This document shows positions 1 through 64,000 of a DNA stretch of 64,000 bases, in pieces (positions within the stretch are counted from its first letter, which is position 1; every line of letters starts with the position of its first letter). Origin of the DNA: Thermodesulfobacteriota bacterium (GTDB lineage: Bacteria; Desulfobacterota; Desulfobulbia; Desulfobulbales; JBFMBH01). Under the pieces are notes generated by a model. The model searched no databases, had not been told where the DNA came from, and worked only from the letters and a program-made list of their open reading frames with translations. The DNA lies in NCBI GenBank assembly GCA_040755095.1, contig JBFMBH010000005.1, positions 479-64,478 on the forward strand, written 5' to 3'. The position numbers were made by a program, and so were the translations under genes.

Positions 1-1
1 G

Positions 2-910
2 GTGCAGGGCGCCATCCGGCTGAGCACCGGCCGCGTCCATCGGGGGGCGGTGACCGGCCTGGCCCTGAGCCAGGATGGATCGGTCCTGGCCAGCGCCGGC
101 CGGGACGGCCGGGTGATCCTCCGGCGGCTGGTGCCGCCCAAGGGCAGCCGTGAGGTCCTGGGACCCGATCTGGGCAGCGGCTGCCTGGCCTTGAGCCCCA
201 AGGGTCAACGCCTGGTCACCGGCGGCCGTGATGGCACGGTCAGCCTCTGGAGCTTCGACCGGCCCGAGCCCCTGTCCACGGTCCACGCCCACAGCGGTGC
301 GGTGTCCGCGGTGGCGGTGAGCGAGGACGGTCGCTTCCTGGCCTCCGCCGGCATGGACGGCCGCTGCCGGGTGGTCGACTTGGTGGACAAGAAGGAGCGG
401 ACCCTGGACGTGAGCGCCGCCGGCGCCATGCGGGGGGTAGCCTTCCTGCCCCGCTCCCAGGAGCTGCTCACGACCAGCGATGACGGCACCGTCCGGGTCT
501 GGGCGCAGAGGGGCAAGGAATGCACCCGGGTTCTGCCGGCCCACGCCCTGCCGGTGACAGCGTTGGCAACTGCTGCCGATGGCCGCTTGTTCGCCACCGC
601 CAGCGCCGACCGGCGTATCTGCCTGTGGGAGGCGATGAGCGGCCGCTGCTTGAAGGTTCTGGAGGGGCAGCAGGAGGCGGTGACCGCCCTGGCGATGCTG
701 GCCGACGGCCACCATCTGGCGTCCGGCTGCGAGGATGATACCCTGTTCGTCTGGAGCCTGAGCCGGGGGGCTTGCGTCCTGGTTCTGGATGGTCGAGGCG
801 ATGGCATCGCTGCCCTGGCCACTGGTCCCAAGCCGCACATGCTGTCGGTGGGCCGGGCGGACGGCGCCATCGGCTTGTGGATGCTCATCTACGAGCTGGA
901 GCTCCGTTGA
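2..910 (+). CDS. WD40-repeat beta-propeller protein, C-terminal part (5' end lies outside window)
   Basis: ORF is open to the window edge. About seven tandem ~40-aa units of the form H-x-G-x-V-x-x-[LV]A-x-S-x-DG-x-x-LAS[AG]-x-DG-x-[VI]-x-[LV]W. Confidence 0.8.
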   Translation: MQGAIRLSTGRVHRGAVTGLALSQDGSVLASAGRDGRVILRRLVPPKGSREVLGPDLGSGCLALSPKGQRLVTGGRDGTVSLWSFDRPEPLSTVHAHSGAVSAVAVSEDGRFLASAGMDGRCRVVDLVDKKERTLDVSAAGAMRGVAFLPRSQELLTTSDDGTVRVWAQRGKECTRVLPAHALPVTALATAADGRLFATASADRRICLWEAMSGRCLKVLEGQQEAVTALAMLADGHHLASGCEDDTLFVWSLSRGACVLVLDGRGDGIAALATGPKPHMLSVGRADGAIGLWMLIYELELR

Positions 911-970
911 GCCCCCGGGACGGTGGGCGCAGGAGAAGAAGGTCCGGCGACGTGCTCAAAGGAGAAGGCT

Positions 971-1747
971 ATGACGCTCCTCAATCGACTTCTGCGCCGC
1001 TGCCTGACGCTGGCGGCCTTTGGCCGCACCGACACCGGCCTGGCCCGCGGCCATAACGAGGACAGCTTCTGCGTCCTGCCCGGCCAGCGTCTTTTTGTGG
1101 TCGCTGACGGCATGGGCGGCCACAACGCCGGCGAAGTGGCAAGCCGCATCGCGGTGGAGACCCTGGTGGTCGCCTTCCCCGGCGAGACGGTGAAGGGCCT
1201 CTTGGGCAAGCCGGAGGCCATCCGGCATGCCCTGATTCGGGGCGTGCGGGAGGCCAACGAGGCGGTGATGGCCGCTGCCGTGGCCGACGATGCCCGGGCC
1301 GGCATGGGCTGCACCCTGATCGCCGCGTTCTGCGACCGGGCCGCTCTCCACACCTGCCACCTCGGCGACGTCCGGTGCTATCTGGCCAGCCGCGGCTCCT
1401 TCCGCCAGATCACCACCGACCACTCCCAGGTCGCCCAGCAGGTGGCCGCCGGGCTTCTGGACCCGGAGGAAGCGCGGGTCGGCTTCGGCCGCAACATCGT
1501 CACCCGGGCCGTGGGCTTTCCCATGGCCGAGGATCCGGAGTGCCACCAGGTGGAGCTGGCCGAGGGCGACCGGGCGCTCCTGTGCTCGGATGGCCTGTGG
1601 TCCATGGTTCCCGATGCCAGGCTGGCCGAGATCCTGGCAGCGGGCAGCTCGGCAGAGGCGATCTGCAACCAGCTGGTGGATGCGGCCAACGAGGCTGGCG
1701 GCCGGGACAATATCACCGCCGTGGTCATCCTGTTCGGGAAGGCGTGA
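971..1747 (+). CDS. PP2C-family Ser/Thr protein phosphatase
   Basis: Motifs GRTDTGLARGHNEDSF, VADGMGGHNAGEVAS, LLCSDGLW and GGRDNITAVV. ATG at 971 follows GGAGAAGG; the ORF as drawn opens at 923. Confidence 0.85.
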   Translation: MTLLNRLLRRCLTLAAFGRTDTGLARGHNEDSFCVLPGQRLFVVADGMGGHNAGEVASRIAVETLVVAFPGETVKGLLGKPEAIRHALIRGVREANEAVMAAAVADDARAGMGCTLIAAFCDRAALHTCHLGDVRCYLASRGSFRQITTDHSQVAQQVAAGLLDPEEARVGFGRNIVTRAVGFPMAEDPECHQVELAEGDRALLCSDGLWSMVPDARLAEILAAGSSAEAICNQLVDAANEAGGRDNITAVVILFGKA

Positions 1748-1824
1748 TGGCGCGGCCGGGCGCCCGGCTCCGCCCCGGCCGGACCTCGCGCCCCGGCAGG
1801 CCCGACTGACCGGACCCGGCTGCC

Positions 1825-2577
1825 ATGGCTGCCCTTGCCTGCCGTTTCCTGGGGGACCTGCCCACCCTCCTCACCGTGCCCCATGACCGCGGCCTGGTCA
1901 GCCGGCCGCTGGGCCGGCGGACCTCGGTCAAGGACCTCATCGAGGCCTACGGCGTGCCGCACACCGAGGTGGCGGCCCTGACCATCAATGGCCAGGAAAG
2001 CGGGTTTGCGGCCCTCCTCCGGGATGGCGATGCGGTGATGGTGGCGCCGGTGCAAAGCCCGGACGATTTCTTCCGGCCCGGCTGCCTGCGGCCGGCCCTG
2101 GCCGCCAAGCCCGGTTTTCTGGTGGATATCAACGTCGGCCAGCTGGCCCGCCAGCTGCGGCTTCTGGGCCTGGACGCCCTCTATGACCCCCGGGCCGGCG
2201 ACGAGGAGCTGGCGGCCCAGGCGGCGGCCAGCGGCCGGGTGCTTTTGACCCGGGACCGGCGGCTCCTGAAGCGAAAGGGGGTGGTCTTCGGCCGCCTCAT
2301 CCGGGCCGGCGCACCGGAAGAGCAGCTCCTGGAGGTGGTGCGGCTCTTTGGCCTTGAGGAGCACTTCCAGCCCCTCAGCCGCTGCCTGCGCTGCAACGCC
2401 CTCCTGCAGCCGGTGGCCAAGGAGGCGATCGAGCACCGCCTCCTGCCCCTCACCCGCCTCTATTACCACAGCTTTCGTCGCTGCCCCGCCTGCGACCGCC
2501 TCTACTGGGCCGGCTCCCATCAGGAGGGGATGCGCCGCTTCCTGGCGGGTCTGCAAGGCCGGTTGGCTCGGCCTTGA
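1825..2577 (+). CDS. Ubiquitin-like (beta-grasp) + Mut7-C/PIN-like RNase domain protein with C-terminal zinc ribbon
   Basis: N-terminal ThiS/MoaD-like segment (SVKDLIEAYGVPHTEV...INGQ...DGDAVMVAP). Then FLVDINVGQLARQLRLLGLDALY...VLLTRDRRLLKR and CLRCN...CPACDRLYWAGSH, typical of Mut7-C (DUF82) proteins. Confidence 0.7.
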   Translation: MAALACRFLGDLPTLLTVPHDRGLVSRPLGRRTSVKDLIEAYGVPHTEVAALTINGQESGFAALLRDGDAVMVAPVQSPDDFFRPGCLRPALAAKPGFLVDINVGQLARQLRLLGLDALYDPRAGDEELAAQAAASGRVLLTRDRRLLKRKGVVFGRLIRAGAPEEQLLEVVRLFGLEEHFQPLSRCLRCNALLQPVAKEAIEHRLLPLTRLYYHSFRRCPACDRLYWAGSHQEGMRRFLAGLQGRLARP

Positions 2578-2649
2578 CTTCCTCCTCTGGCCCGGGCATG
2601 ATGCGAACCTGTAGGAATTTGACCATTCTTGGCAGGGAGGATGGCGACC

Positions 2650-3624
2650 ATGGGCAACGGGGTGTTTTCTCTTGTGGTGGCGGCGGTGGCAGGCGTCCTG
2701 GCCGTGGCCGGCTGCGAGCACCGGCCTGCGGTCAAGCCGAAGAAGGTGGGCATTGTCAACCCCAGCGCCGGCCTGGAGCAGGTGGTGGCAGGATTCAAGG
2801 CCGGCCTGGCCGAGCGGGGCCACCAGGAGGGCGAGACCATCGTCTTCCGCTATGACGGTCCCCTCCAGGGCTCAGGCGAGGTCGACAGCAGGATCGCCGC
2901 CCTCATCGCCGAGGATGTCGACCTTATCCTCGGCCTCACCACGCCGGTGGCCAGGAGGCTCAAGGAGGCTCTGACCGGGACGGCCATCCCCGGGCTCTTT
3001 GCCCCGGTCTTCGCGCCAGCGGAGGCCGGGCTGGTGGAAAGCCTGGCCCGGCCCGGCGGGCCTGTAACCGGGATCAGGATCCGGGGCAGCACGGCCAAGG
3101 CCCTGGAGTATCTCCTGGCCGTGGTGCCGGGGGTCAGGCGGGTGTACGTCCCCTGTCATGCCGGGGACATGGCCTCGTGTCTGACCCGGGACGATCTTGA
3201 GGCCGGCGCCGTGAAGCTGGGCGTTGAGCTGGTCTCGACCGAGGTGGACGGTCTGCCCGCCCTGCAGGCGGCCCTGGCCGCCATCCCCCCGGACGTGCAG
3301 GCGGTCTGGCTGACCTGCTCGCACCTTCTGACCTCCCAGGTGCGGGAGTATGTGGTGGCCGCCACGGCCCGGGGTATCCCGGTGGCCTCCTGCGCCCATC
3401 TCTTCTCCGGCAGCGGCGTCATGATCTCCTATGGCGAGAACGACTTCCGGATGGGGGAGCAGGCCGGCCGGATGGCAGACCGGCTTCTGAACGGCGCCTC
3501 CCCGCAGACCATGCCGGTGGAGACCGCCTCGTTCTATCTGCGGATCAACCGCGGCAAGGCCCGGGAGCTGGGCATCGAGGTGCCGGAGCGGCTCTTGCAG
3601 CAGGCAACGTTCATCGAGGACTGA
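2650..3624 (+). CDS. Lipoprotein, ABC-transporter-type substrate-binding protein (ABC_sub_bind/PF04392-like), copy 1
   Basis: Lipobox LAVAGC. Shares the KKVGIVN...GF..GL.E.G..EG....Y pattern with copies at 6611 and 20878. GGAGG lies 9 nt before ATG 2650; alternative starts are TTG 2629 and ATG 2641. No permease or ATPase gene is adjacent. Confidence 0.75.
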   Translation: MGNGVFSLVVAAVAGVLAVAGCEHRPAVKPKKVGIVNPSAGLEQVVAGFKAGLAERGHQEGETIVFRYDGPLQGSGEVDSRIAALIAEDVDLILGLTTPVARRLKEALTGTAIPGLFAPVFAPAEAGLVESLARPGGPVTGIRIRGSTAKALEYLLAVVPGVRRVYVPCHAGDMASCLTRDDLEAGAVKLGVELVSTEVDGLPALQAALAAIPPDVQAVWLTCSHLLTSQVREYVVAATARGIPVASCAHLFSGSGVMISYGENDFRMGEQAGRMADRLLNGASPQTMPVETASFYLRINRGKARELGIEVPERLLQQATFIED

Positions 3625-6455
3625 TGCCCGAGCCCTTCCCTCCCATGCCGCCGGCGGCGCCCGGCGGCGGTGCCCAGGCACCGGCAGGACGGCCAGGTCG
3701 CGGCCTGCGCCAGCGGTTCGCCGTGGCCGTCTGTCTGGTGGTCATTGTGCCTCTGATCCTCCTGGGGCTGACCTTGTCGGTTCTGGTCTACAGCTCCCAG
3801 AGGGAGCAGATCCTGGACCTGGAGCGGGAGGTGGTGAAGAGGGCGAGGAACGAGATTGCCCTGGCCACCCACGAGTTGGAGAGCATGCTCCACGTCGCCA
3901 TGCTCACGGGCGAGATCCTGGACCTGGGCCCGGCCGACCGCGAAAACCTCCTGCAGCAGCTCATCTTTGTCGAGAACGCCGGCGGGCAGGAGATCATCGA
4001 GGAGCTGCTCCTGGTCGACCGGAGCGGCCAGGAGCGGGCCCATGTCTCCCGGGTCGATATCTTCACCAGCGCCGACCGCCGGGACTGGGCCGGCAGGGCC
4101 GAGATCCAAGAGCCCCTGGCCACCGGCAAGCACGCCTACGGTCCGGTGGTCGTGGACGAGGAGAACCTGGAGCCCTGGATCCTGCACTCCATGCCCATCA
4201 CCAACTACCCGGGCGGCCCGGTGCAAGGGGTGCTCCTGGCCAAGCTTCGCATCAGCGCCATCTGGCGGCCGGTGGTGGACCGGCCGTTCGGCGAGCGGGG
4301 CCTCCTTTTCATCACCGATGCCACCGGCCGGGTCGTCGCCCACCCCAACATCTCCGCGACGCTCAGCAGCACCTTTTTCCTGCCGGGCATCGATGAGGGC
4401 CGCGGTCACGGACTGGAGGGGGAGGATCTGCTCCTGGTCCGGGAGCACTTCGATCTGCACCAGCAGCGCTTCTTCCTGGTCGCCACCACCCCCCACAGCG
4501 AGGTGCTCCACACGGCCTGGCACTCGCTGGGCACCACCGGCGTCTTTGTGCTGGTCTTTCTGGTCGCCGGCACCGCTCTGGGCCTGGCGGTGATCGGCCG
4601 GCTGGTCGGTCCCATCGAGAACCTGGCCCAGCGGGCCCGGCAGATCGGGGCCGGCGATCTGGGCGTCCGGGCGCCGCTGGTCGGCAGCGACGAGCTGGGC
4701 GACCTGGCGGCCAGCTTCAACGCCATGACCGACGAACTGGTGGCGAAGATTGACCTCCTGGCCACCCGGGAGGCGGCCATCCAGGACAGCTACCAGGTGC
4801 AGGCCCTGCTCAACCGCCTTCTGGAGCTCTCGTTGACCGGTCAGGGCCTGGACGAGATCCTGCGCCGGTTCATCGAGACCGTGACCTCGTTCCACGTCTT
4901 CGGTCTCGAGCACACCGGTGTGGTTTTCCTGCGGGAGGGCGATGTTCTCAAGATGAAGGCGGCCAGCAACCTGGCAGAGCCGTTGCGGGCGCTTTGCGCC
5001 GAGGTGGCTCTGGGACAGTGCTGTTGCGGCAAGACGGCCTTGAGCCGGGAGGTGCTGTTCGCGGACCGGGTTGATGAGCGTCACGACATCACCTATCCCG
5101 GGATGCCGCCCCATGGCCACTACTGCGTGCCGATCGTCACCGAGGGCAGCGAGGTGCTCGGCGTCTTCACCTGCTACACCAAGGCCGGCTACCGCCGCTC
5201 CGACAAGCTGGAGGCCGCTCTCAAGGCAGCCGGCAGCCTGGCGGCCCGGATCATCCGCGCCAAGCTGGCCGAAGAGGAGCAGGACAAGCTCCGGGCCCAG
5301 CTGCGGCAATCCCAGAAACTGGAGGCGATCGGCACCCTGGCCGGCGGCATCGCCCATGATTTCAACAACATCCTCTGCCCGATCGTCGCCTACAGCGAGC
5401 TGGGCCTGGCCGAGGTGCCCAGGGACAGCAAGGTCCACGGCTACCTGGCCGGCATCGGCCAGGCAGCCCGGCGAGCCAGCCAGCTGGTCCAGCAGATCCT
5501 GTCCTTCAGCCGCCGGAACAGCCAGGAGGTGGCGCCGGTGGAGCTGCAGGTGGTGATCAAGGAGGCCTTGAAGCTCCTGCGGGCCTCGATCCCCACCTTC
5601 ATCCAGATCCGGACCAACATCGATCCCCGGTGCGGGCCGGTGCTGGCCAACCCGGTGCAGATCCACCAGGTGCTCATGAATCTGTGCACCAACGCCTACC
5701 ATGCCATGCGCACCAGCGGCGGCACGCTGGGCGTCACCCTGCTGCCGGTCCGGATCAGCGCCGGCGACAAGGTCAAGGGCCTGCACCTGGCCCCCGGACC
5801 CTATCTGCGCCTGGAGGTGAGCGACACCGGCTCGGGCATGGAGCGGGCGGTTCTGGAGCGGATCTTCGAGCCCTATTTCACCACCAAGGAGAAGGGCGAG
5901 GGTACGGGTCTGGGCCTGGCGGTGGTGCATGGGATCATGCAGAGCCTGGGTGGACACGTCACCGTGTACAGCGAGGTCGGCCAGGGCACCACCTTTCACC
6001 TCTACTTCCCGGAGAGGCCAGCCACCTCTGCGGCCGCGGCGATCGACTCGGAGGCCCCCCTGCCGAAGGGCAGCGAGCGGCTGCTGTTTGTGGATGACGA
6101 GGCCGTCATTGTGGACATGGCCCGGCAGGTCCTGGCCGAGCTGGGGTACCAGGTGACGGCCTTCACCGATCCCCAGGAGGCTCTGGCCAGCTTCCAGGCG
6201 GCTCCGGATGGCTTCGATCTGCTGATGACCGACATGACGATGCCCAAGCTCACCGGCGACCGGTTGGCCCATGAGGCGAGGGCCTTGCGACCTGGGCTCC
6301 CGGTGGTGCTGTGCACGGGCTTCAGCGAGATCCTCAACGAGGAGAGCGCCAAGGCAGCCGGCATCGATGAATACGTGACCAAGCCGATGGGGATCCGGAC
6401 CATCGCCACCGTGGTCCGGCGGGCCCTGGACCGGGCCGCGGCCCGGCGGCCGTAG
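3624..6455 (+). CDS. Hybrid sensor histidine kinase (TM - Cache-like periplasmic domain - TM - HAMP - GAF - HisKA - HATPase - receiver)
   Basis: H-box LAGGIAHDFNNIL; G-boxes DTGSGM and GTGLGLAVVHGI; receiver LLFVDDE...LLMTDMTMPKLTG. Its ATG overlaps the stop of the upstream SBP gene (cTGATGc at 3622-3626). Confidence 0.9.
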   Translation: MPEPFPPMPPAAPGGGAQAPAGRPGRGLRQRFAVAVCLVVIVPLILLGLTLSVLVYSSQREQILDLEREVVKRARNEIALATHELESMLHVAMLTGEILDLGPADRENLLQQLIFVENAGGQEIIEELLLVDRSGQERAHVSRVDIFTSADRRDWAGRAEIQEPLATGKHAYGPVVVDEENLEPWILHSMPITNYPGGPVQGVLLAKLRISAIWRPVVDRPFGERGLLFITDATGRVVAHPNISATLSSTFFLPGIDEGRGHGLEGEDLLLVREHFDLHQQRFFLVATTPHSEVLHTAWHSLGTTGVFVLVFLVAGTALGLAVIGRLVGPIENLAQRARQIGAGDLGVRAPLVGSDELGDLAASFNAMTDELVAKIDLLATREAAIQDSYQVQALLNRLLELSLTGQGLDEILRRFIETVTSFHVFGLEHTGVVFLREGDVLKMKAASNLAEPLRALCAEVALGQCCCGKTALSREVLFADRVDERHDITYPGMPPHGHYCVPIVTEGSEVLGVFTCYTKAGYRRSDKLEAALKAAGSLAARIIRAKLAEEEQDKLRAQLRQSQKLEAIGTLAGGIAHDFNNILCPIVAYSELGLAEVPRDSKVHGYLAGIGQAARRASQLVQQILSFSRRNSQEVAPVELQVVIKEALKLLRASIPTFIQIRTNIDPRCGPVLANPVQIHQVLMNLCTNAYHAMRTSGGTLGVTLLPVRISAGDKVKGLHLAPGPYLRLEVSDTGSGMERAVLERIFEPYFTTKEKGEGTGLGLAVVHGIMQSLGGHVTVYSEVGQGTTFHLYFPERPATSAAAAIDSEAPLPKGSERLLFVDDEAVIVDMARQVLAELGYQVTAFTDPQEALASFQAAPDGFDLLMTDMTMPKLTGDRLAHEARALRPGLPVVLCTGFSEILNEESAKAAGIDEYVTKPMGIRTIATVVRRALDRAAARRP

Positions 6456-6610
6456 CGCCCGACGCTGCTCCGACCTTCCTGTACGCCCGCGGCTGCACCG
6501 GGCGGGTGCCCCTGTTCGTCGCGGAACGTGAAGGCGCTTGACATGAAGGGCACTTTTTGGGAAGGTGACCGTACAGTCGGGCGTAACCCCAGCCCCAGGA
6601 GGGAGGTGTC

Positions 6611-7585
6611 ATGCGTGTGCAGCTCGGCAGTCCCCTGGTTGTCCTGGCCCTCTTCTGGCTGCCTTTGCTCGGCGGATGCTCGACCGAAGAGCCCGAATCC
6701 CGGATGAAGATCATCGGCGTGCTCAACGCCAACGACAAGCACCTGCCCATGGTGGCCGGCTTCAAGGCCGGCCTGGCGGATCTGGGCTACCAGGAAGGGG
6801 AGAGCATCGTCTATCTGGAGGCCGGGCGGGTCTGCTCGGAAGGGGAGCTGGGGGCGGCAATGGGGGATCTGCTCCGCCGGCGGGTGGATCTGGTGCTGGC
6901 CCTGTCCACCAAAGCGGCGCAGGCTGCGGTGGCGGCGACCGCCGGCACGGCCGTCCCGGTGATCTTTGCCGGGGTCGTCGATCCGCTCGGGTCCGGTCTG
7001 GCCACCAGTATGCGGGCGCCGGATCGGAACGCCACCGGCGTCCGGGCCAGCCCTGGCACCGGCAAGGCCCTGGAGTGGCTGCTCCGCATCCGGCCCGGGG
7101 TGAAGAGGATCCTGGTCCCCTTTGCTGACGACAGTCCCCCGGCGGCCCAAAGCCTGGCCGCCCTCCGCGAGGCGGCGGAGAAGCTTCAGGTGGAGCTGGT
7201 CGTGCCTACCGTCGCCTCGTTGCCGGAGCTGGAGCAGGCTCTGGCCTCGCCGCCCAATGGGGTGGACGGGCTGTTCCTGCTGAGCTCGGCGCTGCTCGCC
7301 CGGCACATGGACCGGTTCGTGGCCGCCGCCATCCGGCACCAGCTGCCGTTGGCCTCGGCCATCGGCCATGAGAACGGGGTGCCGGTCACGGTCGGCCAGG
7401 ACCGCTTCCAGGTGGGGCGCCAGGCGAGTCGTCAGGCCCATGCCGTCCTCCAGGGTACCCCCGCCTGGCGCATCCCCATCGAGCAGCCTGATGTGCTCCT
7501 GCAGCTCCACCTGCCCACTGCCGCTGCCAGCGGCCTGGCCATCCCCCCGGAAGTCCTGATCCTGGCCCAGGATGTCATCCGCTGA
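6611..7585 (+). CDS. Lipoprotein, ABC-transporter-type substrate-binding protein (PF04392-like), copy 2
   Basis: Lipobox LLGGC, GGAGGGAGG RBS, paralogous to 2650..3624 and 20878..21843. Confidence 0.8.
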   Translation: MRVQLGSPLVVLALFWLPLLGGCSTEEPESRMKIIGVLNANDKHLPMVAGFKAGLADLGYQEGESIVYLEAGRVCSEGELGAAMGDLLRRRVDLVLALSTKAAQAAVAATAGTAVPVIFAGVVDPLGSGLATSMRAPDRNATGVRASPGTGKALEWLLRIRPGVKRILVPFADDSPPAAQSLAALREAAEKLQVELVVPTVASLPELEQALASPPNGVDGLFLLSSALLARHMDRFVAAAIRHQLPLASAIGHENGVPVTVGQDRFQVGRQASRQAHAVLQGTPAWRIPIEQPDVLLQLHLPTAAASGLAIPPEVLILAQDVIR

Positions 7586-7609
7586 CCGGCTCCGGCAGGC
7601 GATCGGCGC

Positions 7610-10600
7610 TCAGGGCCGGTACTCGTCCGCCCCCATGTCGTAGTCATCGGTGCCATCACCCAGGCCGGCCACGTCGTACGGCCGGCCCTGGCCGTCGTAG
7701 TCGTCCGCCGGCGCGTTGGCGGTGCCCGCCACGTCGATGGCCCCGGAGGCGCCGAGGCAGCCGGCCACCGGGTCGTCGACGCCGCGGCAGATATGGAAGT
7801 TCCCGCCGGCGTTGGGATTGCCGGCCGTGGCGAACTGCAGGTCCACGAAGACCGGATCGAGGTCGATATTGCCGGTCTTGTCCACACAGGCCGTGCAGCC
7901 GCCGGCGATATCGGTGTAGGTGGTGGTGGGCGAGCCGTTGATCTGGTGGTTGGTGCCGCCGGCGGTATTGCCCCAGAAGATGGAGTTGCGGATGGTGCCG
8001 CCGCCTTGCCAGCCGCCGCCGTTCCTGGCAGCCCGGTTGCCGGCCACCGTCGAGCTGTACAGGCTCATGGTGCCGCTGGTATAGACGCCACCACCGTCGT
8101 TGTACGAGACCCCCTCGATGAGGTTGCCGGTGATCATGCTGTTGGTGACGGTGGCGGTGGCGGTATTGTAGATGCCGCCGCCGTAGGTCTTGGCCTTGTT
8201 GGCCCTGAGCCAGGCCTTGCTCACGCTGGCGGTGGCGTTGCCGGCGACGGTGAGGCCGCCGCCGTAGCCGTTGATCGCCTCGTTCTCCTGGATGGTGGTG
8301 CCGGTGATGTTGAGGACCAGGGCCGGACTGTTGGTGCCGCTCACCGCGGTGTGGATGCCGCCGCTGTTGCGGGCCGAGTTGTTGCTGATGGTGCCGCCGG
8401 TGATGTTGGCGGTCAGGGTCAGCCCGGCCACGTTGCTGGCGGCCAGGTACAGACCGCCGCCGTCGGAGCCGGCGGTGTTGGTGACGGTGTTGGTGTCGAT
8501 GGTGCAGTTGGTGAGCGAAAAGGTCAGGCTGGTGCCGGCCGAGAGGTAGATGCCGGCGCCCTGGGCGGAGGTGGAGTTGTTGGTGATCGCCGTGTTGGTC
8601 ACGGTAATGCTGCTGGTCATGGCGGTCAGGTGCATGCCCCCGCCCATGCCGGTGGAACTGGTGTTGGCGTTCAGCGTGGTATCGGAGACCGAGACGGTCC
8701 CGATGCCGTTGGCATAGATGCCCGGACCGTGGCGGGAGGAGTTGTGGCTGATCGAGGTGGGGCCGGTGATGGTGAGGGTGGTGGCAGCGCCGGTCAGATA
8801 CAGGCCGCCGCCTTCATAGTTGGTGGGGGTTGAATTGTACTCGATGGTGCTGCTGTTGATCACCAGAGGCGAATTGGCGCAGTAGATGCCGCCGGCATGC
8901 TGGCCCGCGGTGTTGTTGCTCACGGTGGTGCCGGTGATCGTGGTGGTGGAGCTGCGGTTGTTGAGATAGATTGCGCCGCCCATGAAGATGGTCTGGTTGG
9001 AGACCAGGCTGCTGTTGGTGATGGTCAGGGCGCCACCGGCATTGGCCGCGTAGACCCCGGAGCCGTAGCGGGAGGAGTTGGGGGCCACGGCGTCACCGAT
9101 GGTGCAGCTGTCGATGGTCGCTCCGCCGCCGTCGATGTGGATCCCGGCGCCCCCATTGTAGTTGTTGGCCGGCGTGTGGCCCTTGACGATGCAGTTCTTG
9201 ATCGTCGGCGCCGCGTTGTTGGAGATGAAGATGCCCCGGTCCTTCTCGGCGCCGGAGAACTGGTTGTCGATGGTGAAGCCGTCCACCACGGCGCTGGCTG
9301 TCTCGCCGTTGCTGAAGGTGAGCACCGGGTTGTTGCCGGCAGCGCCCTGGATGGTGGTATTGGCGGCGCCGTTCTCGGAATAGACGTAGACGTTCTTGCC
9401 GCCGAAGTTGACGTTCTCCGAGTAGGTGCCGTTCTTGACCAGGATGTAGGCGCCGCTCGGGGTGCTGCCGCTGCTGATCGCCCCCTGGATGGAGGTGTAG
9501 TCGCAGCCCGAGGCGCAGACCGTGATGGGGTTGACCACCGTCAAGGTGCCGCCCGGGTCGGCTGGCGTCCCGGTGGCCTCCGCCGCCTCCGTATCCTGGG
9601 CGTAGAAGCGGTACTTGAGGGTGCCGTCGCCGTTGTAGGCCACGGCCCGGCTGGCGGTGAAGAGCTTGCCGTCGGTGTAGGTGGTGTCGCCGGCGTCCAC
9701 CGCGGTCATGTCGTGCTTTTCGCCGGCCTCGTAGGCCAGGTTGTCGTTGGCATCGATCCACACCTGCACAGCGCTGGGGGCGTCGTTGTCTGTGTCGCTG
9801 TACGACACCCGGAAGACGAAGGTGTTGCCGCCAGGACCGGAATCCGGGGCGACGCCGTCGGCGGTGTAGCCGGCCTCGCCGGTCCAGGCCAGGGTGGGGG
9901 CGTTGTTGGGGGTGAAGGTCACGGTGACCGTGCTGTTGGCCGTGGGCGGGCCGGTGGCATCGGCCGTGCCGTCGTTGGCGAAGAAGCGGTAGGTGTAGAC
10001 GCCGTCACCGGTGTAGGCCAGGGGCTGGGTGGCGGCGTACCGCTTGCCGTCGGTCACGGTGGTATCGCCAGCATCCGTGGCGGTCAGGGCCATCTTCTCG
10101 CCCGGCTCGTAAGTGCTGTTGTCGTTGGCGTCCACCCAGACCTGGATCAGGGCCGGCAGGGTGTTGTCGGTATCGGTGTAGTCCACCCGGAACTGGAAGC
10201 TGCTGGCATCCGGACCGCTGTCCGGGTTGACGCCGTCGCTGGCATAGCCGGCCTCGCCGGTCCAGGCCAGGGTGGGGGCATTGTTGGTCACGGTCAGGGT
10301 CTGGTCGGCGGTGGGCAGCCCGGTGGCGTCGTCGCTGCCGTCGGAGGCGAAGAACCGGTACTTGAGGCTGCCGTCGCCGGCAAAGAGCACCGGGACCGCA
10401 GCGGCGTACCGTTTGCCGTCGCTGTACGTGGCGTCGCCGCCGTCCGTGGCGGTCAGGGCGTGCTTTTCGCCCGCCCCGTAAGTGTTGTTGTCATCGGCGT
10501 CCACCCAGACCTCGATGAAGGCCGGCGCCGTGTTGTCAGCATCGGTGTAGTCCACCCGGAAGGCAAAGCTGGTGCCGCCGATGGCGCTGTCCGGATGGAC

Positions 10601-13600
10601 GCCGTCGGCAACGTAATTGGCTTCGCCGGTCCAGGCCAGGGTGGGCGGGTTGTTGGTGACCGTGAGGCTGCCGCCAGCCACCGGCGCGCCGGTGGCCTCG
10701 AAGGTCCCGTCCTGGGCGGAGAAGCGGTACGGGATGCTGCCATCGCCCGCCATGCTCACCGCCAGGGTCAAGGTGTACCGCTTGCCGTCGGAATAGGTGG
10801 TGTCGCCGGCATCGGCGGCAGTCATGGCGTGCTTTTCGCTGGGGCCGTATGTCCCGTTGTCGTCGGCATCCACCCAGACCTCCATCGCCACCGGCGGGTC
10901 GTTGTCGGCATCGGTGTAGTCGACCCGGAAGACAAAGCCGGTGCCGCTGCCGCCGCTGTCCGGGCTGACGCCGTCGGCGGTGTAGCCGGCTTCGCCGGTC
11001 CAGGCCAGGCTGGGCGCGCTCACGGCCGAGCGGTACTCGTCGGCGCCGAGGTCATCCGCCGCCCCCTGGGGCCGGGCATCGCCGTCGAGATCCGTGGCCG
11101 GCGCGTAGGCGGCGTTGCCGTGGTCGACGGCCGCCGAGACGCTCTGGAGGTGGAAGTCGCCGGCCGCCGCATCCACGAACAGGGGGTCGCTGTCCGACAG
11201 ATAGCCCTCGACGGTGAGGGTGTAGGCGGCTCCGGTGTGGTCCAGGTACGGGCGGTTGGTGAAGATGCCGTCGTGGCCGCTGGCCAGGAGGGCGTCCTGG
11301 ATGGTGACCGAGCCGGCGTTGAAATGGACGACATGGCCGCCGCTGGTGGCGCTGTTGTCCCAGAGGATGCAGTTCCGGAAGACGCTGCTGGCGCCCTGGT
11401 TGTAGATGACGCCGCCGCTGCCGGCCGTAGCCTGGTTGCCGGCAAAGGTGGAGTTGACTGCGGTCAGGCTGCCGGTGTTGACGTAGGAAACGCCGCCCTG
11501 GGTGCCCCGGTTGTTGGCCACCAGGCAGCTCTCGAACAGGATGCTGGTGCCGGCGTTGGACGGGTAGACCACGCCACTGGTACCGCTGGCCGTATTGCCG
11601 GTGATGGTGCAACGGACGAAGCTGGCGCCGGAGCCGTTGGCATACACCGCACCACCGGCACCGGTCGCGGTGTTGTCCTTGAGGACGACATCGATGAAGT
11701 CCGCAGAGCCGTTCTGGGAGAAGACCGCACCACCGCCGCCACTGGCGGTGTTGTTGCGGATGGTGCAGTTGGTGAAGGAATGACCAGTGGCCGCATTGAA
11801 GAAGGCACCGGCGCCGTTGCCGGCGGTGTTGTTGTAGATCTCCGAATTGGTGATGGTGGCCACTGCCGCGATGTTGGCGGTGTAGATGCCGCCGCCGTTG
11901 GCGCCCGGGTTGTTGTTGCTGTGGATCTTGCAGTTGTTCACCGTGGCGGTGGCGGAGTTGAAGTAGACACCGATGGTGCCGCCGGTGACGGTGAAGCCGT
12001 CCAGCAGGTTGCCGGAGTTGCTCAAGAACAGCACCACGGTGCCCGGGTTGCTGATCGTGGTCACCTCGGGGCCGCAGACCGAGCGGACCGTGGTGTCGGC
12101 ATCATTGACTCCGGAGAAGGACAGGTTCTCGTTGTAGGTCCCGTCGTAGACCAGGACCGTGTGGGCGCCGTCGACGGCATCGATCGCCCCCTGGATGGTG
12201 GCATACCAGCCTACGCCGCCGCCCGGCCGCACCTTTTGGGCATTGACCACGGTCAGGGTGCTGCCGGTGACCGGCGTGCCGATGGCCGGGTCTGTGCCGT
12301 CCGAGGCGGCGAAGCGGTACGCGAGGACATTGTCGCCGGCCAGGGCCAGGGACATGGTCTTCTTGTACAGCTTGCCATCGGCGCAATTGGCGTCACCGGG
12401 ATCGTCGGCACTGAGATTGTACTTCTCGCCCGGCTCGTAGGCGCTGTTGTCGTTGACATCCACCCAGACCTGGATGTCGCTGGCCGCTGGCGGGCACTGA
12501 TTCTCGGGGTCGGTATAGCGGACGAAAAACTCGAAGTCGGCGCCCGTGGCGCCTGCCGCGGGCTTCACCCCTTCGGCCCGGCAGGTGGCCGCCACCCACT
12601 CCAGAAGCGGTGGGCTGTTGGCCCCGGCCACCACGCTGAAGGTGCTGTCCGCGGCCGGCAGCCCGGTGGCGGCGCTGCTGCCGTCGCTGGCATAGAAGCG
12701 GTAGCCAAGAGTGCCGTCGCCGGCAAAGGCTACCGCCCTGGTGGTGGCGTAGAGCTTGCCGTCGGCATAATTGGTGTCGCCGCCGTCCATCGCGGTCAGG
12801 TCGTGCTTCTCTCCAGCCTCGTACGAGCCGTTGTCGTTGGCGTCGATCCAGACCTGGATGCTCGCCGGCGCCTGGTTGTCGGCATCGGTGTAGCTGACCC
12901 GGAAGGTGAAGCTGGCGCCGTTACCGCCGGTATTGGGGCTGACGCCGTCGTCGGTGAAGGATGCCTCGCCGGTCCAGGCCAGGGTCGGGCCGTTGTTGAG
13001 GATGGTCACGGAGCCATCGCCAGTGGGGGCACCGGTGGCGCTGTTGCTGCCGTCCGAGGCGGTGAAGCGGTAGCGGATGATGTTGTCGCCGGCACTGGTC
13101 AGGGTGAGGCTCTTGGTATAGATCTTGCCGTTCATGACATTGACGTCGCCGGCATCGACCCCGGTCATGGCGTGCTTTTCGCCCGCCTCGTAGGAGCCGT
13201 TGTCGTTGGCATCCACCCAGACCTCGACGAAGCTGGGCGGCTCATTGTTGAAGTCTGTGTATTCCACCCGGAAGGTGAAGGTGGAGGAGGAAGGACCGCT
13301 GTCCGGGCTGGCGCCATCGGCGGTGTAGCCGGTCTCGCCGGTCCAGGAGAGGAAGGGGGCCTGATCCGTGCTCTGGTATGGATTCCGGTCCTTGCCCTCC
13401 AGGTTGTTGTTGCCATGGCAGCCGACACAGATATTGGTCACCGAGTGGTTGATCCAGGCGGTGCCGTCGCTGGCCGCCAGGGGCACATCGGCGGGATCGG
13501 GCGGAACGGGAGCGCCCAGGATGGTGGTGATGGCGTTCTTGTACCAGATCTCCAGGCCCGGCTCGCGGCCGGTGAGCTTGCCGTCCCGGACCATGGCCAA

Positions 13601-15412
13601 CCGCGTGGAGCCATGGACGTTATGACAGTTGGGACAGGTCATCAGGCTGGTGTTGCCGCCGCTCCAGTCCGCCGGATACTGGTAGTTGTTGATCACCATG
13701 TGGTACTCGTGGCGGTTGACGCCAGCGGTGACTAGGTTGGTGCTCATGTTGCTGGAGCTGAGGAACGGGCCCGAGTCGTGGCAGTTGTAGCACAGTCGGG
13801 ACTGGTTGATCAGGTTGCCGGAGTTGGGGGGCCGCGGGACCAGCATGGGCTCCCGGGTGCTGGTGCCGGTGCCCTGGCCCATGCCCACCAGCTTCAGCCG
13901 GAACCCCTCCCGGTAGACGCTGGGGTCGGTGGTCGCCGATTCACCGTCGTCAAAGGTCCTGGGGTCCGCGTCGATGTTGTGGTCGCTGGCGTAATCGTGG
14001 CAGGAGTCGCAGTGCACCGGCCGTCCGGCCAGGGTCTGGATTCCCCCTTTCGAGGGGTAGTTTTCGCCGGCCACCAGGCCGTGGCCGGTCTTGTAGTAGC
14101 CCCAGCCGGTGCCGTAGGTGTAGCTGCCGTCCTCGTCGCCCACCACGTTGGGGGCGCTCACGCCATAGATCTCGGAAGGCTCCTTGTCATGGCAGGTGGC
14201 GCACCACTTCTCCTTGCCCGACCGCAAGGTGCTGTTGTTGGTGGCCAGATAGACGCCGGCATCCCAGTTGGCCTTGGCGCCGAGGATCGGATCGTCGACC
14301 CCGTCGTAATCGCCGCCCGGAGAGTGGCAGGGGTTGCAGACCGTGGTGGCGGCCAGGGTGGTGGCGCTGTCCTTGAAGTTGGGGAAGGCGTTGGTGTCGT
14401 GGCAGCCGTCGCAGCCGATGTTCGGGCCTTTGGCGTCGTCGGTGTCGTTCTCGGTGTGGGTGGAGTGGCTGGCAAAGGTGCCGGCGCCACCCGTGGCGCC
14501 GCCGTAGCCCAGGTCGTGGCCGTGGCAGTCCGGGCAGGTGCCGCCCCCGACGCCGCTGCCGTGGGCAAAGCCGTTGTCGTGGCTGTGGCAGGGGATGCAG
14601 TACGCGCCGGCCTGGCCGCCGCGCACGTTGGTGTGCAACTGGTCCGGGGCCGAGCCGTCGTTGCGGAAATGCCGGGGCAGGGTGTGGCAGACCTCGCAGA
14701 CCCCGTCGTAGACGGCATTGCCATCGGCGTAGGAGTTGGCGCCCTCCTTGCGGAAGAACTTCACGGTCTTCGTGCCGCTGTTGGGGGTGGGCAGGCTGGA
14801 CTTCACCAGCTTGCCGTAGAAGATGGCAAAGGTGTTGCCGGCACTGGCCTTGCCGAGCTCCATGGCCGGATCCACGGTCAGGGTCTCGGCGGAGTTGCCG
14901 GTGATCCGGTAGTTGTACGAGATCTGGCTGGTGTTGGGCATGAGGATGTAGCCCACCAGCGCATCCGGCTCCCAGCCGGCGCCGTCCATGGTCAGGGTGG
15001 TGGCGGTCAGTCCGGTGGAGGTCCCGGTGGCCACGTAGCTGGCGGCACCGTATGTGCGCATCTGCATCTGGTGGTGGGGCCAGTGGCAGGTCCGGCATTC
15101 GATGGACCAGGTGCCACGCTGGCTGTTGGTGGTCCGGCTGGAGTGGGGCACCACGTAGGGGGCCCGCACGTCGTTGTGGCAGCTCCAGCACAGGTTGTTG
15201 AACGGCGTGTCGTCGATGTTCTGAGGCTCATGATCCACCCAGGCAGGGTGCTGATCCTCGACGATGTAGTGGCAGGAGTCGCAGCCGATGGTCTCCTGCG
15301 CATAGTGGGGATAGTCGACCCCCAACTGGTCCGCCCGCACCGTCCGAACCCAGCCCCCGGCCAGCACCAGCACGGTGGTCACGGCCAACGCTGTCATCAT
15401 CCTGATCTTCAT
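7610..15412 (-). CDS. Giant secreted multidomain protein (~2,600 aa): 13-haem cytochrome c module + 7 tandem ~124-aa repeats + 2 right-handed parallel beta-helix blocks
   Basis: Signal peptide MKIRMMTALAVTTVLVLAGGWVRTVRA; RBS GAGAGGG before ATG 15412. Thirteen CxxCH motifs between about 13417 and 15283. Repeats start with LAWTGE.GY..DGV.PD. PbH1-like N-x-[ST]-x-x-x-N-x-A-x-x-GG-[AG]-[IV]-[YF] rungs. Both helix blocks end in D.DG..RP......D[LM]GADEY. Confidence 0.9.
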   Translation of the reverse strand: MKIRMMTALAVTTVLVLAGGWVRTVRADQLGVDYPHYAQETIGCDSCHYIVEDQHPAWVDHEPQNIDDTPFNNLCWSCHNDVRAPYVVPHSSRTTNSQRGTWSIECRTCHWPHHQMQMRTYGAASYVATGTSTGLTATTLTMDGAGWEPDALVGYILMPNTSQISYNYRITGNSAETLTVDPAMELGKASAGNTFAIFYGKLVKSSLPTPNSGTKTVKFFRKEGANSYADGNAVYDGVCEVCHTLPRHFRNDGSAPDQLHTNVRGGQAGAYCIPCHSHDNGFAHGSGVGGGTCPDCHGHDLGYGGATGGAGTFASHSTHTENDTDDAKGPNIGCDGCHDTNAFPNFKDSATTLAATTVCNPCHSPGGDYDGVDDPILGAKANWDAGVYLATNNSTLRSGKEKWCATCHDKEPSEIYGVSAPNVVGDEDGSYTYGTGWGYYKTGHGLVAGENYPSKGGIQTLAGRPVHCDSCHDYASDHNIDADPRTFDDGESATTDPSVYREGFRLKLVGMGQGTGTSTREPMLVPRPPNSGNLINQSRLCYNCHDSGPFLSSSNMSTNLVTAGVNRHEYHMVINNYQYPADWSGGNTSLMTCPNCHNVHGSTRLAMVRDGKLTGREPGLEIWYKNAITTILGAPVPPDPADVPLAASDGTAWINHSVTNICVGCHGNNNLEGKDRNPYQSTDQAPFLSWTGETGYTADGASPDSGPSSSTFTFRVEYTDFNNEPPSFVEVWVDANDNGSYEAGEKHAMTGVDAGDVNVMNGKIYTKSLTLTSAGDNIIRYRFTASDGSNSATGAPTGDGSVTILNNGPTLAWTGEASFTDDGVSPNTGGNGASFTFRVSYTDADNQAPASIQVWIDANDNGSYEAGEKHDLTAMDGGDTNYADGKLYATTRAVAFAGDGTLGYRFYASDGSSAATGLPAADSTFSVVAGANSPPLLEWVAATCRAEGVKPAAGATGADFEFFVRYTDPENQCPPAASDIQVWVDVNDNSAYEPGEKYNLSADDPGDANCADGKLYKKTMSLALAGDNVLAYRFAASDGTDPAIGTPVTGSTLTVVNAQKVRPGGGVGWYATIQGAIDAVDGAHTVLVYDGTYNENLSFSGVNDADTTVRSVCGPEVTTISNPGTVVLFLSNSGNLLDGFTVTGGTIGVYFNSATATVNNCKIHSNNNPGANGGGIYTANIAAVATITNSEIYNNTAGNGAGAFFNAATGHSFTNCTIRNNTASGGGGAVFSQNGSADFIDVVLKDNTATGAGGAVYANGSGASFVRCTITGNTASGTSGVVYPSNAGTSILFESCLVANNRGTQGGVSYVNTGSLTAVNSTFAGNQATAGSGGVIYNQGASSVFRNCILWDNSATSGGHVVHFNAGSVTIQDALLASGHDGIFTNRPYLDHTGAAYTLTVEGYLSDSDPLFVDAAAGDFHLQSVSAAVDHGNAAYAPATDLDGDARPQGAADDLGADEYRSAVSAPSLAWTGEAGYTADGVSPDSGGSGTGFVFRVDYTDADNDPPVAMEVWVDADDNGTYGPSEKHAMTAADAGDTTYSDGKRYTLTLAVSMAGDGSIPYRFSAQDGTFEATGAPVAGGSLTVTNNPPTLAWTGEANYVADGVHPDSAIGGTSFAFRVDYTDADNTAPAFIEVWVDADDNNTYGAGEKHALTATDGGDATYSDGKRYAAAVPVLFAGDGSLKYRFFASDGSDDATGLPTADQTLTVTNNAPTLAWTGEAGYASDGVNPDSGPDASSFQFRVDYTDTDNTLPALIQVWVDANDNSTYEPGEKMALTATDAGDTTVTDGKRYAATQPLAYTGDGVYTYRFFANDGTADATGPPTANSTVTVTFTPNNAPTLAWTGEAGYTADGVAPDSGPGGNTFVFRVSYSDTDNDAPSAVQVWIDANDNLAYEAGEKHDMTAVDAGDTTYTDGKLFTASRAVAYNGDGTLKYRFYAQDTEAAEATGTPADPGGTLTVVNPITVCASGCDYTSIQGAISSGSTPSGAYILVKNGTYSENVNFGGKNVYVYSENGAANTTIQGAAGNNPVLTFSNGETASAVVDGFTIDNQFSGAEKDRGIFISNNAAPTIKNCIVKGHTPANNYNGGAGIHIDGGGATIDSCTIGDAVAPNSSRYGSGVYAANAGGALTITNSSLVSNQTIFMGGAIYLNNRSSTTTITGTTVSNNTAGQHAGGIYCANSPLVINSSTIEYNSTPTNYEGGGLYLTGAATTLTITGPTSISHNSSRHGPGIYANGIGTVSVSDTTLNANTSSTGMGGGMHLTAMTSSITVTNTAITNNSTSAQGAGIYLSAGTSLTFSLTNCTIDTNTVTNTAGSDGGGLYLAASNVAGLTLTANITGGTISNNSARNSGGIHTAVSGTNSPALVLNITGTTIQENEAINGYGGGLTVAGNATASVSKAWLRANKAKTYGGGIYNTATATVTNSMITGNLIEGVSYNDGGGVYTSGTMSLYSSTVAGNRAARNGGGWQGGGTIRNSIFWGNTAGGTNHQINGSPTTTYTDIAGGCTACVDKTGNIDLDPVFVDLQFATAGNPNAGGNFHICRGVDDPVAGCLGASGAIDVAGTANAPADDYDGQGRPYDVAGLGDGTDDYDMGADEYRP
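9530..11008 (-). repeat. Intragenic tandem repeat block B: 4 copies of the same ~124-aa domain
   Basis: The DNA string ctcgccggtccaggccagg (antisense of LAWTGE) recurs near 9885, 10255, 10625 and 10995, and also at 12970. Copies are more alike than those in block A. Confidence 0.85.
12242..13357 (-). repeat. Intragenic tandem repeat block A: 3 copies of a ~124-aa (about 370-bp) domain
   Basis: Protein consensus [LF][AS]WTGE.GYT.DG.SP..G....F.FRV.YTD.DN..P..++VW+D.NDNG.YE.GEKH.+T..D.GD.....GK.Y.......AGD....YRF.ASDGS..ATG.P. The third copy (LLEWVAATCRAEGVKP...) is diverged. Confidence 0.85.
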
Positions 15413-15476
15413 GCCGCCCTCTCTTTGCGATCCTGCGTTGCCAGTCAACCCGCGCACGGCCAACGTGCCTGCGGCC

Positions 15477-17876
15477 CTAAGGGGTCACCCGGAGCACGGC
15501 CCCGTCCGCCAGCAGCGCCGCCGGTGTCAGCCGGCCGTTGGCCACAAAGTCCACCAGGTAGTAGAAGGTGTAGCTGCCCGGCGGCAGGGGTGGCAGCTCC
15601 ACCACCGGCCGGTGGGCGTAGGAGCTTTCGTCCAGGGCTCCCCGCCAGAAGGGCACCAGCCGGCGCTGCCAGATCTGCCGCGTGCTGTCGTAGGCCAGCC
15701 ATTGCTGGCCGGCCCGGATGAGCAGATACCATTCGCAGTTCACTCCCAGGGCAGCGCCCGGGGCCACGGCTACGCTCAGGCGTCCCCGCCCGGCGGCCGC
15801 CAGATCGACCGTATCGAGATCGTTGGCCTTGAGATCCGGCACCGGATAGGGCGAAGGCGCCACGATCGGCGGCAGCGAGACGTCATCCAGCCAGGCCATG
15901 CCGGCCGCTGTCTGCTCCGCCCCTTGCGCCAAGTATTCCCAGCGCAGGACATGGCGGCCCGGCTCCACGGCGAAGCGCTCTTCGTCCCAGTCCCGCTCGC
16001 CGGACCAGCGTCCCCTCTCCTCGCCGTCCACCAGGAAGCGCAGGAGCTGGCCTTCGGGCAGGGTCGAGATCCGGGCCCAGAATCCTACCTCACCCGGGGC
16101 GGTGGCCTCCAGCGCCACCTCCAGGAAGCTGAGTCCCGCATCGCCCACCGCGCCCGCTGCCATGGCCCCGCTGCCGGAGCGGCTGACCCCATTTTGCAGC
16201 TGCCAGGGCGCCACGCCGCCGGAGATCCAGGGCAGGGTCCCCAGCCCGCTCTCGTCAAAGGTCACCAGGCTTGCCGCCGGCAGGAAGCGGGCGGCGGCCG
16301 TCTTGGCCTCGTCCATGGTCAGCTGGCAGCTGGGCTGGGCACCGGTGCAGGCACCGCTCCAGCCGGCAAAGACCTGCTCGGCGCCGGCCGTGGCCACCAG
16401 AGTCACCGGGGTGCCCTCCGGGTACTGGGCGCTGCAGTCGTCCGGGCAGGCAATGCCTGCCGCTGCCACCGAGCCCAGGCCTTGCACCTGAACGGTCAGC
16501 GGCCAGTTGACCGGCTCGGCCCCGAACAGGGCATGGATGATGTGGCTCCGGTCCACGGCCCGGAAGGTGTAGCTGGCCACCGGTCCCTGGGAAACGCCGT
16601 CCACCAGCACGTCAAGGATGGCAAGCCCCGGATCCGGGGTGATCTCGTAGCCTTGATCCTGGCCGTGCAGCACCGGGGAGAGGCCGGGAGGCGAGATGGC
16701 GCCGCCCGGGCTGCTCGTGGCCTCGATCGTATACTCGTTGAGGGCAAAGCGGGCCTCCACCGCGTGGCTCATGAGCACCCGGGGCATGGTCAGCTCGGCC
16801 AGCGGGCCGGCGTCGTCGCCGTCTACCAGCACCGCGGCCACGTGGTAGCCGGCTTCGGCGCTGACCGCCAGGCGCAGGTCCTGGCCGGCGGGCACCGGAA
16901 TGCGGCCCGCCGGTGCAATCCGGCCGCCGGCCCGGGCCCAGGCCTCCACCACCGGGGTGGGGGCAGGGCCGAAGACCTCCACGGTGCCGGCGTTGAGGGA
17001 GGCGACCAGCACCTGGCCGGTGCTGGCCACCGCCACGGACAGGGGGGTGCGCAAGGGGCTCTCCAAGTCGAAGATGGTGCTCAGATGCTCGCCGTCGCCA
17101 GCGAAGACCTGAACCACGTTCTGGTACGCATCGCTGACCAGCACCCGGCCGGCGTCGTCCACGGCCAGGCCCAGGGGCTTGATCAGCAGGCCGTCGCCGA
17201 TGCCAAAGGTGCCGAAGGCGCGCCGGTAGCGGCCCGCCAGATCGAAGACCTGCACCCGCGCCCCTTCATGGGGTCCCATGGCCGAGGTGACCAGGGGCAG
17301 GTCAGCCACCAGAAGCTCGTGCCGGACGTCATCCACGGCCAGGGCCGTGGGGTGGTTGAGCTGCCCGGCGCCACTCCCGGCCCCGGCAAAGGAGAAGAGC
17401 CGCCGGCCGTTCCCGTCATAGACCTTGATCACGCCGTCCCGGTCGTCGGCCACATAGACGGTGCCATTGGCAGCAACGGCAATGGCCAACGGCCGGCCAA
17501 GCTCGCCATCCCCTTGGCCCAGTGCATGGAGTCTCTTGCGGTCGGCGCCGAACACCTGCACCGAGCCGTTGGTCACGCTGCCGGCGAAGATCCGGTCGTC
17601 CGGGCCCACCGCCAGACTGACCGGCTGGGTCAGACCGTCGAGGCCCGGCAGAGACCGTCCCTCCCGATCCCACGCCGCCACCCGGTTCTCACCGGCCGGA
17701 ATGCCGTAGATTCGGTCCTGCCGGTCCAGCGCCATGGCGGTGACCTTGCCGGTGAGGATGGGCGCCTGGCGTCCGAAGCCTTCGGCCGGACCGGCGGCCC
17801 CGGCCGCCGGCAGGAAGGGTGCCAGGACCAGAACAGCCAGCAGCAACAGGATCCCGCATCGCCACGTTCCCTTCAT
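15477..17876 (-). CDS. Secreted NHL-repeat beta-propeller protein with two divergent InlB-B-repeat-like domains and a ~300-aa C-terminal extension
   Basis: Signal peptide MKGTWRCGILLLLAVLVLAPFLPAAGAAG, with ATG at 17876. NHL units such as LGRPLAIAVAANGTVYVADDRDGVIKVYD and KPLGLAVDDAGRVLVSDAYQNVVQVF. InlB-B-like WPLTVQVQGLGSVAAAGIACPDDCSAQYPEGTPVTLVATAGAEQVFAGWSGACTG...CQLTMD. Confidence 0.85.
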   Translation of the reverse strand: MKGTWRCGILLLLAVLVLAPFLPAAGAAGPAEGFGRQAPILTGKVTAMALDRQDRIYGIPAGENRVAAWDREGRSLPGLDGLTQPVSLAVGPDDRIFAGSVTNGSVQVFGADRKRLHALGQGDGELGRPLAIAVAANGTVYVADDRDGVIKVYDGNGRRLFSFAGAGSGAGQLNHPTALAVDDVRHELLVADLPLVTSAMGPHEGARVQVFDLAGRYRRAFGTFGIGDGLLIKPLGLAVDDAGRVLVSDAYQNVVQVFAGDGEHLSTIFDLESPLRTPLSVAVASTGQVLVASLNAGTVEVFGPAPTPVVEAWARAGGRIAPAGRIPVPAGQDLRLAVSAEAGYHVAAVLVDGDDAGPLAELTMPRVLMSHAVEARFALNEYTIEATSSPGGAISPPGLSPVLHGQDQGYEITPDPGLAILDVLVDGVSQGPVASYTFRAVDRSHIIHALFGAEPVNWPLTVQVQGLGSVAAAGIACPDDCSAQYPEGTPVTLVATAGAEQVFAGWSGACTGAQPSCQLTMDEAKTAAARFLPAASLVTFDESGLGTLPWISGGVAPWQLQNGVSRSGSGAMAAGAVGDAGLSFLEVALEATAPGEVGFWARISTLPEGQLLRFLVDGEERGRWSGERDWDEERFAVEPGRHVLRWEYLAQGAEQTAAGMAWLDDVSLPPIVAPSPYPVPDLKANDLDTVDLAAAGRGRLSVAVAPGAALGVNCEWYLLIRAGQQWLAYDSTRQIWQRRLVPFWRGALDESSYAHRPVVELPPLPPGSYTFYYLVDFVANGRLTPAALLADGAVLRVTP

Positions 17877-17934
17877 GATTGCAGACCTCGCCTCGGAATG
17901 GTCGGCCTCTGGAGGTCGGGGAGCCCAGGGGGCC

Positions 17935-19065
17935 TCAGATCCCGTCCTTGGTGGAATGACATTTGAAACAGCCCGTGCCGGCGGCGGCGCCGGTGGTGCC
18001 CACCACCATGGCTGTCCGGTCCCAGCGCAGCATGTCCGGGAAAGGACTGCCATGGGCGCGGTGGCAGGACAGGCAGATGACCTTGTCGGTGCCTGGACGT
18101 ACGACGTTGGCCGCAAAACCGGTCAGGGTCGGCTCCGGCCGGCCCACCGGCACCTGGGGGTCATAGACCGTGTAGCTGGTGTACTCGGACCCCGCCTCGC
18201 CGGGAATGACCGCATCGGCGGGGTGCCGCAGCCAGGGGCTGGCGCCGCCGCCGTTGTCGGTGCCCATGAAGGTGGTGGCAAAGCCGGGAGAGTGGAAGTT
18301 GTAGTGGCAGCCGGCACAAAACTTGCCAATCGATTGCGGACTCTGGTTGTCCGAGCCGTCGCCGCCGTAATAGGTGTTGTGAGCGGTACCGGTCGGGCTC
18401 TGCTCCCAGTCAGGATCCTCGATGCCAGTGACACCGGCACCGCCCAGGAAATCGTGACCGGAGGGGGCGGCCAGGAAGCGGTACCAGCCGCCGTCTGCGC
18501 CCACCGGCTGGCCGGCCGGGTCGCCGCCGTGGTGCCTGACGCTGTTGTGGCAGCCCTGGCAGCCGTTCTTGCGGCCGCCGGTGGTCTGGGCATCGGTCAG
18601 GGTCAGGGAGACATGGCAGCTGTTGGCGCAGCCGACCGCGCCCGGCGCCACCTCGAGGGCGGCGTCTCTGGCCGAGACGCCCCGGACGTTGTGGCCGTGC
18701 TCGTCGCCCAGCGCGGCCACCCAGTAGAAGTTGCCTCCAGCCAGCGGGTCGGCGGGCGGAACCAGATTGTAGACGATGGGAATGCGGGAATCGGCGACAC
18801 TGACGATGGTTGCCCCGGCACTGCTTGTGTGGCAGCCGACGCAGTCGGTGACCAGGAGGGCGCCCTGGGGGCCGCTACCGGTGCCACCGCTCAGGCTGCC
18901 GCCGCTCCAGCCCGCCCCGGTGCCACTGGCCACCACCGCGGCGCCGGCCTGGCTGTTGTGCATGGTGTGGCAATTGCTGCACAGGCCGCTCACCCGAGCG
19001 TGACTGGTCGATTCCCAGCACAGCACCATGCCCATCGCCAGAGCCATGATCCGTCCGTCGTGCAT
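17935..19065 (-). CDS. OmcS-like multihaem cytochrome c, paralogue 1 (7 haem motifs, one of them CX3CH)
   Basis: Motifs CSNCHTMHNSQ, CVGCH, CANSCH, CQGCH, CAGCH, WLRHP, CLSCHRAHGS and C-terminal GCFKCHSTKDGI. GGAG lies 7 nt before ATG 19065 (MHDGRIMALAMG...). The longer ORF back to 19455 has a Pro/Arg-rich, non-protein-like N-terminus. Confidence 0.8.
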   Translation of the reverse strand: MHDGRIMALAMGMVLCWESTSHARVSGLCSNCHTMHNSQAGAAVVASGTGAGWSGGSLSGGTGSGPQGALLVTDCVGCHTSSAGATIVSVADSRIPIVYNLVPPADPLAGGNFYWVAALGDEHGHNVRGVSARDAALEVAPGAVGCANSCHVSLTLTDAQTTGGRKNGCQGCHNSVRHHGGDPAGQPVGADGGWYRFLAAPSGHDFLGGAGVTGIEDPDWEQSPTGTAHNTYYGGDGSDNQSPQSIGKFCAGCHYNFHSPGFATTFMGTDNGGGASPWLRHPADAVIPGEAGSEYTSYTVYDPQVPVGRPEPTLTGFAANVVRPGTDKVICLSCHRAHGSPFPDMLRWDRTAMVVGTTGAAAGTGCFKCHSTKDGI

Positions 19066-19393
19066 GCCCGTGCTCCATCCGCCATTCGGCGCCGGGGCCG
19101 CGAATCCTTGGCCCCGGTGCAGCGCGCCGCCGGCCGTGCTGGCCTCGGAGCTGCGCTGGCTGGCCCCCCGATCATCACGTGGCCCGGATGGCCGACAAGG
19201 CTTCCTTTTCCCTTTATCGCGGCACTGTTCCGATGTCTTTTCTAGGGGTTGGCGTGAGCTGGCAACACTCAAGCCATAATCCCATAGTACGAAATAGCCC
19301 CTGCCAGGACAATGGAAGCCATTTCTCGGAAGCTTGACCTTGTGGGAAGGGACTTCTCGTAACGTTCCTGGGGCGGGGCCGGGGCAGGACCTT

Positions 19394-19798
19394 TCAGCCA
19401 GCGTTTCCGGCGTTGCGCAGGGTCCGGCTGGGGGGAGTCGGACGGCAGGGGGCACGTTGGGCCGCGAGCCTGTCCAGAAACAGGGACAGCTCCAGAAAGA
19501 GATCCGAGGGCAGCTGGCAGAAGGCGACGCCCAGACGGAAGAGGCGGCGGTGCCCTGCTCCGACCTCGGTGCATGAGGTCACCCGGCCGCTGAGGCGAAC
19601 CCGGGAGGTCAGGCGGAACGGAAACTGGACCACCAGCTCCAGGTGGGCTCCTGGAGGCAGGCACTGCTCGCAGACCAGACAGAGGCCACCCTGGCTCAGG
19701 TCCTGACTCTGGGCCATGCAAAAGGGAGCCTGGGATCCTTGCCGCCGCAGGCTCAGGACCAGCGGGCGGTCAAGACGGCAGTACTGGCGCGTTTCCAT
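19394..19798 (-). CDS. PilZ-domain (putative c-di-GMP binding) protein
   Basis: RQYCRLDRP (RxxxR-like) followed by DLSQGG (D-x-S-x-x-G). GGAGGAG RBS before ATG 19798. Confidence 0.65.
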   Translation of the reverse strand: METRQYCRLDRPLVLSLRRQGSQAPFCMAQSQDLSQGGLCLVCEQCLPPGAHLELVVQFPFRLTSRVRLSGRVTSCTEVGAGHRRLFRLGVAFCQLPSDLFLELSLFLDRLAAQRAPCRPTPPSRTLRNAGNAG

Positions 19799-19841
19799 GG
19801 CTGGCTCTCCTCCTGTCCGGCTGCCGTCCCGTACAAAACGA

Positions 19842-20537
19842 TCACGGGGCAGCTGCGCCGGTTCCCGGCAGCTCGGCGAGGCGCTGCCGGGCCCGGCCGG
19901 CCAACTGCCCATCGGGGTAGCGGTCGATCAATGTCTGGAATCCCTGGCGGGCTGCCGTCAGGTCGCCCAGCTGGCTCTGGGACTCGGCACGGTAGAACAG
20001 CCACAGGGGCGACTTGCTGTCGATCCTGTCCGGGGATGCGGTGGCGGTAGCAGACAACTGCAGGAGCTCGGCCCAGGAGCCGTTCAAATACAACGCCCTG
20101 GCCATGGAGATCTCTGCGGCCGGCAGCACCGGGGAGGCGGGATAGCGGCTTCGGAGCTGGGCACGGCGTGCCAGCGCTGCCGCCACCCGGGGCGGCTGAT
20201 AGTCCCGCAGATCCATCTCGATCAGGCGCCAGTAGCTTTCCTGGGCCAGGGGCACATCCGGACACTGGTCGATGATCTCCTGGTACAGATCCGTCATCCG
20301 CCCCAGGTTCGCGGTCCGGTCCGGTCCTTGCGCCAGGTCGTGGATGGTGGAGAAGAGGGCCATGGCCCTCTTCTCCTGGTCATCACGGGACATCGGCGCC
20401 TTGTGCACGGGGCCCGCCTGGGAATCGGCCGTGATCCCTGCCGCCTCCGGTTGGGCAGCGGGGGCAGACGGCGGCCGCCACAGATGGGGGGCAAGAAGAA
20501 GGCTCGTGATCAGGACGACAAGAGCGGTTGGCGGCAT
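19842..20537 (-). CDS. Exported TPR-like protein (YbgF/BamD-like helical repeats)
   Basis: Signal-like N-terminus MPPTALVVLITSLLLAPHLW; GGAGAAAAAATG start context. C-terminal TPR-like LWLFYRAESQSQLGDLTAARQGFQTLIDRYPDGQLAGRARQRLAEL. Confidence 0.55.
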   Translation of the reverse strand: MPPTALVVLITSLLLAPHLWRPPSAPAAQPEAAGITADSQAGPVHKAPMSRDDQEKRAMALFSTIHDLAQGPDRTANLGRMTDLYQEIIDQCPDVPLAQESYWRLIEMDLRDYQPPRVAAALARRAQLRSRYPASPVLPAAEISMARALYLNGSWAELLQLSATATASPDRIDSKSPLWLFYRAESQSQLGDLTAARQGFQTLIDRYPDGQLAGRARQRLAELPGTGAAAP

Positions 20538-20877
20538 TTTTTCTCCTGGTCGACGCGGTGTTGATCGTTCAACAAGTCGGGGCGCGCAGTGTGATCCATG
20601 CTTCCATGCTAGGCAATGGCCAGCCGCCGGACAAGAGAAGAGAGCTGTGTGTTTCCTGGATCGTGCGTGAATCAGCTTCACATGTGGCGCGAGCCAGCAG
20701 CCAGGCAGGCAGAGGGCAGCGAAAGCTGCATGGGTGGCGCGGCCTTGGCAATGTCGGAGCCATGATTGCCATCCACCGCCCGGGTTGCTATTCTGAACCT
20801 GACCGGGGCTCGGCCCGCTGGACGTGACCGGTGGAGCCGCCTGTTCGCGGGGCGGATCCGGAAGGAGGGAAGCGATC

Positions 20878-21843
20878 GTGCGCAGCACCCGAGGGCTGAG
20901 CCTGGTGCTCGGCCTGGCCATGCTGGTGGGATGCGGGATGGGGCCGGAAGAGAAGCCCGTCCCGGTGGTGGGCATCGTCAATGCGAACCCCGCCATGGGC
21001 AAGGCGGTGGCGGGCTTCCGGGAGGAGTTCGGCCGGGAGCAGCCCGGGGCCGGCCGGGGGGTGCGCTTTGTCGATCCTGGACAGCTGGCGGGCCCTGAAC
21101 AGGTGGACGCCGCCCTTCGGGAGATGGTGGCAGGCAAGGTGGACCTGGTGTTCGTCACCTCCACGCCTACGGCTCTTCAGGCCAAGGAGGTCCTGGCCGG
21201 GCGGGACGTACCGGTGGTCTTCGCGCCGGTATTCAACGTCCTGGCTTCCGGGCTAATGGAGAACCCGATGCGGCCCGGTGGCTTCATGACCGGGATCCAG
21301 GGCGGTGGGCATGCAGGCAAGGCCCTGGAGTGGCATCTGCGGGCAGTGCCCCACGCGCGCCGCCTGCTGGTTCCTCTCTTGCCTGCCGACCCCAGTGCCC
21401 AGCAGTGTCTGGCCGAGCTCCAGGACGCCGCCTTTCCCTTGGGCGTGGAGCTGCTCGTCCGGGAGATCCAGGACGAGACCCAGCTGCGGTCGGTTTCGGA
21501 CGGCCTCCCCGGGGACATCGATGCCTTGTGGCTTCTGAACTCACCCAAGCTGATTCGCCTGGTCAAGCTGTTCACCGAGGTGGCCATCGCGCAAGGCTGG
21601 GTGCTCTCCTCCGCCACCTCCCAGGTCGAGGGCGGGGTCATGGTGTCCTTTGGCCAGGATCTGACCGAGACGGGCCGGCGGGCCGGCCGCCTGGCCAGGC
21701 GCATCCTGGAGGGCGTGCCGCCCGCGCAGATCCCGGTGGAGCCCGCCGAGTACCGCTTGGGCATCAACCTGGGCACCGCCAGGGCCGCCGGGGTGACCAT
21801 TGCGGACGAGGTCCTGCGCCAGGCCGACATCATCGTGCAATGA
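20878..21843 (+). CDS. Lipoprotein, ABC-transporter-type substrate-binding protein (PF04392-like), copy 3
   Basis: GTG 20878 after GGAAGGAGGG; lipobox AMLVGC; paralogous to the copies at 2650 and 6611. Confidence 0.8.
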   Translation: MRSTRGLSLVLGLAMLVGCGMGPEEKPVPVVGIVNANPAMGKAVAGFREEFGREQPGAGRGVRFVDPGQLAGPEQVDAALREMVAGKVDLVFVTSTPTALQAKEVLAGRDVPVVFAPVFNVLASGLMENPMRPGGFMTGIQGGGHAGKALEWHLRAVPHARRLLVPLLPADPSAQQCLAELQDAAFPLGVELLVREIQDETQLRSVSDGLPGDIDALWLLNSPKLIRLVKLFTEVAIAQGWVLSSATSQVEGGVMVSFGQDLTETGRRAGRLARRILEGVPPAQIPVEPAEYRLGINLGTARAAGVTIADEVLRQADIIVQ

Positions 21844-21859
21844 ACGAGGACCTGCTGCT

Positions 21860-24800
21860 GTGACCGGCCGGTCATCGTCCCGGAGCCTCCGGCGCCAGTT
21901 GACGGGAGCCTTCCTGCTGCTGAGCCTGGGGCCGTTGCACATCCTGGGCGTTGTCTTCCTGTGGCAGAGCTGGTCCCTGCAGTTGGAGCAGGCTGTGCGC
22001 CTGCAGATGGAGATCTCGGAGCGGGTGGCGGCGACCATCGTCAGCTATTTCGAGCGCCTCGAGGATCACCTCCTGACGGTGCTGGGCACGGAGCGTCTGG
22101 TCTCCCTGAGCCTCGACCAGCAGCGTTGGCTCCTGGAGCACGCGCGCTCCCATCGCATGAGCTCGACCGACCACCCCCAGGAAGCATTCCAGGAGCTGGC
22201 GCTTCTCGACAGCCGTGGCGTAGAGCGGGCGCGGGTATCCCGGACTGCGGTGGTCACCGGCCCTGACCTGCGGGATCGCTCCCAGGATGACGCATTTGTC
22301 GTGCCCATGATCAGCTCTGCGACGTATTTCGGACCGGTCCATTTCCACGCGGACCTGGGGGAGCCGACCATGACCATGGCGGTCCCGATTCAGGATCTGG
22401 TGCAGGACCGCCGCCGCGGGGTGCTGGCAGCAGAGATTCGCCTGCGGGAGCTGTGGGGGCTCATCACCCAGCTGCGGATCGGGGACAAGGGAGAGGCGTA
22501 TCTCGTCGACGCGAGCGGCGCGGTGGTGGCCCATCGGGATCCATCCGTGGTGCTGCGCGGCACCCGGACCATGCTGCCGGAGCGGCAGGGGCTCCGGCAG
22601 GGCCTGTCCGGCAGGTGGGTGGTGTCCGCTTCTCGGCCGGTGGCGCTGGGCGGCCAACGCCTCGTCATTGTGACGGAAAGGCCCCTCCTGGAGGCCGTGG
22701 GCTTCACCCTCTTTCTTTCCCTGACCATCACCCTGTGTGTGGCCCTGGCGGTGGGCCTGGTGGCGACCCTGGCCATCCTGGTGCGGCGGCGGATCGTGGC
22801 GCCCATCGAGCTTCTGGCCAGAGTTTCCCAGGCCATCAGCAGCGGCGATTTGTCGCGGCGGGTGGAATTCGCCAGCGACAACGAGCTGGGACTCCTGGCC
22901 GACAGCTTCAACCGCATGGCGGCCCGCCTGACTGGGACCATCAGCGCGCTGGAGGCGGGGATCGTCGCCCGGGAAGAGGCCAATGCTGAGCTGGCAGCGG
23001 AGATGGAGCGTCGCCATCAGGCGGAGCGCCAGTGGCAGGAGAGCGAGGCCCGCATGGCCGCCATCGTGCGAGCCTTTGACGGTTTCCTCTATCTGGTCGA
23101 TGCCAGGGGGCGGATCCAATTCATGAACCAGCGCCTCATCGAGCACCTGGGGCGTGACGCCACCGGCGAGCAGTGCTTCGAGGCCCTCCATGATGTCGTT
23201 CCCCCATGCCCCTGGTGCGTGCGGGATGCCGGGGTGGTCCGGGAGACGCTGCGCGTCGAGGGGCGCGCCCCCAGGAACGGCCGCTGGTACTACGCGGTGA
23301 GCACGCCGGTGCAGCACGCTGACGGTTCGTTCTCGCAGCAGATCATGCTCCTCGACATCACCGACCGGAAGCTGGCGGAGCAGCGGCTGGTAGAGGCCCA
23401 CGAGCGGCTGCTGACCGTCTTCGACAGCCTGGATGCGGCGGTCTATGTTGCCGACATGACCACCTACGAGCTGCTGGTGGTGAACCGCAAGGTCAGGGAA
23501 GCCTTCGGCGAGGTGGAGGGACGACTGTGCTACGCGGCCCTGCAGGAGGGGCAGACCGGTCCCTGCTCCTTCTGCACGAACGATCGGCTCCTGGACGAAG
23601 CCGGCTGGCCCACCGGGGTCTGCCAGTGGGAGACCAGGAACCCGGTCACCGGTCGCTGGTACGACCTGCGGGATCAGGCCATTCCCTGGCTGGATGGCCG
23701 CATGGTACGCATGGAGATCGCCACCGATATTACCGAGCGCAAGCTCATGGAGGAGAGCTTGGCTGCCGAGAAGGAGAGGCTGGCGGTGACCCTGGCGGCC
23801 ATTGCCGAAGGGGTGCTGGCCACCGATACTGGCGGTCGGGTCGTGCTCATGAACCGGGTGGCCGCGGAGCTGACCGGCTGGGATCCGGTCGAGGCCATGA
23901 CCAGGACGGTGGCCGAAGTGCTGCCGCTGCTGGATGAGGCCTCCCGTGGGCCCCTGCCCATCGCCGAGCCGCAGGCAGCGGACACCGGCCACAGCGAAGG
24001 GCGGTTTCAGGAGGCGCTGCTACGCTGCCGCAGCGGCCAGGAACGGCCGATCGCCGTGGCGGCGACGCCCATTTTTGACCAGAGCCAGATCCGACTGGGC
24101 GCGGTGTGGGTCTTCCGGGACGTTACCGAAGAGCGACGCCTGGCCCGCCAGCTGCTGGAGGTGGAGCGGCTCCGCTCTCTGGGCACCCTGGCAGCCGGGG
24201 TGGCCCACGAGATCAACAACCCCCTGGCCAGTGCCTCCCTCAATCTCCAGGTTCTGCTCCAGAGGCTGGAGTCCCGCTCGGAGGAGGACCGGCAGGCCTG
24301 TCTGCCCAAGCTGCTGTCGGCGGAGCGCAACATCGAGCGGGCCTCCACCATCGCCCGGGAGCTTCTCCAGTTCTCCCGCCCCGACCGCCCCGGCTGCAGC
24401 ACCCAGCCCCTCGGACTTTGCGAGGTTCTCTCCCACAGTCTGGCCCTCATCGAGGACCGTCTGGGGGGCGTGGTGGTCGATCTGCGGTGCGAAGGCCTCC
24501 CGGAGGTGCCAGGCGATCCCTCGCGGCTGCAACAGGTGTTCACCAATCTGCTGATCAACGCCGTCGAGGCAATGCCCGCCGGCGGCCGGGTCAGTATCAC
24601 GGGCCAGTGCCTGGGCGACCAGGTCGAGATCGCCATCAGCGACGAGGGCGCAGGTATTCCGCCCGCACAGCTCGGCCGGATCATGGATCCGTTCTTCACC
24701 ACCAAGGAGCCCGGCAAGGGCACTGGTCTCGGGCTTTTCGTCTCCTACTGGATCGTCCGGCAGCACGGTGGGATGCTGCGGCTGGAGAACAGACCGGGCG

Positions 24801-24868
24801 GCGGGGCTACAGCATTCATCACTCTACCTGTCTGGAGGGGCCATGCAGCGGATCCTGCTTGTCGATGA
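21860..24868 (+). CDS. Sensor histidine kinase (TM - Cache-like - TM - HAMP - 3 PAS - HisKA - HATPase)
   Basis: H-box LAAGVAHEINNPL; DEGAGI; GKGTGLGLFVSYWIV. The periplasmic domain is paralogous to that of the 3624 kinase (LLDSRGVERARVSR / LVDRSGQERAHVSR). Start assigned to in-frame GTG 21860, just after the SBP3 stop. Confidence 0.88.
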   Translation: MTGRSSSRSLRRQLTGAFLLLSLGPLHILGVVFLWQSWSLQLEQAVRLQMEISERVAATIVSYFERLEDHLLTVLGTERLVSLSLDQQRWLLEHARSHRMSSTDHPQEAFQELALLDSRGVERARVSRTAVVTGPDLRDRSQDDAFVVPMISSATYFGPVHFHADLGEPTMTMAVPIQDLVQDRRRGVLAAEIRLRELWGLITQLRIGDKGEAYLVDASGAVVAHRDPSVVLRGTRTMLPERQGLRQGLSGRWVVSASRPVALGGQRLVIVTERPLLEAVGFTLFLSLTITLCVALAVGLVATLAILVRRRIVAPIELLARVSQAISSGDLSRRVEFASDNELGLLADSFNRMAARLTGTISALEAGIVAREEANAELAAEMERRHQAERQWQESEARMAAIVRAFDGFLYLVDARGRIQFMNQRLIEHLGRDATGEQCFEALHDVVPPCPWCVRDAGVVRETLRVEGRAPRNGRWYYAVSTPVQHADGSFSQQIMLLDITDRKLAEQRLVEAHERLLTVFDSLDAAVYVADMTTYELLVVNRKVREAFGEVEGRLCYAALQEGQTGPCSFCTNDRLLDEAGWPTGVCQWETRNPVTGRWYDLRDQAIPWLDGRMVRMEIATDITERKLMEESLAAEKERLAVTLAAIAEGVLATDTGGRVVLMNRVAAELTGWDPVEAMTRTVAEVLPLLDEASRGPLPIAEPQAADTGHSEGRFQEALLRCRSGQERPIAVAATPIFDQSQIRLGAVWVFRDVTEERRLARQLLEVERLRSLGTLAAGVAHEINNPLASASLNLQVLLQRLESRSEEDRQACLPKLLSAERNIERASTIARELLQFSRPDRPGCSTQPLGLCEVLSHSLALIEDRLGGVVVDLRCEGLPEVPGDPSRLQQVFTNLLINAVEAMPAGGRVSITGQCLGDQVEIAISDEGAGIPPAQLGRIMDPFFTTKEPGKGTGLGLFVSYWIVRQHGGMLRLENRPGGGATAFITLPVWRGHAADPACR

Positions 24869-25496
24869 CGATACGGAGTTCAGGACCAATCTGGAGGAGG
24901 TCCTTGCCGAGGCCGGCTACGAGGTGGCGGCGGCCTCCAACGGCAATGAGGCCCTGGAGCTGCTGCGAGCGGAGAGCTTCGACGTCGCGCTGCTGGACGT
25001 GATGATGCCGGGCATCAAGGGGACTGACCTCCTGACGGCTTTGCGGCTGACCAGGCCGCGGATGCGGATCATCATGCTCACCGCCTTTGCCACGGTGGAG
25101 AATGCCGTGGATGCCATTCACCGGGGGGCCAGTGATTACATCGCCAAGCCGTTCAAGATTCCCAATCTCCTGGTGGCGATCCGCAAGGCGCTGGAGGACG
25201 CCCGGTTCGAGGAGAGCCTGGGCCAGCTGCAGCTGGACCATGCCATCCAGAGCCTTTCCAACTCCATCCGGCGGGGTATCATCTCGTCGCTGGCCCGGGT
25301 CCCCGGCATGCGGCTCATGGAATTGACGCGGGAGCTGGGCGTGGATGACCACACCAAGGTGGTCTTTCACCTGAAGATCCTGCGCGAATCGGCAGTCATC
25401 GAGCAGGGGACGGACAAGGGCTACCGTCTGACCACCGCTGGCCACAACCTGAGCTCCATCCTCAAGCTTCTGGCCGATCGCTTTCCGGGCAGCTGA
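24843..25496 (+). CDS. Response regulator: receiver + ArsR-type winged-helix DNA-binding domain
   Basis: MQRILLVDDD...LLDVMMPGIKG...DYIAKPF, then SIRRGIISSLARVPGMRLMELTRELGVDDHTKVVFHLKILRESAVIEQ. Its start overlaps the kinase stop by 26 nt. Confidence 0.85.
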   Translation: MQRILLVDDDTEFRTNLEEVLAEAGYEVAAASNGNEALELLRAESFDVALLDVMMPGIKGTDLLTALRLTRPRMRIIMLTAFATVENAVDAIHRGASDYIAKPFKIPNLLVAIRKALEDARFEESLGQLQLDHAIQSLSNSIRRGIISSLARVPGMRLMELTRELGVDDHTKVVFHLKILRESAVIEQGTDKGYRLTTAGHNLSSILKLLADRFPGS

Positions 25497-25556
25497 CGCG
25501 GGAGGGGGCAGGACACAAGGCTGCTGCCCGCAGGGAAGAACGCCGGGCGCCGGGGC

Positions 25557-25946
25557 CTATTCGCGGTCGGCGTCGGCGAAGGGGTGGGGGGCGAGCTGGC
25601 GGCGGATGCGGTTGTCTGCATCCAGGAGGATGATGGCCGGCTGGAAATCCGCCAGCTCGGCATCGGAATAGAAGGCGTAGCTGGCCACGATCACCAGGTC
25701 GCCGACCGCCACCTTGCGGGCGGCGGCGCCGTTCACACAGATGATTCCCGAGTCGGGCGGGCCTTCGATCACATAGGTGCTGAACCGTTCTCCGTTGTTG
25801 ATGTCATAGACATCCACCGCCTCGAACGGCAGCAGGCCGACGGCGTCCATGAGGGCCCGGTCCACGGTCAGACTCCCCTCGTACCGGAGGTTGGCGTCGG
25901 TAACCGTGGCCCGGTGGATCTTCGATTTCAGCATCGAGCGCATCAT
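25557..25946 (-). CDS. panD: Aspartate 1-decarboxylase
   Basis: MMRSMLKSKIHRATVTDANLRYEGSLTVD...; 129 aa. Confidence 0.95.
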   Translation of the reverse strand: MMRSMLKSKIHRATVTDANLRYEGSLTVDRALMDAVGLLPFEAVDVYDINNGERFSTYVIEGPPDSGIICVNGAAARKVAVGDLVIVASYAFYSDAELADFQPAIILLDADNRIRRQLAPHPFADADRE

Positions 25947-26812
25947 GACCGGCCTTGCTCCTCGCCGGGCAGCAAGAGCCCGTTGTCGATGAGGCGGGTC
26001 TCCCCTATCCAGACTGCCATGGCCAGAATCGAGCGGCGGTCCACGATCTGCTGGCGGTCCATGGTCTCCTGGTCGACGATGGTGGCGTAGTCGATGCGCG
26101 TGCCGCGGTGGCCGGCGATGGAGGCCCGGACCGCCTCCTCCAGCCGTTCGGACGCGGTCTCGCCGGCCGCCACCAGCTGGCGCGCCAGCTGCAGCCCCTG
26201 CCAAAGGGCCAGGGCTGGCCCCCGCCGTTGCTCATCACTCAGGTAGCGGTTGCGGGAGCTCATCGCCAGGCCGTCCGCTTCCCGCACCGTGGGATGGCCC
26301 ACCACGGTCAGGTCCCAGTCCAGGTCTTGCACCATGCGGCGGATCACTGCCAGCTGCTGCCGGTCTTTCTCGCCGAAGATGGCCACGTGGGGCGCGACGA
26401 TGTGGAAGAGCTTGGCTACCACAGTGGCCACCCCTTCGAAATGCCCCGGCCGACTGGCCCCGCACAGCCCCGCGCCCACCCCCTCGACCCGGATGCGGGT
26501 CCGGTGGCCGGGGGGATACATGGCGGCGGCTGGAGGGGTGAAGAGAACATCGACACCGGCCTTGGCAGCCAGGGCGGTATCCCGGGTCAGATCCCGCGGG
26601 TAGCGCTCCAGGTCCTCGTTGGCCCCGAATTGCAGTGGATTGACGAAAAGACTTGCCACCACCCGATCCGCGTGCCGGTGGCCAGCGGCCATGAGGGCCA
26701 GATGGCCGGCATGGAGAGCGCCCATGGTGGGCACCAGGGCCAGGGTGCGGCCGCTGGCCCGGGCGGCCTTGGACCAGCCGGACATGGCAGCAGGCGAAGC
26801 GATCGTCTCCAT
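25943..26812 (-). CDS. panC: Pantoate--beta-alanine ligase
   Basis: LVPTMGALHAGHLAL...SLFVNPLQFG..EDL..YPR; 289 aa. Its stop overlaps the panD start (ATGA). Confidence 0.93.
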   Translation of the reverse strand: METIASPAAMSGWSKAARASGRTLALVPTMGALHAGHLALMAAGHRHADRVVASLFVNPLQFGANEDLERYPRDLTRDTALAAKAGVDVLFTPPAAAMYPPGHRTRIRVEGVGAGLCGASRPGHFEGVATVVAKLFHIVAPHVAIFGEKDRQQLAVIRRMVQDLDWDLTVVGHPTVREADGLAMSSRNRYLSDEQRRGPALALWQGLQLARQLVAAGETASERLEEAVRASIAGHRGTRIDYATIVDQETMDRQQIVDRRSILAMAVWIGETRLIDNGLLLPGEEQGRS

Positions 26813-26829
26813 GAGGGTACTGGGAGGAA

Positions 26830-27516
26830 TTACTGCGCCTTCAAGCGAGCCAGGCGCTCCGCCACCCGCTCCTTGGGCAGGGCGCTGTTCTGGTCGGCCC
26901 GGGCGAGATAGGCCTCGTAGGTCTGACGGGCCTGGTCCAAGGCCCCCTGGGCCTCGTGGAGCCGCCCCATGCCCAGGCAGGCCTGCTCGGCAAAGCCGTC
27001 CCAGGCGGCCAGGCCCTGGTAGTGGCTCATGGCCTCGCCAGGCTGCCCTTTGATCTCCAGGGTGACCGCCAGGGCCAGCTCCACCAGGGGAGCCAGGGGA
27101 CTCTTCCTGTTCAGCTCTTCCGCCACCGCCCGGTAATGGCTGAGGGCCTCGTCCAAGCGTCCGGCCTGCCGTTCCAGATGGCCCAGCTCCAGCCGCGCCC
27201 ACAACCCGGCGCCAGTGCTGCCGTACCGATCTCCCACCTCGGCCAGAAGCCGTTGGCGCTCGCCGCTGTCGACAGCCTCCAAGGCCAAAGCCAACCGGGC
27301 CGCTCCCTCATCTGCCGTGCGCTCCTGCCAGGCCGAGAAGGCCTGCCAGCCCACCACAGCCAGCACCACGACCACGCCGGCGACCTGCAGCTTCAGGGCG
27401 TGCTCCCTCAGGAAGGCAGCGGCCCGAGGAGGCACGTTCAGCTGCTCCAGGAGGCCCTGCTTCTCGGCCACCAGGGTTTCCAGCCGCTTCTTGCTGAAGG
27501 CACTGTCGTCTGCCAT
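26830..27516 (-). CDS. Single-pass membrane TPR protein (YfgM-like)
   Basis: TM segment LKLQVAGVVVVLAVVGWQAF followed by TPR-like helices. Only the 3' third of the long ORF 26830..29148 is protein-like. Confidence 0.6.
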   Translation of the reverse strand: MADDSAFSKKRLETLVAEKQGLLEQLNVPPRAAAFLREHALKLQVAGVVVVLAVVGWQAFSAWQERTADEGAARLALALEAVDSGERQRLLAEVGDRYGSTGAGLWARLELGHLERQAGRLDEALSHYRAVAEELNRKSPLAPLVELALAVTLEIKGQPGEAMSHYQGLAAWDGFAEQACLGMGRLHEAQGALDQARQTYEAYLARADQNSALPKERVAERLARLKAQ

Positions 27517-27702
27517 GCATTCCTCGCTGTCCAACGGCACGGCCGCCGGGGGCATCTGTCCTCTTCGGGACGACATCACAAGCGACGGGGATCGCGGCAC
27601 GAGACATGGCCGCCATCGAAAAGGTGGATTGTGACACAGGCCGACAGGGTTGTCAAAATCAAATCCGGCTCTGGCCGCGGGTTTTGACGGCCGGGCGGGG
27701 CC

Positions 27703-29076
27703 GTGGTAAGAGACCAGACCATGTTCGCCACCACCATTCCGGTGCAGACGGTCAGCGAGCTGACCCGATCCATCCGAGGCCTCATCGAAGCCCATTTCCC
27801 CTTTGTCGCCGTTGCCGGCGAGATCTCCAACCTGCGCCGGCCCCTGTCCGGTCACCTCTATTTTTCCCTGAAAGACCAGGAGGCCCAGCTCAAGGCGGTG
27901 CTCTTCAAGCCGCAGCTGCGCTACCTGGCCATGACCCCGGCCGATGGGCTGGAAGTCGTCTGCCGGGGACGGCTGTCGGTCTACGAGCCGCGGGGTGAGT
28001 ACCAGCTGGTGGTGGATCTCATGGAGCCCCGCGGGGTGGGGGCCCTGCAGCTGGCCTTCGAGGCCCTGAAGGGGCGGCTGGCCGCGGAGGGCCTTTTCGC
28101 TGCCGAGCGCAAGCGGCCGCTGCCGGTCCTGCCAGAGCGGATCGCCCTCATCACCTCGCCCGCCGCGGCCGCCCTGTTTGACTTCCTGCGGCTGGCCCGC
28201 CAGCGCTGCCCCGGGGTGGCCATCGATATCCATCCGGCACGGGTGCAGGGCGAGGGAGCGGCCGCCGAGATGGTGGAAGCCCTGACCCGGATCCAGGCCT
28301 TGCGGCCGGCGGACGTTATCGTCTTGTGCCGAGGGGGCGGCTCGGCAGAAGACTTGGCCCAGTTCAACGACGAGGGCCTGGCCAGGGCCATCGCGGCCTC
28401 GACCATTCCGGTCGTCTCGGCGGTGGGCCACGAGACCGATTTCACCATTGCCGATCTCGTGGCCGATCTTCGCGCCCCCACCCCTACCGCCGCCGTGGCG
28501 CTGGTCCTGCCGGATCGGCGCCGGCTCCTGGAGGCGATCTGCGAGCTGGAGGGACGTCTGGGGCGGGCGCTCGGGCGGCGGCTTGTCCAGGAGCGGCAGG
28601 CGCTTGTCGGCCTGCGCCGGGCCCTGGGCGACCCGCGGGCGCTCCTGGATCACCAGCTCTTGCGCCTCGACTATGGTGTCCAGGGGCTGCGGCAGGCCAT
28701 GATTGCCCGCCTGCAGGCAGGCACCGGCGCCCTGCTTCGGCTGCAGGCGCTGCTGGGCTCGCAGAGTCCCGCAGAGCGCCTCTTCCGGCAGGCCCAACGT
28801 CGGGAGCACCTGCGCCGGGAGTTGAATCAGCTCATGCGCCAGAGACTGGCTTTCGGCCGCAGCCGGCTGGAGCGACTGGTCGGGGTGTTGCAGGCAGTGA
28901 GTCCCTTGGCGGTGCTGGGACGGGGCTACGCCCTGGTGCGGACGACACCGGACGGGGTGGTGGTGCGGGACAGCGGGCAGGTGGCCAGGGGGCAGGAGCT
29001 GTCGGTGCGCCTGGCCGCGGGGCAGCTCCTGGTGCGGGTGCTGGAGACAGGGCGGGGTGAAGACGGAGGGAAATAA
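27703..29076 (+). CDS. xseA: Exodeoxyribonuclease VII large subunit
   Basis: [21 protein letters not shown]......GH.YFSLKD, then ITSP.AAA..D and RGGGS.EDL..FN.E. The start may instead be ATG 27721. Confidence 0.9.
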
Positions 29077-29111
29077 GAAAGCCCCCGGAGGATCTTCCCC
29101 CGGGGGCTTTC
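29077..29111. terminator. GC-rich hairpin between xseA (+) and tRNA-Pro (-), probably a bidirectional intrinsic terminator
   Basis: GAAAGCCCCCGG-N11-CCGGGGGCTTTC. On the minus strand it is followed by TTATTTCC. Confidence 0.6.
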
Positions 29112-29121
29112 CCAGCGCGTG

Positions 29122-29198
29122 TGGTCGGGACGAGTGGATTCGAACCACCGACCCCAGCGTCCCGAACGCTGTGCTCTACCAGGCTGAGCCACGTCCCG
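29122..29198 (-). tRNA. tRNA-Pro (anticodon CGG), CCA encoded
   Basis: Cloverleaf folded by hand. Acceptor CGGGACG/CGTCCCG; D arm GCTC-AGCCTGGTA-GAGC; anticodon arm CAGCG-TTCGGGA-CGCTG; T arm GGTGG-TTCGAAT-CCACT; discriminator A + CCA. 77 nt. Confidence 0.93.
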
Positions 29199-29259
29199 AC
29201 ACGATGAGCTGTATCCGCCTTACGCCGTCTCCTGTCTCGAATACACCTTACGAACCGTA

Positions 29260-29532
29260 CTACTTGATATTGTCCGTCAACCGGCTGCCCGGCTTGAAGC
29301 GTGCCACCTTGCGGGCCTCGATCTTCATCATGCTACCGGTGCGGGGATTGCGCCCCTGGCGAGCAGCCCGCTCCGCCACTGAGAAGGTGCCGAAGCCAAC
29401 CAGCGTTACCCGATCCCCGCTGCCGAGGGCATCGACGATGCCATCGATCAGGCCGTTGAGAGCCTTTTCCGCGGCGGCCTTGCTGATGTCGGCTTCACTG
29501 GCCATTCTCTCCACCAAGTCACTTTTGTTCAT
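29260..29532 (-). CDS. HU-family nucleoid-associated DNA-binding protein
   Basis: [11 protein letters not shown]...[30 protein letters not shown]; 90 aa. Confidence 0.95.
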
Positions 29533-29688
29533 GCTGCCTTCCTCCTCAGTGTGTTGTGGGTTCGAGCCAGGTTCTCATGTGCGTCGGCGTCTGTCACAGG
29601 CCCCTCACCGCGATGCAGAGCCGGATTGTAGCAAATCGAAGTCGGTTGTCAAACAAAAAAATGGCCAGCAAAGCGCCTTTGCAGCCGG

Positions 29689-30594
29689 CTAACAGGTGTC
29701 GCGGGCGGCCAGATTGACGGTGACCTCCTGGACACCCAGCGCATCGAAGCGCGTGACTACAGACCGCCGCCAGGCGGGATCCGCTATCCGGGGGAAATCG
29801 CCAGCGGTGATCTCGATGCGGCAAGCTGCATCGGCCACCAGGCGCACCCGGCAGTCACCGATAGCACAGGCCTTCAGCACGGCCTCCAGCTCGGCCACCA
29901 GGGCCAGCCTTTCCCGGGTTACCGCCAGGCCGCTGGCCAGGCGGGTGGCCAGGCAGGAGCCGGCCGGCCGGTTCCAGGTGACAAGGCCCAGGAGCCGGCT
30001 CGCTTCCCGGACCTCGGCCTTGGTCAGGGTGGCCGTTGCCAAGGGAGTGCCGACGCCCAGCTCGGCCAGGGCACGCCGGCCTGGCCGGGTCTCCCTGGTG
30101 TCATCGGCATTGGTGCCATCGACCAGACTGCCCCCGCCGGCGCCGGCCAGATGGGCCAGGAAGGCCTGATACAGCCGCCGCTTGCAGTGATAACAGCGAT
30201 CGGCTGGGTTGGCCACCAGCTCAGGCCAGTCCAGAGGCGACGTCCGGATTGCGGTGACCGCGGCGCCCAGGCCGCGGGCCACGGTCTCGGCCCAGCCCCG
30301 GTCCGCGGGAGGCTGCAGAATGGAGTGGGCGTGGAGAGCCAGGACCCGGCCGGGTCGCGCGGCAAGGGCGGTGGCCAGGAGCAGGGTGCTGTCCGCGCCG
30401 CCGGAGAAGGCTACGGCCAGCAGTCCGCCTCCGCCCAACAGGTCGTGAAGATGCCGAAGTTTGGCGGCCAGGGCCGGGGGCCAGACCGCGGCCGCCGCCG
30501 GCCCACCCGTCAGCCAGTCTTGGCTGGGGAAGCCAGAGAGGACGGCAGGGGCGTGATCGGTTGCGTGAGGAGGAGCTTGTCGTCCACGATCCAT
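29689..30594 (-). CDS. PP-loop ATP pyrophosphatase, LarE-like putative sulfur transferase (TIGR00268-like)
   Basis: PP-loop AFSGGADSTLLL and CYHCK motif. The start is uncertain: ATG 30594 overlaps the upstream gene by 85 nt, and no ATG/GTG/TTG lies between it and the PP-loop. Confidence 0.7.
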   Translation of the reverse strand: MDRGRQAPPHATDHAPAVLSGFPSQDWLTGGPAAAAVWPPALAAKLRHLHDLLGGGGLLAVAFSGGADSTLLLATALAARPGRVLALHAHSILQPPADRGWAETVARGLGAAVTAIRTSPLDWPELVANPADRCYHCKRRLYQAFLAHLAGAGGGSLVDGTNADDTRETRPGRRALAELGVGTPLATATLTKAEVREASRLLGLVTWNRPAGSCLATRLASGLAVTRERLALVAELEAVLKACAIGDCRVRLVADAACRIEITAGDFPRIADPAWRRSVVTRFDALGVQEVTVNLAARDTC

Positions 30595-31703
30595 CGCTTC
30601 AGAGTCTCCGCGATCTCCCGCGCCCGCACCACACTCGACAAGGGCGCGGTGGGGATCTTCTTCCCGGCCACCTCGATCACACCACTCTTGAGCTGGGCGT
30701 ACGAGACCTCGCCGTAGTTGCGGGCGACGCCGTTCGGGTAGTCGTAGGCGTAGTCAACCACCTGGGTGAGGAGATCGCCGTCCGAAACCCCGGTGAAGGC
30801 GGCCATGGCCGCGTCCAGGATCGGGATCGGCACTCCCAGGCCTACGGCCAGCGAGCTGCCGTACCCCTGCATGCTCACCCCGCGGAGCCAACGGGGATGC
30901 ATGGCCCTGAGGTCCCCTTGCACCATGAGGGTACCGGCGGGCCGGCGTGGTGTGCCGTTCTTGCGCCGGGCCTGATCCGGGTTGTGCTGAGTACCGTGCC
31001 AGGTGACATAGCCGATTCCGCCTCCCAGGAAGATGCGGGTGCCGAGGCCGATGGTCCGGTACAGGGGGTCATTCATGAGTGGGCTCAGCTCGCCGGCGCT
31101 GCAGTATGTGGCGTTGCGGCCCTGGGATTTCAGGGTCCCCATGTAGGTGTAAATGGTGCGGTCGGAAAGATTGATGGCGCAGTTGTAGTTCTGGTAGCCG
31201 TTGCGGGGGTTGCACAGGAGCGCGTAGGGCAGGTCGTCCAGGGTGACCTCCCGGTCGAGCCGCTTGTTGGGGTAACAATGGGTGCCGTAGCCCTCGACCC
31301 GCAAGCGCACCTTGCGCCGGGCAACCAGGTCCTCGATGACGTGGCCGCCGCCGTACCGGAACTCCCCTGGGAAGACCTTGTTCAAGGGGTCATCTTCACT
31401 GGGCTCGGTGGCGCCGATGTAGATGTCCACCGCTGCCAGGCCGGCGTACGCCGGAACGTCGTTGAGCCAGACCCGGGAGCCCTTGATGGTGGGCTTGGCA
31501 TGGCCGAAATTGATGAAGGCCCCTGAGGAGCACATGGGGGCAAAGGTGCCGGTGGTGACGACGTCGACGCTGCGGGCCGCGTCCTCAGGACCGACGCGCC
31601 GCACGACTTCCACCATCTCTTCTGCGGTCACCACCACCGCCTCGCCGGCCAGAATCCGGCGATTGATCTCTTCATACGTTTTGATGCAGGGCTGTTCGCT
31701 CAT
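30510..31703 (-). CDS. COG1900/DUF39 homocysteine-biosynthesis protein (HcyBio family)
   Basis: KTYEEINRRI..GEAVVVTAEEM...VDVVTTGTF.PMCSSGAF.NFGH..P.IK....LNDV.AY.G.AAVD.Y.GAT; 397 aa. Confidence 0.85.
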   Translation of the reverse strand: MSEQPCIKTYEEINRRILAGEAVVVTAEEMVEVVRRVGPEDAARSVDVVTTGTFAPMCSSGAFINFGHAKPTIKGSRVWLNDVPAYAGLAAVDIYIGATEPSEDDPLNKVFPGEFRYGGGHVIEDLVARRKVRLRVEGYGTHCYPNKRLDREVTLDDLPYALLCNPRNGYQNYNCAINLSDRTIYTYMGTLKSQGRNATYCSAGELSPLMNDPLYRTIGLGTRIFLGGGIGYVTWHGTQHNPDQARRKNGTPRRPAGTLMVQGDLRAMHPRWLRGVSMQGYGSSLAVGLGVPIPILDAAMAAFTGVSDGDLLTQVVDYAYDYPNGVARNYGEVSYAQLKSGVIEVAGKKIPTAPLSSVVRAREIAETLKRWIVDDKLLLTQPITPLPSSLASPAKTG

Positions 31704-31819
31704 GGACAGGGTTGGCCTTGCGGCCTGGTCATACCGGGAAGAGGGGCGGAAGAAGGGTCGGGGCCGAGCACGGGATCGGCCGCGCAGGCGCCTCCGGGGC
31801 GGGCCAGGGACTGGCGCTG

Positions 31820-32419
31820 TCAGCTCATGACCGACAGGACCTTGTGCCCAGCCCGCTCCAGGGCGTCAACGATGGGATCCATGTCGCCCTTCTCCAGACG
31901 GAAATAGTAGATCTTGCGACGGGAGGAATGGGTTTCGGTGGCGAAGCTGATGATCTCGCCATGGTGCTCCTTGATGATGCGGGTGACCTCGGCGAGACCG
32001 CCCTTCTTGCCAATGACGATATCCAGACGGGAGGAGGCCTTGAGCACCCCCATGACCTCGATGAAGGACGAGAGGATGTCGGTCGCGGTGATGATGCCCA
32101 CCAGCCGCTTCTTCTCCAGAACTGGCAGGCCACCGATCTTGTAGTCGTGGATCAGCTTGGCCGCCGATTCGATGTTGGCACTGCTGTTGATGGTAATGGG
32201 GTTGATGATCATCACCTGCTCCACCGGGATGTCTTCCATCATCGAAGGAAAGAAGAACTGCCGGAGGTCGCTCTCGGTGATGAACCCCACCAGCTCCTCG
32301 CTGTCCATCACCGGCAAGTGACGGATCGAGTGCTTGCGCATCAGCTGCGCCGCATCCTGCAGGAGGGCACGCCGATCGATGGTGACCGGATCCTTCGTCA
32401 TCCAGGTTTTGATCTTCAT
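31820..32419 (-). CDS. CBS-pair + ACT-like domain protein
   Basis: Two CBS motifs (MTKDPVTI...IRHLPVMD...LVGFITESDL and IGGLPVLEKKRLVGIITATDI) plus a C-terminal small regulatory domain. Confidence 0.85.
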   Translation of the reverse strand: MKIKTWMTKDPVTIDRRALLQDAAQLMRKHSIRHLPVMDSEELVGFITESDLRQFFFPSMMEDIPVEQVMIINPITINSSANIESAAKLIHDYKIGGLPVLEKKRLVGIITATDILSSFIEVMGVLKASSRLDIVIGKKGGLAEVTRIIKEHHGEIISFATETHSSRRKIYYFRLEKGDMDPIVDALERAGHKVLSVMS

Positions 32420-32663
32420 GGCGCGTCCGGAGCGGGTCAGGGAGCGGCCAGCAGGCCGGGCCAGGGGATGATGGCAGTCGGCTGGGCTGCTGCACAGTAG
32501 AATACTTTGCTGTTCTTTTCAAGGCTATTCCTGCCCGGGCCGGCCGCCTGGATCCGGCCGGCCGCAAGGATTTTCCTTTCCAAGGCCGGCCGGATGCTTT
32601 ACAGTTCTGGCTCTCCTGTGACCTGGAACGACGTGTTGCCCTGTCCCTTCTTCGACCGTTGCC

Positions 32664-33779
32664 ATGACCATCGAGCACGATCTGGACGACGATCTGGATG
32701 CCATCCGGCATCGGATTGATGCCATTGACAGCCAGCTCCTGGGTCTCCTCCATGAGCGGTTGGCCTGCGCCCGGGAGATCGGCCGCCTCAAGGCGCAAGA
32801 CAATCGGGCCAGTTGGGATCCGCGGCGGGAGCAGCAGATTCACGAACGGCTGGCAGCACAGAACCGTGGTGTCTTCCCGGAGGACGCGCTCCACAGCATA
32901 GTTCACGAGATCATCACCACCTGCCGCCTGGCGCAGCGGCCGACGACAGTGGCCTACCTCGGCCCTGAGGGCACCTTCACCCAGGAGGCGGCTGAGCTTC
33001 ATTTCGGCCGGCAAGCGTTGTTTCTGCCCAGGGAGAGCGCCGAGGACATCTTCGAGGATGTGGCTCGGGGCCGCTCGGAGTACGGCGTGGTGCCGGTGGA
33101 GAATTCCATCGAGGGCTCGGTGACCTCCACGCTCGATGGCTTCATCCGGTGCCGGGTGCAGATTGTCGCCGAGCTGTACCTGCCGATCCGTCACCATCTG
33201 TTGTGCCGATCCGGTGACCGGGAGGCGATCCGGACGGTCACCTCCCACCCCCAGGCCCTGGCCCAATGCCGGGGCTGGCTGCAGAAGAACCTGCCTGGGA
33301 TCCCTTGTCAGCCGGTGCTCAGCACCGCGCTCGCTGCGCAGCTGGCAGCCCAGGACGGGAGCGTGGCTGCCATCGCCAGCCACGAGGCTATGAAGCGGTA
33401 TCGGCTGCAGGTGGTGGCGCCCCGCATCGAGGATCGGGCCGGCAACACGACCCGCTTCCTGGTCATTGGCCGCCAGTCCCCCATGCGAACCGGCCGTGAC
33501 AAGACCTCGGTGCTCATCGGTCTCATGGACCGTCCGGGTGCCCTTCAGGCCACCTTGAGCCTCCTGGCCGACCGCCACATCAACCTGACCCGCATCGAGT
33601 CCCGGCCCAACCGGGATCAGCCCTGGAGCTACCTGTTCTTCCTGGATCTGGAGGGACACTACGACGACGACGTGGTGCAGGACGGCTGCCAGCGGCTGCG
33701 GGAGGCGTGCACCGCCTTTGTCTGGCTGGGCTCTTATCCCAAGGCTGACCGCCGGGATGAGCCGGCGGCGGGCTGTTGA
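32664..33779 (+). CDS. pheA: Bifunctional chorismate mutase / prephenate dehydratase (P-protein)
   Basis: CM helix LDAIRHRIDAIDSQLLGLLHERLACAREIGRLK; PDT VAYLGPEGTFTQEAA and TRFLVIG; ACT TSVLIGL.DRPGAL...L......INLTRIESRP. Confidence 0.92.
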   Translation: MTIEHDLDDDLDAIRHRIDAIDSQLLGLLHERLACAREIGRLKAQDNRASWDPRREQQIHERLAAQNRGVFPEDALHSIVHEIITTCRLAQRPTTVAYLGPEGTFTQEAAELHFGRQALFLPRESAEDIFEDVARGRSEYGVVPVENSIEGSVTSTLDGFIRCRVQIVAELYLPIRHHLLCRSGDREAIRTVTSHPQALAQCRGWLQKNLPGIPCQPVLSTALAAQLAAQDGSVAAIASHEAMKRYRLQVVAPRIEDRAGNTTRFLVIGRQSPMRTGRDKTSVLIGLMDRPGALQATLSLLADRHINLTRIESRPNRDQPWSYLFFLDLEGHYDDDVVQDGCQRLREACTAFVWLGSYPKADRRDEPAAGC

Positions 33780-33823
33780 CAGACGCCCTGTTGCCGGATG
33801 CCGGCAGGCGCCTCCGGTGAGCT

Positions 33824-34846
33824 ATGCTGGTCCTGGGTATCGAGACCTCCTGCGACGAGACAGCGGCCGCGGTGCTGACCGAGGACGGTCGGGTGCTGGC
33901 CTCGGTGGTGGACTCCCAGGTGGCGATCCACAGCCGTTTCGGCGGCGTGGTGCCGGAGCTGGCCTCCCGCCGGCACATGGAGGCCGTTGCCCCGGTGGTC
34001 TTTGCCGCCTTGGATGGGGCCGGGGTTGGCCTGGAGGCCATTGACTTCGTGGCCGCTACCCAGGGGCCGGGCCTGGTGGGCTCGCTCCTGGTGGGCTTCT
34101 CGTTTGCCAAGGCCCTTGCCTACGTGCGCCGGCTGCCCCTGGTGGGGGTCAATCACATGGCCGGTCATGTCGCGTCCGTGTTCCTGACCGAGGATCCGCC
34201 TGCCTTCCCCTTCGTCTGCCTCGTGGCATCCGGCGGGCACTCCAGCCTGTTCCTGGTCGAGGCGCCTGCGAGGCTCCGCCTTCTGGGTCAGACGCGGGAT
34301 GACGCTGCCGGTGAGGCCTTCGACAAGGTGGCCAAGATCCTTGGCCTGGGCTATCCGGGTGGTCCCCTGGTGAGTGCGGCGGCGCAGGGGGCGGATCCGG
34401 CGGCGATCCGTTTCCCCCGAGCCCTGCTGGAAGAGGACAGCCTGGATTTCAGCTTCAGCGGCATCAAGACCGCCGTGGCCCAGCATGTCTGGCAGGAGGC
34501 GAGGGCGGGCCGACCGGTCAGCCCCGGGGAGGTCTGCGCCGGCTTCCAGGAGGCAGTAGTGGAGGTGTTGGTTGCCAAGCTGCTGCGGGCGGCGGCACAG
34601 TGTCGCTGTCCGCGGTTGGCCCTGGCCGGCGGGGTGGCGGCCAACGAGCGGCTGCGTGCACTGCTCGCGGCCCGGGCCACTGCCTCCGGGCTGGCGGTTT
34701 GGCTGCCGGCGCCGGCCTGGTGCACCGATAACGCTGCCATGATCGCCTTGGCTGGGCTTGCCAAGTACGATCCCGGCTTGCCATCGGCCTTGGACGCTGA
34801 TGTCTACTCCCGCTCTTCATTTCCGGGCGGTCTTCTTGCGGTCTAG
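33824..34846 (+). CDS. tsaD: tRNA N6-adenosine threonylcarbamoyltransferase
   Basis: MLVLGIETSCDETAAAV...HSRFGGVVPELASRRH...VNHMAGH...SGGHS. Confidence 0.95.
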   Translation: MLVLGIETSCDETAAAVLTEDGRVLASVVDSQVAIHSRFGGVVPELASRRHMEAVAPVVFAALDGAGVGLEAIDFVAATQGPGLVGSLLVGFSFAKALAYVRRLPLVGVNHMAGHVASVFLTEDPPAFPFVCLVASGGHSSLFLVEAPARLRLLGQTRDDAAGEAFDKVAKILGLGYPGGPLVSAAAQGADPAAIRFPRALLEEDSLDFSFSGIKTAVAQHVWQEARAGRPVSPGEVCAGFQEAVVEVLVAKLLRAAAQCRCPRLALAGGVAANERLRALLAARATASGLAVWLPAPAWCTDNAAMIALAGLAKYDPGLPSALDADVYSRSSFPGGLLAV

Positions 34847-34854
34847 GGACGCCT

Positions 34855-35379
34855 ATGGCCCTGTTGCAGCCTCGCCGGGCTTTGCGCTACTACTCCCTGC
34901 GGCTGCAGCGGCTCCGGGGTGAGCCTCGGGGGCTGGCCCTGGGAGTGGCCATCGGCGTCTTCATAGGCATCACCCCCACCATCCCTCTGCATTCCCTCCT
35001 GATCATCGCTTTGACCTTGGCCTGCCGGGCCAGCACCCTGGCCGGAATCCTGGCCAGTTGGCTAGTCAGCAACCCGGCAACCTTTGTCCTCCAGTATTAT
35101 TTGTCCTGGTGGCTGGGGGAGGCCCTCTTGCGACGAGGGCTGTGCTGGAGTCAAGTCCAGGGGGTGGTGGCCTGCGTCCTTTCCGAGGCTCCCTTTCTGG
35201 AACGGCTGTCCGCCGTCTGTCGGCTGGGTCTCGACAGCTTGTCGGTGCTTCTGGTGGGCGGTGCGGTTCTTGCCCTGCCGTTTGGACTGGTGAGCTATTT
35301 CGTGGCCTGGCGTTTCTTCCGGATGCTGGCCAAACGGCGACCGTTGCGGTCTGGTGCCGCCCGGACATCGGAGGAGTAG
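34855..35379 (+). CDS. DUF2062-family membrane protein
   Basis: GLALGVAIGVFIGITPTIPLHSLLIIALTLACRAS...SNP.TF; three or four TM segments. Confidence 0.7.
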   Translation: MALLQPRRALRYYSLRLQRLRGEPRGLALGVAIGVFIGITPTIPLHSLLIIALTLACRASTLAGILASWLVSNPATFVLQYYLSWWLGEALLRRGLCWSQVQGVVACVLSEAPFLERLSAVCRLGLDSLSVLLVGGAVLALPFGLVSYFVAWRFFRMLAKRRPLRSGAARTSEE

Positions 35380-35384
35380 CCGCC

Positions 35385-36311
35385 ATGAGTCGCCGTGGTC
35401 GGCGCCCGGAAGCGCCGGGGCAGGATGGGCCTGGGGAAGGCCGGTCCACGGTTCGCGAGGTGCTGGACCGGCAGGGCCTCGCCCCCAGCCGCCGGCTGGG
35501 GCAGAACTTTCTGGTCCATCCCGGGCTGGCGCAGAGGATCGTCGACCAGGCAGGGATTGAGGCCGGCGATCTGGTGGTGGAGCTGGGGGTCGGGCTTGGC
35601 GCTCTCACCAATCTTCTGGCCGCCCGGGCCCATACCGTGGTGGGGTTGGAGATCGATGCCGGACTGGTGCGCTGGCACCAAGAGGCCGCCGGCCTGGCCG
35701 CCAACGTCCGCCTCCTCCACGCCGACCTGCTGCACTTCGACTTGGCTTCCCTGGCCGCGGAAGAGGGACGGCCGCTCAAGATCGTCGCCAACCTGCCCTA
35801 TTCGGTATCGTCGCCATTCCTGTTCCGCCTTCTGGATCTGCGGTCCGCCGTGGCCTGGGCGGTGATCATGCTCCAGAAGGAGGTGGCGACCCGCCTGGCC
35901 GCCCTTCCCGGCTCCAGGGACTACGGTATCCTCTCGGTGCTGCTGGGGGCCTGCGCCCGGGTCCAGACCCTGTTCACGGTGGGGGCGGCCCATTTTCACC
36001 CCAGGCCCCGGGTGGATTCCGCGGTGGTGCGGGTCACCTTCCTCCCTCCGCCACCGGCAGTGGCCAACCTCCCGTTGCACGATCCCGACTGGCTAAGGGC
36101 GGTGGTCAAGGCCGCCTTCGGCCAGCGCCGGAAGACGCTGGCCAATGCCCTGTCCGCTGGCCTGGGCCTTGAGCGGTCGCTGGTGGAGGAGGCGACCACT
36201 GGTCTGGGCTGGGCCGGGGAGCGGCGGGCCCAGGAGCTGGGGGTGGCCGAGTTCGTCCGCCTGGCCAATGCCTTGGCCCCCCATCGTCCCGTCCCCGGCC
36301 GGAGGGGATGA
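35385..36311 (+). CDS. rsmA: 16S rRNA (adenine1518/1519-N6)-dimethyltransferase
   Basis: RLGQNFLVHPGLAQRIVD...VVELGVGLGALT...KIVANLPYSVSSP. In-frame ATG 35385 lies just after the DUF2062 stop. Confidence 0.92.
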   Translation: MSRRGRRPEAPGQDGPGEGRSTVREVLDRQGLAPSRRLGQNFLVHPGLAQRIVDQAGIEAGDLVVELGVGLGALTNLLAARAHTVVGLEIDAGLVRWHQEAAGLAANVRLLHADLLHFDLASLAAEEGRPLKIVANLPYSVSSPFLFRLLDLRSAVAWAVIMLQKEVATRLAALPGSRDYGILSVLLGACARVQTLFTVGAAHFHPRPRVDSAVVRVTFLPPPPAVANLPLHDPDWLRAVVKAAFGQRRKTLANALSAGLGLERSLVEEATTGLGWAGERRAQELGVAEFVRLANALAPHRPVPGRRG

Positions 36312-36319
36312 CCTGAGCC

Positions 36320-37090
36320 ATGCAGATCCTCATCACCAACGATGACGGCATCCATGCCCCGGGCCTCGTGGCCTTATGGACGGCGCTGGCACCCCGCCAC
36401 CAGGTGAGGGTGGTGGCACCGGACAGCGAGCAGAGCGCTGTCGGTCATGCCATCAGCTTGCATACACCACTTCGGGTGCGCCGCCTGCCCGGGGACGCCG
36501 GCGATCCCTGGCTGGCAGTCAGCGGCACCCCCGCAGACTGCGTGAAGATCGCCGTCGCCGAGCTTCTGGAGAGACCGCCGGACCTGGTGGTCTCCGGCGT
36601 CAACCGCGGTCCCAATGTCGGCATCAACCTTCTGTACTCCGGCACGGTATCGGCGGCCACCGAGGCCGGCATCCTGGGCATCCCGGCCCTGGCCGTTTCC
36701 CTGGATACCTACGAGGACGTGGATTTCTCCCTGGCAGCTCAGGTTGCCGCTCGACTGGTGGATTGGGGGGGCTGGCGAGCAGGTCCCGGTCCGGCGATCC
36801 TCAACGTCAATGTGCCGGCGTTGCCCCGGGAAGCCATACGCGGCCTGCGCTGGGCGCGCCAGGCCCTGGGCGCGCCCCGGGAGCGCTACGAGCGACGCCA
36901 GGACCCCCGGGCCAACACCTATTACTGGCTGGCCGGCGAGGCGCCTCCCCCAGCCGAGGCTGTTTCGGATCGGGCGGCCCTGGCTGCAGGCTACATCACC
37001 CTTACGCCCTTGCGCTACGACCTCACCGATGAGGCGGCGCTGGCCAGCCGTCTGGGGGCGGCGATCGAGTCGGCGGACCTGGGGCTCTGA
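36320..37090 (+). CDS. surE: 5'/3'-nucleotidase SurE
   Basis: MQILITNDDGIHAPGL...VVAPDSEQSAVGHAIS...VSGVNRGPN.G....YSGTVSAA.E. Confidence 0.95.
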   Translation: MQILITNDDGIHAPGLVALWTALAPRHQVRVVAPDSEQSAVGHAISLHTPLRVRRLPGDAGDPWLAVSGTPADCVKIAVAELLERPPDLVVSGVNRGPNVGINLLYSGTVSAATEAGILGIPALAVSLDTYEDVDFSLAAQVAARLVDWGGWRAGPGPAILNVNVPALPREAIRGLRWARQALGAPRERYERRQDPRANTYYWLAGEAPPPAEAVSDRAALAAGYITLTPLRYDLTDEAALASRLGAAIESADLGL

Positions 37091-37325
37091 CGCGGGACCG
37101 CATGGAGATGGTGGAAGCAGGAGGCGTCCCGGGCTGGCGTGGTGCGGGCGGAGTGCCGGTTTGGGCCTGGAATGACTGCCGGCCGCCGGTGCGCAACCCT
37201 GGTTGATTTCAGTCCAGGGGGCAGAGTATGATGGTTTCTGGTAACTGGGCGTCCTGAAAGGACGTTCCTGTTCGGTCGGAGCTCGGATCGCCAGCAGGCC
37301 GGGAGCGGAACGGAGGCACAGCCCT

Positions 37326-37979
37326 ATGGTCCGGATCATGATCGTCGACGATCATACCATTCTCAGGCAGGGGGTGAAAGAGCTCCTGTCCCTCAACGAT
37401 GAGTTCGAGGTGGTGGGAGAGGCAGCCGACGGCCGCGAGGCCCTGGCCCTGGTGGAGCGCTGCCACCCGGATGTGGTCTTCATGGACATCTCCATGCCCG
37501 GAATGGGGGGGATCGCCGCCACCCGGGAGATCAAGAAGCGCTCCCCCGAGGTGAAGGTGATCATTCTCACCATGTACCACAACAGCCAGTATGTTCACGA
37601 GAGCTTCCAGGCCGGCGCCAGCGGTTACCTTCTCAAGGCGGCCTCCTTCAACGAGCTGGCCTTGGCCGTGCAATCGGTGGTGGAGGGCAAGACCTACCTG
37701 AGCCCTGGCATCTCCGACCAGATTGTCCGCACCTTCCTGGCGGCCGGTGACGAAGCCGCCAAGAGGAGCCCCTGGGACACCTTGTCTCCCCGGGAGAAGG
37801 AGGTGGTACGCCTGGCGGTGGCTGGGAAGACCAGTCAGGAGATTGGCGATATCCTGTGCATCAGCTCCAAGACGGTGCGGGTGCACCTGTCCAACATCAT
37901 GAAGAAGCTGGACATCCATTCCCGCACCGATTTGGTGCGCTTCGTGCACGCCATGGAAGAGATGGGGCGGGATGTCTGA
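37326..37979 (+). CDS. NarL/FixJ (LuxR-type HTH) response regulator
   Basis: IMIVDDH...VFMDISMPGMGG...GYLLK, then LSPREKEVVRLAVAGKTSQEIGDILCISSKTVRVHLSNIMKKL. Confidence 0.9.
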   Translation: MVRIMIVDDHTILRQGVKELLSLNDEFEVVGEAADGREALALVERCHPDVVFMDISMPGMGGIAATREIKKRSPEVKVIILTMYHNSQYVHESFQAGASGYLLKAASFNELALAVQSVVEGKTYLSPGISDQIVRTFLAAGDEAAKRSPWDTLSPREKEVVRLAVAGKTSQEIGDILCISSKTVRVHLSNIMKKLDIHSRTDLVRFVHAMEEMGRDV

Positions 37980-38006
37980 GAAGGCCGTCGAAGTCCAGGG
38001 GGGCAT

Positions 38007-38042
38007 CAACACAAAAGGGGCCGCAAGGCCCCTTTTGTGTTG
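38007..38042. terminator. Strong bidirectional intrinsic terminator between convergent genes
   Basis: Perfect 14-bp stem ACACAAAAGGGGCC-gcaa-GGCCCCTTTTGTGT with a GNRA-type loop. Both arms contain A/T runs, so it reads as a U-tailed hairpin on either strand. Confidence 0.75.
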
Positions 38043-38073
38043 GCAGGAGTCTGGAGCTGCTTCGGGCGCCGGT

Positions 38074-38613
38074 CTAGAGCATGAACCGCTCCAGGCGCTC
38101 TCGACAGGCCGCCAGGGCCTGGCGGGCCCGATTCAGGTCTTCCTGCTCCAGGGCCTGTGCCGCGGCTGATTCCCCGTTCCGCACCTCCCGCAGGCCGTCC
38201 CGCAGGCTGGCCAGCGTGGCATTGATGGTCGCGGCCAGGTCCTTCATGGTGTCATGCTCCCGGAGGCGAACCTGGACGGTGAGGTCCCCTCTCTGGACGG
38301 CCTGCAGATCCTGCTCGATCCGGTACATGGGGCCGGCGATCTTCTGGGGCAGGAAGATCGCGAGCAAGGCTCCCCCCAGGAGGCTGACCAGAGAGCCGGC
38401 AATCACCACCGGCAGCAGGAGGTCGCTCACCCGGCGGATCTTCAGATGGGCCTCGTAGAAGGAGGCGGCCGTTTCGTGGCGGGCATAGAAATAGAGGATC
38501 AGCGCCGCCACCAGGGAGCTGAGGATGATGGTGCCCAGGATGCGCACCAGGAGCCAGACCTGGAATTGCCTCTTGACGTTGAGATTGAGCTTTTTGCGCT
38601 TGTAGTGCGGCAT
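38074..38613 (-). CDS. Small two-TM membrane protein with HAMP-like domain
   Basis: TM1 VWLLVRILGTIILSSLVAALILYFY; TM2 LLLPVVIAGSLVSLLGGALLAIFL. Followed by PQKIAGPMYRIEQDLQAVQRGDLTVQVRLREHDTMKDLAATINATL (HAMP pattern). Confidence 0.65.
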   Translation of the reverse strand: MPHYKRKKLNLNVKRQFQVWLLVRILGTIILSSLVAALILYFYARHETAASFYEAHLKIRRVSDLLLPVVIAGSLVSLLGGALLAIFLPQKIAGPMYRIEQDLQAVQRGDLTVQVRLREHDTMKDLAATINATLASLRDGLREVRNGESAAAQALEQEDLNRARQALAACRERLERFML

Positions 38614-38719
38614 TCCCCCCTCCTCGCAACGCTTGGGTGGTCCCCTTGGTTCCCTTCTCTATTCCCGTTCGCAGATGGTGGCGGCGCCGGACCGGAAAGC
38701 ATCCGCTGCTGCCGCCCGC

Positions 38720-39904
38720 CTACGCGAGATCCTTGTGACAGCCGATGCACAGCTCCTTCTTGGACGGCTTGCGCAGCCGGAATTCAATGCTGGCGCCATG
38801 GTCGGCATGACAGGAGTTGCAGGTGATCCGTCCGTCCTCCAGGGTGTTGTATTCCTCCGGGATGGTCATCCCTTCCCGGGGGTAGACGTTCACAGGATGG
38901 GAGAGGACGTCCTTGGCTTCCTTGTGGCAGGTGTAGCAGATGGTGATGTTGGTCTCGAGCTCACTCCGCAAAGGAGGATGGTCGTCCGGCTTGCTGGCCC
39001 GCGCTCGTGGCTCGGGGGCCGCGGCTGTCCTCACCGGGGGCGGCGCTCCCACGGCCAGGCGCACTGGCTGGTTGGCGGCGAAGCGGACCAGGTAGCGATC
39101 GCCGTTGCGCAGGATGGTGTGCTCAAGCTCGATCACCTCGCTGCCCGCCTCCGCCGCCACCTCGACCGGTGAGACCGAGGTGGCCGTGGAGAGCTCCATG
39201 GCCTGCGATTCGCTCCGATTGCCGAACATGTCCTGGGATGCCACCCGGAAGCTGTATGTGGTCTTGGCCTTGAGGCCGGACAGGAGCACTTCGTGCTTGA
39301 GGCTCAGGTCATTGTCCGTGGGGGACTCGTTGTCCATGGCGCCGACACCGTAGAGCACCCGACTGTCCGCCACCTCGTCGGTGCGCCAGGCAATGGTGGC
39401 CGAGTAGAAGACCCCTCGCCGCACCTCTTTGACCTTGAGATCAGCGATCCGGGGCGGCGTGTGGTCATTGACCAGGGGGGGCAGGTCCTCCAGAGGGGGC
39501 AGGTCGAGCTGCTCGCTCACCAGGCCGCCGTGGCCATTGCTGGCCTTGACATAGAGGACATCGTCCACATCCGCCGGCGGGATCACAAACACATGCTCGG
39601 GCTGCGCCAGACCGCTTTCTCCCAGCCAGCGCAGATTGCGGGGCATGTCCGTGGTGGCGCGGCCCCTGGCGCCCTTGGTAGCGGTCCGGGTGGGGGCCAG
39701 ATGGCAGACGTGGCACTCGCGCCGCAGGAACGGCAGATGGATGAAGGGCTTGGCCAAGCTCTCGTCGCATTCCTGCTTGTGGCATTCGTAGCACGCCTCC
39801 GGGTCGTTGGGATCAGCGGCCGGGGCGCTGTGGGCAGCGGGACCGAGGGCGGCCAGGGCAGCGGCCAGCCCGGTGGCCAGAACGAGGTACTTGGGAGCAG
39901 CCAT
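38720..39904 (-). CDS. Secreted pentahaem cytochrome c with central fibronectin-type-III-like domain
   Basis: Signal peptide MAAPKYLVLATGLAAALAALGPAAHSA. Haem motifs CYECH, CHVCH, CYTCH, CNSCH and CIGCH. The middle segment ...YSATIAWRTDEVADSRVLYG...LLSGLKAKTTYSFRVASQDMFGN is FN3-like. Confidence 0.85.
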   Translation of the reverse strand: MAAPKYLVLATGLAAALAALGPAAHSAPAADPNDPEACYECHKQECDESLAKPFIHLPFLRRECHVCHLAPTRTATKGARGRATTDMPRNLRWLGESGLAQPEHVFVIPPADVDDVLYVKASNGHGGLVSEQLDLPPLEDLPPLVNDHTPPRIADLKVKEVRRGVFYSATIAWRTDEVADSRVLYGVGAMDNESPTDNDLSLKHEVLLSGLKAKTTYSFRVASQDMFGNRSESQAMELSTATSVSPVEVAAEAGSEVIELEHTILRNGDRYLVRFAANQPVRLAVGAPPPVRTAAAPEPRARASKPDDHPPLRSELETNITICYTCHKEAKDVLSHPVNVYPREGMTIPEEYNTLEDGRITCNSCHADHGASIEFRLRKPSKKELCIGCHKDLA

Positions 39905-40269
39905 GATGCATCCTCAGCGAGCAATGAGCACGAAGCGCCCCACCTGAGGACCTTGACGCCTTCCCTCCTCCATCGGGGGCTTGTCAGGGTCCGGGCCGAC
40001 CGCAACGCCTCGATCGTGTGCGCAGACGAGGTCGCACCTGGCGACCTCGCCCATCAGCAGGAAGCCCGAGGGGCGATCCTGCGACGTCAATGGAGAGGGT
40101 GGGAGTCAGCTCCCTGTGAACGGTGGGTGGCGTGTGGCGCCGGTGGGGCACCGAAGCTCCACAAAGCCATTATAGAACAATGGCCGAGGCATTTCCAGAT
40201 GCCGCTGCCGGTCGCGGTTGCGAGAAAATCCCTTGACAAGGGCAGCGGGGGGCGACTAATGGACAAGGC

Positions 40270-41718
40270 ATGCGCTCCTTCATCCTCCTTCTTGCGTTGG
40301 TGCTTGCTGCCTGTACCCCCGGTCCTGGCAAGCCTGGGCGTCAGGTGCCGCCGGCCGACGCCGCTGGCCTGGCCGTCTATCTCACCGCCTCGGAGCCGCT
40401 GGCCACGGAGGTTTCGTTCGAGCTCAATGGGCTCGCCCTCTTCAATGGCGTCGAATGGCTGCTCCTGGATCCGGGGCCCCAGACGATCAGCGCCCAGGCC
40501 GTGGGGGAGGGTCAGATGCTGTTGGGCTTTTTTGCGGTGCCGCCCGGGGATTACACCCGGCTGCGGGGCACCGTCGGCCCGGCTCGGGTCTCCGAACGGG
40601 GCGACGGCGTCCGCCTGGTGGGCCAGGCCGAGGAGCGGGAGCTGGGCTTTGAGGCCAAGATGCGGCTGGTGGCCGGTCAGCGGGCCTGCCTGCTGGTGGA
40701 CTGGCGGGTGCGCTCGTCTCTCCAGGACAAGGACTGGACCCCGGTCCTGACCGTGACGCCGCAGATGCCGGCCATGACCCGGGAGCTCCTCTATGTGGCC
40801 TGCGACGATATCGACACGGTATTCGTGGTGCGCATGGATACCAACCACGTGGTGGCCGCCTTTGGGGTCCGGGGCGGGCCCACTCAGCTGCGCTACGATG
40901 ACGCCGTGCCCATCCTCTATATACTGGCAAGAGAGACTCGCCTGATCACCGGCCACGACCCCTACGGCAACCGCCAGCTGTCGCGGGCCTTCCTGGGAGG
41001 GCTGCCCGAGCCCCGGTACTGGGATCTGTCCAGGGATGGCCGCTGGGCGTTCGTGACCGACACCGACCAGGCGCTCCTGCAGAAGATCGATGTCACCTCC
41101 GGCTTCGTGGCCCGCCAGCAGTCCTTGAGCCAGCGTCCGGGACGGGTGTTGTTTGTGGCCGAGGCGGAGTCGGGACGGCTGCGCCGGGAGCTGGTGGCGG
41201 TCGCCATGCCCCAGGCCCAGCTGGTGGCCTTCTTCGACCCCGAGACCCTGGAGGTGCTGGAGCCGGCCAGCCTGACGCCGGTCGGTGCCGGCGCCTTGAC
41301 CGGCGTTGACTCGGGCATGGAGCCCGGCCAGATGCTGATGGTGCAGGGCCTCCTCCATGTGGCGGATCGGTTGTCCGGCACCGTGACCATCTACGACCTC
41401 AACCGGGGGCGGCATCTGGCGCGGGTGGCTGTGGGCCTGGAGCCGGTGGCCCTGCTGGCCGGCAAGCAGGACCGCGTCTATGTCAGCCACGCCGGCAGCA
41501 GCAACGTCATGGCCCTGGCCCGGGGCCATCACGCGGTGCTCAAGGATGTGTTCGTGGGGCCGCAGCTGGGGGAGATGGCTCGCCACCTGCGGCGGGGCAG
41601 CCTCTATGTGGCGGTGCAGGGGACCCAGGCCGTGGCGGTCCTGGATCTCAACTCCGACGCCCTGCGGGCGCAGATCCCCTTGCCGGGGCGGCCGGTCTCC
41701 CTGCTGGCCGTCGAATAG
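40270..41718 (+). CDS. Lipoprotein with N-terminal beta-sandwich (DUF4382-like) and YVTN/YncE-like beta-propeller
   Basis: Lipobox LVLAAC. Repeated units such as LYVACDDIDTVFVVRMDTNHVVAAF, RWAFVTDTDQALLQKIDVTSGFV and LYVAVQGTQAVAVLDLNSDAL. Confidence 0.7.
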   Translation: MRSFILLLALVLAACTPGPGKPGRQVPPADAAGLAVYLTASEPLATEVSFELNGLALFNGVEWLLLDPGPQTISAQAVGEGQMLLGFFAVPPGDYTRLRGTVGPARVSERGDGVRLVGQAEERELGFEAKMRLVAGQRACLLVDWRVRSSLQDKDWTPVLTVTPQMPAMTRELLYVACDDIDTVFVVRMDTNHVVAAFGVRGGPTQLRYDDAVPILYILARETRLITGHDPYGNRQLSRAFLGGLPEPRYWDLSRDGRWAFVTDTDQALLQKIDVTSGFVARQQSLSQRPGRVLFVAEAESGRLRRELVAVAMPQAQLVAFFDPETLEVLEPASLTPVGAGALTGVDSGMEPGQMLMVQGLLHVADRLSGTVTIYDLNRGRHLARVAVGLEPVALLAGKQDRVYVSHAGSSNVMALARGHHAVLKDVFVGPQLGEMARHLRRGSLYVAVQGTQAVAVLDLNSDALRAQIPLPGRPVSLLAVE

Positions 41719-41729
41719 GCGGAAAAAGA

Positions 41730-41758
41730 GCGGCCCCCTGGCTGAGCCAGGGGGCCGC
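41730..41758 (-). terminator. Intrinsic terminator downstream of OmcS-like gene 2 (also closes the convergent + strand gene)
   Basis: 13-bp stem GCGGCCCCCTGGC-tga-GCCAGGGGGCCGC. On the minus strand it is followed by TCTTTTTCC. Confidence 0.7.
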
Positions 41759-41838
41759 GGTCATGTGGCCCGGGGCGGCAGGAGGAGGGAGGAGATGGCG
41801 AGAGGAGCCGCCCCGGAAAAGGATCTTCCTCAGGAGAT

Positions 41839-42939
41839 CTAGTCCTTGTTGGTATGACACTTGAAGCAGCCCGAGTCTGCAGCTGCGCCGGCATTGTGGG
41901 CGTTCATGGTGGCGTAGTCCCAGCGGAGCAGGTCGTCGAAGGATGTGCCGTGTGCCCGGTGGCAGGAGATGCAGGTGACGATGGCCTGGCCGGCCACCGC
42001 CGGATTGACCGCTGCGGCCAGGTTGACCACGCCCACCGGCGCCTCGGCGTTGTCGACGTACGCGGCGTACTCGGAGCCGGTGGCGTCGCTCAGGTCGAAG
42101 TCCACCGGATGCCGCAGCCAGGGCGCGCCGAAGGTGGAGTCAACGCCGGTGTTGCCGGTGCCGCTGTGGAAGTTGCCGTGGCACTCGGCGCACAGGAAGC
42201 TGATGGTGCTCTTGTCCACCGAGGCCAGCTCGTCGCTGATCCGGTCCTTGCCCTTGTACTTGTTGCGATCAACGCTGGTCTCGTTCTCCCAGTCGTTGTC
42301 CTCGACGCCGGTGATCCCCATCAGGAAGCGGAAGCTCTTGCCCACGGTGCTGCCGTCGAGGGTGGCATCATCGGCATGGTGGGCGCCGGAGATGTCCTGG
42401 AAGTCGTCCGCTGCCGCATGCTTGCCGTGGCAGCCATAGGAGCCGGCGCAGGTCAGCTGGCTGGCCCAGGAGGCGGCACCGCCCGCCACCTGCGAGCCGC
42501 CGGTGGGGGTGAAGGTGGCGTCGTTGCTCCAGCCGGGGGGCGTCAGGCCAAAGGCCGCGCCATCCTGGGTGGCGATCCCCTTGACGTTGTGGCCCTTCTT
42601 GTCGACATCACCCTGGGCGTCCGCCACCCAGTAGAAGTTGCCGCCGGCCAGCACGCTGGTCACCGGCGAGGGGGCAGCGTCGGTCTTCAGGACCAGGGGG
42701 ATGTTGCTGGAGCCGCCCAGGAGCGCCGTGCCGCTGTGGCAGCCGACGCAGTCGCCCCGGGTCAGGGCCCGTTGCGGGGTGTTTGTGCCGTCATTGGCCA
42801 TGCTGGCGCCGTTCTGGGAGTTGTGCATGGTGTGACAGTCCGAGCAGACGCCGGTGACCCGGGCCTCGGCATTCCCGCTCAAGCCGCAGAATGCCAGCGC
42901 GAAACCGAAGGCAACGATGGAACCATACAGCTTCTTCAT
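41839..42939 (-). CDS. OmcS-like hexahaem cytochrome c, paralogue 2
   Basis: Signal peptide MKKLYGSIVAFGFALAFCGLSGNAEA. Motifs CSDCHTMHNSQ, CVGCH, CAGSYGCH, CAECH, WLRHP, CISCHRAHG and C-terminal GCFKCHTNKD. GAAGGAG RBS before ATG 42939. Confidence 0.85.
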   Translation of the reverse strand: MKKLYGSIVAFGFALAFCGLSGNAEARVTGVCSDCHTMHNSQNGASMANDGTNTPQRALTRGDCVGCHSGTALLGGSSNIPLVLKTDAAPSPVTSVLAGGNFYWVADAQGDVDKKGHNVKGIATQDGAAFGLTPPGWSNDATFTPTGGSQVAGGAASWASQLTCAGSYGCHGKHAAADDFQDISGAHHADDATLDGSTVGKSFRFLMGITGVEDNDWENETSVDRNKYKGKDRISDELASVDKSTISFLCAECHGNFHSGTGNTGVDSTFGAPWLRHPVDFDLSDATGSEYAAYVDNAEAPVGVVNLAAAVNPAVAGQAIVTCISCHRAHGTSFDDLLRWDYATMNAHNAGAAADSGCFKCHTNKD

Positions 42940-43607
42940 GTCAGTGCTCCTTCTTCGAGAAGAGGTGTCGGTGATGCATGACCTGCGATGTTGTTGTTGG
43001 TAAGTCACATCCCTCCCTGTGGTCGCATTATGCTCATTTGGGCCTCATCCCGGTAATGAGCGTACTGTCCATCCCATAATGACCTCCTCATCCCCAAGAG
43101 TTGTCGTTGAGAGCACTCCTTGCTCCAATTATCTCAGATTCCGATCCCTCATTCCATAAGGCAAGTGCTGTATTCTTCTCTGAGCACCTGCTCATCATCC
43201 GTCAGCCGTCTGCTTTGCTGCTACGCGGATCAGTCACTCGGGCTCATGGCGTTGAAACCAGTCCTTGGAATCAGTGTATCATAGCTGCCAAGGGGATTGA
43301 ATGGGATAAGTGTTTATTTTTGCCTAAGCCCATGCTTAGCATGCAGTAAGCCCAGGTGATTTGGCGATGGGCAGTTTTTGGCCATTGTTCAATGTAAAGA
43401 AAACGGTATGGCTTCGGCAAGAGAGCATGTCTTCACCTCTGGCGGGCAGAAGATGAAGCGACTTGACAGATCCGGAGTGGGCGAAGGGGGGAGGAGCGGG
43501 GAATACCCCTCAGACAACGGCGCGTCCAGACGGACCTGGACGCTGCTTCAGGCCCGGTACCGCTTCGAGAAGGGCGAGCTTCTGAGAGGGCGAGGCAGGT
43601 GAAACGC
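42940..43607 (-). promoter_or_regulatory. Long, visibly A+T-enriched non-coding leader/promoter region upstream of OmcS-like gene 2
   Basis: 668 bp without a credible ORF, clearly lower in G+C than the flanks. Possible sigma70-like TTGCCG-N18-TACATT (minus strand, 43391-43420). Nested hairpin ATTAT...GCTCATT-N16-AATGAGC-ATAAT at about 43024-43080. Palindrome CTAAGC-ccat-GCTTAG at 43324-43339. Confidence 0.4.
43522..43543 (-). terminator. Possible terminator after the 12-haem cytochrome gene
   Basis: 8-bp stem GCGTCCAG-N6-CTGGACGC, followed on the minus strand by GCCGTTGTCTG (only a weakly U-rich tail). Confidence 0.4.
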
Positions 43608-44408
43608 CTACATCATCATGGCGTGGGGATCGATATGGCAGGAAAGGCAGTTGGTGGGGTTGGCAATGCTCTTGTCATGGGGATTGCCGTGGCAGGTCAG
43701 GCACTCCGGCAGCAGGTCCGGGCCGTGGCCGAAGCGGTGGCAGAACACGCAGATGAAGGCACCGTGCTTGGTCTTGTTGGTCCGCTGCAGCTCCAGCTGC
43801 TCCGGGTGACAGCCGCCACAGTACGTGGACGGGATGTCCGTTGACCAGGCCACATGGGTCGGCTCATGGGGCTGGTGGCAGCGTAGGCAGGCGCCGTAAT
43901 CCATGCCCTCCACATGGGCCTGGTGGCATTTGAGGCAGGTCTTGAAGGTGCGGTGCACCGGGTGGCAGAAGGAGCAGTCCACCTCGGCATGGGCGCTGGG
44001 GAATTCCTGCATGGCGTCCCCGGGGTAGGGGTGGCAGGACAGGCAGGCCGGCTTGTTGTCGCTATCCTCCCGGAAGGTGATGAGCAGGGGCCGGTGGGGA
44101 TCCTGGTGGCAGGTCAGACACTCGGCCCGGGCGGCGAAGTGCTTGTTGGCAGCGGGCTGGTGGCAACGGGAGCATGCGGGCACCGCGTTCGTGCCCCGGG
44201 GGGGGTGCTCCACGTGGCAGTCCAGGCAGGTGACCCGGGTGCGGTGGCGCTCGCCGTCCTCGAAGATCGCCTTCTGCTGGTCGGGATGGCACTTCTTGCA
44301 GTCGGCGTTGGTCAGGACAGGGGGCTGGGCCCCGGCCTCCAGCACGGCAACCAAGAGACTTGCTGCCAGCACGCCCGCGATACCTGCCCAATAACCTTTG
44401 CTGTCCAC
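43608..44408 (-). CDS. Dodecahaem cytochrome c (12 CxxCH in 266 aa; poly-c7/c3-like)
   Basis: GTG start after GGGAGG. N-terminal hydrophobic segment WAGIAGVLAASLLVAVLEAGA. Twelve CxxCH motifs spaced about 15-25 aa apart. Confidence 0.9.
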   Translation of the reverse strand: MDSKGYWAGIAGVLAASLLVAVLEAGAQPPVLTNADCKKCHPDQQKAIFEDGERHRTRVTCLDCHVEHPPRGTNAVPACSRCHQPAANKHFAARAECLTCHQDPHRPLLITFREDSDNKPACLSCHPYPGDAMQEFPSAHAEVDCSFCHPVHRTFKTCLKCHQAHVEGMDYGACLRCHQPHEPTHVAWSTDIPSTYCGGCHPEQLELQRTNKTKHGAFICVFCHRFGHGPDLLPECLTCHGNPHDKSIANPTNCLSCHIDPHAMMM

Positions 44409-44470
44409 CGTCGCCTCCCGCCGGTGGGCCCACCGGCATGTGCCCAGGCCAGTCGCCCAGGAAGCCTGGG

Positions 44471-45445
44471 CTACTTCTGATGGATCTCGAAAACCTGCAC
44501 GCGCTTGTTGAAGGTGTCAGCGACGATGACCCGGCCGTAGGCGTCCACGCAAACGTCGGACGGGTAGGCCAGCCACCCCCGTCCCGAGCCCTGGCCGCCG
44601 AACTCGAACAGATAGCGTCCCTTCAGGTCGTAGACGTTGACCCCATGCCGCAAATAGTCCGCCACGTAAATGCGGCCGGCCCGGTCGTCCACCGCCACCC
44701 CCCGGGCTCGGGCGAGCTTCCCTGACGAGCCACCCTTCTCGCCGAACCGGAACAGGAAGCGCTCCTCGGCGTCGTAGACATAGACCCTGCCCATGCCCTC
44801 ACTGAGGAGGTAGAGATTCCCTTCCCGGTCGGTGTCCAAGGCGATGATATCCGCCACCTGGCGGCCGCCCCGCACCGTGTCCGTGGGGGCGATGACGTGG
44901 AGAAACCGGCCCTCCCGGTCCAGGACCAGGGCACCCGGATAGTTGCTGCCAGCCATGATGAGGCGGCCTCGGGATCCTTCCACCAGATGGCGGGGGGAGA
45001 ATTCGCTGGCGCCCTCGAAGCCGTCCAGGGTCATTTCCCGCACCTTGATGAAGGCGCCGTCATAGACCTTGATCGCCGGCAGCTCGCCCTGGGCCAGAGG
45101 GCCCCGGCCGGCGTAGAGCAGGCCGTCACCGGTCACCAGCACCGCCGAGGCCCGCCCCAGCTCGCGCCCCTCTCCCAGGGTGAAGGTCGGAAAGTAGTCG
45201 GCTCCGGCATAGAGGGCGATCCGGCCGCCGGCCCCGGAATGCAGGACGTAGAGCTCCTCGGCCTTGCGGTCGTAATGGAGGACCGAGGTGTAGCCCAGGG
45301 CCATGCTGTTGGCATCCACCTCGAGGACCTTGATCACCGCCGTCTCCACATTGGCTGCCGTGGTGGCGGCGGCGCCGGCTGGCTGGGGCCAGAGCGTGGC
45401 CAGGAGCAGGATCAGGAGGAGGACAGGGCTCAGCATGGCGCCCAT
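44471..45445 (-). CDS. Secreted NHL-repeat six-bladed beta-propeller protein
   Basis: Signal peptide MGAMLSPVLLLILLLATLWPQPAGA. NHL units such as ARGVAVDDRAGRIYVADYLRHGVNVYD and YPSDVCVDAYGRVIVADTFNKRVQVFE. No SD-like sequence before either candidate ATG (45445 or 45436). Confidence 0.85.
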   Translation of the reverse strand: MGAMLSPVLLLILLLATLWPQPAGAAATTAANVETAVIKVLEVDANSMALGYTSVLHYDRKAEELYVLHSGAGGRIALYAGADYFPTFTLGEGRELGRASAVLVTGDGLLYAGRGPLAQGELPAIKVYDGAFIKVREMTLDGFEGASEFSPRHLVEGSRGRLIMAGSNYPGALVLDREGRFLHVIAPTDTVRGGRQVADIIALDTDREGNLYLLSEGMGRVYVYDAEERFLFRFGEKGGSSGKLARARGVAVDDRAGRIYVADYLRHGVNVYDLKGRYLFEFGGQGSGRGWLAYPSDVCVDAYGRVIVADTFNKRVQVFEIHQK

Positions 45446-45496
45446 ATTATATGGTAGGCTCGACCGGGAACAAGGGAAAAGTGGCCAAGAAACAAG

Positions 45497-45522
45497 AAGG
45501 GCGGCCCGAACGGGCCGCCCTT
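45497..45522 (-). terminator. Intrinsic terminator/attenuator between OmcS-like gene 3 and the downstream NHL gene
   Basis: AAGGGCGGCCC-gttc-GGGCCGCCCTT, followed on the minus strand by CTTGTTTCTT. Confidence 0.7.
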
Positions 45523-45565
45523 GGAGGAGCTTCTCGAACAGCTCCGAAAGAGGCCGGCGATGAGG

Positions 45566-46675
45566 CTAGTCCTTGTTGGTGTGGCAGCGGAAGCAGCCGG
45601 TGTCGCTGTTGGCGCCGCCGCCGCCGGCGATCATGTTGTCGTAGTTCCAGCGTAGGAGGTCCGCGTTGTCGGAGCCGTGGGCCCGGTGGCAAGAGATGCA
45701 CAGCACGATGCCGTCCGCCGGAGTGGCGGGAAGGGCAGCGGTGCCGCGGGTCGTGGCGCTCAACGGCGCGCCTACCGGAACTTCCTCGTCATAGGCGTTG
45801 GTGCCCGCCGTGCCGTAGGAGGCATAGGAATCCCAGGCCTGGGAGGCGTTGCCGAGCCGGAAATCGGTGGGATGACGCAGCCAGGGAGTGCCCCCGGGGT
45901 CAGCCTGGCGGGTGGTGTTCAGGTTGGTGTTGGCCGAGGCGCCGACGCTGTGGAACAGGCCATGGCATTCGCCGCACAGGTAGCTGATGGTGGTGGTGTC
46001 CTCGTAGCCGGTGATGGTGCCGGATCCCACGGTGGCGCTGTTGCCGTTGATGCCGTCGTAGGCATTGCCGTCCGTGTCGCCGAAGCCCTTGTAGCTGGCC
46101 GAGGACTCCGTGCCGTCGATGCCCGCCAGCAGCCGGAAGCCGACCGCGGTGTCGTTGTGGTGACCGCCGGCGATGGCCACGGTCTCGTTGGCGTAGCTGT
46201 GGTTGCCGTGGCAGCCGAAAGAGCCGGCGCAGGTCAGCCGGTTGGTGCCCCAGCCGGCGGCGTTGGCGGGCAGGCCTGCAGCCACCGCCATGTAACCGGG
46301 TGGGGTATTGGCCAGCACGCCGTCCTGGGCGCCGGTACCGTTGACGTTGTGCTTGGTGTTGTCGGCGTTGGCGCTGTTGATGTAGCCGCCGGGCAGGACT
46401 GTGGCGGTCGAAGCGGCGTCACCCCAGATCGCCGGCGCATCGACGCTGGTCAGCCGGTCGGCGGCGTTGTCCTGCTTGTGGCAGCCGGCACAGGTGTCAA
46501 TGGTGAGCGAGTCGTTGGTGGCGGTGGTGTTGCCCATCACCGTGCCGTTCTGGCTGTTGTGCATGGTGTGGCAGTTGGCGCAGGGGCCGGTGACCTTGGC
46601 ATCGGCGCTGCCACCCAGGCCAGCCAGCACAGCGGCCGCACCGACCGCAATCAGGGTGCCGTACAGCTTCTTCAT
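45566..46675 (-). CDS. OmcS-like hexahaem cytochrome c, paralogue 3
   Basis: Signal peptide MKKLYGTLIAVGAAAVLAGLGGSADA. Motifs CANCHTMHNSQ, CAGCH, CAGSFGCH, CGECH, WLRHP, CISCHRAHGS and C-terminal GCFRCHTNKD. AAGGAGG RBS before ATG 46675. Confidence 0.85.
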   Translation of the reverse strand: MKKLYGTLIAVGAAAVLAGLGGSADAKVTGPCANCHTMHNSQNGTVMGNTTATNDSLTIDTCAGCHKQDNAADRLTSVDAPAIWGDAASTATVLPGGYINSANADNTKHNVNGTGAQDGVLANTPPGYMAVAAGLPANAAGWGTNRLTCAGSFGCHGNHSYANETVAIAGGHHNDTAVGFRLLAGIDGTESSASYKGFGDTDGNAYDGINGNSATVGSGTITGYEDTTTISYLCGECHGLFHSVGASANTNLNTTRQADPGGTPWLRHPTDFRLGNASQAWDSYASYGTAGTNAYDEEVPVGAPLSATTRGTAALPATPADGIVLCISCHRAHGSDNADLLRWNYDNMIAGGGGANSDTGCFRCHTNKD

Positions 46676-46903
46676 GGTCTTGCCTCCTTGTTGTTTCGTT
46701 TTACGGGTTCTTGGGCCAGACTGCGGGACTACAGTTCGGCATCCCAGTCGTGGACTCCGGCCCGATGTCTTGTCTCCGTATGCTGCTCTACTACCCCATT
46801 TGCCATTTGCCTGCAAGGGAATTCGCCCTGCCATTCATGGTCGCCACTGTACGCGATCGGAAAGGGAAAAGATATACGGCGGCTGGCGTATTTTGTTCTG
46901 GCC

Positions 46904-46938
46904 GGTGCTTAGTTCATGATAAGCACTTCTTAAGCACC
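46904..46938. promoter_or_regulatory. Candidate operator: three GTGCTTA/TAAGCAC half-sites in the divergent intergenic region
   Basis: GGTGCTTA-gttcatga-TAAGCAC-ttct-TAAGCACC. It lies between OmcS-like gene 3 (minus) and the OM-barrel/lipoprotein cluster (plus). Confidence 0.4.
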
Positions 46939-47091
46939 CGCCAGGGCTGGCTTGCGCACTGCATTTCGCGGTAGCCGGACCGGGGCAAATATGGTAAGGG
47001 AATGCCCGGATCCAAGGCCCCGGGCCGGTTTTGGCGTCAGGCCAGGGGGGCGACAGCCGAGCGGCCACTCGCTGCTCACAAGGAGATCTCG

Positions 47092-49254
47092 TTGAAGTCC
47101 AGACAGACCTCGGTTGTCGGCCTTCTCGCCATGCTGGGGGCGGCATGCGGGCTTGGCGTTTCCTGGCGCCAGGCCGGGGCCGGGCCGGTGGCCATCAACG
47201 CCACCCTGGACTACTCCGAGACGCGGGGGGACAGGGACAATGACAACGCCTTCCGCCAGACCTTCCAGGTGAGCCTGGCGGATGATATCGCCGTCACCGA
47301 TACCGTAAGCCTCACCCCGGGCTTCCGGCTCAACAACGACTCCAGCGGCGAGCGCAGTGGCGCCTACGCCATCGACCCCAACCTGGGGCTGGCCATGAAT
47401 ACCGACCTGTTCAGCATGAACGGGTCGTACTCCACGACCACCCGCAAGTCCTCGGGGGATCAGCCCAAGACCTTCTCCCAGGCCTGGGACGTCACCTGGG
47501 CCAGCCGCTGGGACCAGCCCTGGCCCTCCTTCCCGGTGCCGGTGCCCTCGGTGCGCGTCGCCTACGGCGGCAACACCACCGAATCCGGGGACGACCTGAC
47601 CGGCCGCAGCTCCTTTGTCACCGGCACGGTGACCGAGGAGTACGACATCTCCATCTTCCAGCTCGCCTACCGCTTTTCCCGGAACATGAACTGGGACGAG
47701 ATCGACGAGATCACCGGCACCAACGACACCCATGATTTCAGTGTCGACGCCAGCGACCGCTATCTGGACGACCGGGTGCAGCTGTCCATGAGCCACCAGA
47801 CCACCCTGGACCGCCGGGTCACCGAATTCAAGGGCGGGGCCGGCAAGGTGATCGAGGAGGGCTTCACGTTGTCGGAGGACGCCTTTGCGGGGCAGGACCC
47901 TCGACCCGCAGAGGAAAATATCTTCATGGACCTCAGCCTCGCCAACGGGCTCGTGAACAGGACGCTCACGGATCGGGTCGTGAACATTCGAGCGGGGGTC
48001 GATACCCCTGGCGCCATTAGCGGGGAGGAGTTCTGGAATATCCTCGTGGAGGTGCCAGCGGCGTTACAGGAGGTCTCCCGCATCTCTCTCTGGCTGGCCG
48101 AGGAGCTTGCGCTGGAGCCGGAAGGTCTGGACACGGAAGGCGACTACAGCTTTGACGTCTACGGGGGCATGACCCAGAATGGTCCCTTCCACCGGCTGAC
48201 GGGGGCGGATGGGCTCGGCGTGTATCAGTCAGGCGTTTTCCCGTCGGCCGGCGGCCTGCCGTTGGGGGGAGGGCTGCGGCCCCGTTTCCTGATCGACCTG
48301 CCCGCTGGGGCGTGGAATGGGGAGAACTTCCTCAAGGTGGTGTGCCGGATTGAGAAGCCAGTCTCCGTGGCGGCCTGGATCAGCGAGGTGACGCTTTCCC
48401 ATGTGCGCACCCTCACCACCGACGACGAGAAGGACGTCAATATCAGCAACACCTACAAGACCGGTCTGACCATGAACGTCGTCCCGGCCATGGACTGGCG
48501 CTTCTCCACCGGCCTGGTGCACACCCTGCGGGAAAGCTCGCCCGGGGGCGAGCGCACGGACCTGACCCACAACATGAACCTGTACTGGACCCCCAACCGT
48601 TATTTCCGGCCAGTGACGGCGTTCAACCGCAGTATCTCCTCGGGGGACGAAGAGGATACCCTGGAGAACCGCTCCTACAGCATGCGGGTGGCCTCCATGC
48701 CCCTGGATGCCCTGTCCACCTCCCTGGGCTTCACCCGCACCGAGGGCTACACCAACCAGGCCCTGGAGACCATCGGGGATGCCCTGTTTCTGAGCCTGGA
48801 CTCCCAGATCCTCCCCGATTTGTCCGCCAGCCTGGCCGCTTCCTCCACCAAGACGACCAACCGGGTCAGCGGTGCCACGGCCTCGGCCATGCAGGTGGAT
48901 CTGACCGGCAACATGCGGGTGACGCCCCGGCTCACGGCGGACGCCACCCTGGAATTCAGCGAGGCGGACGAGGAGCCCTTCGGCTATGGCGCTGCCCTGT
49001 CCTGGCGGCCGACGGATGTTCTGGCCTGCACCTTGGACTACGAAGGGGGCAACGAAAGCACCATCACCTTGTCTCCGGCCGTGCGGCTGAGCCGGGAGCT
49101 GCAGCTGACCGGCTCATTCGTCCACAGTGACGAGGACGATCTGTTGTCCGTGCAGTCCAAATGGCTGCTCAACGAGCTCATGACCCTGGACCTCCGCTAC
49201 CGGTGGCGGGAGGAGGAATGGGCCTGGAACGTGCGCTTGACAGCAGGCCTGTGA
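47092..49254 (+). CDS. Putative outer-membrane beta-barrel protein with a large inserted soluble domain
   Basis: TTG 47092 lies 6 nt after AAGGAG. Signal peptide KSRQTSVVGLLAMLGAACGLGVSW. Both ends are rich in short alternating polar/hydrophobic strands with Asn/Asp/Gly/Ser turns (LDYSETRGDRDNDNAFRQTFQVSL...; ...LTGSFVHSDEDDLLSVQSKWLLNELMTLDLRYRW). No family recognised by eye. Confidence 0.6.
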   Translation: MKSRQTSVVGLLAMLGAACGLGVSWRQAGAGPVAINATLDYSETRGDRDNDNAFRQTFQVSLADDIAVTDTVSLTPGFRLNNDSSGERSGAYAIDPNLGLAMNTDLFSMNGSYSTTTRKSSGDQPKTFSQAWDVTWASRWDQPWPSFPVPVPSVRVAYGGNTTESGDDLTGRSSFVTGTVTEEYDISIFQLAYRFSRNMNWDEIDEITGTNDTHDFSVDASDRYLDDRVQLSMSHQTTLDRRVTEFKGGAGKVIEEGFTLSEDAFAGQDPRPAEENIFMDLSLANGLVNRTLTDRVVNIRAGVDTPGAISGEEFWNILVEVPAALQEVSRISLWLAEELALEPEGLDTEGDYSFDVYGGMTQNGPFHRLTGADGLGVYQSGVFPSAGGLPLGGGLRPRFLIDLPAGAWNGENFLKVVCRIEKPVSVAAWISEVTLSHVRTLTTDDEKDVNISNTYKTGLTMNVVPAMDWRFSTGLVHTLRESSPGGERTDLTHNMNLYWTPNRYFRPVTAFNRSISSGDEEDTLENRSYSMRVASMPLDALSTSLGFTRTEGYTNQALETIGDALFLSLDSQILPDLSASLAASSTKTTNRVSGATASAMQVDLTGNMRVTPRLTADATLEFSEADEEPFGYGAALSWRPTDVLACTLDYEGGNESTITLSPAVRLSRELQLTGSFVHSDEDDLLSVQSKWLLNELMTLDLRYRWREEEWAWNVRLTAGL

Positions 49255-49408
49255 TGTGCTCTACTCGCCCCGAAGTCTGCGCTGCTGCGTCCAGTCCAGG
49301 GCCGGCGGCCACGGATCCGGAACCGATTGTGCTGTGTGGGGCGACGGCATTGGCGGCAGGCGGCCGTGCTCCGGACCGGCGGCATTCTGGCAGAGAGGAC
49401 TTTTCCAT

Positions 49409-50041
49409 ATGGCTGGCTGGTGGCCGATCCGGCGGCAGGTGCGGAAGGCGGGCGGCAGGGGATGGCAGGGGGCCGTGGCGGCTCGCCTGGGGGGACTTCT
49501 GCTGGTGGTCCTGGTGGCCGGTTGCAGCTCCCATGCCCTGACCTATTATGTCCGGGAGGGCGCTGACCTGACCTTCATCAAGAAGGTGGCGGTCATGCCC
49601 CTGGCCAACAACACCAAGGAGAAGTTTGCCGCCGACCGGGTGCGCAACATCGTGCTGACCCAGGTTCTGGTGGACAGCCTGTTCGACGTCACCGAGACTG
49701 GCCAGCTGGAGAAGATCCTGGAGGAGGAGGCCGGCAAGGCGGATGCGCCTCTGGATGAGGCCCTGGCCCGCCGGCTCGGCAAGCGGTTGTCCGTACAGGC
49801 GTTTCTCCTGGGATCGGTGGATGCCTACGACGAGGAGCGCAAGGGCAACTACTCGTATCCCGTCGTTGCCATGACCTTGAAGCTGGTGGATGCCGAGACC
49901 GGTCTCATTCTGTGGCAGGCCAGCGGCTCTTACAGCGGCTACAGCAGCTGGAGCCGCATCCTCGGCACCCAGGGCAGGGATCAGTCGGCGGTGACCTTTC
50001 GTCTCGTGCGGTCGCTTCTGGCCAGTCTCAGCGGCGACTAG
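49409..50041 (+). CDS. Lipoprotein, PelC/CsgG-N/LpoB/DUF799-like alpha/beta fold, paralogue 1
   Basis: Lipobox LVAGC. KKVAVMPLANNT...DSLFDVTE...LGKRLSVQAFLLGSVDAY...VAMTLKLVDAETGLILWQA. Confidence 0.7.
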   Translation: MAGWWPIRRQVRKAGGRGWQGAVAARLGGLLLVVLVAGCSSHALTYYVREGADLTFIKKVAVMPLANNTKEKFAADRVRNIVLTQVLVDSLFDVTETGQLEKILEEEAGKADAPLDEALARRLGKRLSVQAFLLGSVDAYDEERKGNYSYPVVAMTLKLVDAETGLILWQASGSYSGYSSWSRILGTQGRDQSAVTFRLVRSLLASLSGD

Positions 50042-50098
50042 TCTGGCCTTCGCTCCGTGAGGACGCATCGTCCAGCAGGCCTGCCGTCCCACCGCCTC

Positions 50099-51640
50099 AT
50101 GAGCCTCGGCTTCTCCCCCGGTGCCTGGCCCCGCCTCCTGATCCTCCTCTTCCTGCTGGGCCTCCTGCCGGCAGCCCCGGCGCCGGCCGGTGCCGCCAGC
50201 GGCAAGGTGGCGCTTCTGCCCTTCGACGATCTGTCCCGGGGCGCCAATTCGGTGGACCTGGAGATGACCACCCAGGTCGCCGATCTCCTGACGGTGTCCG
50301 GAATCAACGTGGTGGATGCCCAGGCGGTGCGGGCGTATCTCGCGACCAACCGCGTGCGCCACACCGGGATGATCGATCTCTTCAACACCATGGGCATGCG
50401 GGAGGCCCTGGGTGTGGACTGGATCCTTACCGGCACGGTGACCCACCGCCGCCCCGAGCCGCAGCCGGCCCTGGGCCTGTCCCTTCTCCTGGTGGACGCC
50501 CACACCGGCAAGGCCGTCTGGGCCTGGAACGAGAGCCTGGCCGCCACCGAGCTGGTGAAACCCCTGGGAATCGACGCTGTCACCAGTCTGGCCGCGATCA
50601 CCGATCTGGTCCTGGCCCGGGTGCCGTTCCAGTTTCCGGAGCCCGGCGAAGCCCTGGTGGACCTGCCCATTCCGCCATACTCGGTGGAGAGCTTCGATCT
50701 GAGCTCCCGGTTCGTCGCCGGCAATGGCCGGATGGAGTGCCGGGTGGGCTTCCGTTTTGATGAGGAGCCGCCCACCGACGTCTTCCTGAAGCTGGGGGGC
50801 AAGCGCATCAGTCTGGTGTCCATGGCCAAGGAGAGCGGCACCTACTGGGCGAGCTGGCAGGCGCCGGAGGCAGAGGGGCGCTATTCGGTCGCCACGGTTC
50901 TGCGGTGGAAAGGCCGGCGGGAGGAGTCCAAGTTCCTGGCCTCCTACCGGGTGGTGAACGAGCCGCCGACCGTGTCCCTGCGCTTCGGCAACGGCGTGCC
51001 CCTGGGGGATTCCGGCGTCATCGCCTTCCGCTCCTTCCTGAGCATCAGCCCGGTCGTCAACAAGACCGCTCCCGTGGCTTCGTTCCGCATCCAGATCGAA
51101 GACCCGAAGACCGGCGCCTTCCTCATGGACTTCAAAAGCATCGAGAGCCTGCCCGAAGCCATGGTCTGGCGCGGTGCCGGTGATCAGGGGCCTCTGGGCT
51201 CCGGCTACTACCGGCTCATCCTCACCGTCACCGATGTCATGGGCAACGAGATCGCGGATTCGGCGGAGCTGTACCTGGGCAAGAATCAGCCCCGGGTGCT
51301 GCCCGCCATGGAGCGTCTCGAAGACGGGAGGGTTCAGCTCCACCTCATGGCGGTCCCCGATCCCCAGACCGGCGAGATGGAGCCGGTGCCGGTGAAGTAC
51401 TGGCAGCTGCGGGTCACGGATCGGGAGCGCAACTTCCTTCTGGAAGAGGAGGGAGAGACGCTGCCGGCCACCGTCACGCTGGATCCCGGCGCCGAGACGG
51501 TCTTTCTGGTCTCCTACCTGGTGCGGGATGTCCTGGGCAACGAGCGCCACGCCCGCAGCGAGACCGTGGAGCTGCCCGTTACCGGCGGCGGCGAGGACCA
51601 AGACAAGAAGGAGACCGATGTCTGGCATGAGGAGTTCTAG
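50099..51640 (+). CDS. Secreted protein: the same alpha/beta fold (paralogue 2) + three Ig-like/FlgD-Ig-like beta-sandwich domains
   Basis: Signal peptide ...LLILLFLLGLLPAAPAPAGA. GKVALLPFDDLS...GINVVD...LGVDWILTGTVTH...LSLLLVDAHTGKAVWAW. Later MVWRGAGDQGPLGSGYYRLILTVTDVMGNE (FlgD-Ig-like). Confidence 0.7.
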   Translation: MSLGFSPGAWPRLLILLFLLGLLPAAPAPAGAASGKVALLPFDDLSRGANSVDLEMTTQVADLLTVSGINVVDAQAVRAYLATNRVRHTGMIDLFNTMGMREALGVDWILTGTVTHRRPEPQPALGLSLLLVDAHTGKAVWAWNESLAATELVKPLGIDAVTSLAAITDLVLARVPFQFPEPGEALVDLPIPPYSVESFDLSSRFVAGNGRMECRVGFRFDEEPPTDVFLKLGGKRISLVSMAKESGTYWASWQAPEAEGRYSVATVLRWKGRREESKFLASYRVVNEPPTVSLRFGNGVPLGDSGVIAFRSFLSISPVVNKTAPVASFRIQIEDPKTGAFLMDFKSIESLPEAMVWRGAGDQGPLGSGYYRLILTVTDVMGNEIADSAELYLGKNQPRVLPAMERLEDGRVQLHLMAVPDPQTGEMEPVPVKYWQLRVTDRERNFLLEEEGETLPATVTLDPGAETVFLVSYLVRDVLGNERHARSETVELPVTGGGEDQDKKETDVWHEEF

Positions 51641-52304
51641 TTCGGCCAGCACCGGCTGCTGGCCGCCCGGGTCGAAAAGCCGCTCCGGGGGGACCCCTGG
51701 CGGTTCGCATCCAGGTCGGGTACACTGGCTCGTCACCGTTCTTCTGGCGTGTCTCGCCGCCGGCTGCGGCAAGGCCCAGCACAGTCTGGGCCTGGTGGCC
51801 GCGGGGGGGGAGGGGATCTGCCGGGTGGCGGTGCTGCCCTTCCGGGACCAGGGCAAGGTGCCCTTTGGCGGGCACGTGGTCCAGCGGACGTTCACCGCGG
51901 AGCTCATCGCCAGCGGCCGCTTCGATGTAGCCCTGGAGGGTGAGGTGCTGGCCTTTTTCCGGGAGAACCGGCAGCTGCCCCAGGCGACCCTGTCCCGGGA
52001 CTTCTACATCAAGATGGGCCAGACCATGGGCGTGGACGCCATCGTGGCGGGCACGGTGCTCGGCATGAGCGAAGGCTCCGAGGGCCGGGATATGGTGGTG
52101 CCAGAGGTGGCCTTCTCCCTGGAGCTGATCCGGATCCGGGATGGCAAGCCCCTGGTGGTGACCCACCACCACCGTGCCGGGGATGAGTATCGATGGCTCA
52201 TGCACGTCGGGGTGGTGCAGACCATTTCGGAGCTGGTGAGCCGGATGAGCAAGGAGGCGATCGAGGAATGGCGTATCTTGGGCTTCGAGGGTTGTCGGTT
52301 GTGA
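51618..52304 (+). CDS. Lipoprotein, same alpha/beta fold, paralogue 3
   Basis: Lipobox CLAAGC. CRVAVLPFRDQG...SGRFDVAL...MGVDAIVAGTVLGM...AFSLELIRIRDGKPLV. AAGGAG RBS; the start overlaps the upstream stop by 23 nt. Confidence 0.7.
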   Translation: MSGMRSSSSASTGCWPPGSKSRSGGTPGGSHPGRVHWLVTVLLACLAAGCGKAQHSLGLVAAGGEGICRVAVLPFRDQGKVPFGGHVVQRTFTAELIASGRFDVALEGEVLAFFRENRQLPQATLSRDFYIKMGQTMGVDAIVAGTVLGMSEGSEGRDMVVPEVAFSLELIRIRDGKPLVVTHHHRAGDEYRWLMHVGVVQTISELVSRMSKEAIEEWRILGFEGCRL

Positions 52305-53992
52305 AGCGGGCCAGCTTGCTGGGCCTCGTGACGGTGCTGGTGCTCTGGGGCTCCCTGGCACAGGCGGTGTGGCCCTTCGGGGAACGGCACCTCCTGGTTC
52401 TCAATGGCGCCGGGCACAGCAAGGCGGATTTTCTGCAATTCTGGGAGCAGTGGAAGGAAGAGGACAGCCCGGTTCCCGACAGCCCGGATTTCTGGATCGA
52501 CTGGCTGCTGTTTTATCAGGAGGCCGAGCAGATGGAGCTGGGCGATGCCCCGGCGGTGCAGGCCAAGCTGTTCACCTTCCTCAAGGTGCGGGCCCTCATG
52601 CAGCTGCGCCAGGACGAGGTGACCAGCAGGATGGCCGCCGTCGATGAGGAGCGCCTCTGGCAGCGCTATTTGCAGGACGAGGCGCCCCTGTACAAGATCG
52701 AGAGCGTGCTCATCGCCGACCAGGCGGCTGCTGGCCGCTTCGCTGAGCTGGCGCGGGCTGGCCGCCCGTTCGCCGAGGTCGTCACCGATCCCAGCCTCGG
52801 CCTGGCCGAGCCGCCCAAGGTGATCTCGTCGGACTGGCTGCGGAAGAGCAAGGTGCCCGAGACCTACCGGGAGGATCTGGCGAAGGCCGAGCTCGGCTCC
52901 GTGCTCGGTCCCCTGTTCTGGGAGCCCAAGAAGACCTACTACCTGGTGCGGAAGGTAGAGCAGCAGGCTGGCAGCCAAGAGGACTTCCAGAGGATCCGCA
53001 AGGACATCGAGGAGCGGCTCTTCAAGGAGGAGGACGGCCGCCTGACCAGAGACCTCCTGGTCCGTCTGATGAAGGAGTACGAGGTGGTGACCCACGACGA
53101 CCGGATCGAAGCCCTGCCCATGAACGGCGGCTCCCAGGAGCAGCTGAGCGCCGTGGTGGTGGAGATGAAGGGCGGCAGGACGGTCACCGGCGGTGAGCTC
53201 GTGCAGATGGTGATGCGGGATCTGTCCATGCGGATGCGGCCCAATGCCCAGGGCTCTTTCGACATGGTGCATGGCGATTTCAATGACGCCAAGCGCCGGG
53301 TGCTCATGGATTACCTGGGGGCGGAGCTGACGGTTCGGGCCGCCCTGGACCGTCACTATGAGCAGAAGCCGCCCATCAAGGATGTGTTCGATTTTTACCG
53401 CCAGCGGCGCATGATCCTCGAGCTGAAGAACCGGCTGTTCCGCACCCAGGTGGAGGTCAGCGACCAGGAGGCCCAGGCCTTCTACCAGGCCAACCAGCAG
53501 CTGTTCACCCACCCCGCCTCCCTGGAGCTCGCCATCCTGAGCACCCGGGACGAGAAGCTGGCCGATTTCCTGCGCAAGGAGCTTCTCTCGGGCAAGGATT
53601 TCTTCGAGGTGGCCAACCATGTGGTGGCCGGCGGGGTGAATCCGACCAATGTGCTGGTGAGCGATCTCGATCCGGCGATGGTCGAGGCCCTGTCCGGAGT
53701 GGCCGAGGGGGCGCAGGTGGGCCCGGTGAAGATCGGCGAGGATACCCACTTCATCAAGCTTATCCGCCGGCGGGAGTCGGTGGTGCGGCCCTTGGACGAA
53801 GTCAAGCACATGATCACCAGGAAGCTGCACGAGGAGCGGATCCAGGAGAAGGAGGAGGCCTTTCGGCAGAAGCTGCGGGCGGTCTCCAAGATCGAGGTGG
53901 ATGACGGCCAGTGGCAGGAGGTGGTCCGCACCCTGAAGGCCCAGGAGGCGGCCCGGCAACAGGAGAAGGACAAGCCGGCAAAGGGCAGTTGA
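52301..53992 (+). CDS. SurA/PpiD-like periplasmic chaperone with parvulin-type peptidyl-prolyl isomerase domain
   Basis: GTG 52301 overlaps the upstream stop (GTGA); the alternative is ATG 52268. Signal peptide VKRASLLGLVTVLVLWGSLAQA. C-terminal rotamase-like ...FFEVANHV...VSDLDPAMVEALSGVAEGAQVGPVKIGEDTHFIKLIRRR. Confidence 0.75.
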   Translation: MKRASLLGLVTVLVLWGSLAQAVWPFGERHLLVLNGAGHSKADFLQFWEQWKEEDSPVPDSPDFWIDWLLFYQEAEQMELGDAPAVQAKLFTFLKVRALMQLRQDEVTSRMAAVDEERLWQRYLQDEAPLYKIESVLIADQAAAGRFAELARAGRPFAEVVTDPSLGLAEPPKVISSDWLRKSKVPETYREDLAKAELGSVLGPLFWEPKKTYYLVRKVEQQAGSQEDFQRIRKDIEERLFKEEDGRLTRDLLVRLMKEYEVVTHDDRIEALPMNGGSQEQLSAVVVEMKGGRTVTGGELVQMVMRDLSMRMRPNAQGSFDMVHGDFNDAKRRVLMDYLGAELTVRAALDRHYEQKPPIKDVFDFYRQRRMILELKNRLFRTQVEVSDQEAQAFYQANQQLFTHPASLELAILSTRDEKLADFLRKELLSGKDFFEVANHVVAGGVNPTNVLVSDLDPAMVEALSGVAEGAQVGPVKIGEDTHFIKLIRRRESVVRPLDEVKHMITRKLHEERIQEKEEAFRQKLRAVSKIEVDDGQWQEVVRTLKAQEAARQQEKDKPAKGS

Positions 53993-54098
53993 AGGCAGCT
54001 GCGAGCGTCTTGCAGGGAGGGATGGAGCCTCGGCCGGTGGCCTGTGACCTGGGCGAAGGCCGGATCAGGGTACAACCGTTTGCGAAGAGGGACTCTCG

Positions 54099-56123
54099 AT
54101 GATGCAGGAGACACGCCAAGTGGGCAATGGCAGTCGGATGGGGCTCTTGGGGAGACAGGGAACGGTGTGGCTGTTGACCGCCGCGCTGCTCCTGGGGCTG
54201 GCCGCCTGCGTGCCCCAGCCGTCCGAGTCGTCCCGATCTGCCGGCAAGGCCAAGAAGAGCTGCGTGGAGTGCCACGAGACCGAGTACAAGGCCTTCCAGA
54301 CCGGGGTGGTGCACAAACCGGTACAGGAGGCCAAATGCGACGGCTGCCATGACCCCCACGGCATGATCGGCGGCACCTTGCTCAAAGCGGATGAGCCGGA
54401 GCTGTGCTATTCCTGCCACGCTGCCGTCCGCCAGGCGGTCCAGGGGGCGGCTCACGGCCATCCGCCGCTCCAGAGCACGACGGCCGCCTGCACCAGCTGC
54501 CATGCTGTCCACAACTCCCCCCATGCCAAGCTCCTCAAGGAGCCGGCCGCTACCTTGTGCTTCAAGTGTCACGATCAGACGGAGTTCGGCCGCACCAACC
54601 GTCACCAGCCGCTGCAAACCGGGTGTGCCTCATGCCACCAGGTGCATGGCGCCCCGGCAGCCAAGCTGCTGCCCAAGGAGCCGGACGCCTTCTGCCAGGA
54701 CTGCCACCAGCCGGACGGCAAGGGGATGGAGGCAGGCCACCGGGGGTACCCCGTGCAGGGGGGCTGCGTCTCTTGCCATCAGCCCCACTCGGCCAGTCGC
54801 GCCAAGCTGATCCGGGAGGTCCCGCACCAGCCGATGCTGGAGGGGCAGTGCGAGTCCTGCCATGCCGGCAAGGGCAAGCCCGAGCCACTCGCCCTGACCG
54901 GCACGGGCAGCAGCCTGTGCCGCGGCTGCCATGACGATGTGACCGCCGGTCAGACCCAGAGCGTCCATGCACCGGTCACCGGGGGCGAGTGTCTCTCCTG
55001 CCACGCCCCCCACGGCAGCAACCACCAGGCCATGTCCCGTCAGGCCCCGGAAAGGCTGTGCTTCGAGTGCCATACCTTCAAGCAGATCGGGCCGGAGAAG
55101 ACAGGGCAGACCGAGAACGGCCACCAGCCGGCTGCCGAAGGCCGGTGCCTGACCTGCCACGCGGCCCACGCCGCACCGGTCAAGCCGCTGCTCAAGAGCC
55201 CTGCCGCCGACCTGTGCTTCTCCTGCCATGGCAAGGAGCCGGGGTTGGCCGACCGGAGCCACCAGCCGGTGAAGGAGCGGCGCTGCACCTTGTGCCACTC
55301 GCCCCACGAGTCCCAGGGCAGCCATCTTCTGGCGGGAAGCGAGCAGGAGATCTGCCTGACCTGTCACAAGAAGACCGGGGACGATATGACCCTGGCCTAT
55401 CTCCATCATCCCTTTGCCAACGGCGATTGCACCGGCTGCCACGCCGCCCACGGCTCCAGAAGCGCCGGCATGCTCAAGGCCAGCGGCGTTGCCCTGTGCG
55501 CCTCCTGCCACCAGAAGCTCATCGAGGAGCGGACGGCCAATATGAAGAAGCATCAGCCCTTTGCCCAGGGCGAGTGCATGAAGTGCCACGCCCCCCATGG
55601 CTCGGACAACCCCTTCACCCTGGTGCACAAGCTGGCGGACACCTGCTTCACCTGTCACAGCGGCCTGGAGCGCCAGATCGGCTCGGCCCGGCAGGTCCAT
55701 GAACCGGTGGTCAAGCGGAACTGCACCGCCTGTCATACGCCGCATGCCTCGGCCCAGGACCACCTGATCACCCGGGCGATGCCCGAGCTGTGCCTGGCCT
55801 GCCACAAGGAGGTGGCGGAATTCTGGAGCGGCGGCTTCGCGCATGAGCCGGCGGTCTCCGGGCAGTGCGCCAGCTGCCACGTCAGCCATGCCGGCGCCGA
55901 GGCCAAGCTGCTGGCCCGCAGCGCCTCAGGTCTGTGCGCCACCTGCCATCAGATCAGTGATACGGAGATGGTGCGGATCCACAAGGGGATCCGGCCGTCG
56001 GAAAAGAGCTGCACCAGCTGCCACGACAGCCATGGCTCTCCCACCCAGAGCCTGACCTTTGCGGTGGAGCATGCCCCCTTCAAGGAGCGGGACTGCAAAC
56101 CATGCCACGAGGAGGCGAAGTGA
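54099..56123 (+). CDS. Lipoprotein multihaem cytochrome c with 26 CxxCH motifs
   Basis: Lipobox LLGLAAC. Twenty-six CxxCH motifs counted, in a paired arrangement (C..CH.[PV]H......L.......LC..CH). The start may be ATG 54138. Confidence 0.9.
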   Translation: MMQETRQVGNGSRMGLLGRQGTVWLLTAALLLGLAACVPQPSESSRSAGKAKKSCVECHETEYKAFQTGVVHKPVQEAKCDGCHDPHGMIGGTLLKADEPELCYSCHAAVRQAVQGAAHGHPPLQSTTAACTSCHAVHNSPHAKLLKEPAATLCFKCHDQTEFGRTNRHQPLQTGCASCHQVHGAPAAKLLPKEPDAFCQDCHQPDGKGMEAGHRGYPVQGGCVSCHQPHSASRAKLIREVPHQPMLEGQCESCHAGKGKPEPLALTGTGSSLCRGCHDDVTAGQTQSVHAPVTGGECLSCHAPHGSNHQAMSRQAPERLCFECHTFKQIGPEKTGQTENGHQPAAEGRCLTCHAAHAAPVKPLLKSPAADLCFSCHGKEPGLADRSHQPVKERRCTLCHSPHESQGSHLLAGSEQEICLTCHKKTGDDMTLAYLHHPFANGDCTGCHAAHGSRSAGMLKASGVALCASCHQKLIEERTANMKKHQPFAQGECMKCHAPHGSDNPFTLVHKLADTCFTCHSGLERQIGSARQVHEPVVKRNCTACHTPHASAQDHLITRAMPELCLACHKEVAEFWSGGFAHEPAVSGQCASCHVSHAGAEAKLLARSASGLCATCHQISDTEMVRIHKGIRPSEKSCTSCHDSHGSPTQSLTFAVEHAPFKERDCKPCHEEAK

Positions 56124-57307
56124 TGCGCGGCTTTTTCCTGATCGTCGTGATGGCGGCCGGCCTCGGCTTCACCCTCGCCGAGGCCCAGGCCGCCCGGACC
56201 AACTGCACGGCCTGCCACGACCCCGAGAGCTTCGCTGGCCGGGTGGTGCATGGCCCGGTGGCGGAGAAGAAATGCTTTTCCTGCCACAGCCCCCACGCCT
56301 CCCGCCATGAAGCCCTGCTCTATGGCAAATCCCCGGAGCTGTGCTTCAGCTGCCACAAGGATATCGACGAGGGGCTGAAGAAGCAGGAGATGCTGCACGG
56401 CCCGGTCCGGCAGGGCAAGTGCGCCGACTGCCACCTGCCGCATGCGGGCAAGGACGATGCCCTGCTCAAGGCCGGGGTACCGGAGTTGTGCTTCGGCTGC
56501 CACAAGGAGGTGGCCGGCCGGGGTGCCCGGCATACCCATGCGCCGTTTGCCCGGGGCCAGTGTCAGGCCTGCCACGTGGCCCACGGCTCCAGCACGGTCG
56601 CCCTGCTCAAGGCCGGGGTGCCGGGGCTGTGCCTGGGCTGCCACAAGGACGAAGGCGCGATCCGCGGCAAGCATTTGGGACGGGCCCTGGCGGGGATGGA
56701 CTGCCTCACCTGCCACAGCGGCCACGGCTCGGACCACAACGCCCTGGTGCGCAACAACCTCCACCCGCCGTTCAAAGACAAGGACTGCGGCACCTGCCAC
56801 AACCGTACCGACAAAGGGGTGGCCCTGTGCTTCGACTGCCACGAAGGCATCCAGAGCTCCTTCAACTACACCCACAACCACATGATGTCGGTGTCCGGGG
56901 TGGACAACATCTGTCTGTCCTGCCACAACGCCCATGCAGCGGACGACAAGAAGATGCTGGCCGGCACCCAGTACGGTGTCTGCAAGCGCTGTCACGCCGA
57001 CACCTTCAAGCGCCGGGAGGGGGCGTTGCACACCCATCCCAACTGGGGGGTCTGCACCAATTGCCATCAGGCCCACGGCTCCAACCAGATCGCCCTCATC
57101 CGGGGGGATGGCAATGGCACCTGTGAGCAGTGCCATGCCACCCAGGGCAAGTTTGTCCACCCCATCGGCGACAAGGTCCGGGATCCCCGTTCCGGCCAAC
57201 CGGTGACCTGTGTCACCTGCCACAATGTCCATGGCACCGCCTTCAAGTACAACCTCCGCCTGTCGGGGGAGAAGGACCTCTGTGTCCAGTGCCACAAGAG
57301 CTACTAG
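56123..57307 (+). CDS. Periplasmic/secreted multihaem cytochrome c with 16 CxxCH motifs
   Basis: Signal peptide MRGFFLIVVMAAGLGFTLAEAQA. Sixteen CxxCH motifs counted. Its ATG overlaps the upstream stop (TGATG). Confidence 0.9.
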   Translation: MRGFFLIVVMAAGLGFTLAEAQAARTNCTACHDPESFAGRVVHGPVAEKKCFSCHSPHASRHEALLYGKSPELCFSCHKDIDEGLKKQEMLHGPVRQGKCADCHLPHAGKDDALLKAGVPELCFGCHKEVAGRGARHTHAPFARGQCQACHVAHGSSTVALLKAGVPGLCLGCHKDEGAIRGKHLGRALAGMDCLTCHSGHGSDHNALVRNNLHPPFKDKDCGTCHNRTDKGVALCFDCHEGIQSSFNYTHNHMMSVSGVDNICLSCHNAHAADDKKMLAGTQYGVCKRCHADTFKRREGALHTHPNWGVCTNCHQAHGSNQIALIRGDGNGTCEQCHATQGKFVHPIGDKVRDPRSGQPVTCVTCHNVHGTAFKYNLRLSGEKDLCVQCHKSY

Positions 57308-57330
57308 CCCCGAGGAAGGAGACTCCGACC

Positions 57331-58206
57331 ATGAAGAGGACGCTCGCAGCCGCCCTGATGGCGGTCATCCTGGTCGCCGCGCCAGCGGCAGCCGATCGTT
57401 CCCCGTGGAAATGGGACAAGGCCCTGACCGGCGATGACGCCGGGGTGCATCTGCTCAGGCCGGCCAGCCTGTTCTGGGATGCGGCCGAGGAGCGCTACTA
57501 CGTGGTGGACACCATGAACTCCCGGCTTGCCTCCTACGATCGGGAGGGGGTCTTCCTCAAGCAGCTCCGGGCGGGCGGTCAGCTCGGGCTGCCGGTATCC
57601 ATGGGCCGGGATCCCCGGGGCGGGATCTGGGTGGTGGATCGCAAGCTCAATGCCCTGCAGTACGTGGATCTCAAGGCCCAGAAGGTGGAGGCCAAGACGG
57701 TCAAGTACAAGGACGGGGCAACGGTGTTCCTGGACCGGCTGTTCGTGGACCCGGCGGGCACCATCTACGTTCTGGACCGGAGCCGGGGGGGGGTTCTGCG
57801 CCTGGGCCCCGATCTGAGCGTGACCACAGAGCTCCGGGGCGAGGAGAAGGCCGCTTTCGTGGACTTCAAGGTGAGGAGTGACGGCGTCTGGGCCCTGGAC
57901 CAGAGAAACCGTGCGCTGGTGGTTTTTGGCGCCGACGGCTCGGTGTCCCGGAAGATCGGTCTGAAGGGGGATCTGGAGTTTCCGGTCTCCTTCGATGTCG
58001 ACGAGCACGGGCTCATCTACGTTCTGGACCGGCACGCCGGCGCCATTCGGGTCTTCGACCGTGGCGGCGAATTCCGCTACGGCTTCCTGGAGGTGGGCAG
58101 CGCCCGGGGCCAGCTCTATTTCCCCTCTCAGCTGCTGTTCGACGGCCTGGGCCGCCTGTGCGTGGCCAACGAGGGCAACGGCCGGGTGGATATTTACCGG
58201 CGCTAA
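57331..58206 (+). CDS. Secreted NHL-repeat beta-propeller protein
   Basis: AGGAAGGAG RBS. Signal peptide MKRTLAAALMAVILVAAPAAA. NHL-like units such as FPVSFDVDEHGLIYVLDRHAGAIRVFD and FPSQLLFDGLGRLCVANEGNGRVDIY. Confidence 0.85.
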   Translation: MKRTLAAALMAVILVAAPAAADRSPWKWDKALTGDDAGVHLLRPASLFWDAAEERYYVVDTMNSRLASYDREGVFLKQLRAGGQLGLPVSMGRDPRGGIWVVDRKLNALQYVDLKAQKVEAKTVKYKDGATVFLDRLFVDPAGTIYVLDRSRGGVLRLGPDLSVTTELRGEEKAAFVDFKVRSDGVWALDQRNRALVVFGADGSVSRKIGLKGDLEFPVSFDVDEHGLIYVLDRHAGAIRVFDRGGEFRYGFLEVGSARGQLYFPSQLLFDGLGRLCVANEGNGRVDIYRR

Positions 58207-58299
58207 CGGGCATGACCGGTCTCCACAGCGGATATCCAATGTCGAACAAGGAATGTCCAACCGCCTGAAGGGACCGGCGGAACGGGTCTGAAACGTCCA

Positions 58300-59097
58300 C
58301 TACCGGTCCCTTCGACCTTCGAAATTCCTTGTTGGACCTTCTGCGGTTCGTTCTTTCGGTTCTGGTGTGCCTTCCAGGAAGGCGTAGGCGCTGTGCTTGT
58401 GGATGGACTCGAAGCTCTCCACCCCCACCGAAAACCAGGCGATCTCCGGCAAGCCGGATGCCAGCTCCGCCACCCGGCGGACCACGTCCTCGACAAACAT
58501 CGGGTTCCGGTAGGCGGCCTCGGTCACGTACTTCTCGTCCGGCCTTTTGAGGAGAGCGAAGACCGGCGCCGAGGCGGCCCGCTCCACCAGGGCGATGAGG
58601 TCCTCCGCCCACAGGAAGCGGCGGCGGAAGCGGACGTTGAGGTTGACCTCGCCCCGCTGGTTGTGGGCCCCGAATTGACTGATCTCCTTGGAGCAAGGAC
58701 ACAGCGTGGTGATGGGCGCCCACACCCCGAGCACAAAGTCCCGGGTCTGGTCCCCCACCGTGCCGGTGAAGGCGCAGCGGTACTCCATCAGGCTGCGGGT
58801 GCCCGACACCGGCGCCTCCTTGGTGAGGAAGTAGGGAAAGCTCATGGCGAGTTGGGCGGACTGGGCGGCCAGCCGCTCCCGTACCTCCTCCAGAAGGCGG
58901 GAGAAGATCCGGACGCTCATCTGGGCCTGGTAGCGGTGCAGCACCTCGAGAAGACTGGCGGCGCAGGTGTCATGCCGGGAGCTGGGCATGGCGGCGGACA
59001 GGCAGACGGTGGCTACGGTCTGCTGCCGGCTGCCAGCCTTCTCCTCCACCTGGACCGGGTAACGGATGTTCTTGATGCCGACGCTGGCGAGCTTCAT
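58300..59097 (-). CDS. folE2: GTP cyclohydrolase FolE2/MptA family
   Basis: [54 protein letters not shown]. Confidence 0.8.
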
Positions 59098-59171
59098 GGG
59101 CGGCGCGGTTTCATGACCAAAGCCTCACGGGGAGGCGGGGGCTCTCCGAAAACGACAAGGAGCGTGGGAAG

Positions 59172-59768
59172 ATGACCAAGGTTGAGCGAGCGTTGATCAG
59201 TCTGACGGACAAGACGGGCATCGAGGCCTTTGCCAGGGAGCTGGCGGGGCTGGGGGTGGAGATCCTGTCCACCGGCGGCACGGCCAAACGCCTCCGGGAT
59301 GCCGGCATCCCGGTCAAGGACGTCTCGGAGCATACCGGCTTTCCGGAGATGCTGGACGGCCGAGTCAAGACCCTGCACCCGCTGGTGCACGGGGGCATCC
59401 TGGGCCAGCGGGCCAATCCGAGCCATCAGGCCCAGATGGCCCAGCACGGCATCAAGCCCATCGACCTGGTGGTGGTGAACCTCTATGCCTTCGAGAAGGC
59501 GATCCAAGAGCCGGGCTGTACCCTGGAGCACGCTATCGAGAACATCGATATCGGCGGCCCCACCCTGCTGCGGGCAGCGGCCAAGAACCATCGGGACGTC
59601 ACGGTGATCGTGGACCCGGCGGACTACCCGGCCGTGCTGGCGGAGATCCGGGCCAATGGCAACACCACCCTCGGGACCCGGTTCCGGCTGGCGGCCAAGG
59701 TTTTTGCGCTCACCAGCGGCTACGACCGCGCCATTGCCGACTATCTGGCCGCACACGTCAAGGCCTGA
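59172..59768 (+). CDS. Standalone IMP cyclohydrolase (PurH N-terminal MGS-like domain only, 198 aa)
   Basis: [34 protein letters not shown]...[14 protein letters not shown]...[10 protein letters not shown]...[18 protein letters not shown]. The ORF stops where full-length PurH would continue into the AICAR transformylase domain. Confidence 0.85.
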
Positions 59769-59805
59769 GGCACGCGACCGGCCGTGGGGCCGGTGAGGAG
59801 GGGGC

Positions 59806-60381
59806 ATGCAACAGCTGGCCGTACTTCTGTCCGGCAGCGGCCGGACCCTGGACAACTTCCACGAGCGCATTGCCGATGGCAGCCTGGATGCCCGCATCCA
59901 GGTGGTGGTCGCCAACGTGCCCCAGGCCCTGGGCCTGGAAAAGGCCAGGCGCTACGGCTACCCGGCCCTGGTCGCCCCGGACAGCGAGGCCACCAACCGG
60001 ATCCTCGCCGGCTACTCCCTGGACCTCATCTGTCTGGCCGGCTACCTCAAGCTCTACACCCCGCCCCCCCAACTGTCCCGGGCGGTGCTCAACATCCATC
60101 CCTCCCTCGTCCCGGCCTTTGCCGGTGCCGGCTTCTACGGCATGCGGGTGCACCGGGCAGTGCATGCCCGGGGGGTCAAGGTGAGCGGCTGCACGGTGCA
60201 TTTCGCCAACGAGGCGTATGACGAGGGCCCGATCATCGTCCAGCGCTGTGTGGCCCTGGACGATGACGAGACGCCGGAAAGCATTGCCGCCAAGGTCTTT
60301 GCGGCCGAGTGCGAGGCGTATCCTGCGGCGATCAACCGGGTGGGAGCGCTGGGCATCGACTTCTTCTGGCAGCGGCGCTAG
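59806..60381 (+). CDS. purN: Phosphoribosylglycinamide formyltransferase
   Basis: AVLLSGSGRTL...LAGYLKL...VLNIHPSL.PAF.G......VH...VK.SGCTVHF...YDEGPII.Q. Confidence 0.92.
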   Translation: MQQLAVLLSGSGRTLDNFHERIADGSLDARIQVVVANVPQALGLEKARRYGYPALVAPDSEATNRILAGYSLDLICLAGYLKLYTPPPQLSRAVLNIHPSLVPAFAGAGFYGMRVHRAVHARGVKVSGCTVHFANEAYDEGPIIVQRCVALDDDETPESIAAKVFAAECEAYPAAINRVGALGIDFFWQRR

Positions 60382-60432
60382 CCGGCGGCAAAGGCACGGG
60401 CCGCCCCGGGGAGGGCGGCCCGCGGCGCGTCC

Positions 60433-61731
60433 TCAATCGTCGAAATCGCCGGCCGGTCCCTTGTCCTGGGCCAGGTTCCGAGCCCGAGCCCGGATCTGCT
60501 CCTCGGTCCAGGCCGCGGGATCCTCGATCCGGCTGCCCTTGGGCCCGAGATCGAAGCTGCCCGCCGCCAGAATGGCCGCCACCGCCAGAGGCGCCGTATC
60601 CTGGGCGTTGAGGACCTCCACCAGCATCCGGTAGATGAAGTCCTCCACCCGCTTGGCCATCCTTTCGCGGATCTCCCGGGGCTGGGCCAGGATCCTGGTC
60701 TCGAAGGGCTGGTTGAGCCTCTTGTAGTTGCCGCCCCTGATGCCCTTCTCCTGGGCGTAGGCCTTCATCTCGGCCCACAGCTCCTCGCTCATCCCCGCGC
60801 CCGTGACCTTGATGAAGTCGCCGCTGGCGTCCATGAGGGCGTTGCCGTAGTCGTTGACCTCCAGGCCCCAGCTGATCATCTGCAGGGCGGTGGCGACGTT
60901 GGCCTTGGTGGTGCGGGTGCGGCCGGTGATCTCCCGCAGCCGCTCCGAGCTGTTGCCCGAGGTGCCGTGCTGGGCGCCGGACACCTGGTAAGGGGCCAGG
61001 GCCTCGTGGATCTGCCGGGTCAGCTCCACCTGAATGCCCTGGGCCGAGGCCTCGATGCCGTGCGTGGTGCCGTTGTTGAGGGCGATCCAGTCCGGGAAGA
61101 TGCCGTGGGCATTGAGGCCCTGAATGAGGAACAGGGCCTCGGCCCTGGTGGACAGGCCCTCCTTGCCTTTGATCTCGCCCACCTCGGTCTCCAGGCCAGC
61201 CCAGGCCGGCAGCATGGAGGCCACCCGCAGATTGGCCAGCAGGTTGTCGTCGTCGGGCATGTGGGAGGCGTCGACCGCAATGGAGGTGATGCCAGCGTCA
61301 AAGAGGCTGGGGATCTCCGCAACAGCCCGCTCCACATCGGCCCAGTTCTTGATCCCGTAGTGATCGGCGTGGATGGCCACCGGCACCGTGATGCCCAGCT
61401 CGTTGGCCAGGCTGTCCACCTGGCGGGCCATATTCCAGAAATTGACCGCGCAATAGCCGTTGGTGCCACCTTCGCTCTTGGCGATCTCGATGATGATGGG
61501 GGCGTTGGCCCGTTGGGCCGCCTGCAGGGCGCCCCGAATCACGAGATGGCTGCGGCCGTTGGCCGCCACGGCCACGGCCTGGCCTTTGGCCAGCATGGCC
61601 CGGTCCACCACCTTGCCGCTGACCAGGAGGGCACGGGAATGGGGAAAGAGACGCCGGATGTTGGGCGGCCGGCCGAGGTCCAGTGCCCGTTGGAAATCCT
61701 GCGCCGATACGCCCTGGCTGCCAGATGCCAT
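60433..61731 (-). CDS. fba: Class II (metal-dependent) fructose/ketose-bisphosphate aldolase family protein
   Basis: APIIIEIAKSE...VPVAIHADHYG...SIAVDASH...LETEVGEIKG...NNGTTHG...SGAQHGTSG. GGAGG RBS before ATG 61731. Confidence 0.85.
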   Translation of the reverse strand: MASGSQGVSAQDFQRALDLGRPPNIRRLFPHSRALLVSGKVVDRAMLAKGQAVAVAANGRSHLVIRGALQAAQRANAPIIIEIAKSEGGTNGYCAVNFWNMARQVDSLANELGITVPVAIHADHYGIKNWADVERAVAEIPSLFDAGITSIAVDASHMPDDDNLLANLRVASMLPAWAGLETEVGEIKGKEGLSTRAEALFLIQGLNAHGIFPDWIALNNGTTHGIEASAQGIQVELTRQIHEALAPYQVSGAQHGTSGNSSERLREITGRTRTTKANVATALQMISWGLEVNDYGNALMDASGDFIKVTGAGMSEELWAEMKAYAQEKGIRGGNYKRLNQPFETRILAQPREIRERMAKRVEDFIYRMLVEVLNAQDTAPLAVAAILAAGSFDLGPKGSRIEDPAAWTEEQIRARARNLAQDKGPAGDFDD

Positions 61732-61973
61732 GGTGTCCTCCTGGAAAGGGTCAAAGGTCAGGGAGCGGTCAGGCCGCCGCCCGGAAACAGTGTCAGCTCG
61801 ACAACCAGATAGCACGAAACCGGCGGCGGCCGCAACGGGGAACTGGCCTGGGGAGCGGTCCGGCAGCCTTGGTCCCCCTTGACGCCCGACAGGCGATTGA
61901 CTACACTGGCCTGATTGGGCCTCGCTGCCCGTGTCGCTATCCGGCAGGTGCCAGGTTAAGGGGGACACCGCTC

Positions 61974-62531
61974 GTGACCAGCAAGAAGACCACCCTGATG
62001 ACCGCCGAGGACATCGAGAGGGTGCTGCAAAGGATGGCGCTCCAGCTCTTGGAGCGGAACCGCAGCACCGACAAGATCGCGGTCATCGGCATCCACACCG
62101 GCGGGGTCTTCCTGGCCGACCGCCTGCAGCGGCTGATCCGCTCCCTGACCGGCGAGCGGGTGGTGCCGGCAGTGGGCAGCCTGGACATCACCCTCTACCG
62201 GGATGACTGGAGCCTGGCCTGGCAGAATCCGGTGGTGAAGAAGACGGACATCGCCTTCTCGGTGGACGACAAGACGGTGATCCTGGTGGACGACGTGCTG
62301 TTCACCGGCCGGACCATCCGGGCCGCCCTGGACGCCCTGATGGATTTCGGGCGGCCGCACTCCATTCAGCTGGCGGTGCTGGTGGATCGGGGCTGCCGGG
62401 AGCTGCCCATCCAGCCCGATTATGTGGGGCGGGTGGTCCGGACCACGGCCGATGAGCACGTGGACGTGCTTTTGCAGGAAACCGGGGCTACCGACGAGGT
62501 GCTGGTGGAGAGCTTCCGGCCACCCGCCTGA
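61974..62531 (+). CDS. pyrR: Bifunctional pyr mRNA-binding attenuation protein / uracil phosphoribosyltransferase PyrR
   Basis: IAVIGIHTGGVFLADRL...LDITLYRDD...KTVILVDDVLFTGRTIRAALDAL...GRP..IQLAVLVDRG.RELPIQPDYVG. The start is GTG 61974 or ATG 61998. Confidence 0.9.
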   Translation: MTSKKTTLMTAEDIERVLQRMALQLLERNRSTDKIAVIGIHTGGVFLADRLQRLIRSLTGERVVPAVGSLDITLYRDDWSLAWQNPVVKKTDIAFSVDDKTVILVDDVLFTGRTIRAALDALMDFGRPHSIQLAVLVDRGCRELPIQPDYVGRVVRTTADEHVDVLLQETGATDEVLVESFRPPA

Positions 62532-62574
62532 CGGGCGAGCCGTTGTCGTCAGGTCTCTGGGAGGACCCGTGCTC

Positions 62575-63927
62575 ATGATGGTCCGTCCTGATCTGGAGCT
62601 GATCCGGGATCGCATCCGGCAGAAGCGGGCCAACTACATCAAATACGATTTCACCCGCATCCAGAACGACCTCCTCAAGACGTTCTTCGATCTGGCCCAG
62701 GAATTCGACACCCTCCGGGATTTCTTCCGCATCTGCGTCTCCCTGCCTCTGGAGTTCATCAACGTCGAAAGCGCCCTCTATCTGGTCGACGAGGGCCGTG
62801 ACGAGCTGGTGCTGGTCTGCAGCAGCCTGGAAGGCGTCCGGGATGACCGGCCGCCGGCGCCGGCCGGTATCGCACTGGCCGCAGAATCGTACCGCACCGG
62901 CGACTCCTACGTGGTGCCCGTCCACGGCAAGCGGCTGGTGGCCGGCGACATGCCGCTCTTCGAGAAGGACCGGGTGATCGGCATGTTCGAGCTCTTTCCC
63001 AGCTCGCGCCTCACCGGCTCGGATCGCTTCTTTCTCACCAAGTACACCAACCGGATCGGCTTCAATCTCCACAACCGCATCATCTCCCGCCAGAACATCC
63101 GGCACCTCAAGTTCATCAATTCCCTGGTCCGGGACATCGAGCACGACGTCATCGTGCCCAACATGTACTACAAGTACCTGTTCCGGCAGCTCAGGAAGCG
63201 GATCACCGAGATCGCCGCCCTGGAGCAGCAGATGGACGAGGAGCCGGCTACCGGATTGGCGGAGATCCGCACCCGTCTGGCTGGGGTGCACCAGGACCTG
63301 TCCAGCCTGTACGAAGAGCTGCAGAAGCATCACGCCAACATCAGCCTGTTCCTGGAAAGCCTGTTCCGGCGGGACCATTTCGAGGCCGGCCACCTGGTGC
63401 TCCGGCCCCGCACCTGCATCGTCGGCAAGGAGATCGTCGAGCCCCAGCTGTCCCACTATCTCAAGCGCTTCGAGGGCCGGGGCATCGCCGTCGAGTACGC
63501 CGCGGAGATGGCCCAGGAGGAGGTCGCCCTGAGCGTCGATATCGGCCTTCTCTCCCAGGTGTACGCCAACCTCTTCTCCAACGCCCTCAAGTACACCGAG
63601 ACGATCCTCGACCGCTGGGGCCAGCCCCGCAAGACGGTGAGCTACGGCCGGGAATACCACCGCCACTACTTCGGCCCCAACAAGGACGGCATCAAGTTCA
63701 ATGTCTTCACCACCGGCCGGCATCTGAGCCCCGACGAGGGGGTGGCGGTGTTCTCGGAGGGGGTGCGTGGCTCCAACTGCGGCGTCGAGCCGGGAACCGG
63801 CCATGGCCTGTCCTTCGTCAAGCACGTCATCGAGATGCACGGCGGCCGGGTGGGCTACGAGCCCACGGAGCAGGGTAACAACTTCTACTTCGTCCTGCCC
63901 CTGAGCACCATGCCCCTGACCGAGTAG
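62575..63927 (+). CDS. Cytoplasmic sensor histidine kinase (GAF-like N-terminal domain + HATPase_c)
   Basis: No TM segment. GAF-like ...ALYLVDEGRDELVLVCSS...VIGMFEL. ATPase boxes YANLFSNALKYT and GTGHGLSFVKHVIEMHGGRVGYEP...NNFYFVLP. Confidence 0.8.
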   Translation: MMVRPDLELIRDRIRQKRANYIKYDFTRIQNDLLKTFFDLAQEFDTLRDFFRICVSLPLEFINVESALYLVDEGRDELVLVCSSLEGVRDDRPPAPAGIALAAESYRTGDSYVVPVHGKRLVAGDMPLFEKDRVIGMFELFPSSRLTGSDRFFLTKYTNRIGFNLHNRIISRQNIRHLKFINSLVRDIEHDVIVPNMYYKYLFRQLRKRITEIAALEQQMDEEPATGLAEIRTRLAGVHQDLSSLYEELQKHHANISLFLESLFRRDHFEAGHLVLRPRTCIVGKEIVEPQLSHYLKRFEGRGIAVEYAAEMAQEEVALSVDIGLLSQVYANLFSNALKYTETILDRWGQPRKTVSYGREYHRHYFGPNKDGIKFNVFTTGRHLSPDEGVAVFSEGVRGSNCGVEPGTGHGLSFVKHVIEMHGGRVGYEPTEQGNNFYFVLPLSTMPLTE

Positions 63928-64000
63928 GGGCGCCTCCCCTACCGGCCCTTTTCCTGGGCCAGCTCCGCTTCCAGGGCCATGGCCAGGGTCATCTCCTGGC

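Follow-up and report, generated by a model that had tools for sequence, protein, structure and literature searches.

OmcS (GSU2504) of Geobacter sulfurreducens (PDB 6EF8 / 6NEF) is the best starting point for the comparison presented here. It is a nanowire subunit, a secreted, mostly coil, six-haem cytochrome with 407 residues in its mature form, and one of its haems has a histidine from the adjacent subunit as a ligand (PMC12307469, PMC9473688). A summary of the osc (omcS-companion) operon from this species attributes folding to OscH, secretion to OscEFG, and morphology to OscD, and it names OscI and OscJ as periplasmic cytochromes (PMC13194489, citing Shen et al. 2025). The same source gives omcT and oscC as paralogues and lists OscC as periplasmic in Geobacter (PMC13194489).

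An OmcS-like cluster occurs in Desulfuromonadales, Geobacterales, Desulfobulbia, and Thermodesulfobacteria (PMC10553843). In syntrophic sulfate reducers, OmcS-like cytochromes are encoded in multiple copies and are among the most expressed proteins, and sulfate reducers which are partners of ANME also encode such proteins (PMC10553843). For Desulfurivibrio alkaliphilus, an OmcS-like cytochrome with CX2-5CH motifs, placed in a sister clade of OmcS, has been reported to be induced more than 100-fold in iron-oxide respiration and has been predicted to form filaments; DA_402 from this species is among the sister-clade cytochromes (PMC12545173).

The window analysed here is a stretch of 64,000 nt (64 kb) from a metagenome-assembled genome (MAG) of the Thermodesulfobacteriota. 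It carries three genes for OmcS-like cytochromes, which we designate paralogues A, B, and C, and this report centres on paralogue A (Table 1). The protein has a 100% identical counterpart in an NCBI MAG ("Thermodesulfobacteriota bacterium"), where it bears the name "cytochrome c3 family protein". Pfam and NCBIfam do not provide a curated family name for A; they yield only a generic paired-CXXCH assignment at the C-terminus. The ATG at 42939 was taken as the start (with the stop at 41839) because a Shine-Dalgarno sequence is found there and because the homologues begin at that Met. An in-frame GTG further upstream, at 43008, lacks a Shine-Dalgarno sequence. GGAGG-type sites are present at the equivalent position in most loci which are homologous to A. 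The AF2 model of A has a helix (residues 2-21) in the region of the predicted signal peptide, and the same N-terminus is found in the orthologue from a Desulfobulbia MAG (locus L037, 49% identity).

Table 1. Features of the paralogue A region, and paralogue C, in the 64-kb window
Feature	Coordinates	Strand	Description and basis
Paralogue C	17935..19065	-	376 aa, 38% identical to A (pairwise alignment); without terminator
Conserved neighbour, 482 aa	40270..41718	+	convergent with A; homologues in 23/81 loci
Intrinsic terminator after A	41730..41758	-	stem 13 bp (12 G-C), loop 3, tail TCTTTTTCC; scan
Paralogue A, CDS	41839..42939	-	OmcS-like hexahaem c-type cytochrome, 366 aa, stop included; ORF and translation
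A, haem-5 motif	41950..41973	-	CISCHRAH; translation; aligns with OmcS C328-x-x-C331-H332
A, haem-3 motif	42427..42450	-	CAGSYGCH (CX5CH), OmcS has CSSCH there; translation
A, haem-1 motif	42823..42846	-	CSDCH, then TMH; translation; aligns with OmcS CEGCHTMHNS
A, predicted Sec-type signal peptide	42862..42939	-	residues 1-26, MKKLYGSIVAFGFALAFCGLSGNAEA, AEA/R cleavage-type site, then RV; sequence reading
Spacer or leader of A	42940..43607	-	668 nt, non-coding, AT-enriched, presumed promoter and 5' UTR; sequence
A, Shine-Dalgarno sequence	42947..42952	-	AAGGAG, 7 nt 5' of ATG; sequence
Hairpin after 12-haem gene	43522..43543	-	8 bp, GCGTCCAG-GTCCGT-CTGGACGC, weak T tail GCCGTTGTCTG; not reported by loose scan
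12-haem cytochrome, periplasmic type	43608..44408	-	266 aa, upstream of A; 12 CxxCH; Pfam c3/c7
NHL-repeat beta-propeller protein	44471..45445	-	324 aa; Pfam NHL, E 1.4e-12
Intrinsic terminator after B	45497..45522	-	directly after paralogue B; strict scan
Paralogue B	45566..46675	-	369 aa, 42% identical to A; pairwise alignment
osc-type companion cluster	47002..57307	+	divergent from B; Pfam

The initial annotation had designated A as OmcS-like, and this designation is well founded, with OmcS being the only sequence match in PDB and also the only fold match. When A was compared to all PDB sequences, OmcS (6EF8/6NEF) was the single match (phmmer, E 5.9e-8). A profile from 120 homologues retrieved OmcS from PDB with an E-value of 1e-18 (70.9 bits), with an alignment that extends from position 29 to 345 of the profile and from residue 8 to 348 of OmcS; next in rank were trivial local CxxCH matches to NrfA (E ~1e-3). 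An AF2 model of A was built from the 120-homologue alignment (pLDDT 80, pTM 0.82) and is mostly coil. With Foldseek, the sole match of this model in PDB was OmcS (probability 0.98), at a TMq of 0.42, which corresponds to moderate similarity.

The A precursor is similar in size to mature OmcS (366 vs. 407 aa), being somewhat shorter and devoid of an insertion which OmcS has after haem 5 and before haem 6. Over the structural alignment, the two proteins share ~22% identity. Common blocks are CxxCHTMHNS, LRHP, C-x-SCHRAH-x-x-[FY]D, and a C-terminal CxxCH-x-KD. As judged from its sequence, A is a distant relative of OmcS and a predicted secreted six-haem cytochrome. OmcS is a nanowire subunit, whereas no filament is known for A. 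We know of no solved filament structure for any member of its clade, which counts against the filament interpretation favoured below.

The translation of A and the alignment of 120 homologues reveal five CxxCH haem motifs and one invariant CX5CH motif. When aligned with OmcS, the six sites follow one another in a colinear arrangement. The landmark motifs which the initial annotation had listed (CSDCHTMH, WLRHP, CISCHRAH, GCFKCHTNKD) are all present on translation. Its list did not contain the sixth haem motif, CAGSYGCH. In OmcS, haem motif 3 is of the CxxCH type, and the profile alignment places CAGSYGCH on OmcS QLHCSSCH. Among the 120 homologues, C164, G166, G169, C170, and H171 from this motif are invariant, as are C32, C35, H36, T37, M38, and H39 at haem 1 and C323, C326, H327, and H330 at haem 5. 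In total, 13 histidines are invariant in this set, namely the six proximal ones and H39, H117, H187, H188, H258, H277, and H330, and this number is sufficient for bis-His ligation of six haems.

The two most conserved blocks of the OmcS-like family in the 120-sequence alignment are CxxCHTMHNSQ and C[IVL]SCHRAHG. Both were also picked automatically as search patterns in locus finding. The former aligns with the region of OmcS His16, the latter with the OmcS haem-5 motif (C328-C331-H332). H39 of A aligns with His16 both in the single-sequence and in the profile alignment, an equivalence which is positional only. In OmcS, His16 is reportedly the ligand of haem 5 in the neighbouring subunit. The conservation of both blocks would fit a conserved polymerisation mechanism.

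The OmcS-like family to which A belongs is already described and widespread, and A is thus a well-formed but ordinary example of it. The family comprises 934 representatives at 50% identity when matches with E up to 1e-3 are considered, and 327 with E up to 1e-30 (in both cases out of 1.84 billion), and it is found at more than 547 loci in GTDB species genomes. Its members are from Thermodesulfobacteria, Desulfobulbia (including Desulfurivibrio and Hydrosulfovibrio ferrireducens), Desulfuromonadia, Ca. Desulfofervidaceae, and Nitrospirota. The range of Desulfobulbia, Thermodesulfobacteria, Desulfuromonadia, and Ca. Desulfofervidaceae is the same as for the sister-clade cytochromes (DA_402 and those of the ANME-partner sulfate reducers). 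The description of CX2-5CH motifs for the sister clade matches the motifs of A, and multiple copies per genome, which are typical of the sister clade, are also seen here with three paralogues. Unlike the sister-clade systems, the lineage of this MAG is without a relative closer than 56%; genome and metagenome scans, which also served to look for closer relatives for a covariation analysis, did not reveal anything above 56% identity. Identity to A is 44-49% for homologues in the genomes of Desulfurivibrio, Hydrosulfovibrio, and Desulfofervidaceae. The combination of three paralogues with an A-type gene that follows a 12-haem gene is common only to L037 among the loci examined.

The + strand cluster that is divergent from paralogue B codes, in this order, for a 750-aa protein, an LpoB/CsgG-like lipoprotein, a 527-aa protein, a second LpoB-like protein, a PPIase, a 26-haem cytochrome, and a 16-haem cytochrome. 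The Pfam assignments are Rotamase_2 for the PPIase (8e-17) and LpoB/CsgG (2.6e-8). In Thermosulfuriphilus ammonigenes (locus L001), a cluster with the same order is found beside two tandem OmcS-like genes, and an NHL protein and 12-haem-type cytochromes are also present there. Synteny of the cluster was seen in many further loci, and its components co-occur with OmcS-like genes in 35-49 of 81 loci. The osc operon of G. sulfurreducens is similar in that the OmcS-type genes are likewise found beside a PPIase, lipoproteins, and a large envelope protein, with periplasmic multihaem cytochromes and an NHL protein nearby and with paralogous subunit genes in the same cluster. It differs from the locus described here, where assembly and subunit genes are divergently oriented and where paralogue C belongs to a different operon at a distance of 23 kb. 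Paralogue A sits beside this osc-type cluster, and the putative correspondence to the osc operon is one of domain content and synteny only. The identity of the neighbourhood as an osc-type OmcS-companion cluster, known from the literature, had been overlooked in the initial annotation.

The neighbours individually recur in 23-49 of 81 loci. Homologues of the 12-haem gene, for which we counted 12 CxxCH motifs in agreement with the initial annotation, adjoin OmcS-like genes in 49 of these, and the NHL gene is found in 44. Homologues of the convergent 482-aa gene are mostly located immediately upstream of A-type genes; the protein itself has no Pfam match.

Pairwise identities between the paralogues are 42% (A/B), 38% (A/C), and 33% (B/C). 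A and B are indeed two similar but non-identical subunit genes at a distance of 2.6 kb; that they give rise to mixed filaments, as the initial annotation had suggested, is speculative. The initial annotation had also considered that the paralogues might be near-identical recent duplicates. Recent duplication is ruled out by the identity of 33-42% and by the separate orthologues of A-type and C-type genes, and the paralogues are thus old duplicates. A-type and C-type genes represent separate old subfamilies, each having its own orthologues in other orders and its own best matches, and tandem pairs with the A-type gene first and the C-type gene second are present in many genomes. A specific orthologue of B was not found in the loci examined. 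Paralogue C heads an operon with an NHL-domain gene, which is located 58 nt 3' of C, and a subsequent 2617-aa ORF for a 13-haem giant cytochrome. Paralogue B has a layout like that of A, with a 326-nt AT-enriched divergent region, an AAGGAGG sequence, and a terminator 44 nt past the stop, so that the stand-alone layout applies to two of the three paralogues (A and B). This leader-plus-terminator design of B had previously been overlooked.

With three paralogues coexisting, a role as major filament subunit is unlikely for every one of them at once. A may be a non-polymerising accessory paralogue, comparable to Geobacter OmcT and OscC, which would act as a monomeric electron carrier in the periplasm or at the cell surface. 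We know of no filaments reported for OmcT or OscC; to our knowledge, OmcS is the only one among the Geobacter paralogues that has been seen as a filament, and this was counted in favour of an accessory role. The fold similarity between A and OmcS, which is only moderate, points in the same direction, as does the listing of OscC as periplasmic in the osc summary (PMC13194489). However, A-type genes represent the most conserved subfamily and are usually in first position with a long leader, the equivalent of His16 and the haem-5 motif are invariant, and the match to OmcS is better for A and C than for B (E 0.23 for B as a single sequence). On balance, we consider an accessory role of A doubtful, even if it deserves serious attention.

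A loose scan for intrinsic terminators reported four sites compared to 3.9 in shuffles, and a strict scan was therefore applied to the 64 kb on both strands, which accepted only perfect stems of 11 bp or more with 60% GC or higher and a tail rich in T. Exactly two sites were obtained, one after A and the other after B, whereas none was obtained in 20 shuffled windows. The 13-bp-stem terminator which the initial annotation had reported at 41730-41758 is thus confirmed and is not a chance occurrence. It is positioned ~80 nt past the stop of A, between A and the convergent 482-aa gene.

Codon bias is strongest in A among 18 genes from the window (Nc 30.1, GC3 0.90). The value for B is close (Nc 31.5), and the margin of A over the other genes is small, so that codon bias hints only weakly at high expression. 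Considering also the good Shine-Dalgarno sequence and the reports on homologues (PMC10553843, PMC12545173), it is plausible that A is highly expressed.

Upstream of A, the initial annotation had described a 668-bp A+T-enriched non-coding region; this length is exact, and the GC content is 0.53 compared to 0.67 for the 64-kb window. Long upstream gaps turned out to be a general property of OmcS-like genes. In 80 related loci, their median upstream gap is 213 nt vs. 26.5 nt for the other genes from the same loci. Gaps of at least 300 nt precede 44% of the OmcS-like genes (15% in the background), and gaps of at least 500 nt precede 19% (5% in the background). The GC content of these gaps is on average ~10 points below that of the locus. 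A gap as long as 668 nt is found for 3 of 69 A-type genes, which places A among the top 5% of the family. In L037, the genes for the NHL protein and the 12-haem cytochrome are followed by a gap, the A-type gene, and finally, in the opposite orientation, the 482-aa gene; the gap is ORF-poor and has a length of 1216 nt. The family-wide occurrence of long AT-rich gaps and the layout in L037 indicate that the long spacer is a maintained trait. Most simply, it would be a promoter and regulatory region.

The spacer sequence was analysed for specific elements. A sigma-70-like promoter was not found between 41 and 48 kb. Matches to the sigma-54 consensus occur at chance level, with no site in the leader, and matches to a relaxed sigma-54 pattern are restricted to the CDS. 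No similarity was found between the leader and either the remainder of the window or 80 homologous loci. Conservation of leaders is limited to closely related genomes which are 85-95% identical across the whole locus, and k-mers common to the leaders of A and of the syntenic L037 gene do not exceed the number expected by chance. The element TGCGACAATTTGCC, a candidate for a conserved leader motif, was found in six loci and is absent from the leader of A. A hidden gene or pseudogene was also rejected: the spacer has only short ORFs without Pfam assignment, and tblastx and blastn comparisons to 80 loci did not return any match.

The length of the leader would be compatible with a cis-regulatory RNA that controls A, either a cGAMP/GEMM-I-like riboswitch or an sRNA. 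Extracellular cytochromes of Geobacter are reportedly under riboswitch control, which provides a precedent, and the leader contains an imperfect palindrome (GCTCATT-N16-AATGAGC, 43026-43067). However, Rfam gave no match in the window at the gathering score and none, riboswitches included, in the region 41600-47200 even at E up to 10, and the seven related loci that were searched were without any Rfam match. In particular, the GEMM-I (c-di-GMP / cGAMP) riboswitch model has no match in the leader of A. The minimum free energy of the folded leader equals that of shuffles (z 0.17). Together with the lack of conservation relative to any homologous leader, this makes control of A by such an RNA very improbable.

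Another alternative is that A is the last gene of a longer transcript, comprising either B, NHL, 12-haem, and A or only the latter three, in which case the 668-nt spacer would be functionless or decayed. All four genes are on the same strand, and the spacer is without promoter motif, structure, and conservation. Given its weak T tail, the hairpin that follows the 12-haem gene would terminate leakily at best, and without a convincing terminator between this gene and A, co-transcription or read-through into A is possible. In seven loci, the A-type gene starts less than 15 nt after the NHL gene, which indicates co-transcription in those loci. On the other hand, A-type genes from several phyla are preceded by long AT-rich gaps, and the 1216-nt gap at the same position in L037 argues for maintenance of the spacer. 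The strong terminator after B would limit read-through from B, the codon bias of A exceeds that of the NHL and 12-haem genes, and little weight can be given to promoter consensus scans in this phylum. We thus consider it unlikely that A is merely the end of an upstream transcript. The initial annotation had assigned a monocistronic layout with strong flanking signals to A, as expected for a highly expressed subunit such as a pilin. This holds for the strong terminator at the 3' side, but at the 5' side there is neither a sigma-70 nor a sigma-54 match, and the upstream hairpin is weak-tailed. By analogy, it is nevertheless reasonable to view A as a possible pilin-like, highly expressed, and separately controlled subunit.

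With a probability of about 55%, we favour the interpretation that A is a secreted six-haem OmcS-like subunit of an OmcS-type filament, which is assembled via the osc-type cluster and expressed mainly from its own promoter. A would be transcribed mainly from a promoter within the 668-nt AT-rich spacer, and the transcript would end at the strong intrinsic terminator. Such a promoter would allow A to be controlled separately from B, whose layout is the same, and from C, which is part of an operon. The protein would be secreted via its predicted Sec-type signal peptide and would bind six haems at the motifs that are colinear with those of OmcS. By analogy with the osc operon of G. sulfurreducens, the osc-type cluster may serve to fold A, to export it, and to feed it electrically. 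Outside the cell, A may polymerise head-to-tail through a bond from His39 to haem 5' of the next subunit, resulting in an OmcS-type conductive filament.

A more far-reaching idea is that the leader is a maintained regulatory region of a novel kind, which switches between three ancient subunits (A-type, C-type, and the lineage-specific B), each of them building a different nanowire for a given acceptor or partner, outside Geobacter. We regard this as distinctly unlikely. Paralogue A does not change the understanding of how OmcS-type systems work. It does place on record a family-wide gene design, with a long AT-rich leader, a strong Shine-Dalgarno sequence, and a strong terminator. This is of use in annotating such proteins, which are now labelled only "cytochrome c3 family protein", and the data help to pick candidates for structures of nanowires from organisms other than Geobacter. 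With this locus, a deep-branching lineage of the Thermodesulfobacteriota with 67% GC is added to the carriers of OmcS-type cytochromes and an osc-type cluster.

The third haem motif of paralogue A, the OmcS-like hexahaem cytochrome encoded at 41839-42939, is a CX5CH motif of the form C-A-G-[ST]-[YF]-G-C-H, which is invariant in all 120 homologues of alignment A1. The corresponding motif of OmcS is a plain CxxCH, whereas CX5CH is found in the family of paralogue A, where it adopts a beta-hairpin in the predicted model of A. The coordinates of this motif and of the other features are listed in the table.

The non-coding leader of A, which separates it from the 12-haem gene, was compared with the syntenic spacer from a Desulfobulbia MAG (L037). 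In this spacer, AT-rich DNA lies on either side of a GC-rich core (0.62 at 2401-2600). The stretch GCTCAGAGAAGAATACAGCAC (window positions 43166-43186) matches GCTTAGATAAAAATACAGCAT from the L037 leader at 17 of 21 positions, and their distances to the start codon are similar (235 nt in the window, about 268 nt in L037). This likeness may be due to chance because the 9-mers shared by the two leaders are no more numerous than in shuffled sequences. The imperfect palindrome in the leader of A has 13-nt arms with 85% complementarity and could represent an operator or a hairpin; conservation does not provide support for it.

Upstream of the A-type genes from six related loci (L006, L009, L011, L019, L020, and L026) is a conserved element, TGCGACAATTTGCC[GA][CT]ATT, located 45-95 nt before the start codon. 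Loci L006 and L009 share 27 identical nt within this element, compared with an identity of only about 70% in their coding DNA. The element has no match in Rfam and is missing from the window. In L006, L009, and L011, a sigma-54-like TGGCAT/TGGCTT-N5-xTGC is present as well, about 150 nt upstream. The whole window contains six matches to the relaxed sigma-54-like pattern TGGYWYNNNNNTTGCY (0.45 expected), one of which (42910-42925) is located within the signal-peptide codons of A.

Features and their coordinates (window positions unless indicated otherwise)
Feature	Position	Strand	Remarks
Third haem motif of A (CX5CH)	42427-42450	-	alignment A1 columns C164-H171
Palindrome GCTCATT-N16-AATGAGC, imperfect	43026-43067		leader of A, 90-130 nt upstream of ATG
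Imperfect tandem duplication, 16-nt unit	43562-43593		GCTTCGAGAAGGGCGA / GCTTCTGAGAGGGCGA (as + strand); directly after 12-haem gene stop
Spacer, 12-haem gene to A-type gene	L037 2037-3252		1216 nt; syntenic with leader of A
482-aa protein gene	40270-41718	+	
Paralogue C operon with upstream sigma-54-like site	7610-19276	-	C (17935-19065) as first gene
879-aa ORF, paralogue C operon	ATG at 17876	-	NHL and InlB-B-repeat domains
2617-aa ORF, paralogue C operon	7610-15463	-	13 haems
Sigma-54-like TGGCTTGAGTGTTGCC	19261-19276	-	~196 nt upstream of C
TGGCATCCGGCTTGCC, relaxed sigma-54-like match	58448-58463	-	188 nt upstream of ORF 57304-58260
osc-type companion cluster, complete	47002-57307	+	divergent from paralogue B

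The 482-aa protein has no Pfam hit, and its homologues are encoded in 23 of the 81 loci. In the window and in L037, its gene is downstream of A on the opposite strand; elsewhere, it is mostly on the same strand as the A-type gene and directly upstream of it. The cluster resembling osc, the omcS-companion operon of G. sulfurreducens, codes for a 750-aa protein, an LpoB/CsgG-like lipoprotein, a 527-aa protein, a second LpoB-like protein, a PPIase, and cytochromes with 26 and 16 haems, a gene order identical to that in Thermosulfuriphilus ammonigenes (L001).

Follow-up and report, generated by a model that had tools for sequence, protein, structure and literature searches.

OmcS of Geobacter sulfurreducens is a known filament subunit. 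His16 of OmcS, located three residues past the His of the first CXXCH motif, ligates haem 5 of the next subunit. In OmcS, the stacking of the haems follows the sequence of their motifs, and each of the 12 axial ligands is a His (PMC6584659). Since stacking follows the motif order, haem 3 is an interior link of the chain. OmcS-like cytochromes have been reported for Desulfobulbia, Thermodesulfobacteria, Desulfofervidus and Desulfuromonadia, and in these papers the haem motifs were counted as CXnCH with n = 2-5 (PMC10553843; PMC12545173). The same two papers give the motifs as a count by regular expression and describe neither a conserved signature of the CX5CH type nor where it lies or how it varies. 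The proteins described below belong to the same superfamily as these OmcS-like cytochromes, which include those of syntrophic sulfate reducers and DA_402 of Desulfurivibrio alkaliphilus; DA_402 was described with seven motifs and is of the type called paralogue 1 below. The natural haem-binding motifs published so far include CXCK, CX2CK, CX3CH, CX4CH, CX11CH, CX15CH and CX17CH (PMC11492766), and CX5CH is not in this list. When the literature was searched by motif name, CX5CH, CX6, CX7, CX8, CX10 and CX12 were not found, and only CX14CH of OmcZ was. CX5CH is so far counted just implicitly, by the regular expression CXnCH with n = 2-5.

Both cysteines of the CX14CH loop of OmcZ, also from G. 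sulfurreducens, are thioether-bonded in the cryo-EM structure (PMC9473688). The site analysed here would resemble that of OmcZ in that an extracellular nanowire cytochrome carries a lengthened loop separating the two cysteines that are thioether-bonded to one haem, but the fold is unrelated, the haem position is another, and the loop is of 5 residues, glycine-rich and strictly conserved, whereas the 14-residue loop of OmcZ contributes to the subunit interface. Non-canonical spacing between haem-binding cysteines is also found in MccA/SirA (CX15CH) and in the CX11CH and CX17CH sites. In MccA/SirA, unlike the electron-transfer haem considered here, the loop forms the catalytic site and a dedicated lyase gene is located in the same operon. 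Dedicated lyases are known as CcsA1 for the CX15CH site of MccA and as NrfI/NrfEFG for CXXCK. A modest expansion, of at most CX4CH and thus at least one residue shorter than CX5CH, is known from cytochrome c3 of the tetrahaem type and its relatives, whose CX3CH and CX4CH sites use the general biogenesis system; the E. coli Ccm system matures the CX4CH sites of cytochrome c3 from Desulfovibrio. Work of Allen et al. from 2009 is said to have indicated that Ccm attaches haem to CXnCH for n = 2-6, reportedly with heterogeneous products at n = 5-6.

Three OmcS homologues in the window

The window, the whole stretch of 64,000 nucleotides that was analysed, carries three genes for OmcS-family cytochromes, all on the minus strand. 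Paralogue 1 (17938-19065) encodes a heptahaem type of 375 amino acids with six CXXCH and one CX3CH motif. Paralogue 2 (41839-42939), starting with MKKLYG, encodes a secreted protein of 366 amino acids of hexahaem type, with five CXXCH motifs and one CX5CH, and is 100% identical to P0001, a 'cytochrome c3 family protein' of a Thermodesulfobacteriota MAG at NCBI. Paralogue 3 (45566-46675), also of hexahaem type, encodes 369 amino acids with 47.5% identity to paralogue 2. All three were found to be OmcS homologues, in agreement with the initial annotation. For paralogue 2, the kinship was detected by phmmer against PDB 6EF8/6NEF (E = 5.9e-8), by a profile search covering OmcS residues 8-348 (E = 2.8e-18), in which QLTC was placed opposite QLHC, and by Foldseek of the AlphaFold model, for which OmcS was the sole significant match (E = 6e-6, probability 1.00).

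The homology with OmcS extends over the full length and includes the secretion signal and six haem motifs in the same conserved order, the number six being reached in paralogue 2 only if CX5CH is counted as a haem site. The conserved CxxCHxxH is also shared: the equivalent of OmcS His16 lies within CSDCHTMH of paralogue 2, and this residue, H39, is present in 100% of the sequences of both clades. Distal His are conserved at GHN, CH...H, LRHP and CHRAH. In the hexahaem clade, 6 proximal His and no fewer than 7 other invariant His are retained, and the number of His conserved in the alignments is enough for six bis-His haems. On the other hand, the identity to OmcS is about 20-27% and the TM-score only 0.42. 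At the haem 3 site, CSSCH of OmcS is replaced by CX5CH in a predicted hairpin, and the segment that follows, CHDPH in OmcS, is rebuilt into an x15 spacer and then an invariant HH. While OmcS is an established filament subunit, this branch is known from sequence and its members are predicted to form filaments.

The expanded motif at the haem 3 position

Translation of positions 42427-42450 on the minus strand gave CAGSYGCH, as had been read from the codons in the initial annotation, which corresponds to C164-A-G-S-Y-G-C170-H171 of paralogue 2. The corresponding motif of paralogue 3, as indicated by translation and by codon comparison with paralogue 2, is CAGSFGCH (46208-46231, minus strand). 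HMMER, MAFFT and hhalign supported the proposal that an expanded CX5CH takes the place of the OmcS haem 3 motif in both paralogues, with QL[TH]C as the shared context. Homology of the first Cys, on which this proposal depends, was found by the same three programs, C164 being placed opposite the first Cys of OmcS CSSCH.

C-x5-CH was found in the same place in all of the 120 best homologues of paralogue 2 (44-55% identity), and C164, G166, G169, C170, H171 and G172 were invariant across this set. The family consensus, derived from 267 sequences, is Q-L-T-C-A-G-[TVA]-[YN]-G-C-H-G. As the 267 windows were picked by a pattern requiring both Cys and the His, these residues are present by construction; independent support is given by the glycines, each of the three positions being occupied by G in 250-254 of the 267. 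No haem-3 CH lacking a nearby upstream Cys was found in about 330 sequences that cover the whole stretch between the haem-1 and haem-5 motifs, and the two Cys and the following His are kept together at loop lengths of 2, 5, 7, 8, 10 and 12. In the rare variants that lack the motif (P0376 and P0261), the whole module including HH is gone, and not one cysteine alone. Chance or an assembly artefact was ruled out as the source of the motif, because it was found again in hundreds of independent assemblies. As judged from these alignments, the conservation of CX5CH within the family is far beyond chance, and the site is a hallmark of a large and so far uncharacterised OmcS-family branch. Candidate cultured carriers of branch members are Thermosulfuriphilus ammonigenes, Thermodesulfatator atlanticus, Thermodesulfobacterium hydrogeniphilum DSM 14290 and Hydrosulfovibrio ferrireducens.

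Bridging hexahaem relatives connect this motif with the canonical one. At the same site, P0349 and P0353 carry CX2CH (IDCGDCH and LQCQGCH, respectively), while P0346, P0364 and P0321 carry CX7CH, CX10CH and CX12CH, and the conserved HH follows the site in all five. Such a series of spacings with shared flanks is what a loop of variable length between conserved cysteines would produce, and on this comparison CX5CH is read as an inserted loop separating the two conserved cysteines at the position of OmcS haem 3. The register is ambiguous in some alignments: an ungapped HMMER alignment pairs H171 with OmcS H147, hhalign pairs C170 with the first Cys of the paralogue 1 motif CQGCH, and one large MAFFT run pairs C164 with the second Cys of the paralogue 1 CX3CH. 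A register shift, in which H171 would correspond to OmcS H147, or C170 to the first canonical Cys with H174 as the relic of the proximal His, was rejected as the main reading, because the two ungapped registers contradict each other, because H174 is His in just 58-71% of sequences as against 99-100% for H171, and because the bridging sequences keep the 'L-x-C' and 'G-C-H' flanks around loops of differing length. A fusion by deletion between a CX3CH of the paralogue 1 type and CQGCH, hinted at by the one large MAFFT alignment, was considered less parsimonious, since the canonical hexahaem proteins P0349 and P0353 have CXXCH-x4-HH without an extra motif.

The motif of paralogue 1 was found to be of another kind. 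The initial annotation had included it as a third case of a non-canonical motif conserved in position. Its CX3CH is indeed present, as CANSCH (18613-18630, minus strand), but translation and alignments identified it as an extra, seventh haem motif, located directly past the PPG anchor and about 20 residues upstream of the CX5CH-equivalent position, and thus not homologous in position to the motifs of paralogues 2 and 3. The position of OmcS haem 3 is occupied in paralogue 1 by a canonical CQGCH (18547-18561, minus strand) followed by x4-HH, so that conservation of a non-canonical site across all three paralogues has to be withdrawn. This CQGCH is predicted to be helical (H169-172). Within the paralogue 1 clade, the spacing at the CANSCH motif varies from CX1 to CX15.

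Proposed haem attachment and maturation

In the AlphaFold model of paralogue 2, predicted without haem (pLDDT 82, pTM 0.83), DSSP assigned a beta-hairpin to residues 162-165/169-172, a region in which the 10-residue blocks average a pLDDT above 90. In the model, C164 and C170 come to lie on neighbouring strands of this hairpin, and the strand boundaries given by DSSP suggest that the two cysteines pair directly across the strands. The spacing itself is variable: at the haem-3 site and two other sites of the family, the Cys-Cys distance covers a continuous range of 1-15 residues, and a single locus (L023) carries three tandem paralogues with CX5, CX8 and CX10 at the haem-3 site.

We consider it likely that the CX5CH site attaches the third of six c-type haems by two thioethers and is served by the general biogenesis machinery. 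An ancestral C-x-x-C-H would have gained three residues between the cysteines and then become fixed as C-A-G-x-[Y/N]-G-C-H. In a single haem, C164 would be bonded to one vinyl group and C170 to the other, each as a thioether, with H171 as the proximal ligand of the haem 3 iron. The glycine-rich insert would form a tight beta-hairpin replacing the usual helical turn, and haem 3 would keep its place in the linear chain of haems 1 to 6, with the hairpin possibly altering its local surface and environment. The host protein is predicted to be a subunit of an extracellular haem wire, and its maturation is most likely carried out by the general cytochrome c machinery (System II CcsBA in most lineages), which would be tolerant of the Cys-Cys spacing. 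By a narrower judgement, we lean towards the wider statement that CX5CH is a natural two-thioether motif, the first of this spacing, that it defines a large OmcS-like branch, and that the Cys-Cys interval is an evolvable loop.

Two other modes of attachment were weighed. Haem could be held by a single thioether, as in the euglenozoan (A/F)XXCH, with only C170-H171 binding and C164 being structural or a remnant. Such c-type haems occur in nature, the ungapped alignments hint at a shifted register, and the heterogeneity reported for Ccm products in vitro at n = 5-6 also speaks for it. We regard this mode as improbable, since C164 does not vary among the 120 closest homologues, is never dropped from a region-complete sequence that has the haem-3 CH, and is kept from CX2 to CX12; conservation as strict as this is not expected for a free cysteine beside haem in a secreted protein, and the model puts C164 on the strand adjacent to that of C170. 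It is very hard to credit that the site binds no haem at all and that the protein is pentahaem, with C164 and C170 forming a cross-strand disulfide that staples the hairpin. Cross-strand Cys pairs are capable of forming disulfides, motif counters limited to CX2-4CH score such proteins as pentahaem, and 'pentaheme' OmcS homologues do appear in a survey of Desulfuromonadia (PMC11492766). Against this stand the invariant H171 immediately past C170, the number of conserved distal His, which fits six haems, the continuity of the site with canonical CXXCH in close relatives, and the interruption of the OmcS-defining linear haem chain that the loss of haem 3 would bring.

Two-thioether binding might also require a dedicated lyase paralogue encoded elsewhere in the genome. 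The initial annotation had noted that no lyase gene was visible in the window, and this was borne out: none was detected by Pfam scans of the other predicted genes, and a six-frame scan of the window found no WWD motif of CcsA/CcmF/CcmC. Its suggestion that a dedicated lyase is needed, as for MccA CX15CH, was not upheld by the wider family, in which just 4 of the 83 loci with family members had a Ccs or Ccm gene no farther than 10 kb away; the remaining 79 (1.33 Mb in total for the loci) carry no WWD-domain gene within this distance, in contrast to the operon-linked lyase of MccA/SirA. In L044, L055 and L080, the neighbours of the CX5CH genes include System II genes, and in L047 they include CcmF/CcmC of System I. 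Four consecutive genes of L080 encode the OmcS-like protein, a multihaem cytochrome, ResB and CcsA, and CcsA of L055 is also located among multihaem cytochrome genes; the ResB/CcsA pair amid cytochrome genes in L080 and L055, where a lyase paralogue of the WGRFW[GA]WDPIETW type occurs, points to a specialised lyase in some lineages at least. Production of OmcZ in Shewanella failed with the native CX14CH but succeeded with a CXXCH replacement (bioRxiv 10.64898/2026.07.18.739370), which indicates that long spacings are not tolerated everywhere. These two observations favour a dedicated lyase, as does the dependence of the known long-spacing and CXXCK sites on such enzymes, and the search of this genome covered one 64-kb contig. 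We nevertheless hold the requirement to be doubtful, because no WWD-domain gene is linked in 79 of the 83 loci, because spacings of 1-15 at three sites, differing even between tandem paralogues, fit a tolerant enzyme better, and because genes of both System I and System II are found beside CX5CH genes. A lyase specific for the CX5CH motif is unlikely.

If haem is bound at CX5CH, apparent 'pentahaem' OmcS homologues, such as those reported in the 2024 survey of Desulfuromonadia (PMC11492766), would be hexahaems whose haem chain is uninterrupted. Motif regular expressions are the basis on which haems are counted and functions predicted for multihaem cytochromes from the environment; if the two-thioether reading is true, censuses based on motifs systematically undercount the haems of OmcS-like proteins, and the lyases of these organisms (those of System II, and apparently of System I as well) are far looser in vivo than the textbook CXXCH rule. 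The natural series CX2, CX5, CX7, CX8, CX10 and CX12 at homologous sites offers a ready means of testing how CcsBA and CcmFH gauge the spacing of the cysteines, a question which, to our knowledge, has so far been probed only by artificial variants. Among the carriers, which are of ecological importance, are thermophiles that cycle sulfur and iron, cable-bacteria relatives and partner organisms of methane-oxidising archaea. OmcS-like proteins belong to the genes with the highest expression in such organisms (PMC10553843; PMC12545173), and the attachment mode of haem 3 could influence the redox tuning or the surface chemistry of their wires.

Companion genes and other cytochromes

Paralogues 2 and 3 are embedded in a cluster of companion genes, identified by Pfam and by synteny. 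Between them are located a 12-haem cytochrome of the c7/c3 type (43608-44408, minus strand), assigned by Pfam scan and motif count, and an NHL-repeat beta-propeller protein (44471-45445, minus strand), a Pfam assignment; genes of the latter type also adjoin OmcS-like genes in L001 and L002. Divergent from paralogue 3, on the plus strand, lies the gene for a 750-aa protein without Pfam match (47002-49254), followed by an LpoB/CsgG-like lipoprotein (49256-50041) and a PpiC-type peptidyl-prolyl isomerase, Rotamase_2 (52193-53992), the last two by Pfam and synteny. Other genomes have a conserved neighbour of 620-700 aa, and the 750-aa protein may be an outer-membrane component. The NHL propeller, Rotamase_2, the LpoB/CsgG-like lipoprotein and the large Pfam-less proteins were recovered in the synteny comparison of the window with L001-L003; in this conserved cluster, neither a WWD-domain gene nor a lyase gene was found in the window, L001, L002 or L003. 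The neighbourhood of isomerase, beta-propeller and lipoprotein may be comparable to the omcS-companion (osc) cluster of Geobacter.

A pentahaem cytochrome of 394 aa with a Paired_CXXCH match in Pfam is encoded at 38720-39904 on the minus strand. Related clusters contain a cytochrome of 389-397 aa with the same Pfam match, which adjoins a further NHL-family gene. There it lies beyond the isomerase and a gene of about 645 aa, while in the window it flanks the OmcS-like genes on the opposite side. When every open reading frame of the window with at least two CXXCH motifs was scanned for C-x2-6-CH, non-canonical sites turned up in the three paralogues alone. The other cytochromes of the window are of 5-, 12-, 13-, 16- and 26-haem types.

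The CX5CH site and its distribution

The expanded haem-binding motif of paralogue 2, one of three OmcS-like genes in the window, is located at 42427-42450 on the minus strand, and its codons (tgc gcc ggc tcc tat ggc tgc cac) are translated as C-A-G-S-Y-G-C-H, upholding the central observation of the initial annotation. The open reading frame (minus strand, likely start MKKLYG at 42939, stop at 41839; window G+C 67%) encodes a product of 366 aa that carries five CXXCH motifs and one C-x5-CH besides a Sec-type signal peptide; an NCBI entry, 'cytochrome c3 family protein', from a Thermodesulfobacteriota MAG (67-kb contig) is 100% identical. Paralogue 3 (45566-46675, minus strand), 47.5% identical to paralogue 2, carries the C-x5-CH motif CAGSFGCH at 46208-46231 (minus strand).

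C-x5-CH was detected at the same place in all 120 best database homologues of paralogue 2 (44-55% identity), among which C164, G166, G169, C170, H171 and G172 were invariant. From 380 proteins and 83 genomic loci pooled, 267 sequences were obtained, and their consensus is Q-L-T-C-A-G-[TVA]-[YN]-G-C-H-G-x-[H/R]. By scanning species-representative genomes, the motif architecture 2-2-5-2-2 was found in 86 genes from Thermodesulfobacteria, Desulfobulbia, Desulfuromonadia, Desulfofervidaceae and Nitrospirota, including cultured strains; in a rough neighbour-joining tree, genes of this type fell into one clade, 148 of its 156 sequences having the exact architecture. CX5CH is a genuine haem-site variant within a known protein family; it is strongly conserved, and informative in evolutionary terms. 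Members at 41-47% identity were also observed on short contigs binned to Heimdallarchaeota (L038) and Chloroflexota/Anaerolineales (L025, L052), for which mis-binning is more likely than a true distribution, with horizontal transfer as the alternative.

The family of the three paralogues is related to OmcS, the nanowire cytochrome of Geobacter sulfurreducens. OmcS (6EF8/6NEF) was the only match of paralogue 2 among all PDB sequences (single-sequence search, E=5.9e-8), and OmcS residues 8-348 were matched by a profile of 120 homologues with E=2.8e-18. When the AlphaFold model of paralogue 2, built from the 120-homologue alignment (pLDDT 82, pTM 0.83), was searched with Foldseek, OmcS was the sole significant structural match (E=6e-6, TM 0.42). 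The OmcS landmarks CxxCHTMH, GHN, CxxCHxxxH, LRHP and CxSCHRAH are kept in the family, the first including the equivalent of OmcS His16, the ligand of haem 5 in the adjoining subunit. The His of an H-N-x-Y segment, 93% conserved in both clades, is absent from the two hexahaem paralogues of the window; since paralogue 2 has Arg there (R225, 42265-42267), paralogue 3 Gly and OmcS Tyr, this His is probably not an obligatory axial ligand.

Variable spacing between the haem-site cysteines

HMMER, MAFFT and hhalign all placed CX5CH at haem 3 of OmcS, with QLTC opposite QLHC, in agreement with the initial annotation, the exact register being ambiguous because aligners avoid opening a three-residue gap. 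Decisive for the position were hexahaem relatives with the same flanks and different spacings: CX2CH in the homologues P0353 (LQCQGCH-x4-HH) and P0349 (IDCGDCH-x4-HH), CX7CH in P0346 (QLECGRGEANGCH), CX10CH in P0364 (QVTCAGSTGAIITGCH) and CX12CH in P0321 (QVRCSGGSGSGAGSLGCH). Three tandem paralogues on the minus strand of a Desulfobulbaceae MAG contig (L023, JAWSUG010000006.1) have CX5, CX8 and CX10 at this site. Such a series marks the site as a loop of variable length flanked by two conserved cysteines, and CX5CH would then correspond to C140...C143-H144 of OmcS with a three-residue insertion.

The expanded motif had been described as conserved in position across all three paralogues. This holds for paralogues 2 and 3, but not for paralogue 1 (17938-19065, minus strand), which has six CXXCH motifs plus CANSCH (18613-18630, minus strand). 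This CX3CH comes directly after a PPG anchor and precedes the haem-3 site by about 20 residues; the matching stretch of paralogues 2 and 3 is without cysteine. Since CANSCH is an extra, seventh motif and the haem-3 equivalent is the canonical CQGCH-x4-HH (18547-18561, minus strand), paralogue 1 is a member of a heptahaem clade. Among its 120 best homologues (P0121-P0240), the extra-motif spacing was CX3 in 58, CX2 in 21, CX4 in 12, CX5 in five, CX6 in three and CX1 in two, with one or two cases each of CX7, CX8, CX9, CX10 and CX15; the flanking residues, G-C...C-H-x-S-L-[AT], are kept, and Gly, Ser and Asn are plentiful in long loops. In each of the L023 tandem paralogues another extra motif (CX5, CX9 and CX7) follows the HNEY segment and precedes haem 4, a third, independent location of the expanded motif. 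At three sites of the family the Cys-Cys interval behaves like a free loop, a wider pattern that is more surprising than CX5CH itself.

In Thermosulfuriphilus ammonigenes (L001, 11204-12331) and Thermodesulfatator atlanticus (L002, 11135-12238), a heptahaem-type paralogue with an extra site of CX2 or CX4 stands in tandem after the CX5CH hexahaem gene; the pairing therefore appears conserved, the heptahaem copy lying about 23 kb away in this window.

A 2024 survey of Desulfuromonadia listed CXCK, CX2CK, CX3CH, CX4CH, CX11CH, CX15CH and CX17CH as natural motifs, with no CX5CH, and reported 'pentaheme' sequences among OmcS homologues (PMC11492766); these are probably hexahaem proteins of the CX5CH clade, undercounted by one haem. 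Motifs have been counted with the regular expression CXnCH, n = 2-5 (PMC5815863; PMC12545173), the latter study covering an OmcS-like protein of Desulfurivibrio alkaliphilus, and a description of the OmcS-like genes carried by partners of methane-oxidising archaea makes no remark on the motif (PMC10553843). As no paper using the term 'CX5CH' was found in the literature searched, the motif has so far been counted implicitly, and never described, placed or verified.

Haem attachment and the lyase question

From sequence, model and analogy, we infer that the haem at CX5CH is bound via both cysteines. In none of the 120 closest homologues is either Cys or the His replaced, and all three residues are retained when loop length changes; no haem-3 CH lacking a nearby upstream Cys was found among sequences complete across the region. 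In two homologues, P0376 and P0261, a deletion, natural or artefactual, starts shortly after GHN and extends past the HH pair; what is missing is the entire haem-3 module and not a single cysteine. The haems of OmcS are stacked in motif order with His for all ligands (PMC6584659), and haem 3 is therefore an interior link, the loss of which would break the wire; the conserved His of the clade suffice for six bis-His haems. In the AlphaFold model of paralogue 2, C164 and C170 are predicted on adjacent strands (162-165 and 169-172) of a hairpin, in a part of the chain where pLDDT averages more than 90; for paralogue 1 the model gives the canonical CQGCH its usual helical turn. The CX14CH loop of OmcZ, with both cysteines thioether-bonded and part of the subunit interface (PMC9473688), provides a structural precedent for two-thioether attachment across an expanded loop.

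A dedicated lyase had been supposed for the motif, with none visible in the window. Its absence there was confirmed by Pfam scans of the other predicted genes and by a six-frame scan for the WWD motif (CcsA, CcmF, CcmC), but the wider data argue against a motif-specific lyase. The conserved companion cluster (NHL propeller, multihaem cytochromes, a large Pfam-less protein, LpoB/CsgG-like lipoprotein and PpiC-type isomerase) is without a lyase in the window, T. ammonigenes, T. atlanticus and a Desulfobulbaceae contig (L003) alike. Any WWD gene lies within 10 kb in only four of the 83 loci, where both System II (L044, L055, L080) and System I CcmF/CcmC (L047) occur beside CX5CH genes, and Cys-Cys spacing is unequal among paralogues of a single genome (L023). 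As for generic machinery, c3-type CX4CH sites are matured by Ccm, and Allen and colleagues are said to have found in 2009 that Ccm handles CXnCH with n = 2-6, cleanly only with n = 3-4. On the side of a dedicated enzyme, native CX14CH OmcZ was not producible in Shewanella (bioRxiv 10.64898/2026.07.18.739370), and in L080 a ResB-CcsA pair is in line with the cytochrome genes.

This System II pair of ResB (PF05140) and CcsA (PF01578), in which the WWD motif takes the unusual form WGRFW[GA]WDPIETW, was observed in only two of the 83 loci (L080, 9363-13142; L055, 11022-12559; both plus strand), among multihaem cytochrome genes just downstream of the CX5CH OmcS-like gene; in the lineages concerned it may act as a specialised lyase. 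Adjoining the OmcS-like cluster of L003 (6415-7452, minus strand) is the gene for a protein with Redoxin/AhpC-TSA and TPR domains, a possible CcmG/ResA-like apocytochrome thiol reductase, for which the window yielded no equivalent.

Neighbouring genes

Immediately downstream of paralogue 1 are two adjoining minus-strand genes, for a 2617-aa protein with a GEVED domain and 13 CXXCH in its N-terminal quarter (7610-15463) and for one of about 800 aa with NHL and InlB-B-repeat-like (Flg_new_2) domains (15477-17900), which together look like a second extracellular cytochrome module. After the isomerase gene of the companion cluster come adjacent plus-strand genes for 26-haem (54099-56123) and 16-haem (56102-57307) cytochromes with repeated Paired_CXXCH units. 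A PilZ-domain protein of c-di-GMP receptor type is encoded directly upstream of paralogue 1 (19394-19912, minus strand), and a PilZ/PAS protein near the OmcS-like cluster of L003 (985-1692); the OmcS-like cytochromes may be under c-di-GMP control.

Follow-up and report, generated by a model that had tools for sequence, protein, structure and literature searches.

On the evidence of sequence and gene order, the three NHL-propeller genes of this window, by which we mean the whole stretch of 64,000 nucleotides analysed here, are standard parts of a conserved, modular cluster for extracellular electron transfer of the osc type. Their association with multihaem cytochrome genes is real and largely known. 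From the comparative data given below we infer a role as non-catalytic subunits that would dock or anchor particular multihaem cytochromes in an osc-type assembly, a reading for which and against which we find the chances about equal.

The window has a base composition of 67% G+C, and its genes were picked first on codon-position G+C, with homology as the second criterion. Its proteins, OmcS-like gene 3 included, are 100% identical to proteins of a Thermodesulfobacteriota MAG. There are two cytochrome islands. Genes are listed here in their order along the strand of each group.

Island 1, minus strand:
17935-19038, minus: OmcS-like gene 1, with six CxxCH motifs and CANSCH; start uncertain, reading frame open to 19455
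15477-17876, minus: NHL_B, 799 aa, a secreted NHL propeller with B-repeat/Ig-like domains in the same protein
7610-15463, minus: giant 13-haem protein, next after NHL_B, about 2600 aa, containing GEVED and DUF7151 domains

Island 2, minus-strand half and the genes past it:
45566-46678, minus: OmcS-like gene 3, 370 aa, with five CxxCH motifs and one C-x5-CH
45497-45522, minus: terminator-like hairpin between OmcS-like gene 3 and NHL_A, 11 pairs (9 G-C), then a T-rich tail
44471-45445, minus: NHL_A, 324 aa, secreted six-bladed NHL propeller (Pfam NHL, AlphaFold2, Foldseek)
43608-44408, minus: small 12-haem cytochrome of 266 aa, next after NHL_A
41839-42942, minus: OmcS-like gene 2, 367 aa, 42% identical to gene 3
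41730-41758, minus: terminator-like hairpin after OmcS-like gene 2, 13 pairs (12 G-C)
40270-41718, plus: YVTN/YncE-type beta-propeller lipoprotein, 482 aa, with beta_rpt_yvtn and YncE matches and the lipobox LAAC; convergent with OmcS-like gene 2
38720-39904, minus: 5-haem cytochrome of 394 aa, FN3/Ig-like domain in its middle, a recurrent cluster-end gene

Island 2, plus-strand half, divergent from OmcS-like gene 3:
47002-49254, plus: 750-aa protein, first gene of a conserved five-gene module, placed like the Geobacter 718-aa gene
49256-50041, plus: LpoB/CsgG/GNA1162-like lipoprotein, matching the Geobacter gene in the equal position at E=2.8e-13
50057-51640, plus: 527-aa secreted protein, a conserved cluster member with no Pfam match
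51528-52304, plus: conserved cluster member of about 200-258 aa with no Pfam match; start uncertain
52193-53992, plus: PpiC-type peptidyl-prolyl isomerase (PPIase), OscH-like, with Rotamase_2 at 62.6 bits
54099-56123, plus: 26-haem cytochrome, conserved in genome loci
56102-57307, plus: 16-haem cytochrome, conserved in genome loci
57331-58206, plus: NHL_C, 291 aa, secreted NHL propeller, last gene of the PPIase/26-haem/16-haem/propeller core

A preliminary description of this DNA had reported three secreted NHL genes, each immediately downstream of a multihaem cytochrome gene, and a fourth propeller of another type facing OmcS-like gene 2. Coordinates, Pfam NHL scores and signal peptides all agree with the first statement, and the YVTN/YncE repeats and the convergent orientation of the lipoprotein gene with the second. 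The three are the only NHL genes in the window, and each lies directly 3' of a multihaem cytochrome gene on the same strand. The intergenic gaps are 120 bp from OmcS-like gene 3 to NHL_A, 58 bp from OmcS-like gene 1 to NHL_B, and 23 bp from the 16-haem gene to NHL_C, where the 26-haem gene precedes and overlaps the 16-haem gene. Read directly from the sequence, all three NHL proteins begin with a Sec-type signal peptide, and all four propellers are devoid of CxxCH, as had been described. When gene order and strand are permuted within the window, a same-strand cytochrome gene directly upstream of all three NHL genes has p≈4e-4, and any NHL/cytochrome adjacency has p≈0.03. The description of these as recurrent pairs of a cytochrome gene followed by an NHL gene is right as to the threefold adjacency, with the qualification that the direction is partly arbitrary, since two of the three NHL genes also have a cytochrome gene directly on their 3' side (the 12-haem gene for NHL_A and the 13-haem gene for NHL_B).

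The hairpin in the gap between OmcS-like gene 3 and NHL_A has a folding energy of -24.7 kcal/mol (z=-4.4), and its presence there makes NHL_A and the 12-haem gene the tighter unit. Terminator-like hairpins after genes 3 and 2 would suit a structural subunit made in abundance, with accessory genes of lower expression behind it.

The naming of the three cytochromes as OmcS-like proved correct. A profile built from 35 family members matches the PDB structure of OmcS, 6ef8, at E=3.3e-22 over profile positions 28-339, which is nearly the full length. A single-sequence PDB search with OmcS-like gene 3 had reached OmcS only at E=0.15, so that the family profile was required. The kinship is distant, the window proteins having only about 25% identity with OmcS, OmcT and OscC of Geobacter. 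In genes 2 and 3, as in the best 120 homologues, we do not find the six CxxCH motifs of OmcS, there being five CxxCH and one C-x5-CHG. The latter replaces the OmcS motif CSSCH, which is the third haem motif, and it is invariant throughout this set.

All three NHL proteins score well above the Pfam gathering cut-off of 20 bits for the NHL family (PF01436), with 47.5 bits for NHL_A, 44.9 for NHL_B and 39.4 for NHL_C. The AlphaFold2 model of NHL_A, the one protein of the three that was modelled, has six blades, with pLDDT 94.3 and pTM 0.88. A Foldseek search with NHL_A finds the NHL domains of TRIM71, TRIM2 and Thin at E about 1e-14 and target TM 0.80-0.83, and binding-type NHL domains (those of TRIM71, TRIM2, Thin and Brat) are its best matches both in sequence and in structure. 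Pfam finds InlB-type B-repeat and Ig-like domains in NHL_B. Pairwise identity among NHL_A, NHL_B and NHL_C is 25-32%, and by sequence and neighbourhood the three are old paralogues, that is three orthogroups, each tied to its own module.

In many homologues of NHL_A the C-terminus is a SPOR domain, which binds peptidoglycan. The fusions are confined to Desulfuromonadaceae-type homologues, in which the cluster starts with the NHL-SPOR gene, followed by a small multihaem gene, a gene for 700 aa, a lipoprotein gene and onwards. Such fusions point to a periplasmic, wall-tethered location for NHL_A homologues. By Pfam, SPOR is absent from the window's own NHL proteins. We had also expected it in the long NHL_A homologues (430-540 aa) that follow 10-haem genes in Desulfurivibrio-type loci, and Pfam found none there.

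The gene neighbourhood recurs far beyond this window. A forward scan of one genome per species gave at least 536 OmcS-like stretches, from which 80 loci were fetched and their six-frame reading frames searched with the window proteins. The recurrent order in these genome loci is 750-aa protein, lipoprotein, 527-aa protein, 258-aa protein, PPIase, 26-haem, 16-haem, NHL_C, OmcS-like, YVTN, one or more OmcS-like, and 5-haem/FN3, the YVTN and 5-haem/FN3 genes themselves recurring across loci. NHL genes and OmcS-family genes do co-occur: 53 of the 80 OmcS-anchored loci contain NHL genes, 57 altogether, and a multihaem gene lies directly upstream of 49 of the 56 that are not cut by a contig end. These 49 comprise 21 cases of 16-haem followed by NHL_C, 15 of 10-haem followed by NHL_A, 12 of OmcS-like followed by NHL_A, and one of OmcS-like followed by NHL_B and a giant cytochrome. 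The four-gene order PPIase/26-haem/16-haem/propeller is found in 21 genome loci. NHL_A followed by the 12-haem gene also appears elsewhere (our loci L021, L028, L068, L097, L098, L101, L103, L104 and others), and the layouts closest to that of the window are Thermodesulfobacteria-type loci (L013, L021 and L068). The homologue of NHL_B in locus L067 keeps the same neighbours, and NHL_B types precede giant cytochromes. The pairing is kept in Thermodesulfobacteriota, Nitrospirota and other phyla, with the same triplets at 33-43% protein identity. Together with the permutation result in the window, this conserved order across phyla bears out the earlier view that the repetition is not due to chance.

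A reverse search, anchored on NHL homologues and so independent of cytochrome anchoring, leads to a similar picture. In seven of seven single look-ups of NHL homologues, distant Anaeromyxobacteraceae homologues among them, the NHL gene adjoins multihaem genes, and five of the seven loci have a PPIase gene. With NHL_A homologues as anchors, 80 metagenome loci were compared; of the 70 that could be evaluated, 62 (89%) contain another component of the cluster. An adjacent gene with at least four haem motifs is present in 24 of the 39 NHL_A loci that can be evaluated on both sides (62%), and one lies within 5 kb in 30 of the 39. The commonest gene upstream of NHL_A is OmcS-like (19/54); downstream, the commonest are YVTN (23/55) and multihaem genes (17/55). 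Membership in the cluster is thus the conserved feature, and the strict order of cytochrome then NHL is frequent, not obligatory.

Covariation of evolutionary distances gives a hint as to which proteins belong together. In a mirror-tree comparison over 15 loci, the distances of NHL_C correlate with those of the PPIase, 26-haem and 16-haem proteins at r=0.91-0.94, versus r=0.73 for the adjacent OmcS-like protein, and the partial correlation of NHL_C is 0.45 with the 16-haem protein versus 0.11 with the OmcS-like protein; because the 15 related loci share ancestry, the signal is weak and merely suggestive.

In the docking or anchoring reading, which we place first, the cluster provides a kit made of OmcS-family filament-type cytochromes; the five-gene module, comprising the 750-aa protein, the LpoB-like lipoprotein, the 527-aa and about 200-aa proteins and the PpiC isomerase; the very long 26-/16-haem periplasmic and the smaller 10-/12-haem cytochromes; and the NHL and YVTN propellers. 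One face of each NHL propeller would bind its cognate multihaem cytochrome and keep it in position with respect to cell wall, outer-membrane module or cell surface, and this docking would build and stabilise the route by which electrons reach the OmcS-like filament. NHL_C would serve the 26-/16-haem/PPIase core. NHL_A would serve the 10-/12-haem cytochromes beside the OmcS-like and YVTN genes, with a tie to peptidoglycan through SPOR in some lineages, and NHL_B, with its Ig-like domains, would serve the giant surface cytochrome. Two observations count against such a role, namely that adjacency to a cytochrome gene reaches only 62% among the fully evaluable NHL_A loci, and that SPOR is limited to a subset.

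We tentatively entertain a further reading, less probable than docking, in which each NHL orthogroup is an adaptor for one compartment and the three physically fasten multihaem "cables" on the way from periplasm to surface. NHL_A would tether the small 10-/12-haem cytochromes to peptidoglycan, using its own SPOR domain in some lineages; NHL_C would fix the periplasm-spanning 16-/26-haem pair; and NHL_B would fix the giant cytochrome at the cell surface. If this were true, the NHL proteins would together supply the structural connection, so far missing, from electron donors in the inner membrane to OmcS-type filaments.

The preliminary description had argued for a dedicated partner role, as chaperone, scaffold, anchor or control of filament length. 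Taken narrowly, the NHL propellers would be dedicated partners of the OmcS-like filament subunit, acting as a polymerisation chaperone, a cap, or a controller of filament length or bundling. We rank this below docking and consider it unlikely. It would agree with the 12 genome loci and 19 of 54 metagenome loci in which an OmcS-like gene precedes NHL_A, with the Geobacter NHL gene directly upstream of omcS, and with the suggestion that GSU2505, an NHL-repeat gene adjoining omcS in G. sulfurreducens, is needed for OmcS assembly or expression (PMC9070056). However, NHL_A follows a 10-haem gene at least as often (15 loci versus 12) and is often found without an OmcS-like neighbour, and the gene after it is most commonly the YVTN gene or a 12-haem gene. 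For NHL_C, covariation points to the 16-/26-haem/PPIase core in preference to the OmcS-like gene. Between OmcS-like gene 3 and NHL_A there is a strong terminator-like hairpin, and NHL homologues farther removed in sequence stand beside genes for MtrC/MtrF-like cytochromes and PPIases where there are no OmcS-like genes. The published role in nanowire morphology (PMC13194489, citing Shen et al. 2025) belongs to the YVTN-type OscD and not to an NHL protein. With three orthogroups, each in its own module, the NHL proteins are not specific OmcS partners, and that part of the description is not supported.

A role as surface adhesins or mineral-binding modules, tying the cell or its cytochromes to solid acceptors or partner cells, suits NHL_B at best. 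In NHL_B and its L067 homologue, Ig-like, BACON and B-repeat domains form arrays of the kind usual in surface proteins, and the literature suggests adhesion for Gmet_0556 and nanocrystal binding for NHL proteins generally. As an account of the NHL proteins we find it quite improbable, given that SPOR fusions put NHL_A homologues at the peptidoglycan, that the four core proteins are predicted to be periplasmic (PMC5539420), and that a surface adhesin would not be expected in constant partnership with 16-/26-haem cytochromes of the periplasm.

Still less probable is an enzymatic role of the NHL proteins (lyase-, lactonase- or arylesterase-like) in modifying or maturing the cytochromes or a cofactor. 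Homologues do show weak Pfam matches to the Arylesterase, SGL and strictosidine-synthase-like families, and a peptidyl-alpha-hydroxyglycine lyase appears at rank 18 of the structural matches. Against this, the best matches are the binding-type NHL domains named above, and the invariant residues across 45 NHL_A homologues are those of the structural motif of the NHL repeat itself; looking in NHL_A for conserved His, Met or Cys that might ligate a metal or the haem of a partner, we find no conserved His cluster, no other obvious metal site and no conserved catalytic signature. Finally, chance adjacency or neutral hitch-hiking with no functional link is hardly credible: cytochrome-rich islands make some adjacency expected, as the weaker of the two permutation values reflects, but the stricter value, the same triplets across phyla and the 89% cluster membership in the reverse search all contradict it.

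Extracellular electron transfer poses the question of how cytochrome nanowires and cytochromes that span the periplasm are put together and kept in place, and NHL propellers rank among the most conserved parts of the clusters concerned. The comparative data narrow the question to each NHL protein and its own cytochrome module, not just OmcS, and the SPOR fusions suggest a role in wall anchoring.

The closest described system is the osc operon of Geobacter. The OmcS sequence from the PDB search led us to OmcS of Geobacter and to the locus that encodes it (L091), which reads NHL-like protein of 315 aa, omcS, omcT, spermine-synthase-like, OmcS-like, YncE propeller, 718-aa protein and LpoB-like lipoprotein. 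The 315-aa NHL gene lies directly upstream of omcS and matches NHL_A at E=4e-20 with 26% identity; it is a homologue of GSU2505, and the statement that NHL-repeat proteins are encoded near omcS in G. sulfurreducens is correct. Likewise, a beta-propeller-like protein is reported to affect nanowire morphology, and according to PMC13194489, which cites Shen et al. (2025, Cell Chem Biol), this is OscD, YVTN-type rather than NHL; the proposed roles given there are folding for OscH and secretion for the channel-like OscEFG. On sequence comparison, the region from 38.7 to 58.2 kb is the homologue of this Geobacter osc (OmcS-companion) cluster. Both have OmcS-family cytochromes with paralogues and a YncE/YVTN propeller, a lipoprotein of about 480-490 aa, although Geobacter OscD matches the window YVTN protein weakly (E=9e-7). 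In both, a large protein with no Pfam match is followed by an LpoB-like lipoprotein; the large proteins correspond by position alone, since the 750-aa protein belongs to no Pfam family and does not match the 718-aa protein of Geobacter in sequence, and its C-terminus shows no clear beta-barrel signature that would mark it as a channel. Both have a prolyl isomerase and two long periplasmic cytochromes (oscI and oscJ), the equivalence with GSU2496-2494 being taken from the literature. A secreted NHL gene adjoins an omcS-family gene in both, downstream in the window and upstream in Geobacter. The two clusters differ in that Geobacter OscD carries CSGCH (as LACSGCH) at its N-terminus, whereas neither the window YVTN protein nor its homologues in the 80 loci contain CxxCH; in that the spermine-synthase-like OscB present in L091 is not among the window genes scanned; in that the window adds the modules of NHL_A with the 12-haem cytochrome and of NHL_B with the giant cytochrome; and in that the window cluster runs in two halves that diverge.

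Skennerton et al. (2017, mBio; PMC5539420) described a core operon of PPIase, 26-haem cytochrome, 16-haem cytochrome and six-bladed propeller in sulfate reducers that are partners of ANME, and its spread through Desulfuromonadales, Desulfofervidus, Thermodesulfobacteria and Anaeromyxobacter. They noted extra small cytochrome and propeller genes around the core, whose four products are those predicted to be periplasmic, and they proposed no function. The window segment 52193-58206 equals this core gene for gene, all with signal peptides and with no difference of substance. In Desulfovibrio ferrophilus IS5, NHL propellers are encoded among multihaem cytochrome genes and co-expressed with them (Deng et al. 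2018, PMC5815863; PMC9769857), and they have been proposed as protein-interaction sites that stabilise outer-membrane cytochrome complexes (PMC5815863); by description the arrangement is alike, in a host of a different lineage. The Uet cluster of Tenderiales and Gallionella has, by description, the NHL propellers UetH and UetI beside undecahaem and triheme cytochromes, a PPIase and a beta-barrel; it differs in its cytochromes, in having no OmcS-family subunit, and in its proposed function of electron uptake. The minimal OmcE cluster consists of two multihaem cytochromes, two beta-propeller lipoproteins, a filament subunit and a large beta-barrel (bioRxiv 10.1101/2025.10.22.684050). Its overall kit is the same as that of the window, but its filament subunit is the unrelated tetrahaem OmcE, and its propellers are lipoproteins, whereas the window NHL proteins have plain signal peptides. 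NHL propellers are also on record in a Geoalkalibacter locus. With the precedents of GSU2505, D. ferrophilus, Uet, osc and the Skennerton core, the association of NHL propellers with multihaem cytochromes is already on record; the window brings no new principle to it, and it is a compact example in which three NHL orthogroups stand side by side.

The OmcS-like proteins encoded at 41839-42942 and 45566-46678 (genes 2 and 3, both on the minus strand) have, by motif count, exactly five CxxCH motifs and one C-x5-CHG, the latter in the form CAGS[YF]GCHG, at a site where OmcS has CSSCH. The five CxxCH and the invariant C-x5-CHG recur in all 120 of the 120 best database homologues, and from sequence the C-x5-CHG resembles a conserved, non-canonical version of the third haem-binding motif. 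Gene 1, the paralogue at 17935-19038, has an ordinary CQGCH at the third-motif site, plus an additional CANSCH (C-x3-CH).

OmcS-like genes of the window's subfamily are also present on contigs binned as an archaeon (locus L058, a Ca. Methanoperedens MAG) and in two Chloroflexota/Anaerolineales MAGs (L009 and L056), which could reflect horizontal transfer or binning error. At another locus (L072, 18182-21103), a single ORF with 39 CxxCH motifs occupies the usual site of the 26-haem and 16-haem genes, and is apparently a fusion of the two.

Two of the OmcS-like genes are directly followed by strong terminator-like hairpins:

45497-45522, minus strand, directly 3' of OmcS-like gene 3 (-24.7 kcal/mol, z=-4.4)
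41730-41758, minus strand, directly 3' of OmcS-like gene 2

Because of these predicted hairpins, the arrangement suggests that the filament-type subunit genes would be transcribed above the level of the accessory genes downstream.

Island 1, in which OmcS-like gene 1 is followed by an NHL propeller gene and a giant cytochrome gene, has the following features:

7610-15463, minus strand, giant protein of about 2600 aa, with 13 haem motifs within residues 1-700 and GEVED and DUF7151 domains after them
2629-7585 and 20824-25496, on either side of the island, ABC-type substrate-binding proteins (PF04392), dCache/HAMP/PAS sensor histidine kinases and a response regulator

The same gene order (OmcS-like, NHL, giant cytochrome) is found in a Thermodesulfovibrionia MAG (L067). 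The sensor kinases, response regulator and PF04392 proteins may act locally to regulate the cytochrome genes.

The 324-aa NHL protein (44471-45445) has many homologues with a C-terminal SPOR (peptidoglycan-binding) domain, namely P0131, P0147 and about 25 others. In the genomes concerned the SPOR-bearing homologue is the cluster's opening gene, with a small multihaem cytochrome next, and examples are:

L092, 287-1594, SPOR-bearing NHL homologue
L093, 4346-6046, SPOR-bearing NHL homologue

At the window edge, a partial WD40 propeller gene (2-910, plus strand) is of another, unrelated type; it adjoins no cytochrome gene and has a PP2C phosphatase gene (923-1747, plus strand) behind it.

The YVTN propeller lipoprotein (40270-41718) has no CxxCH, nor does any homologue among the 80 genome loci, whereas its Geobacter counterpart OscD (L091, 17193-18671) has a CSGCH haem motif directly behind the lipobox.
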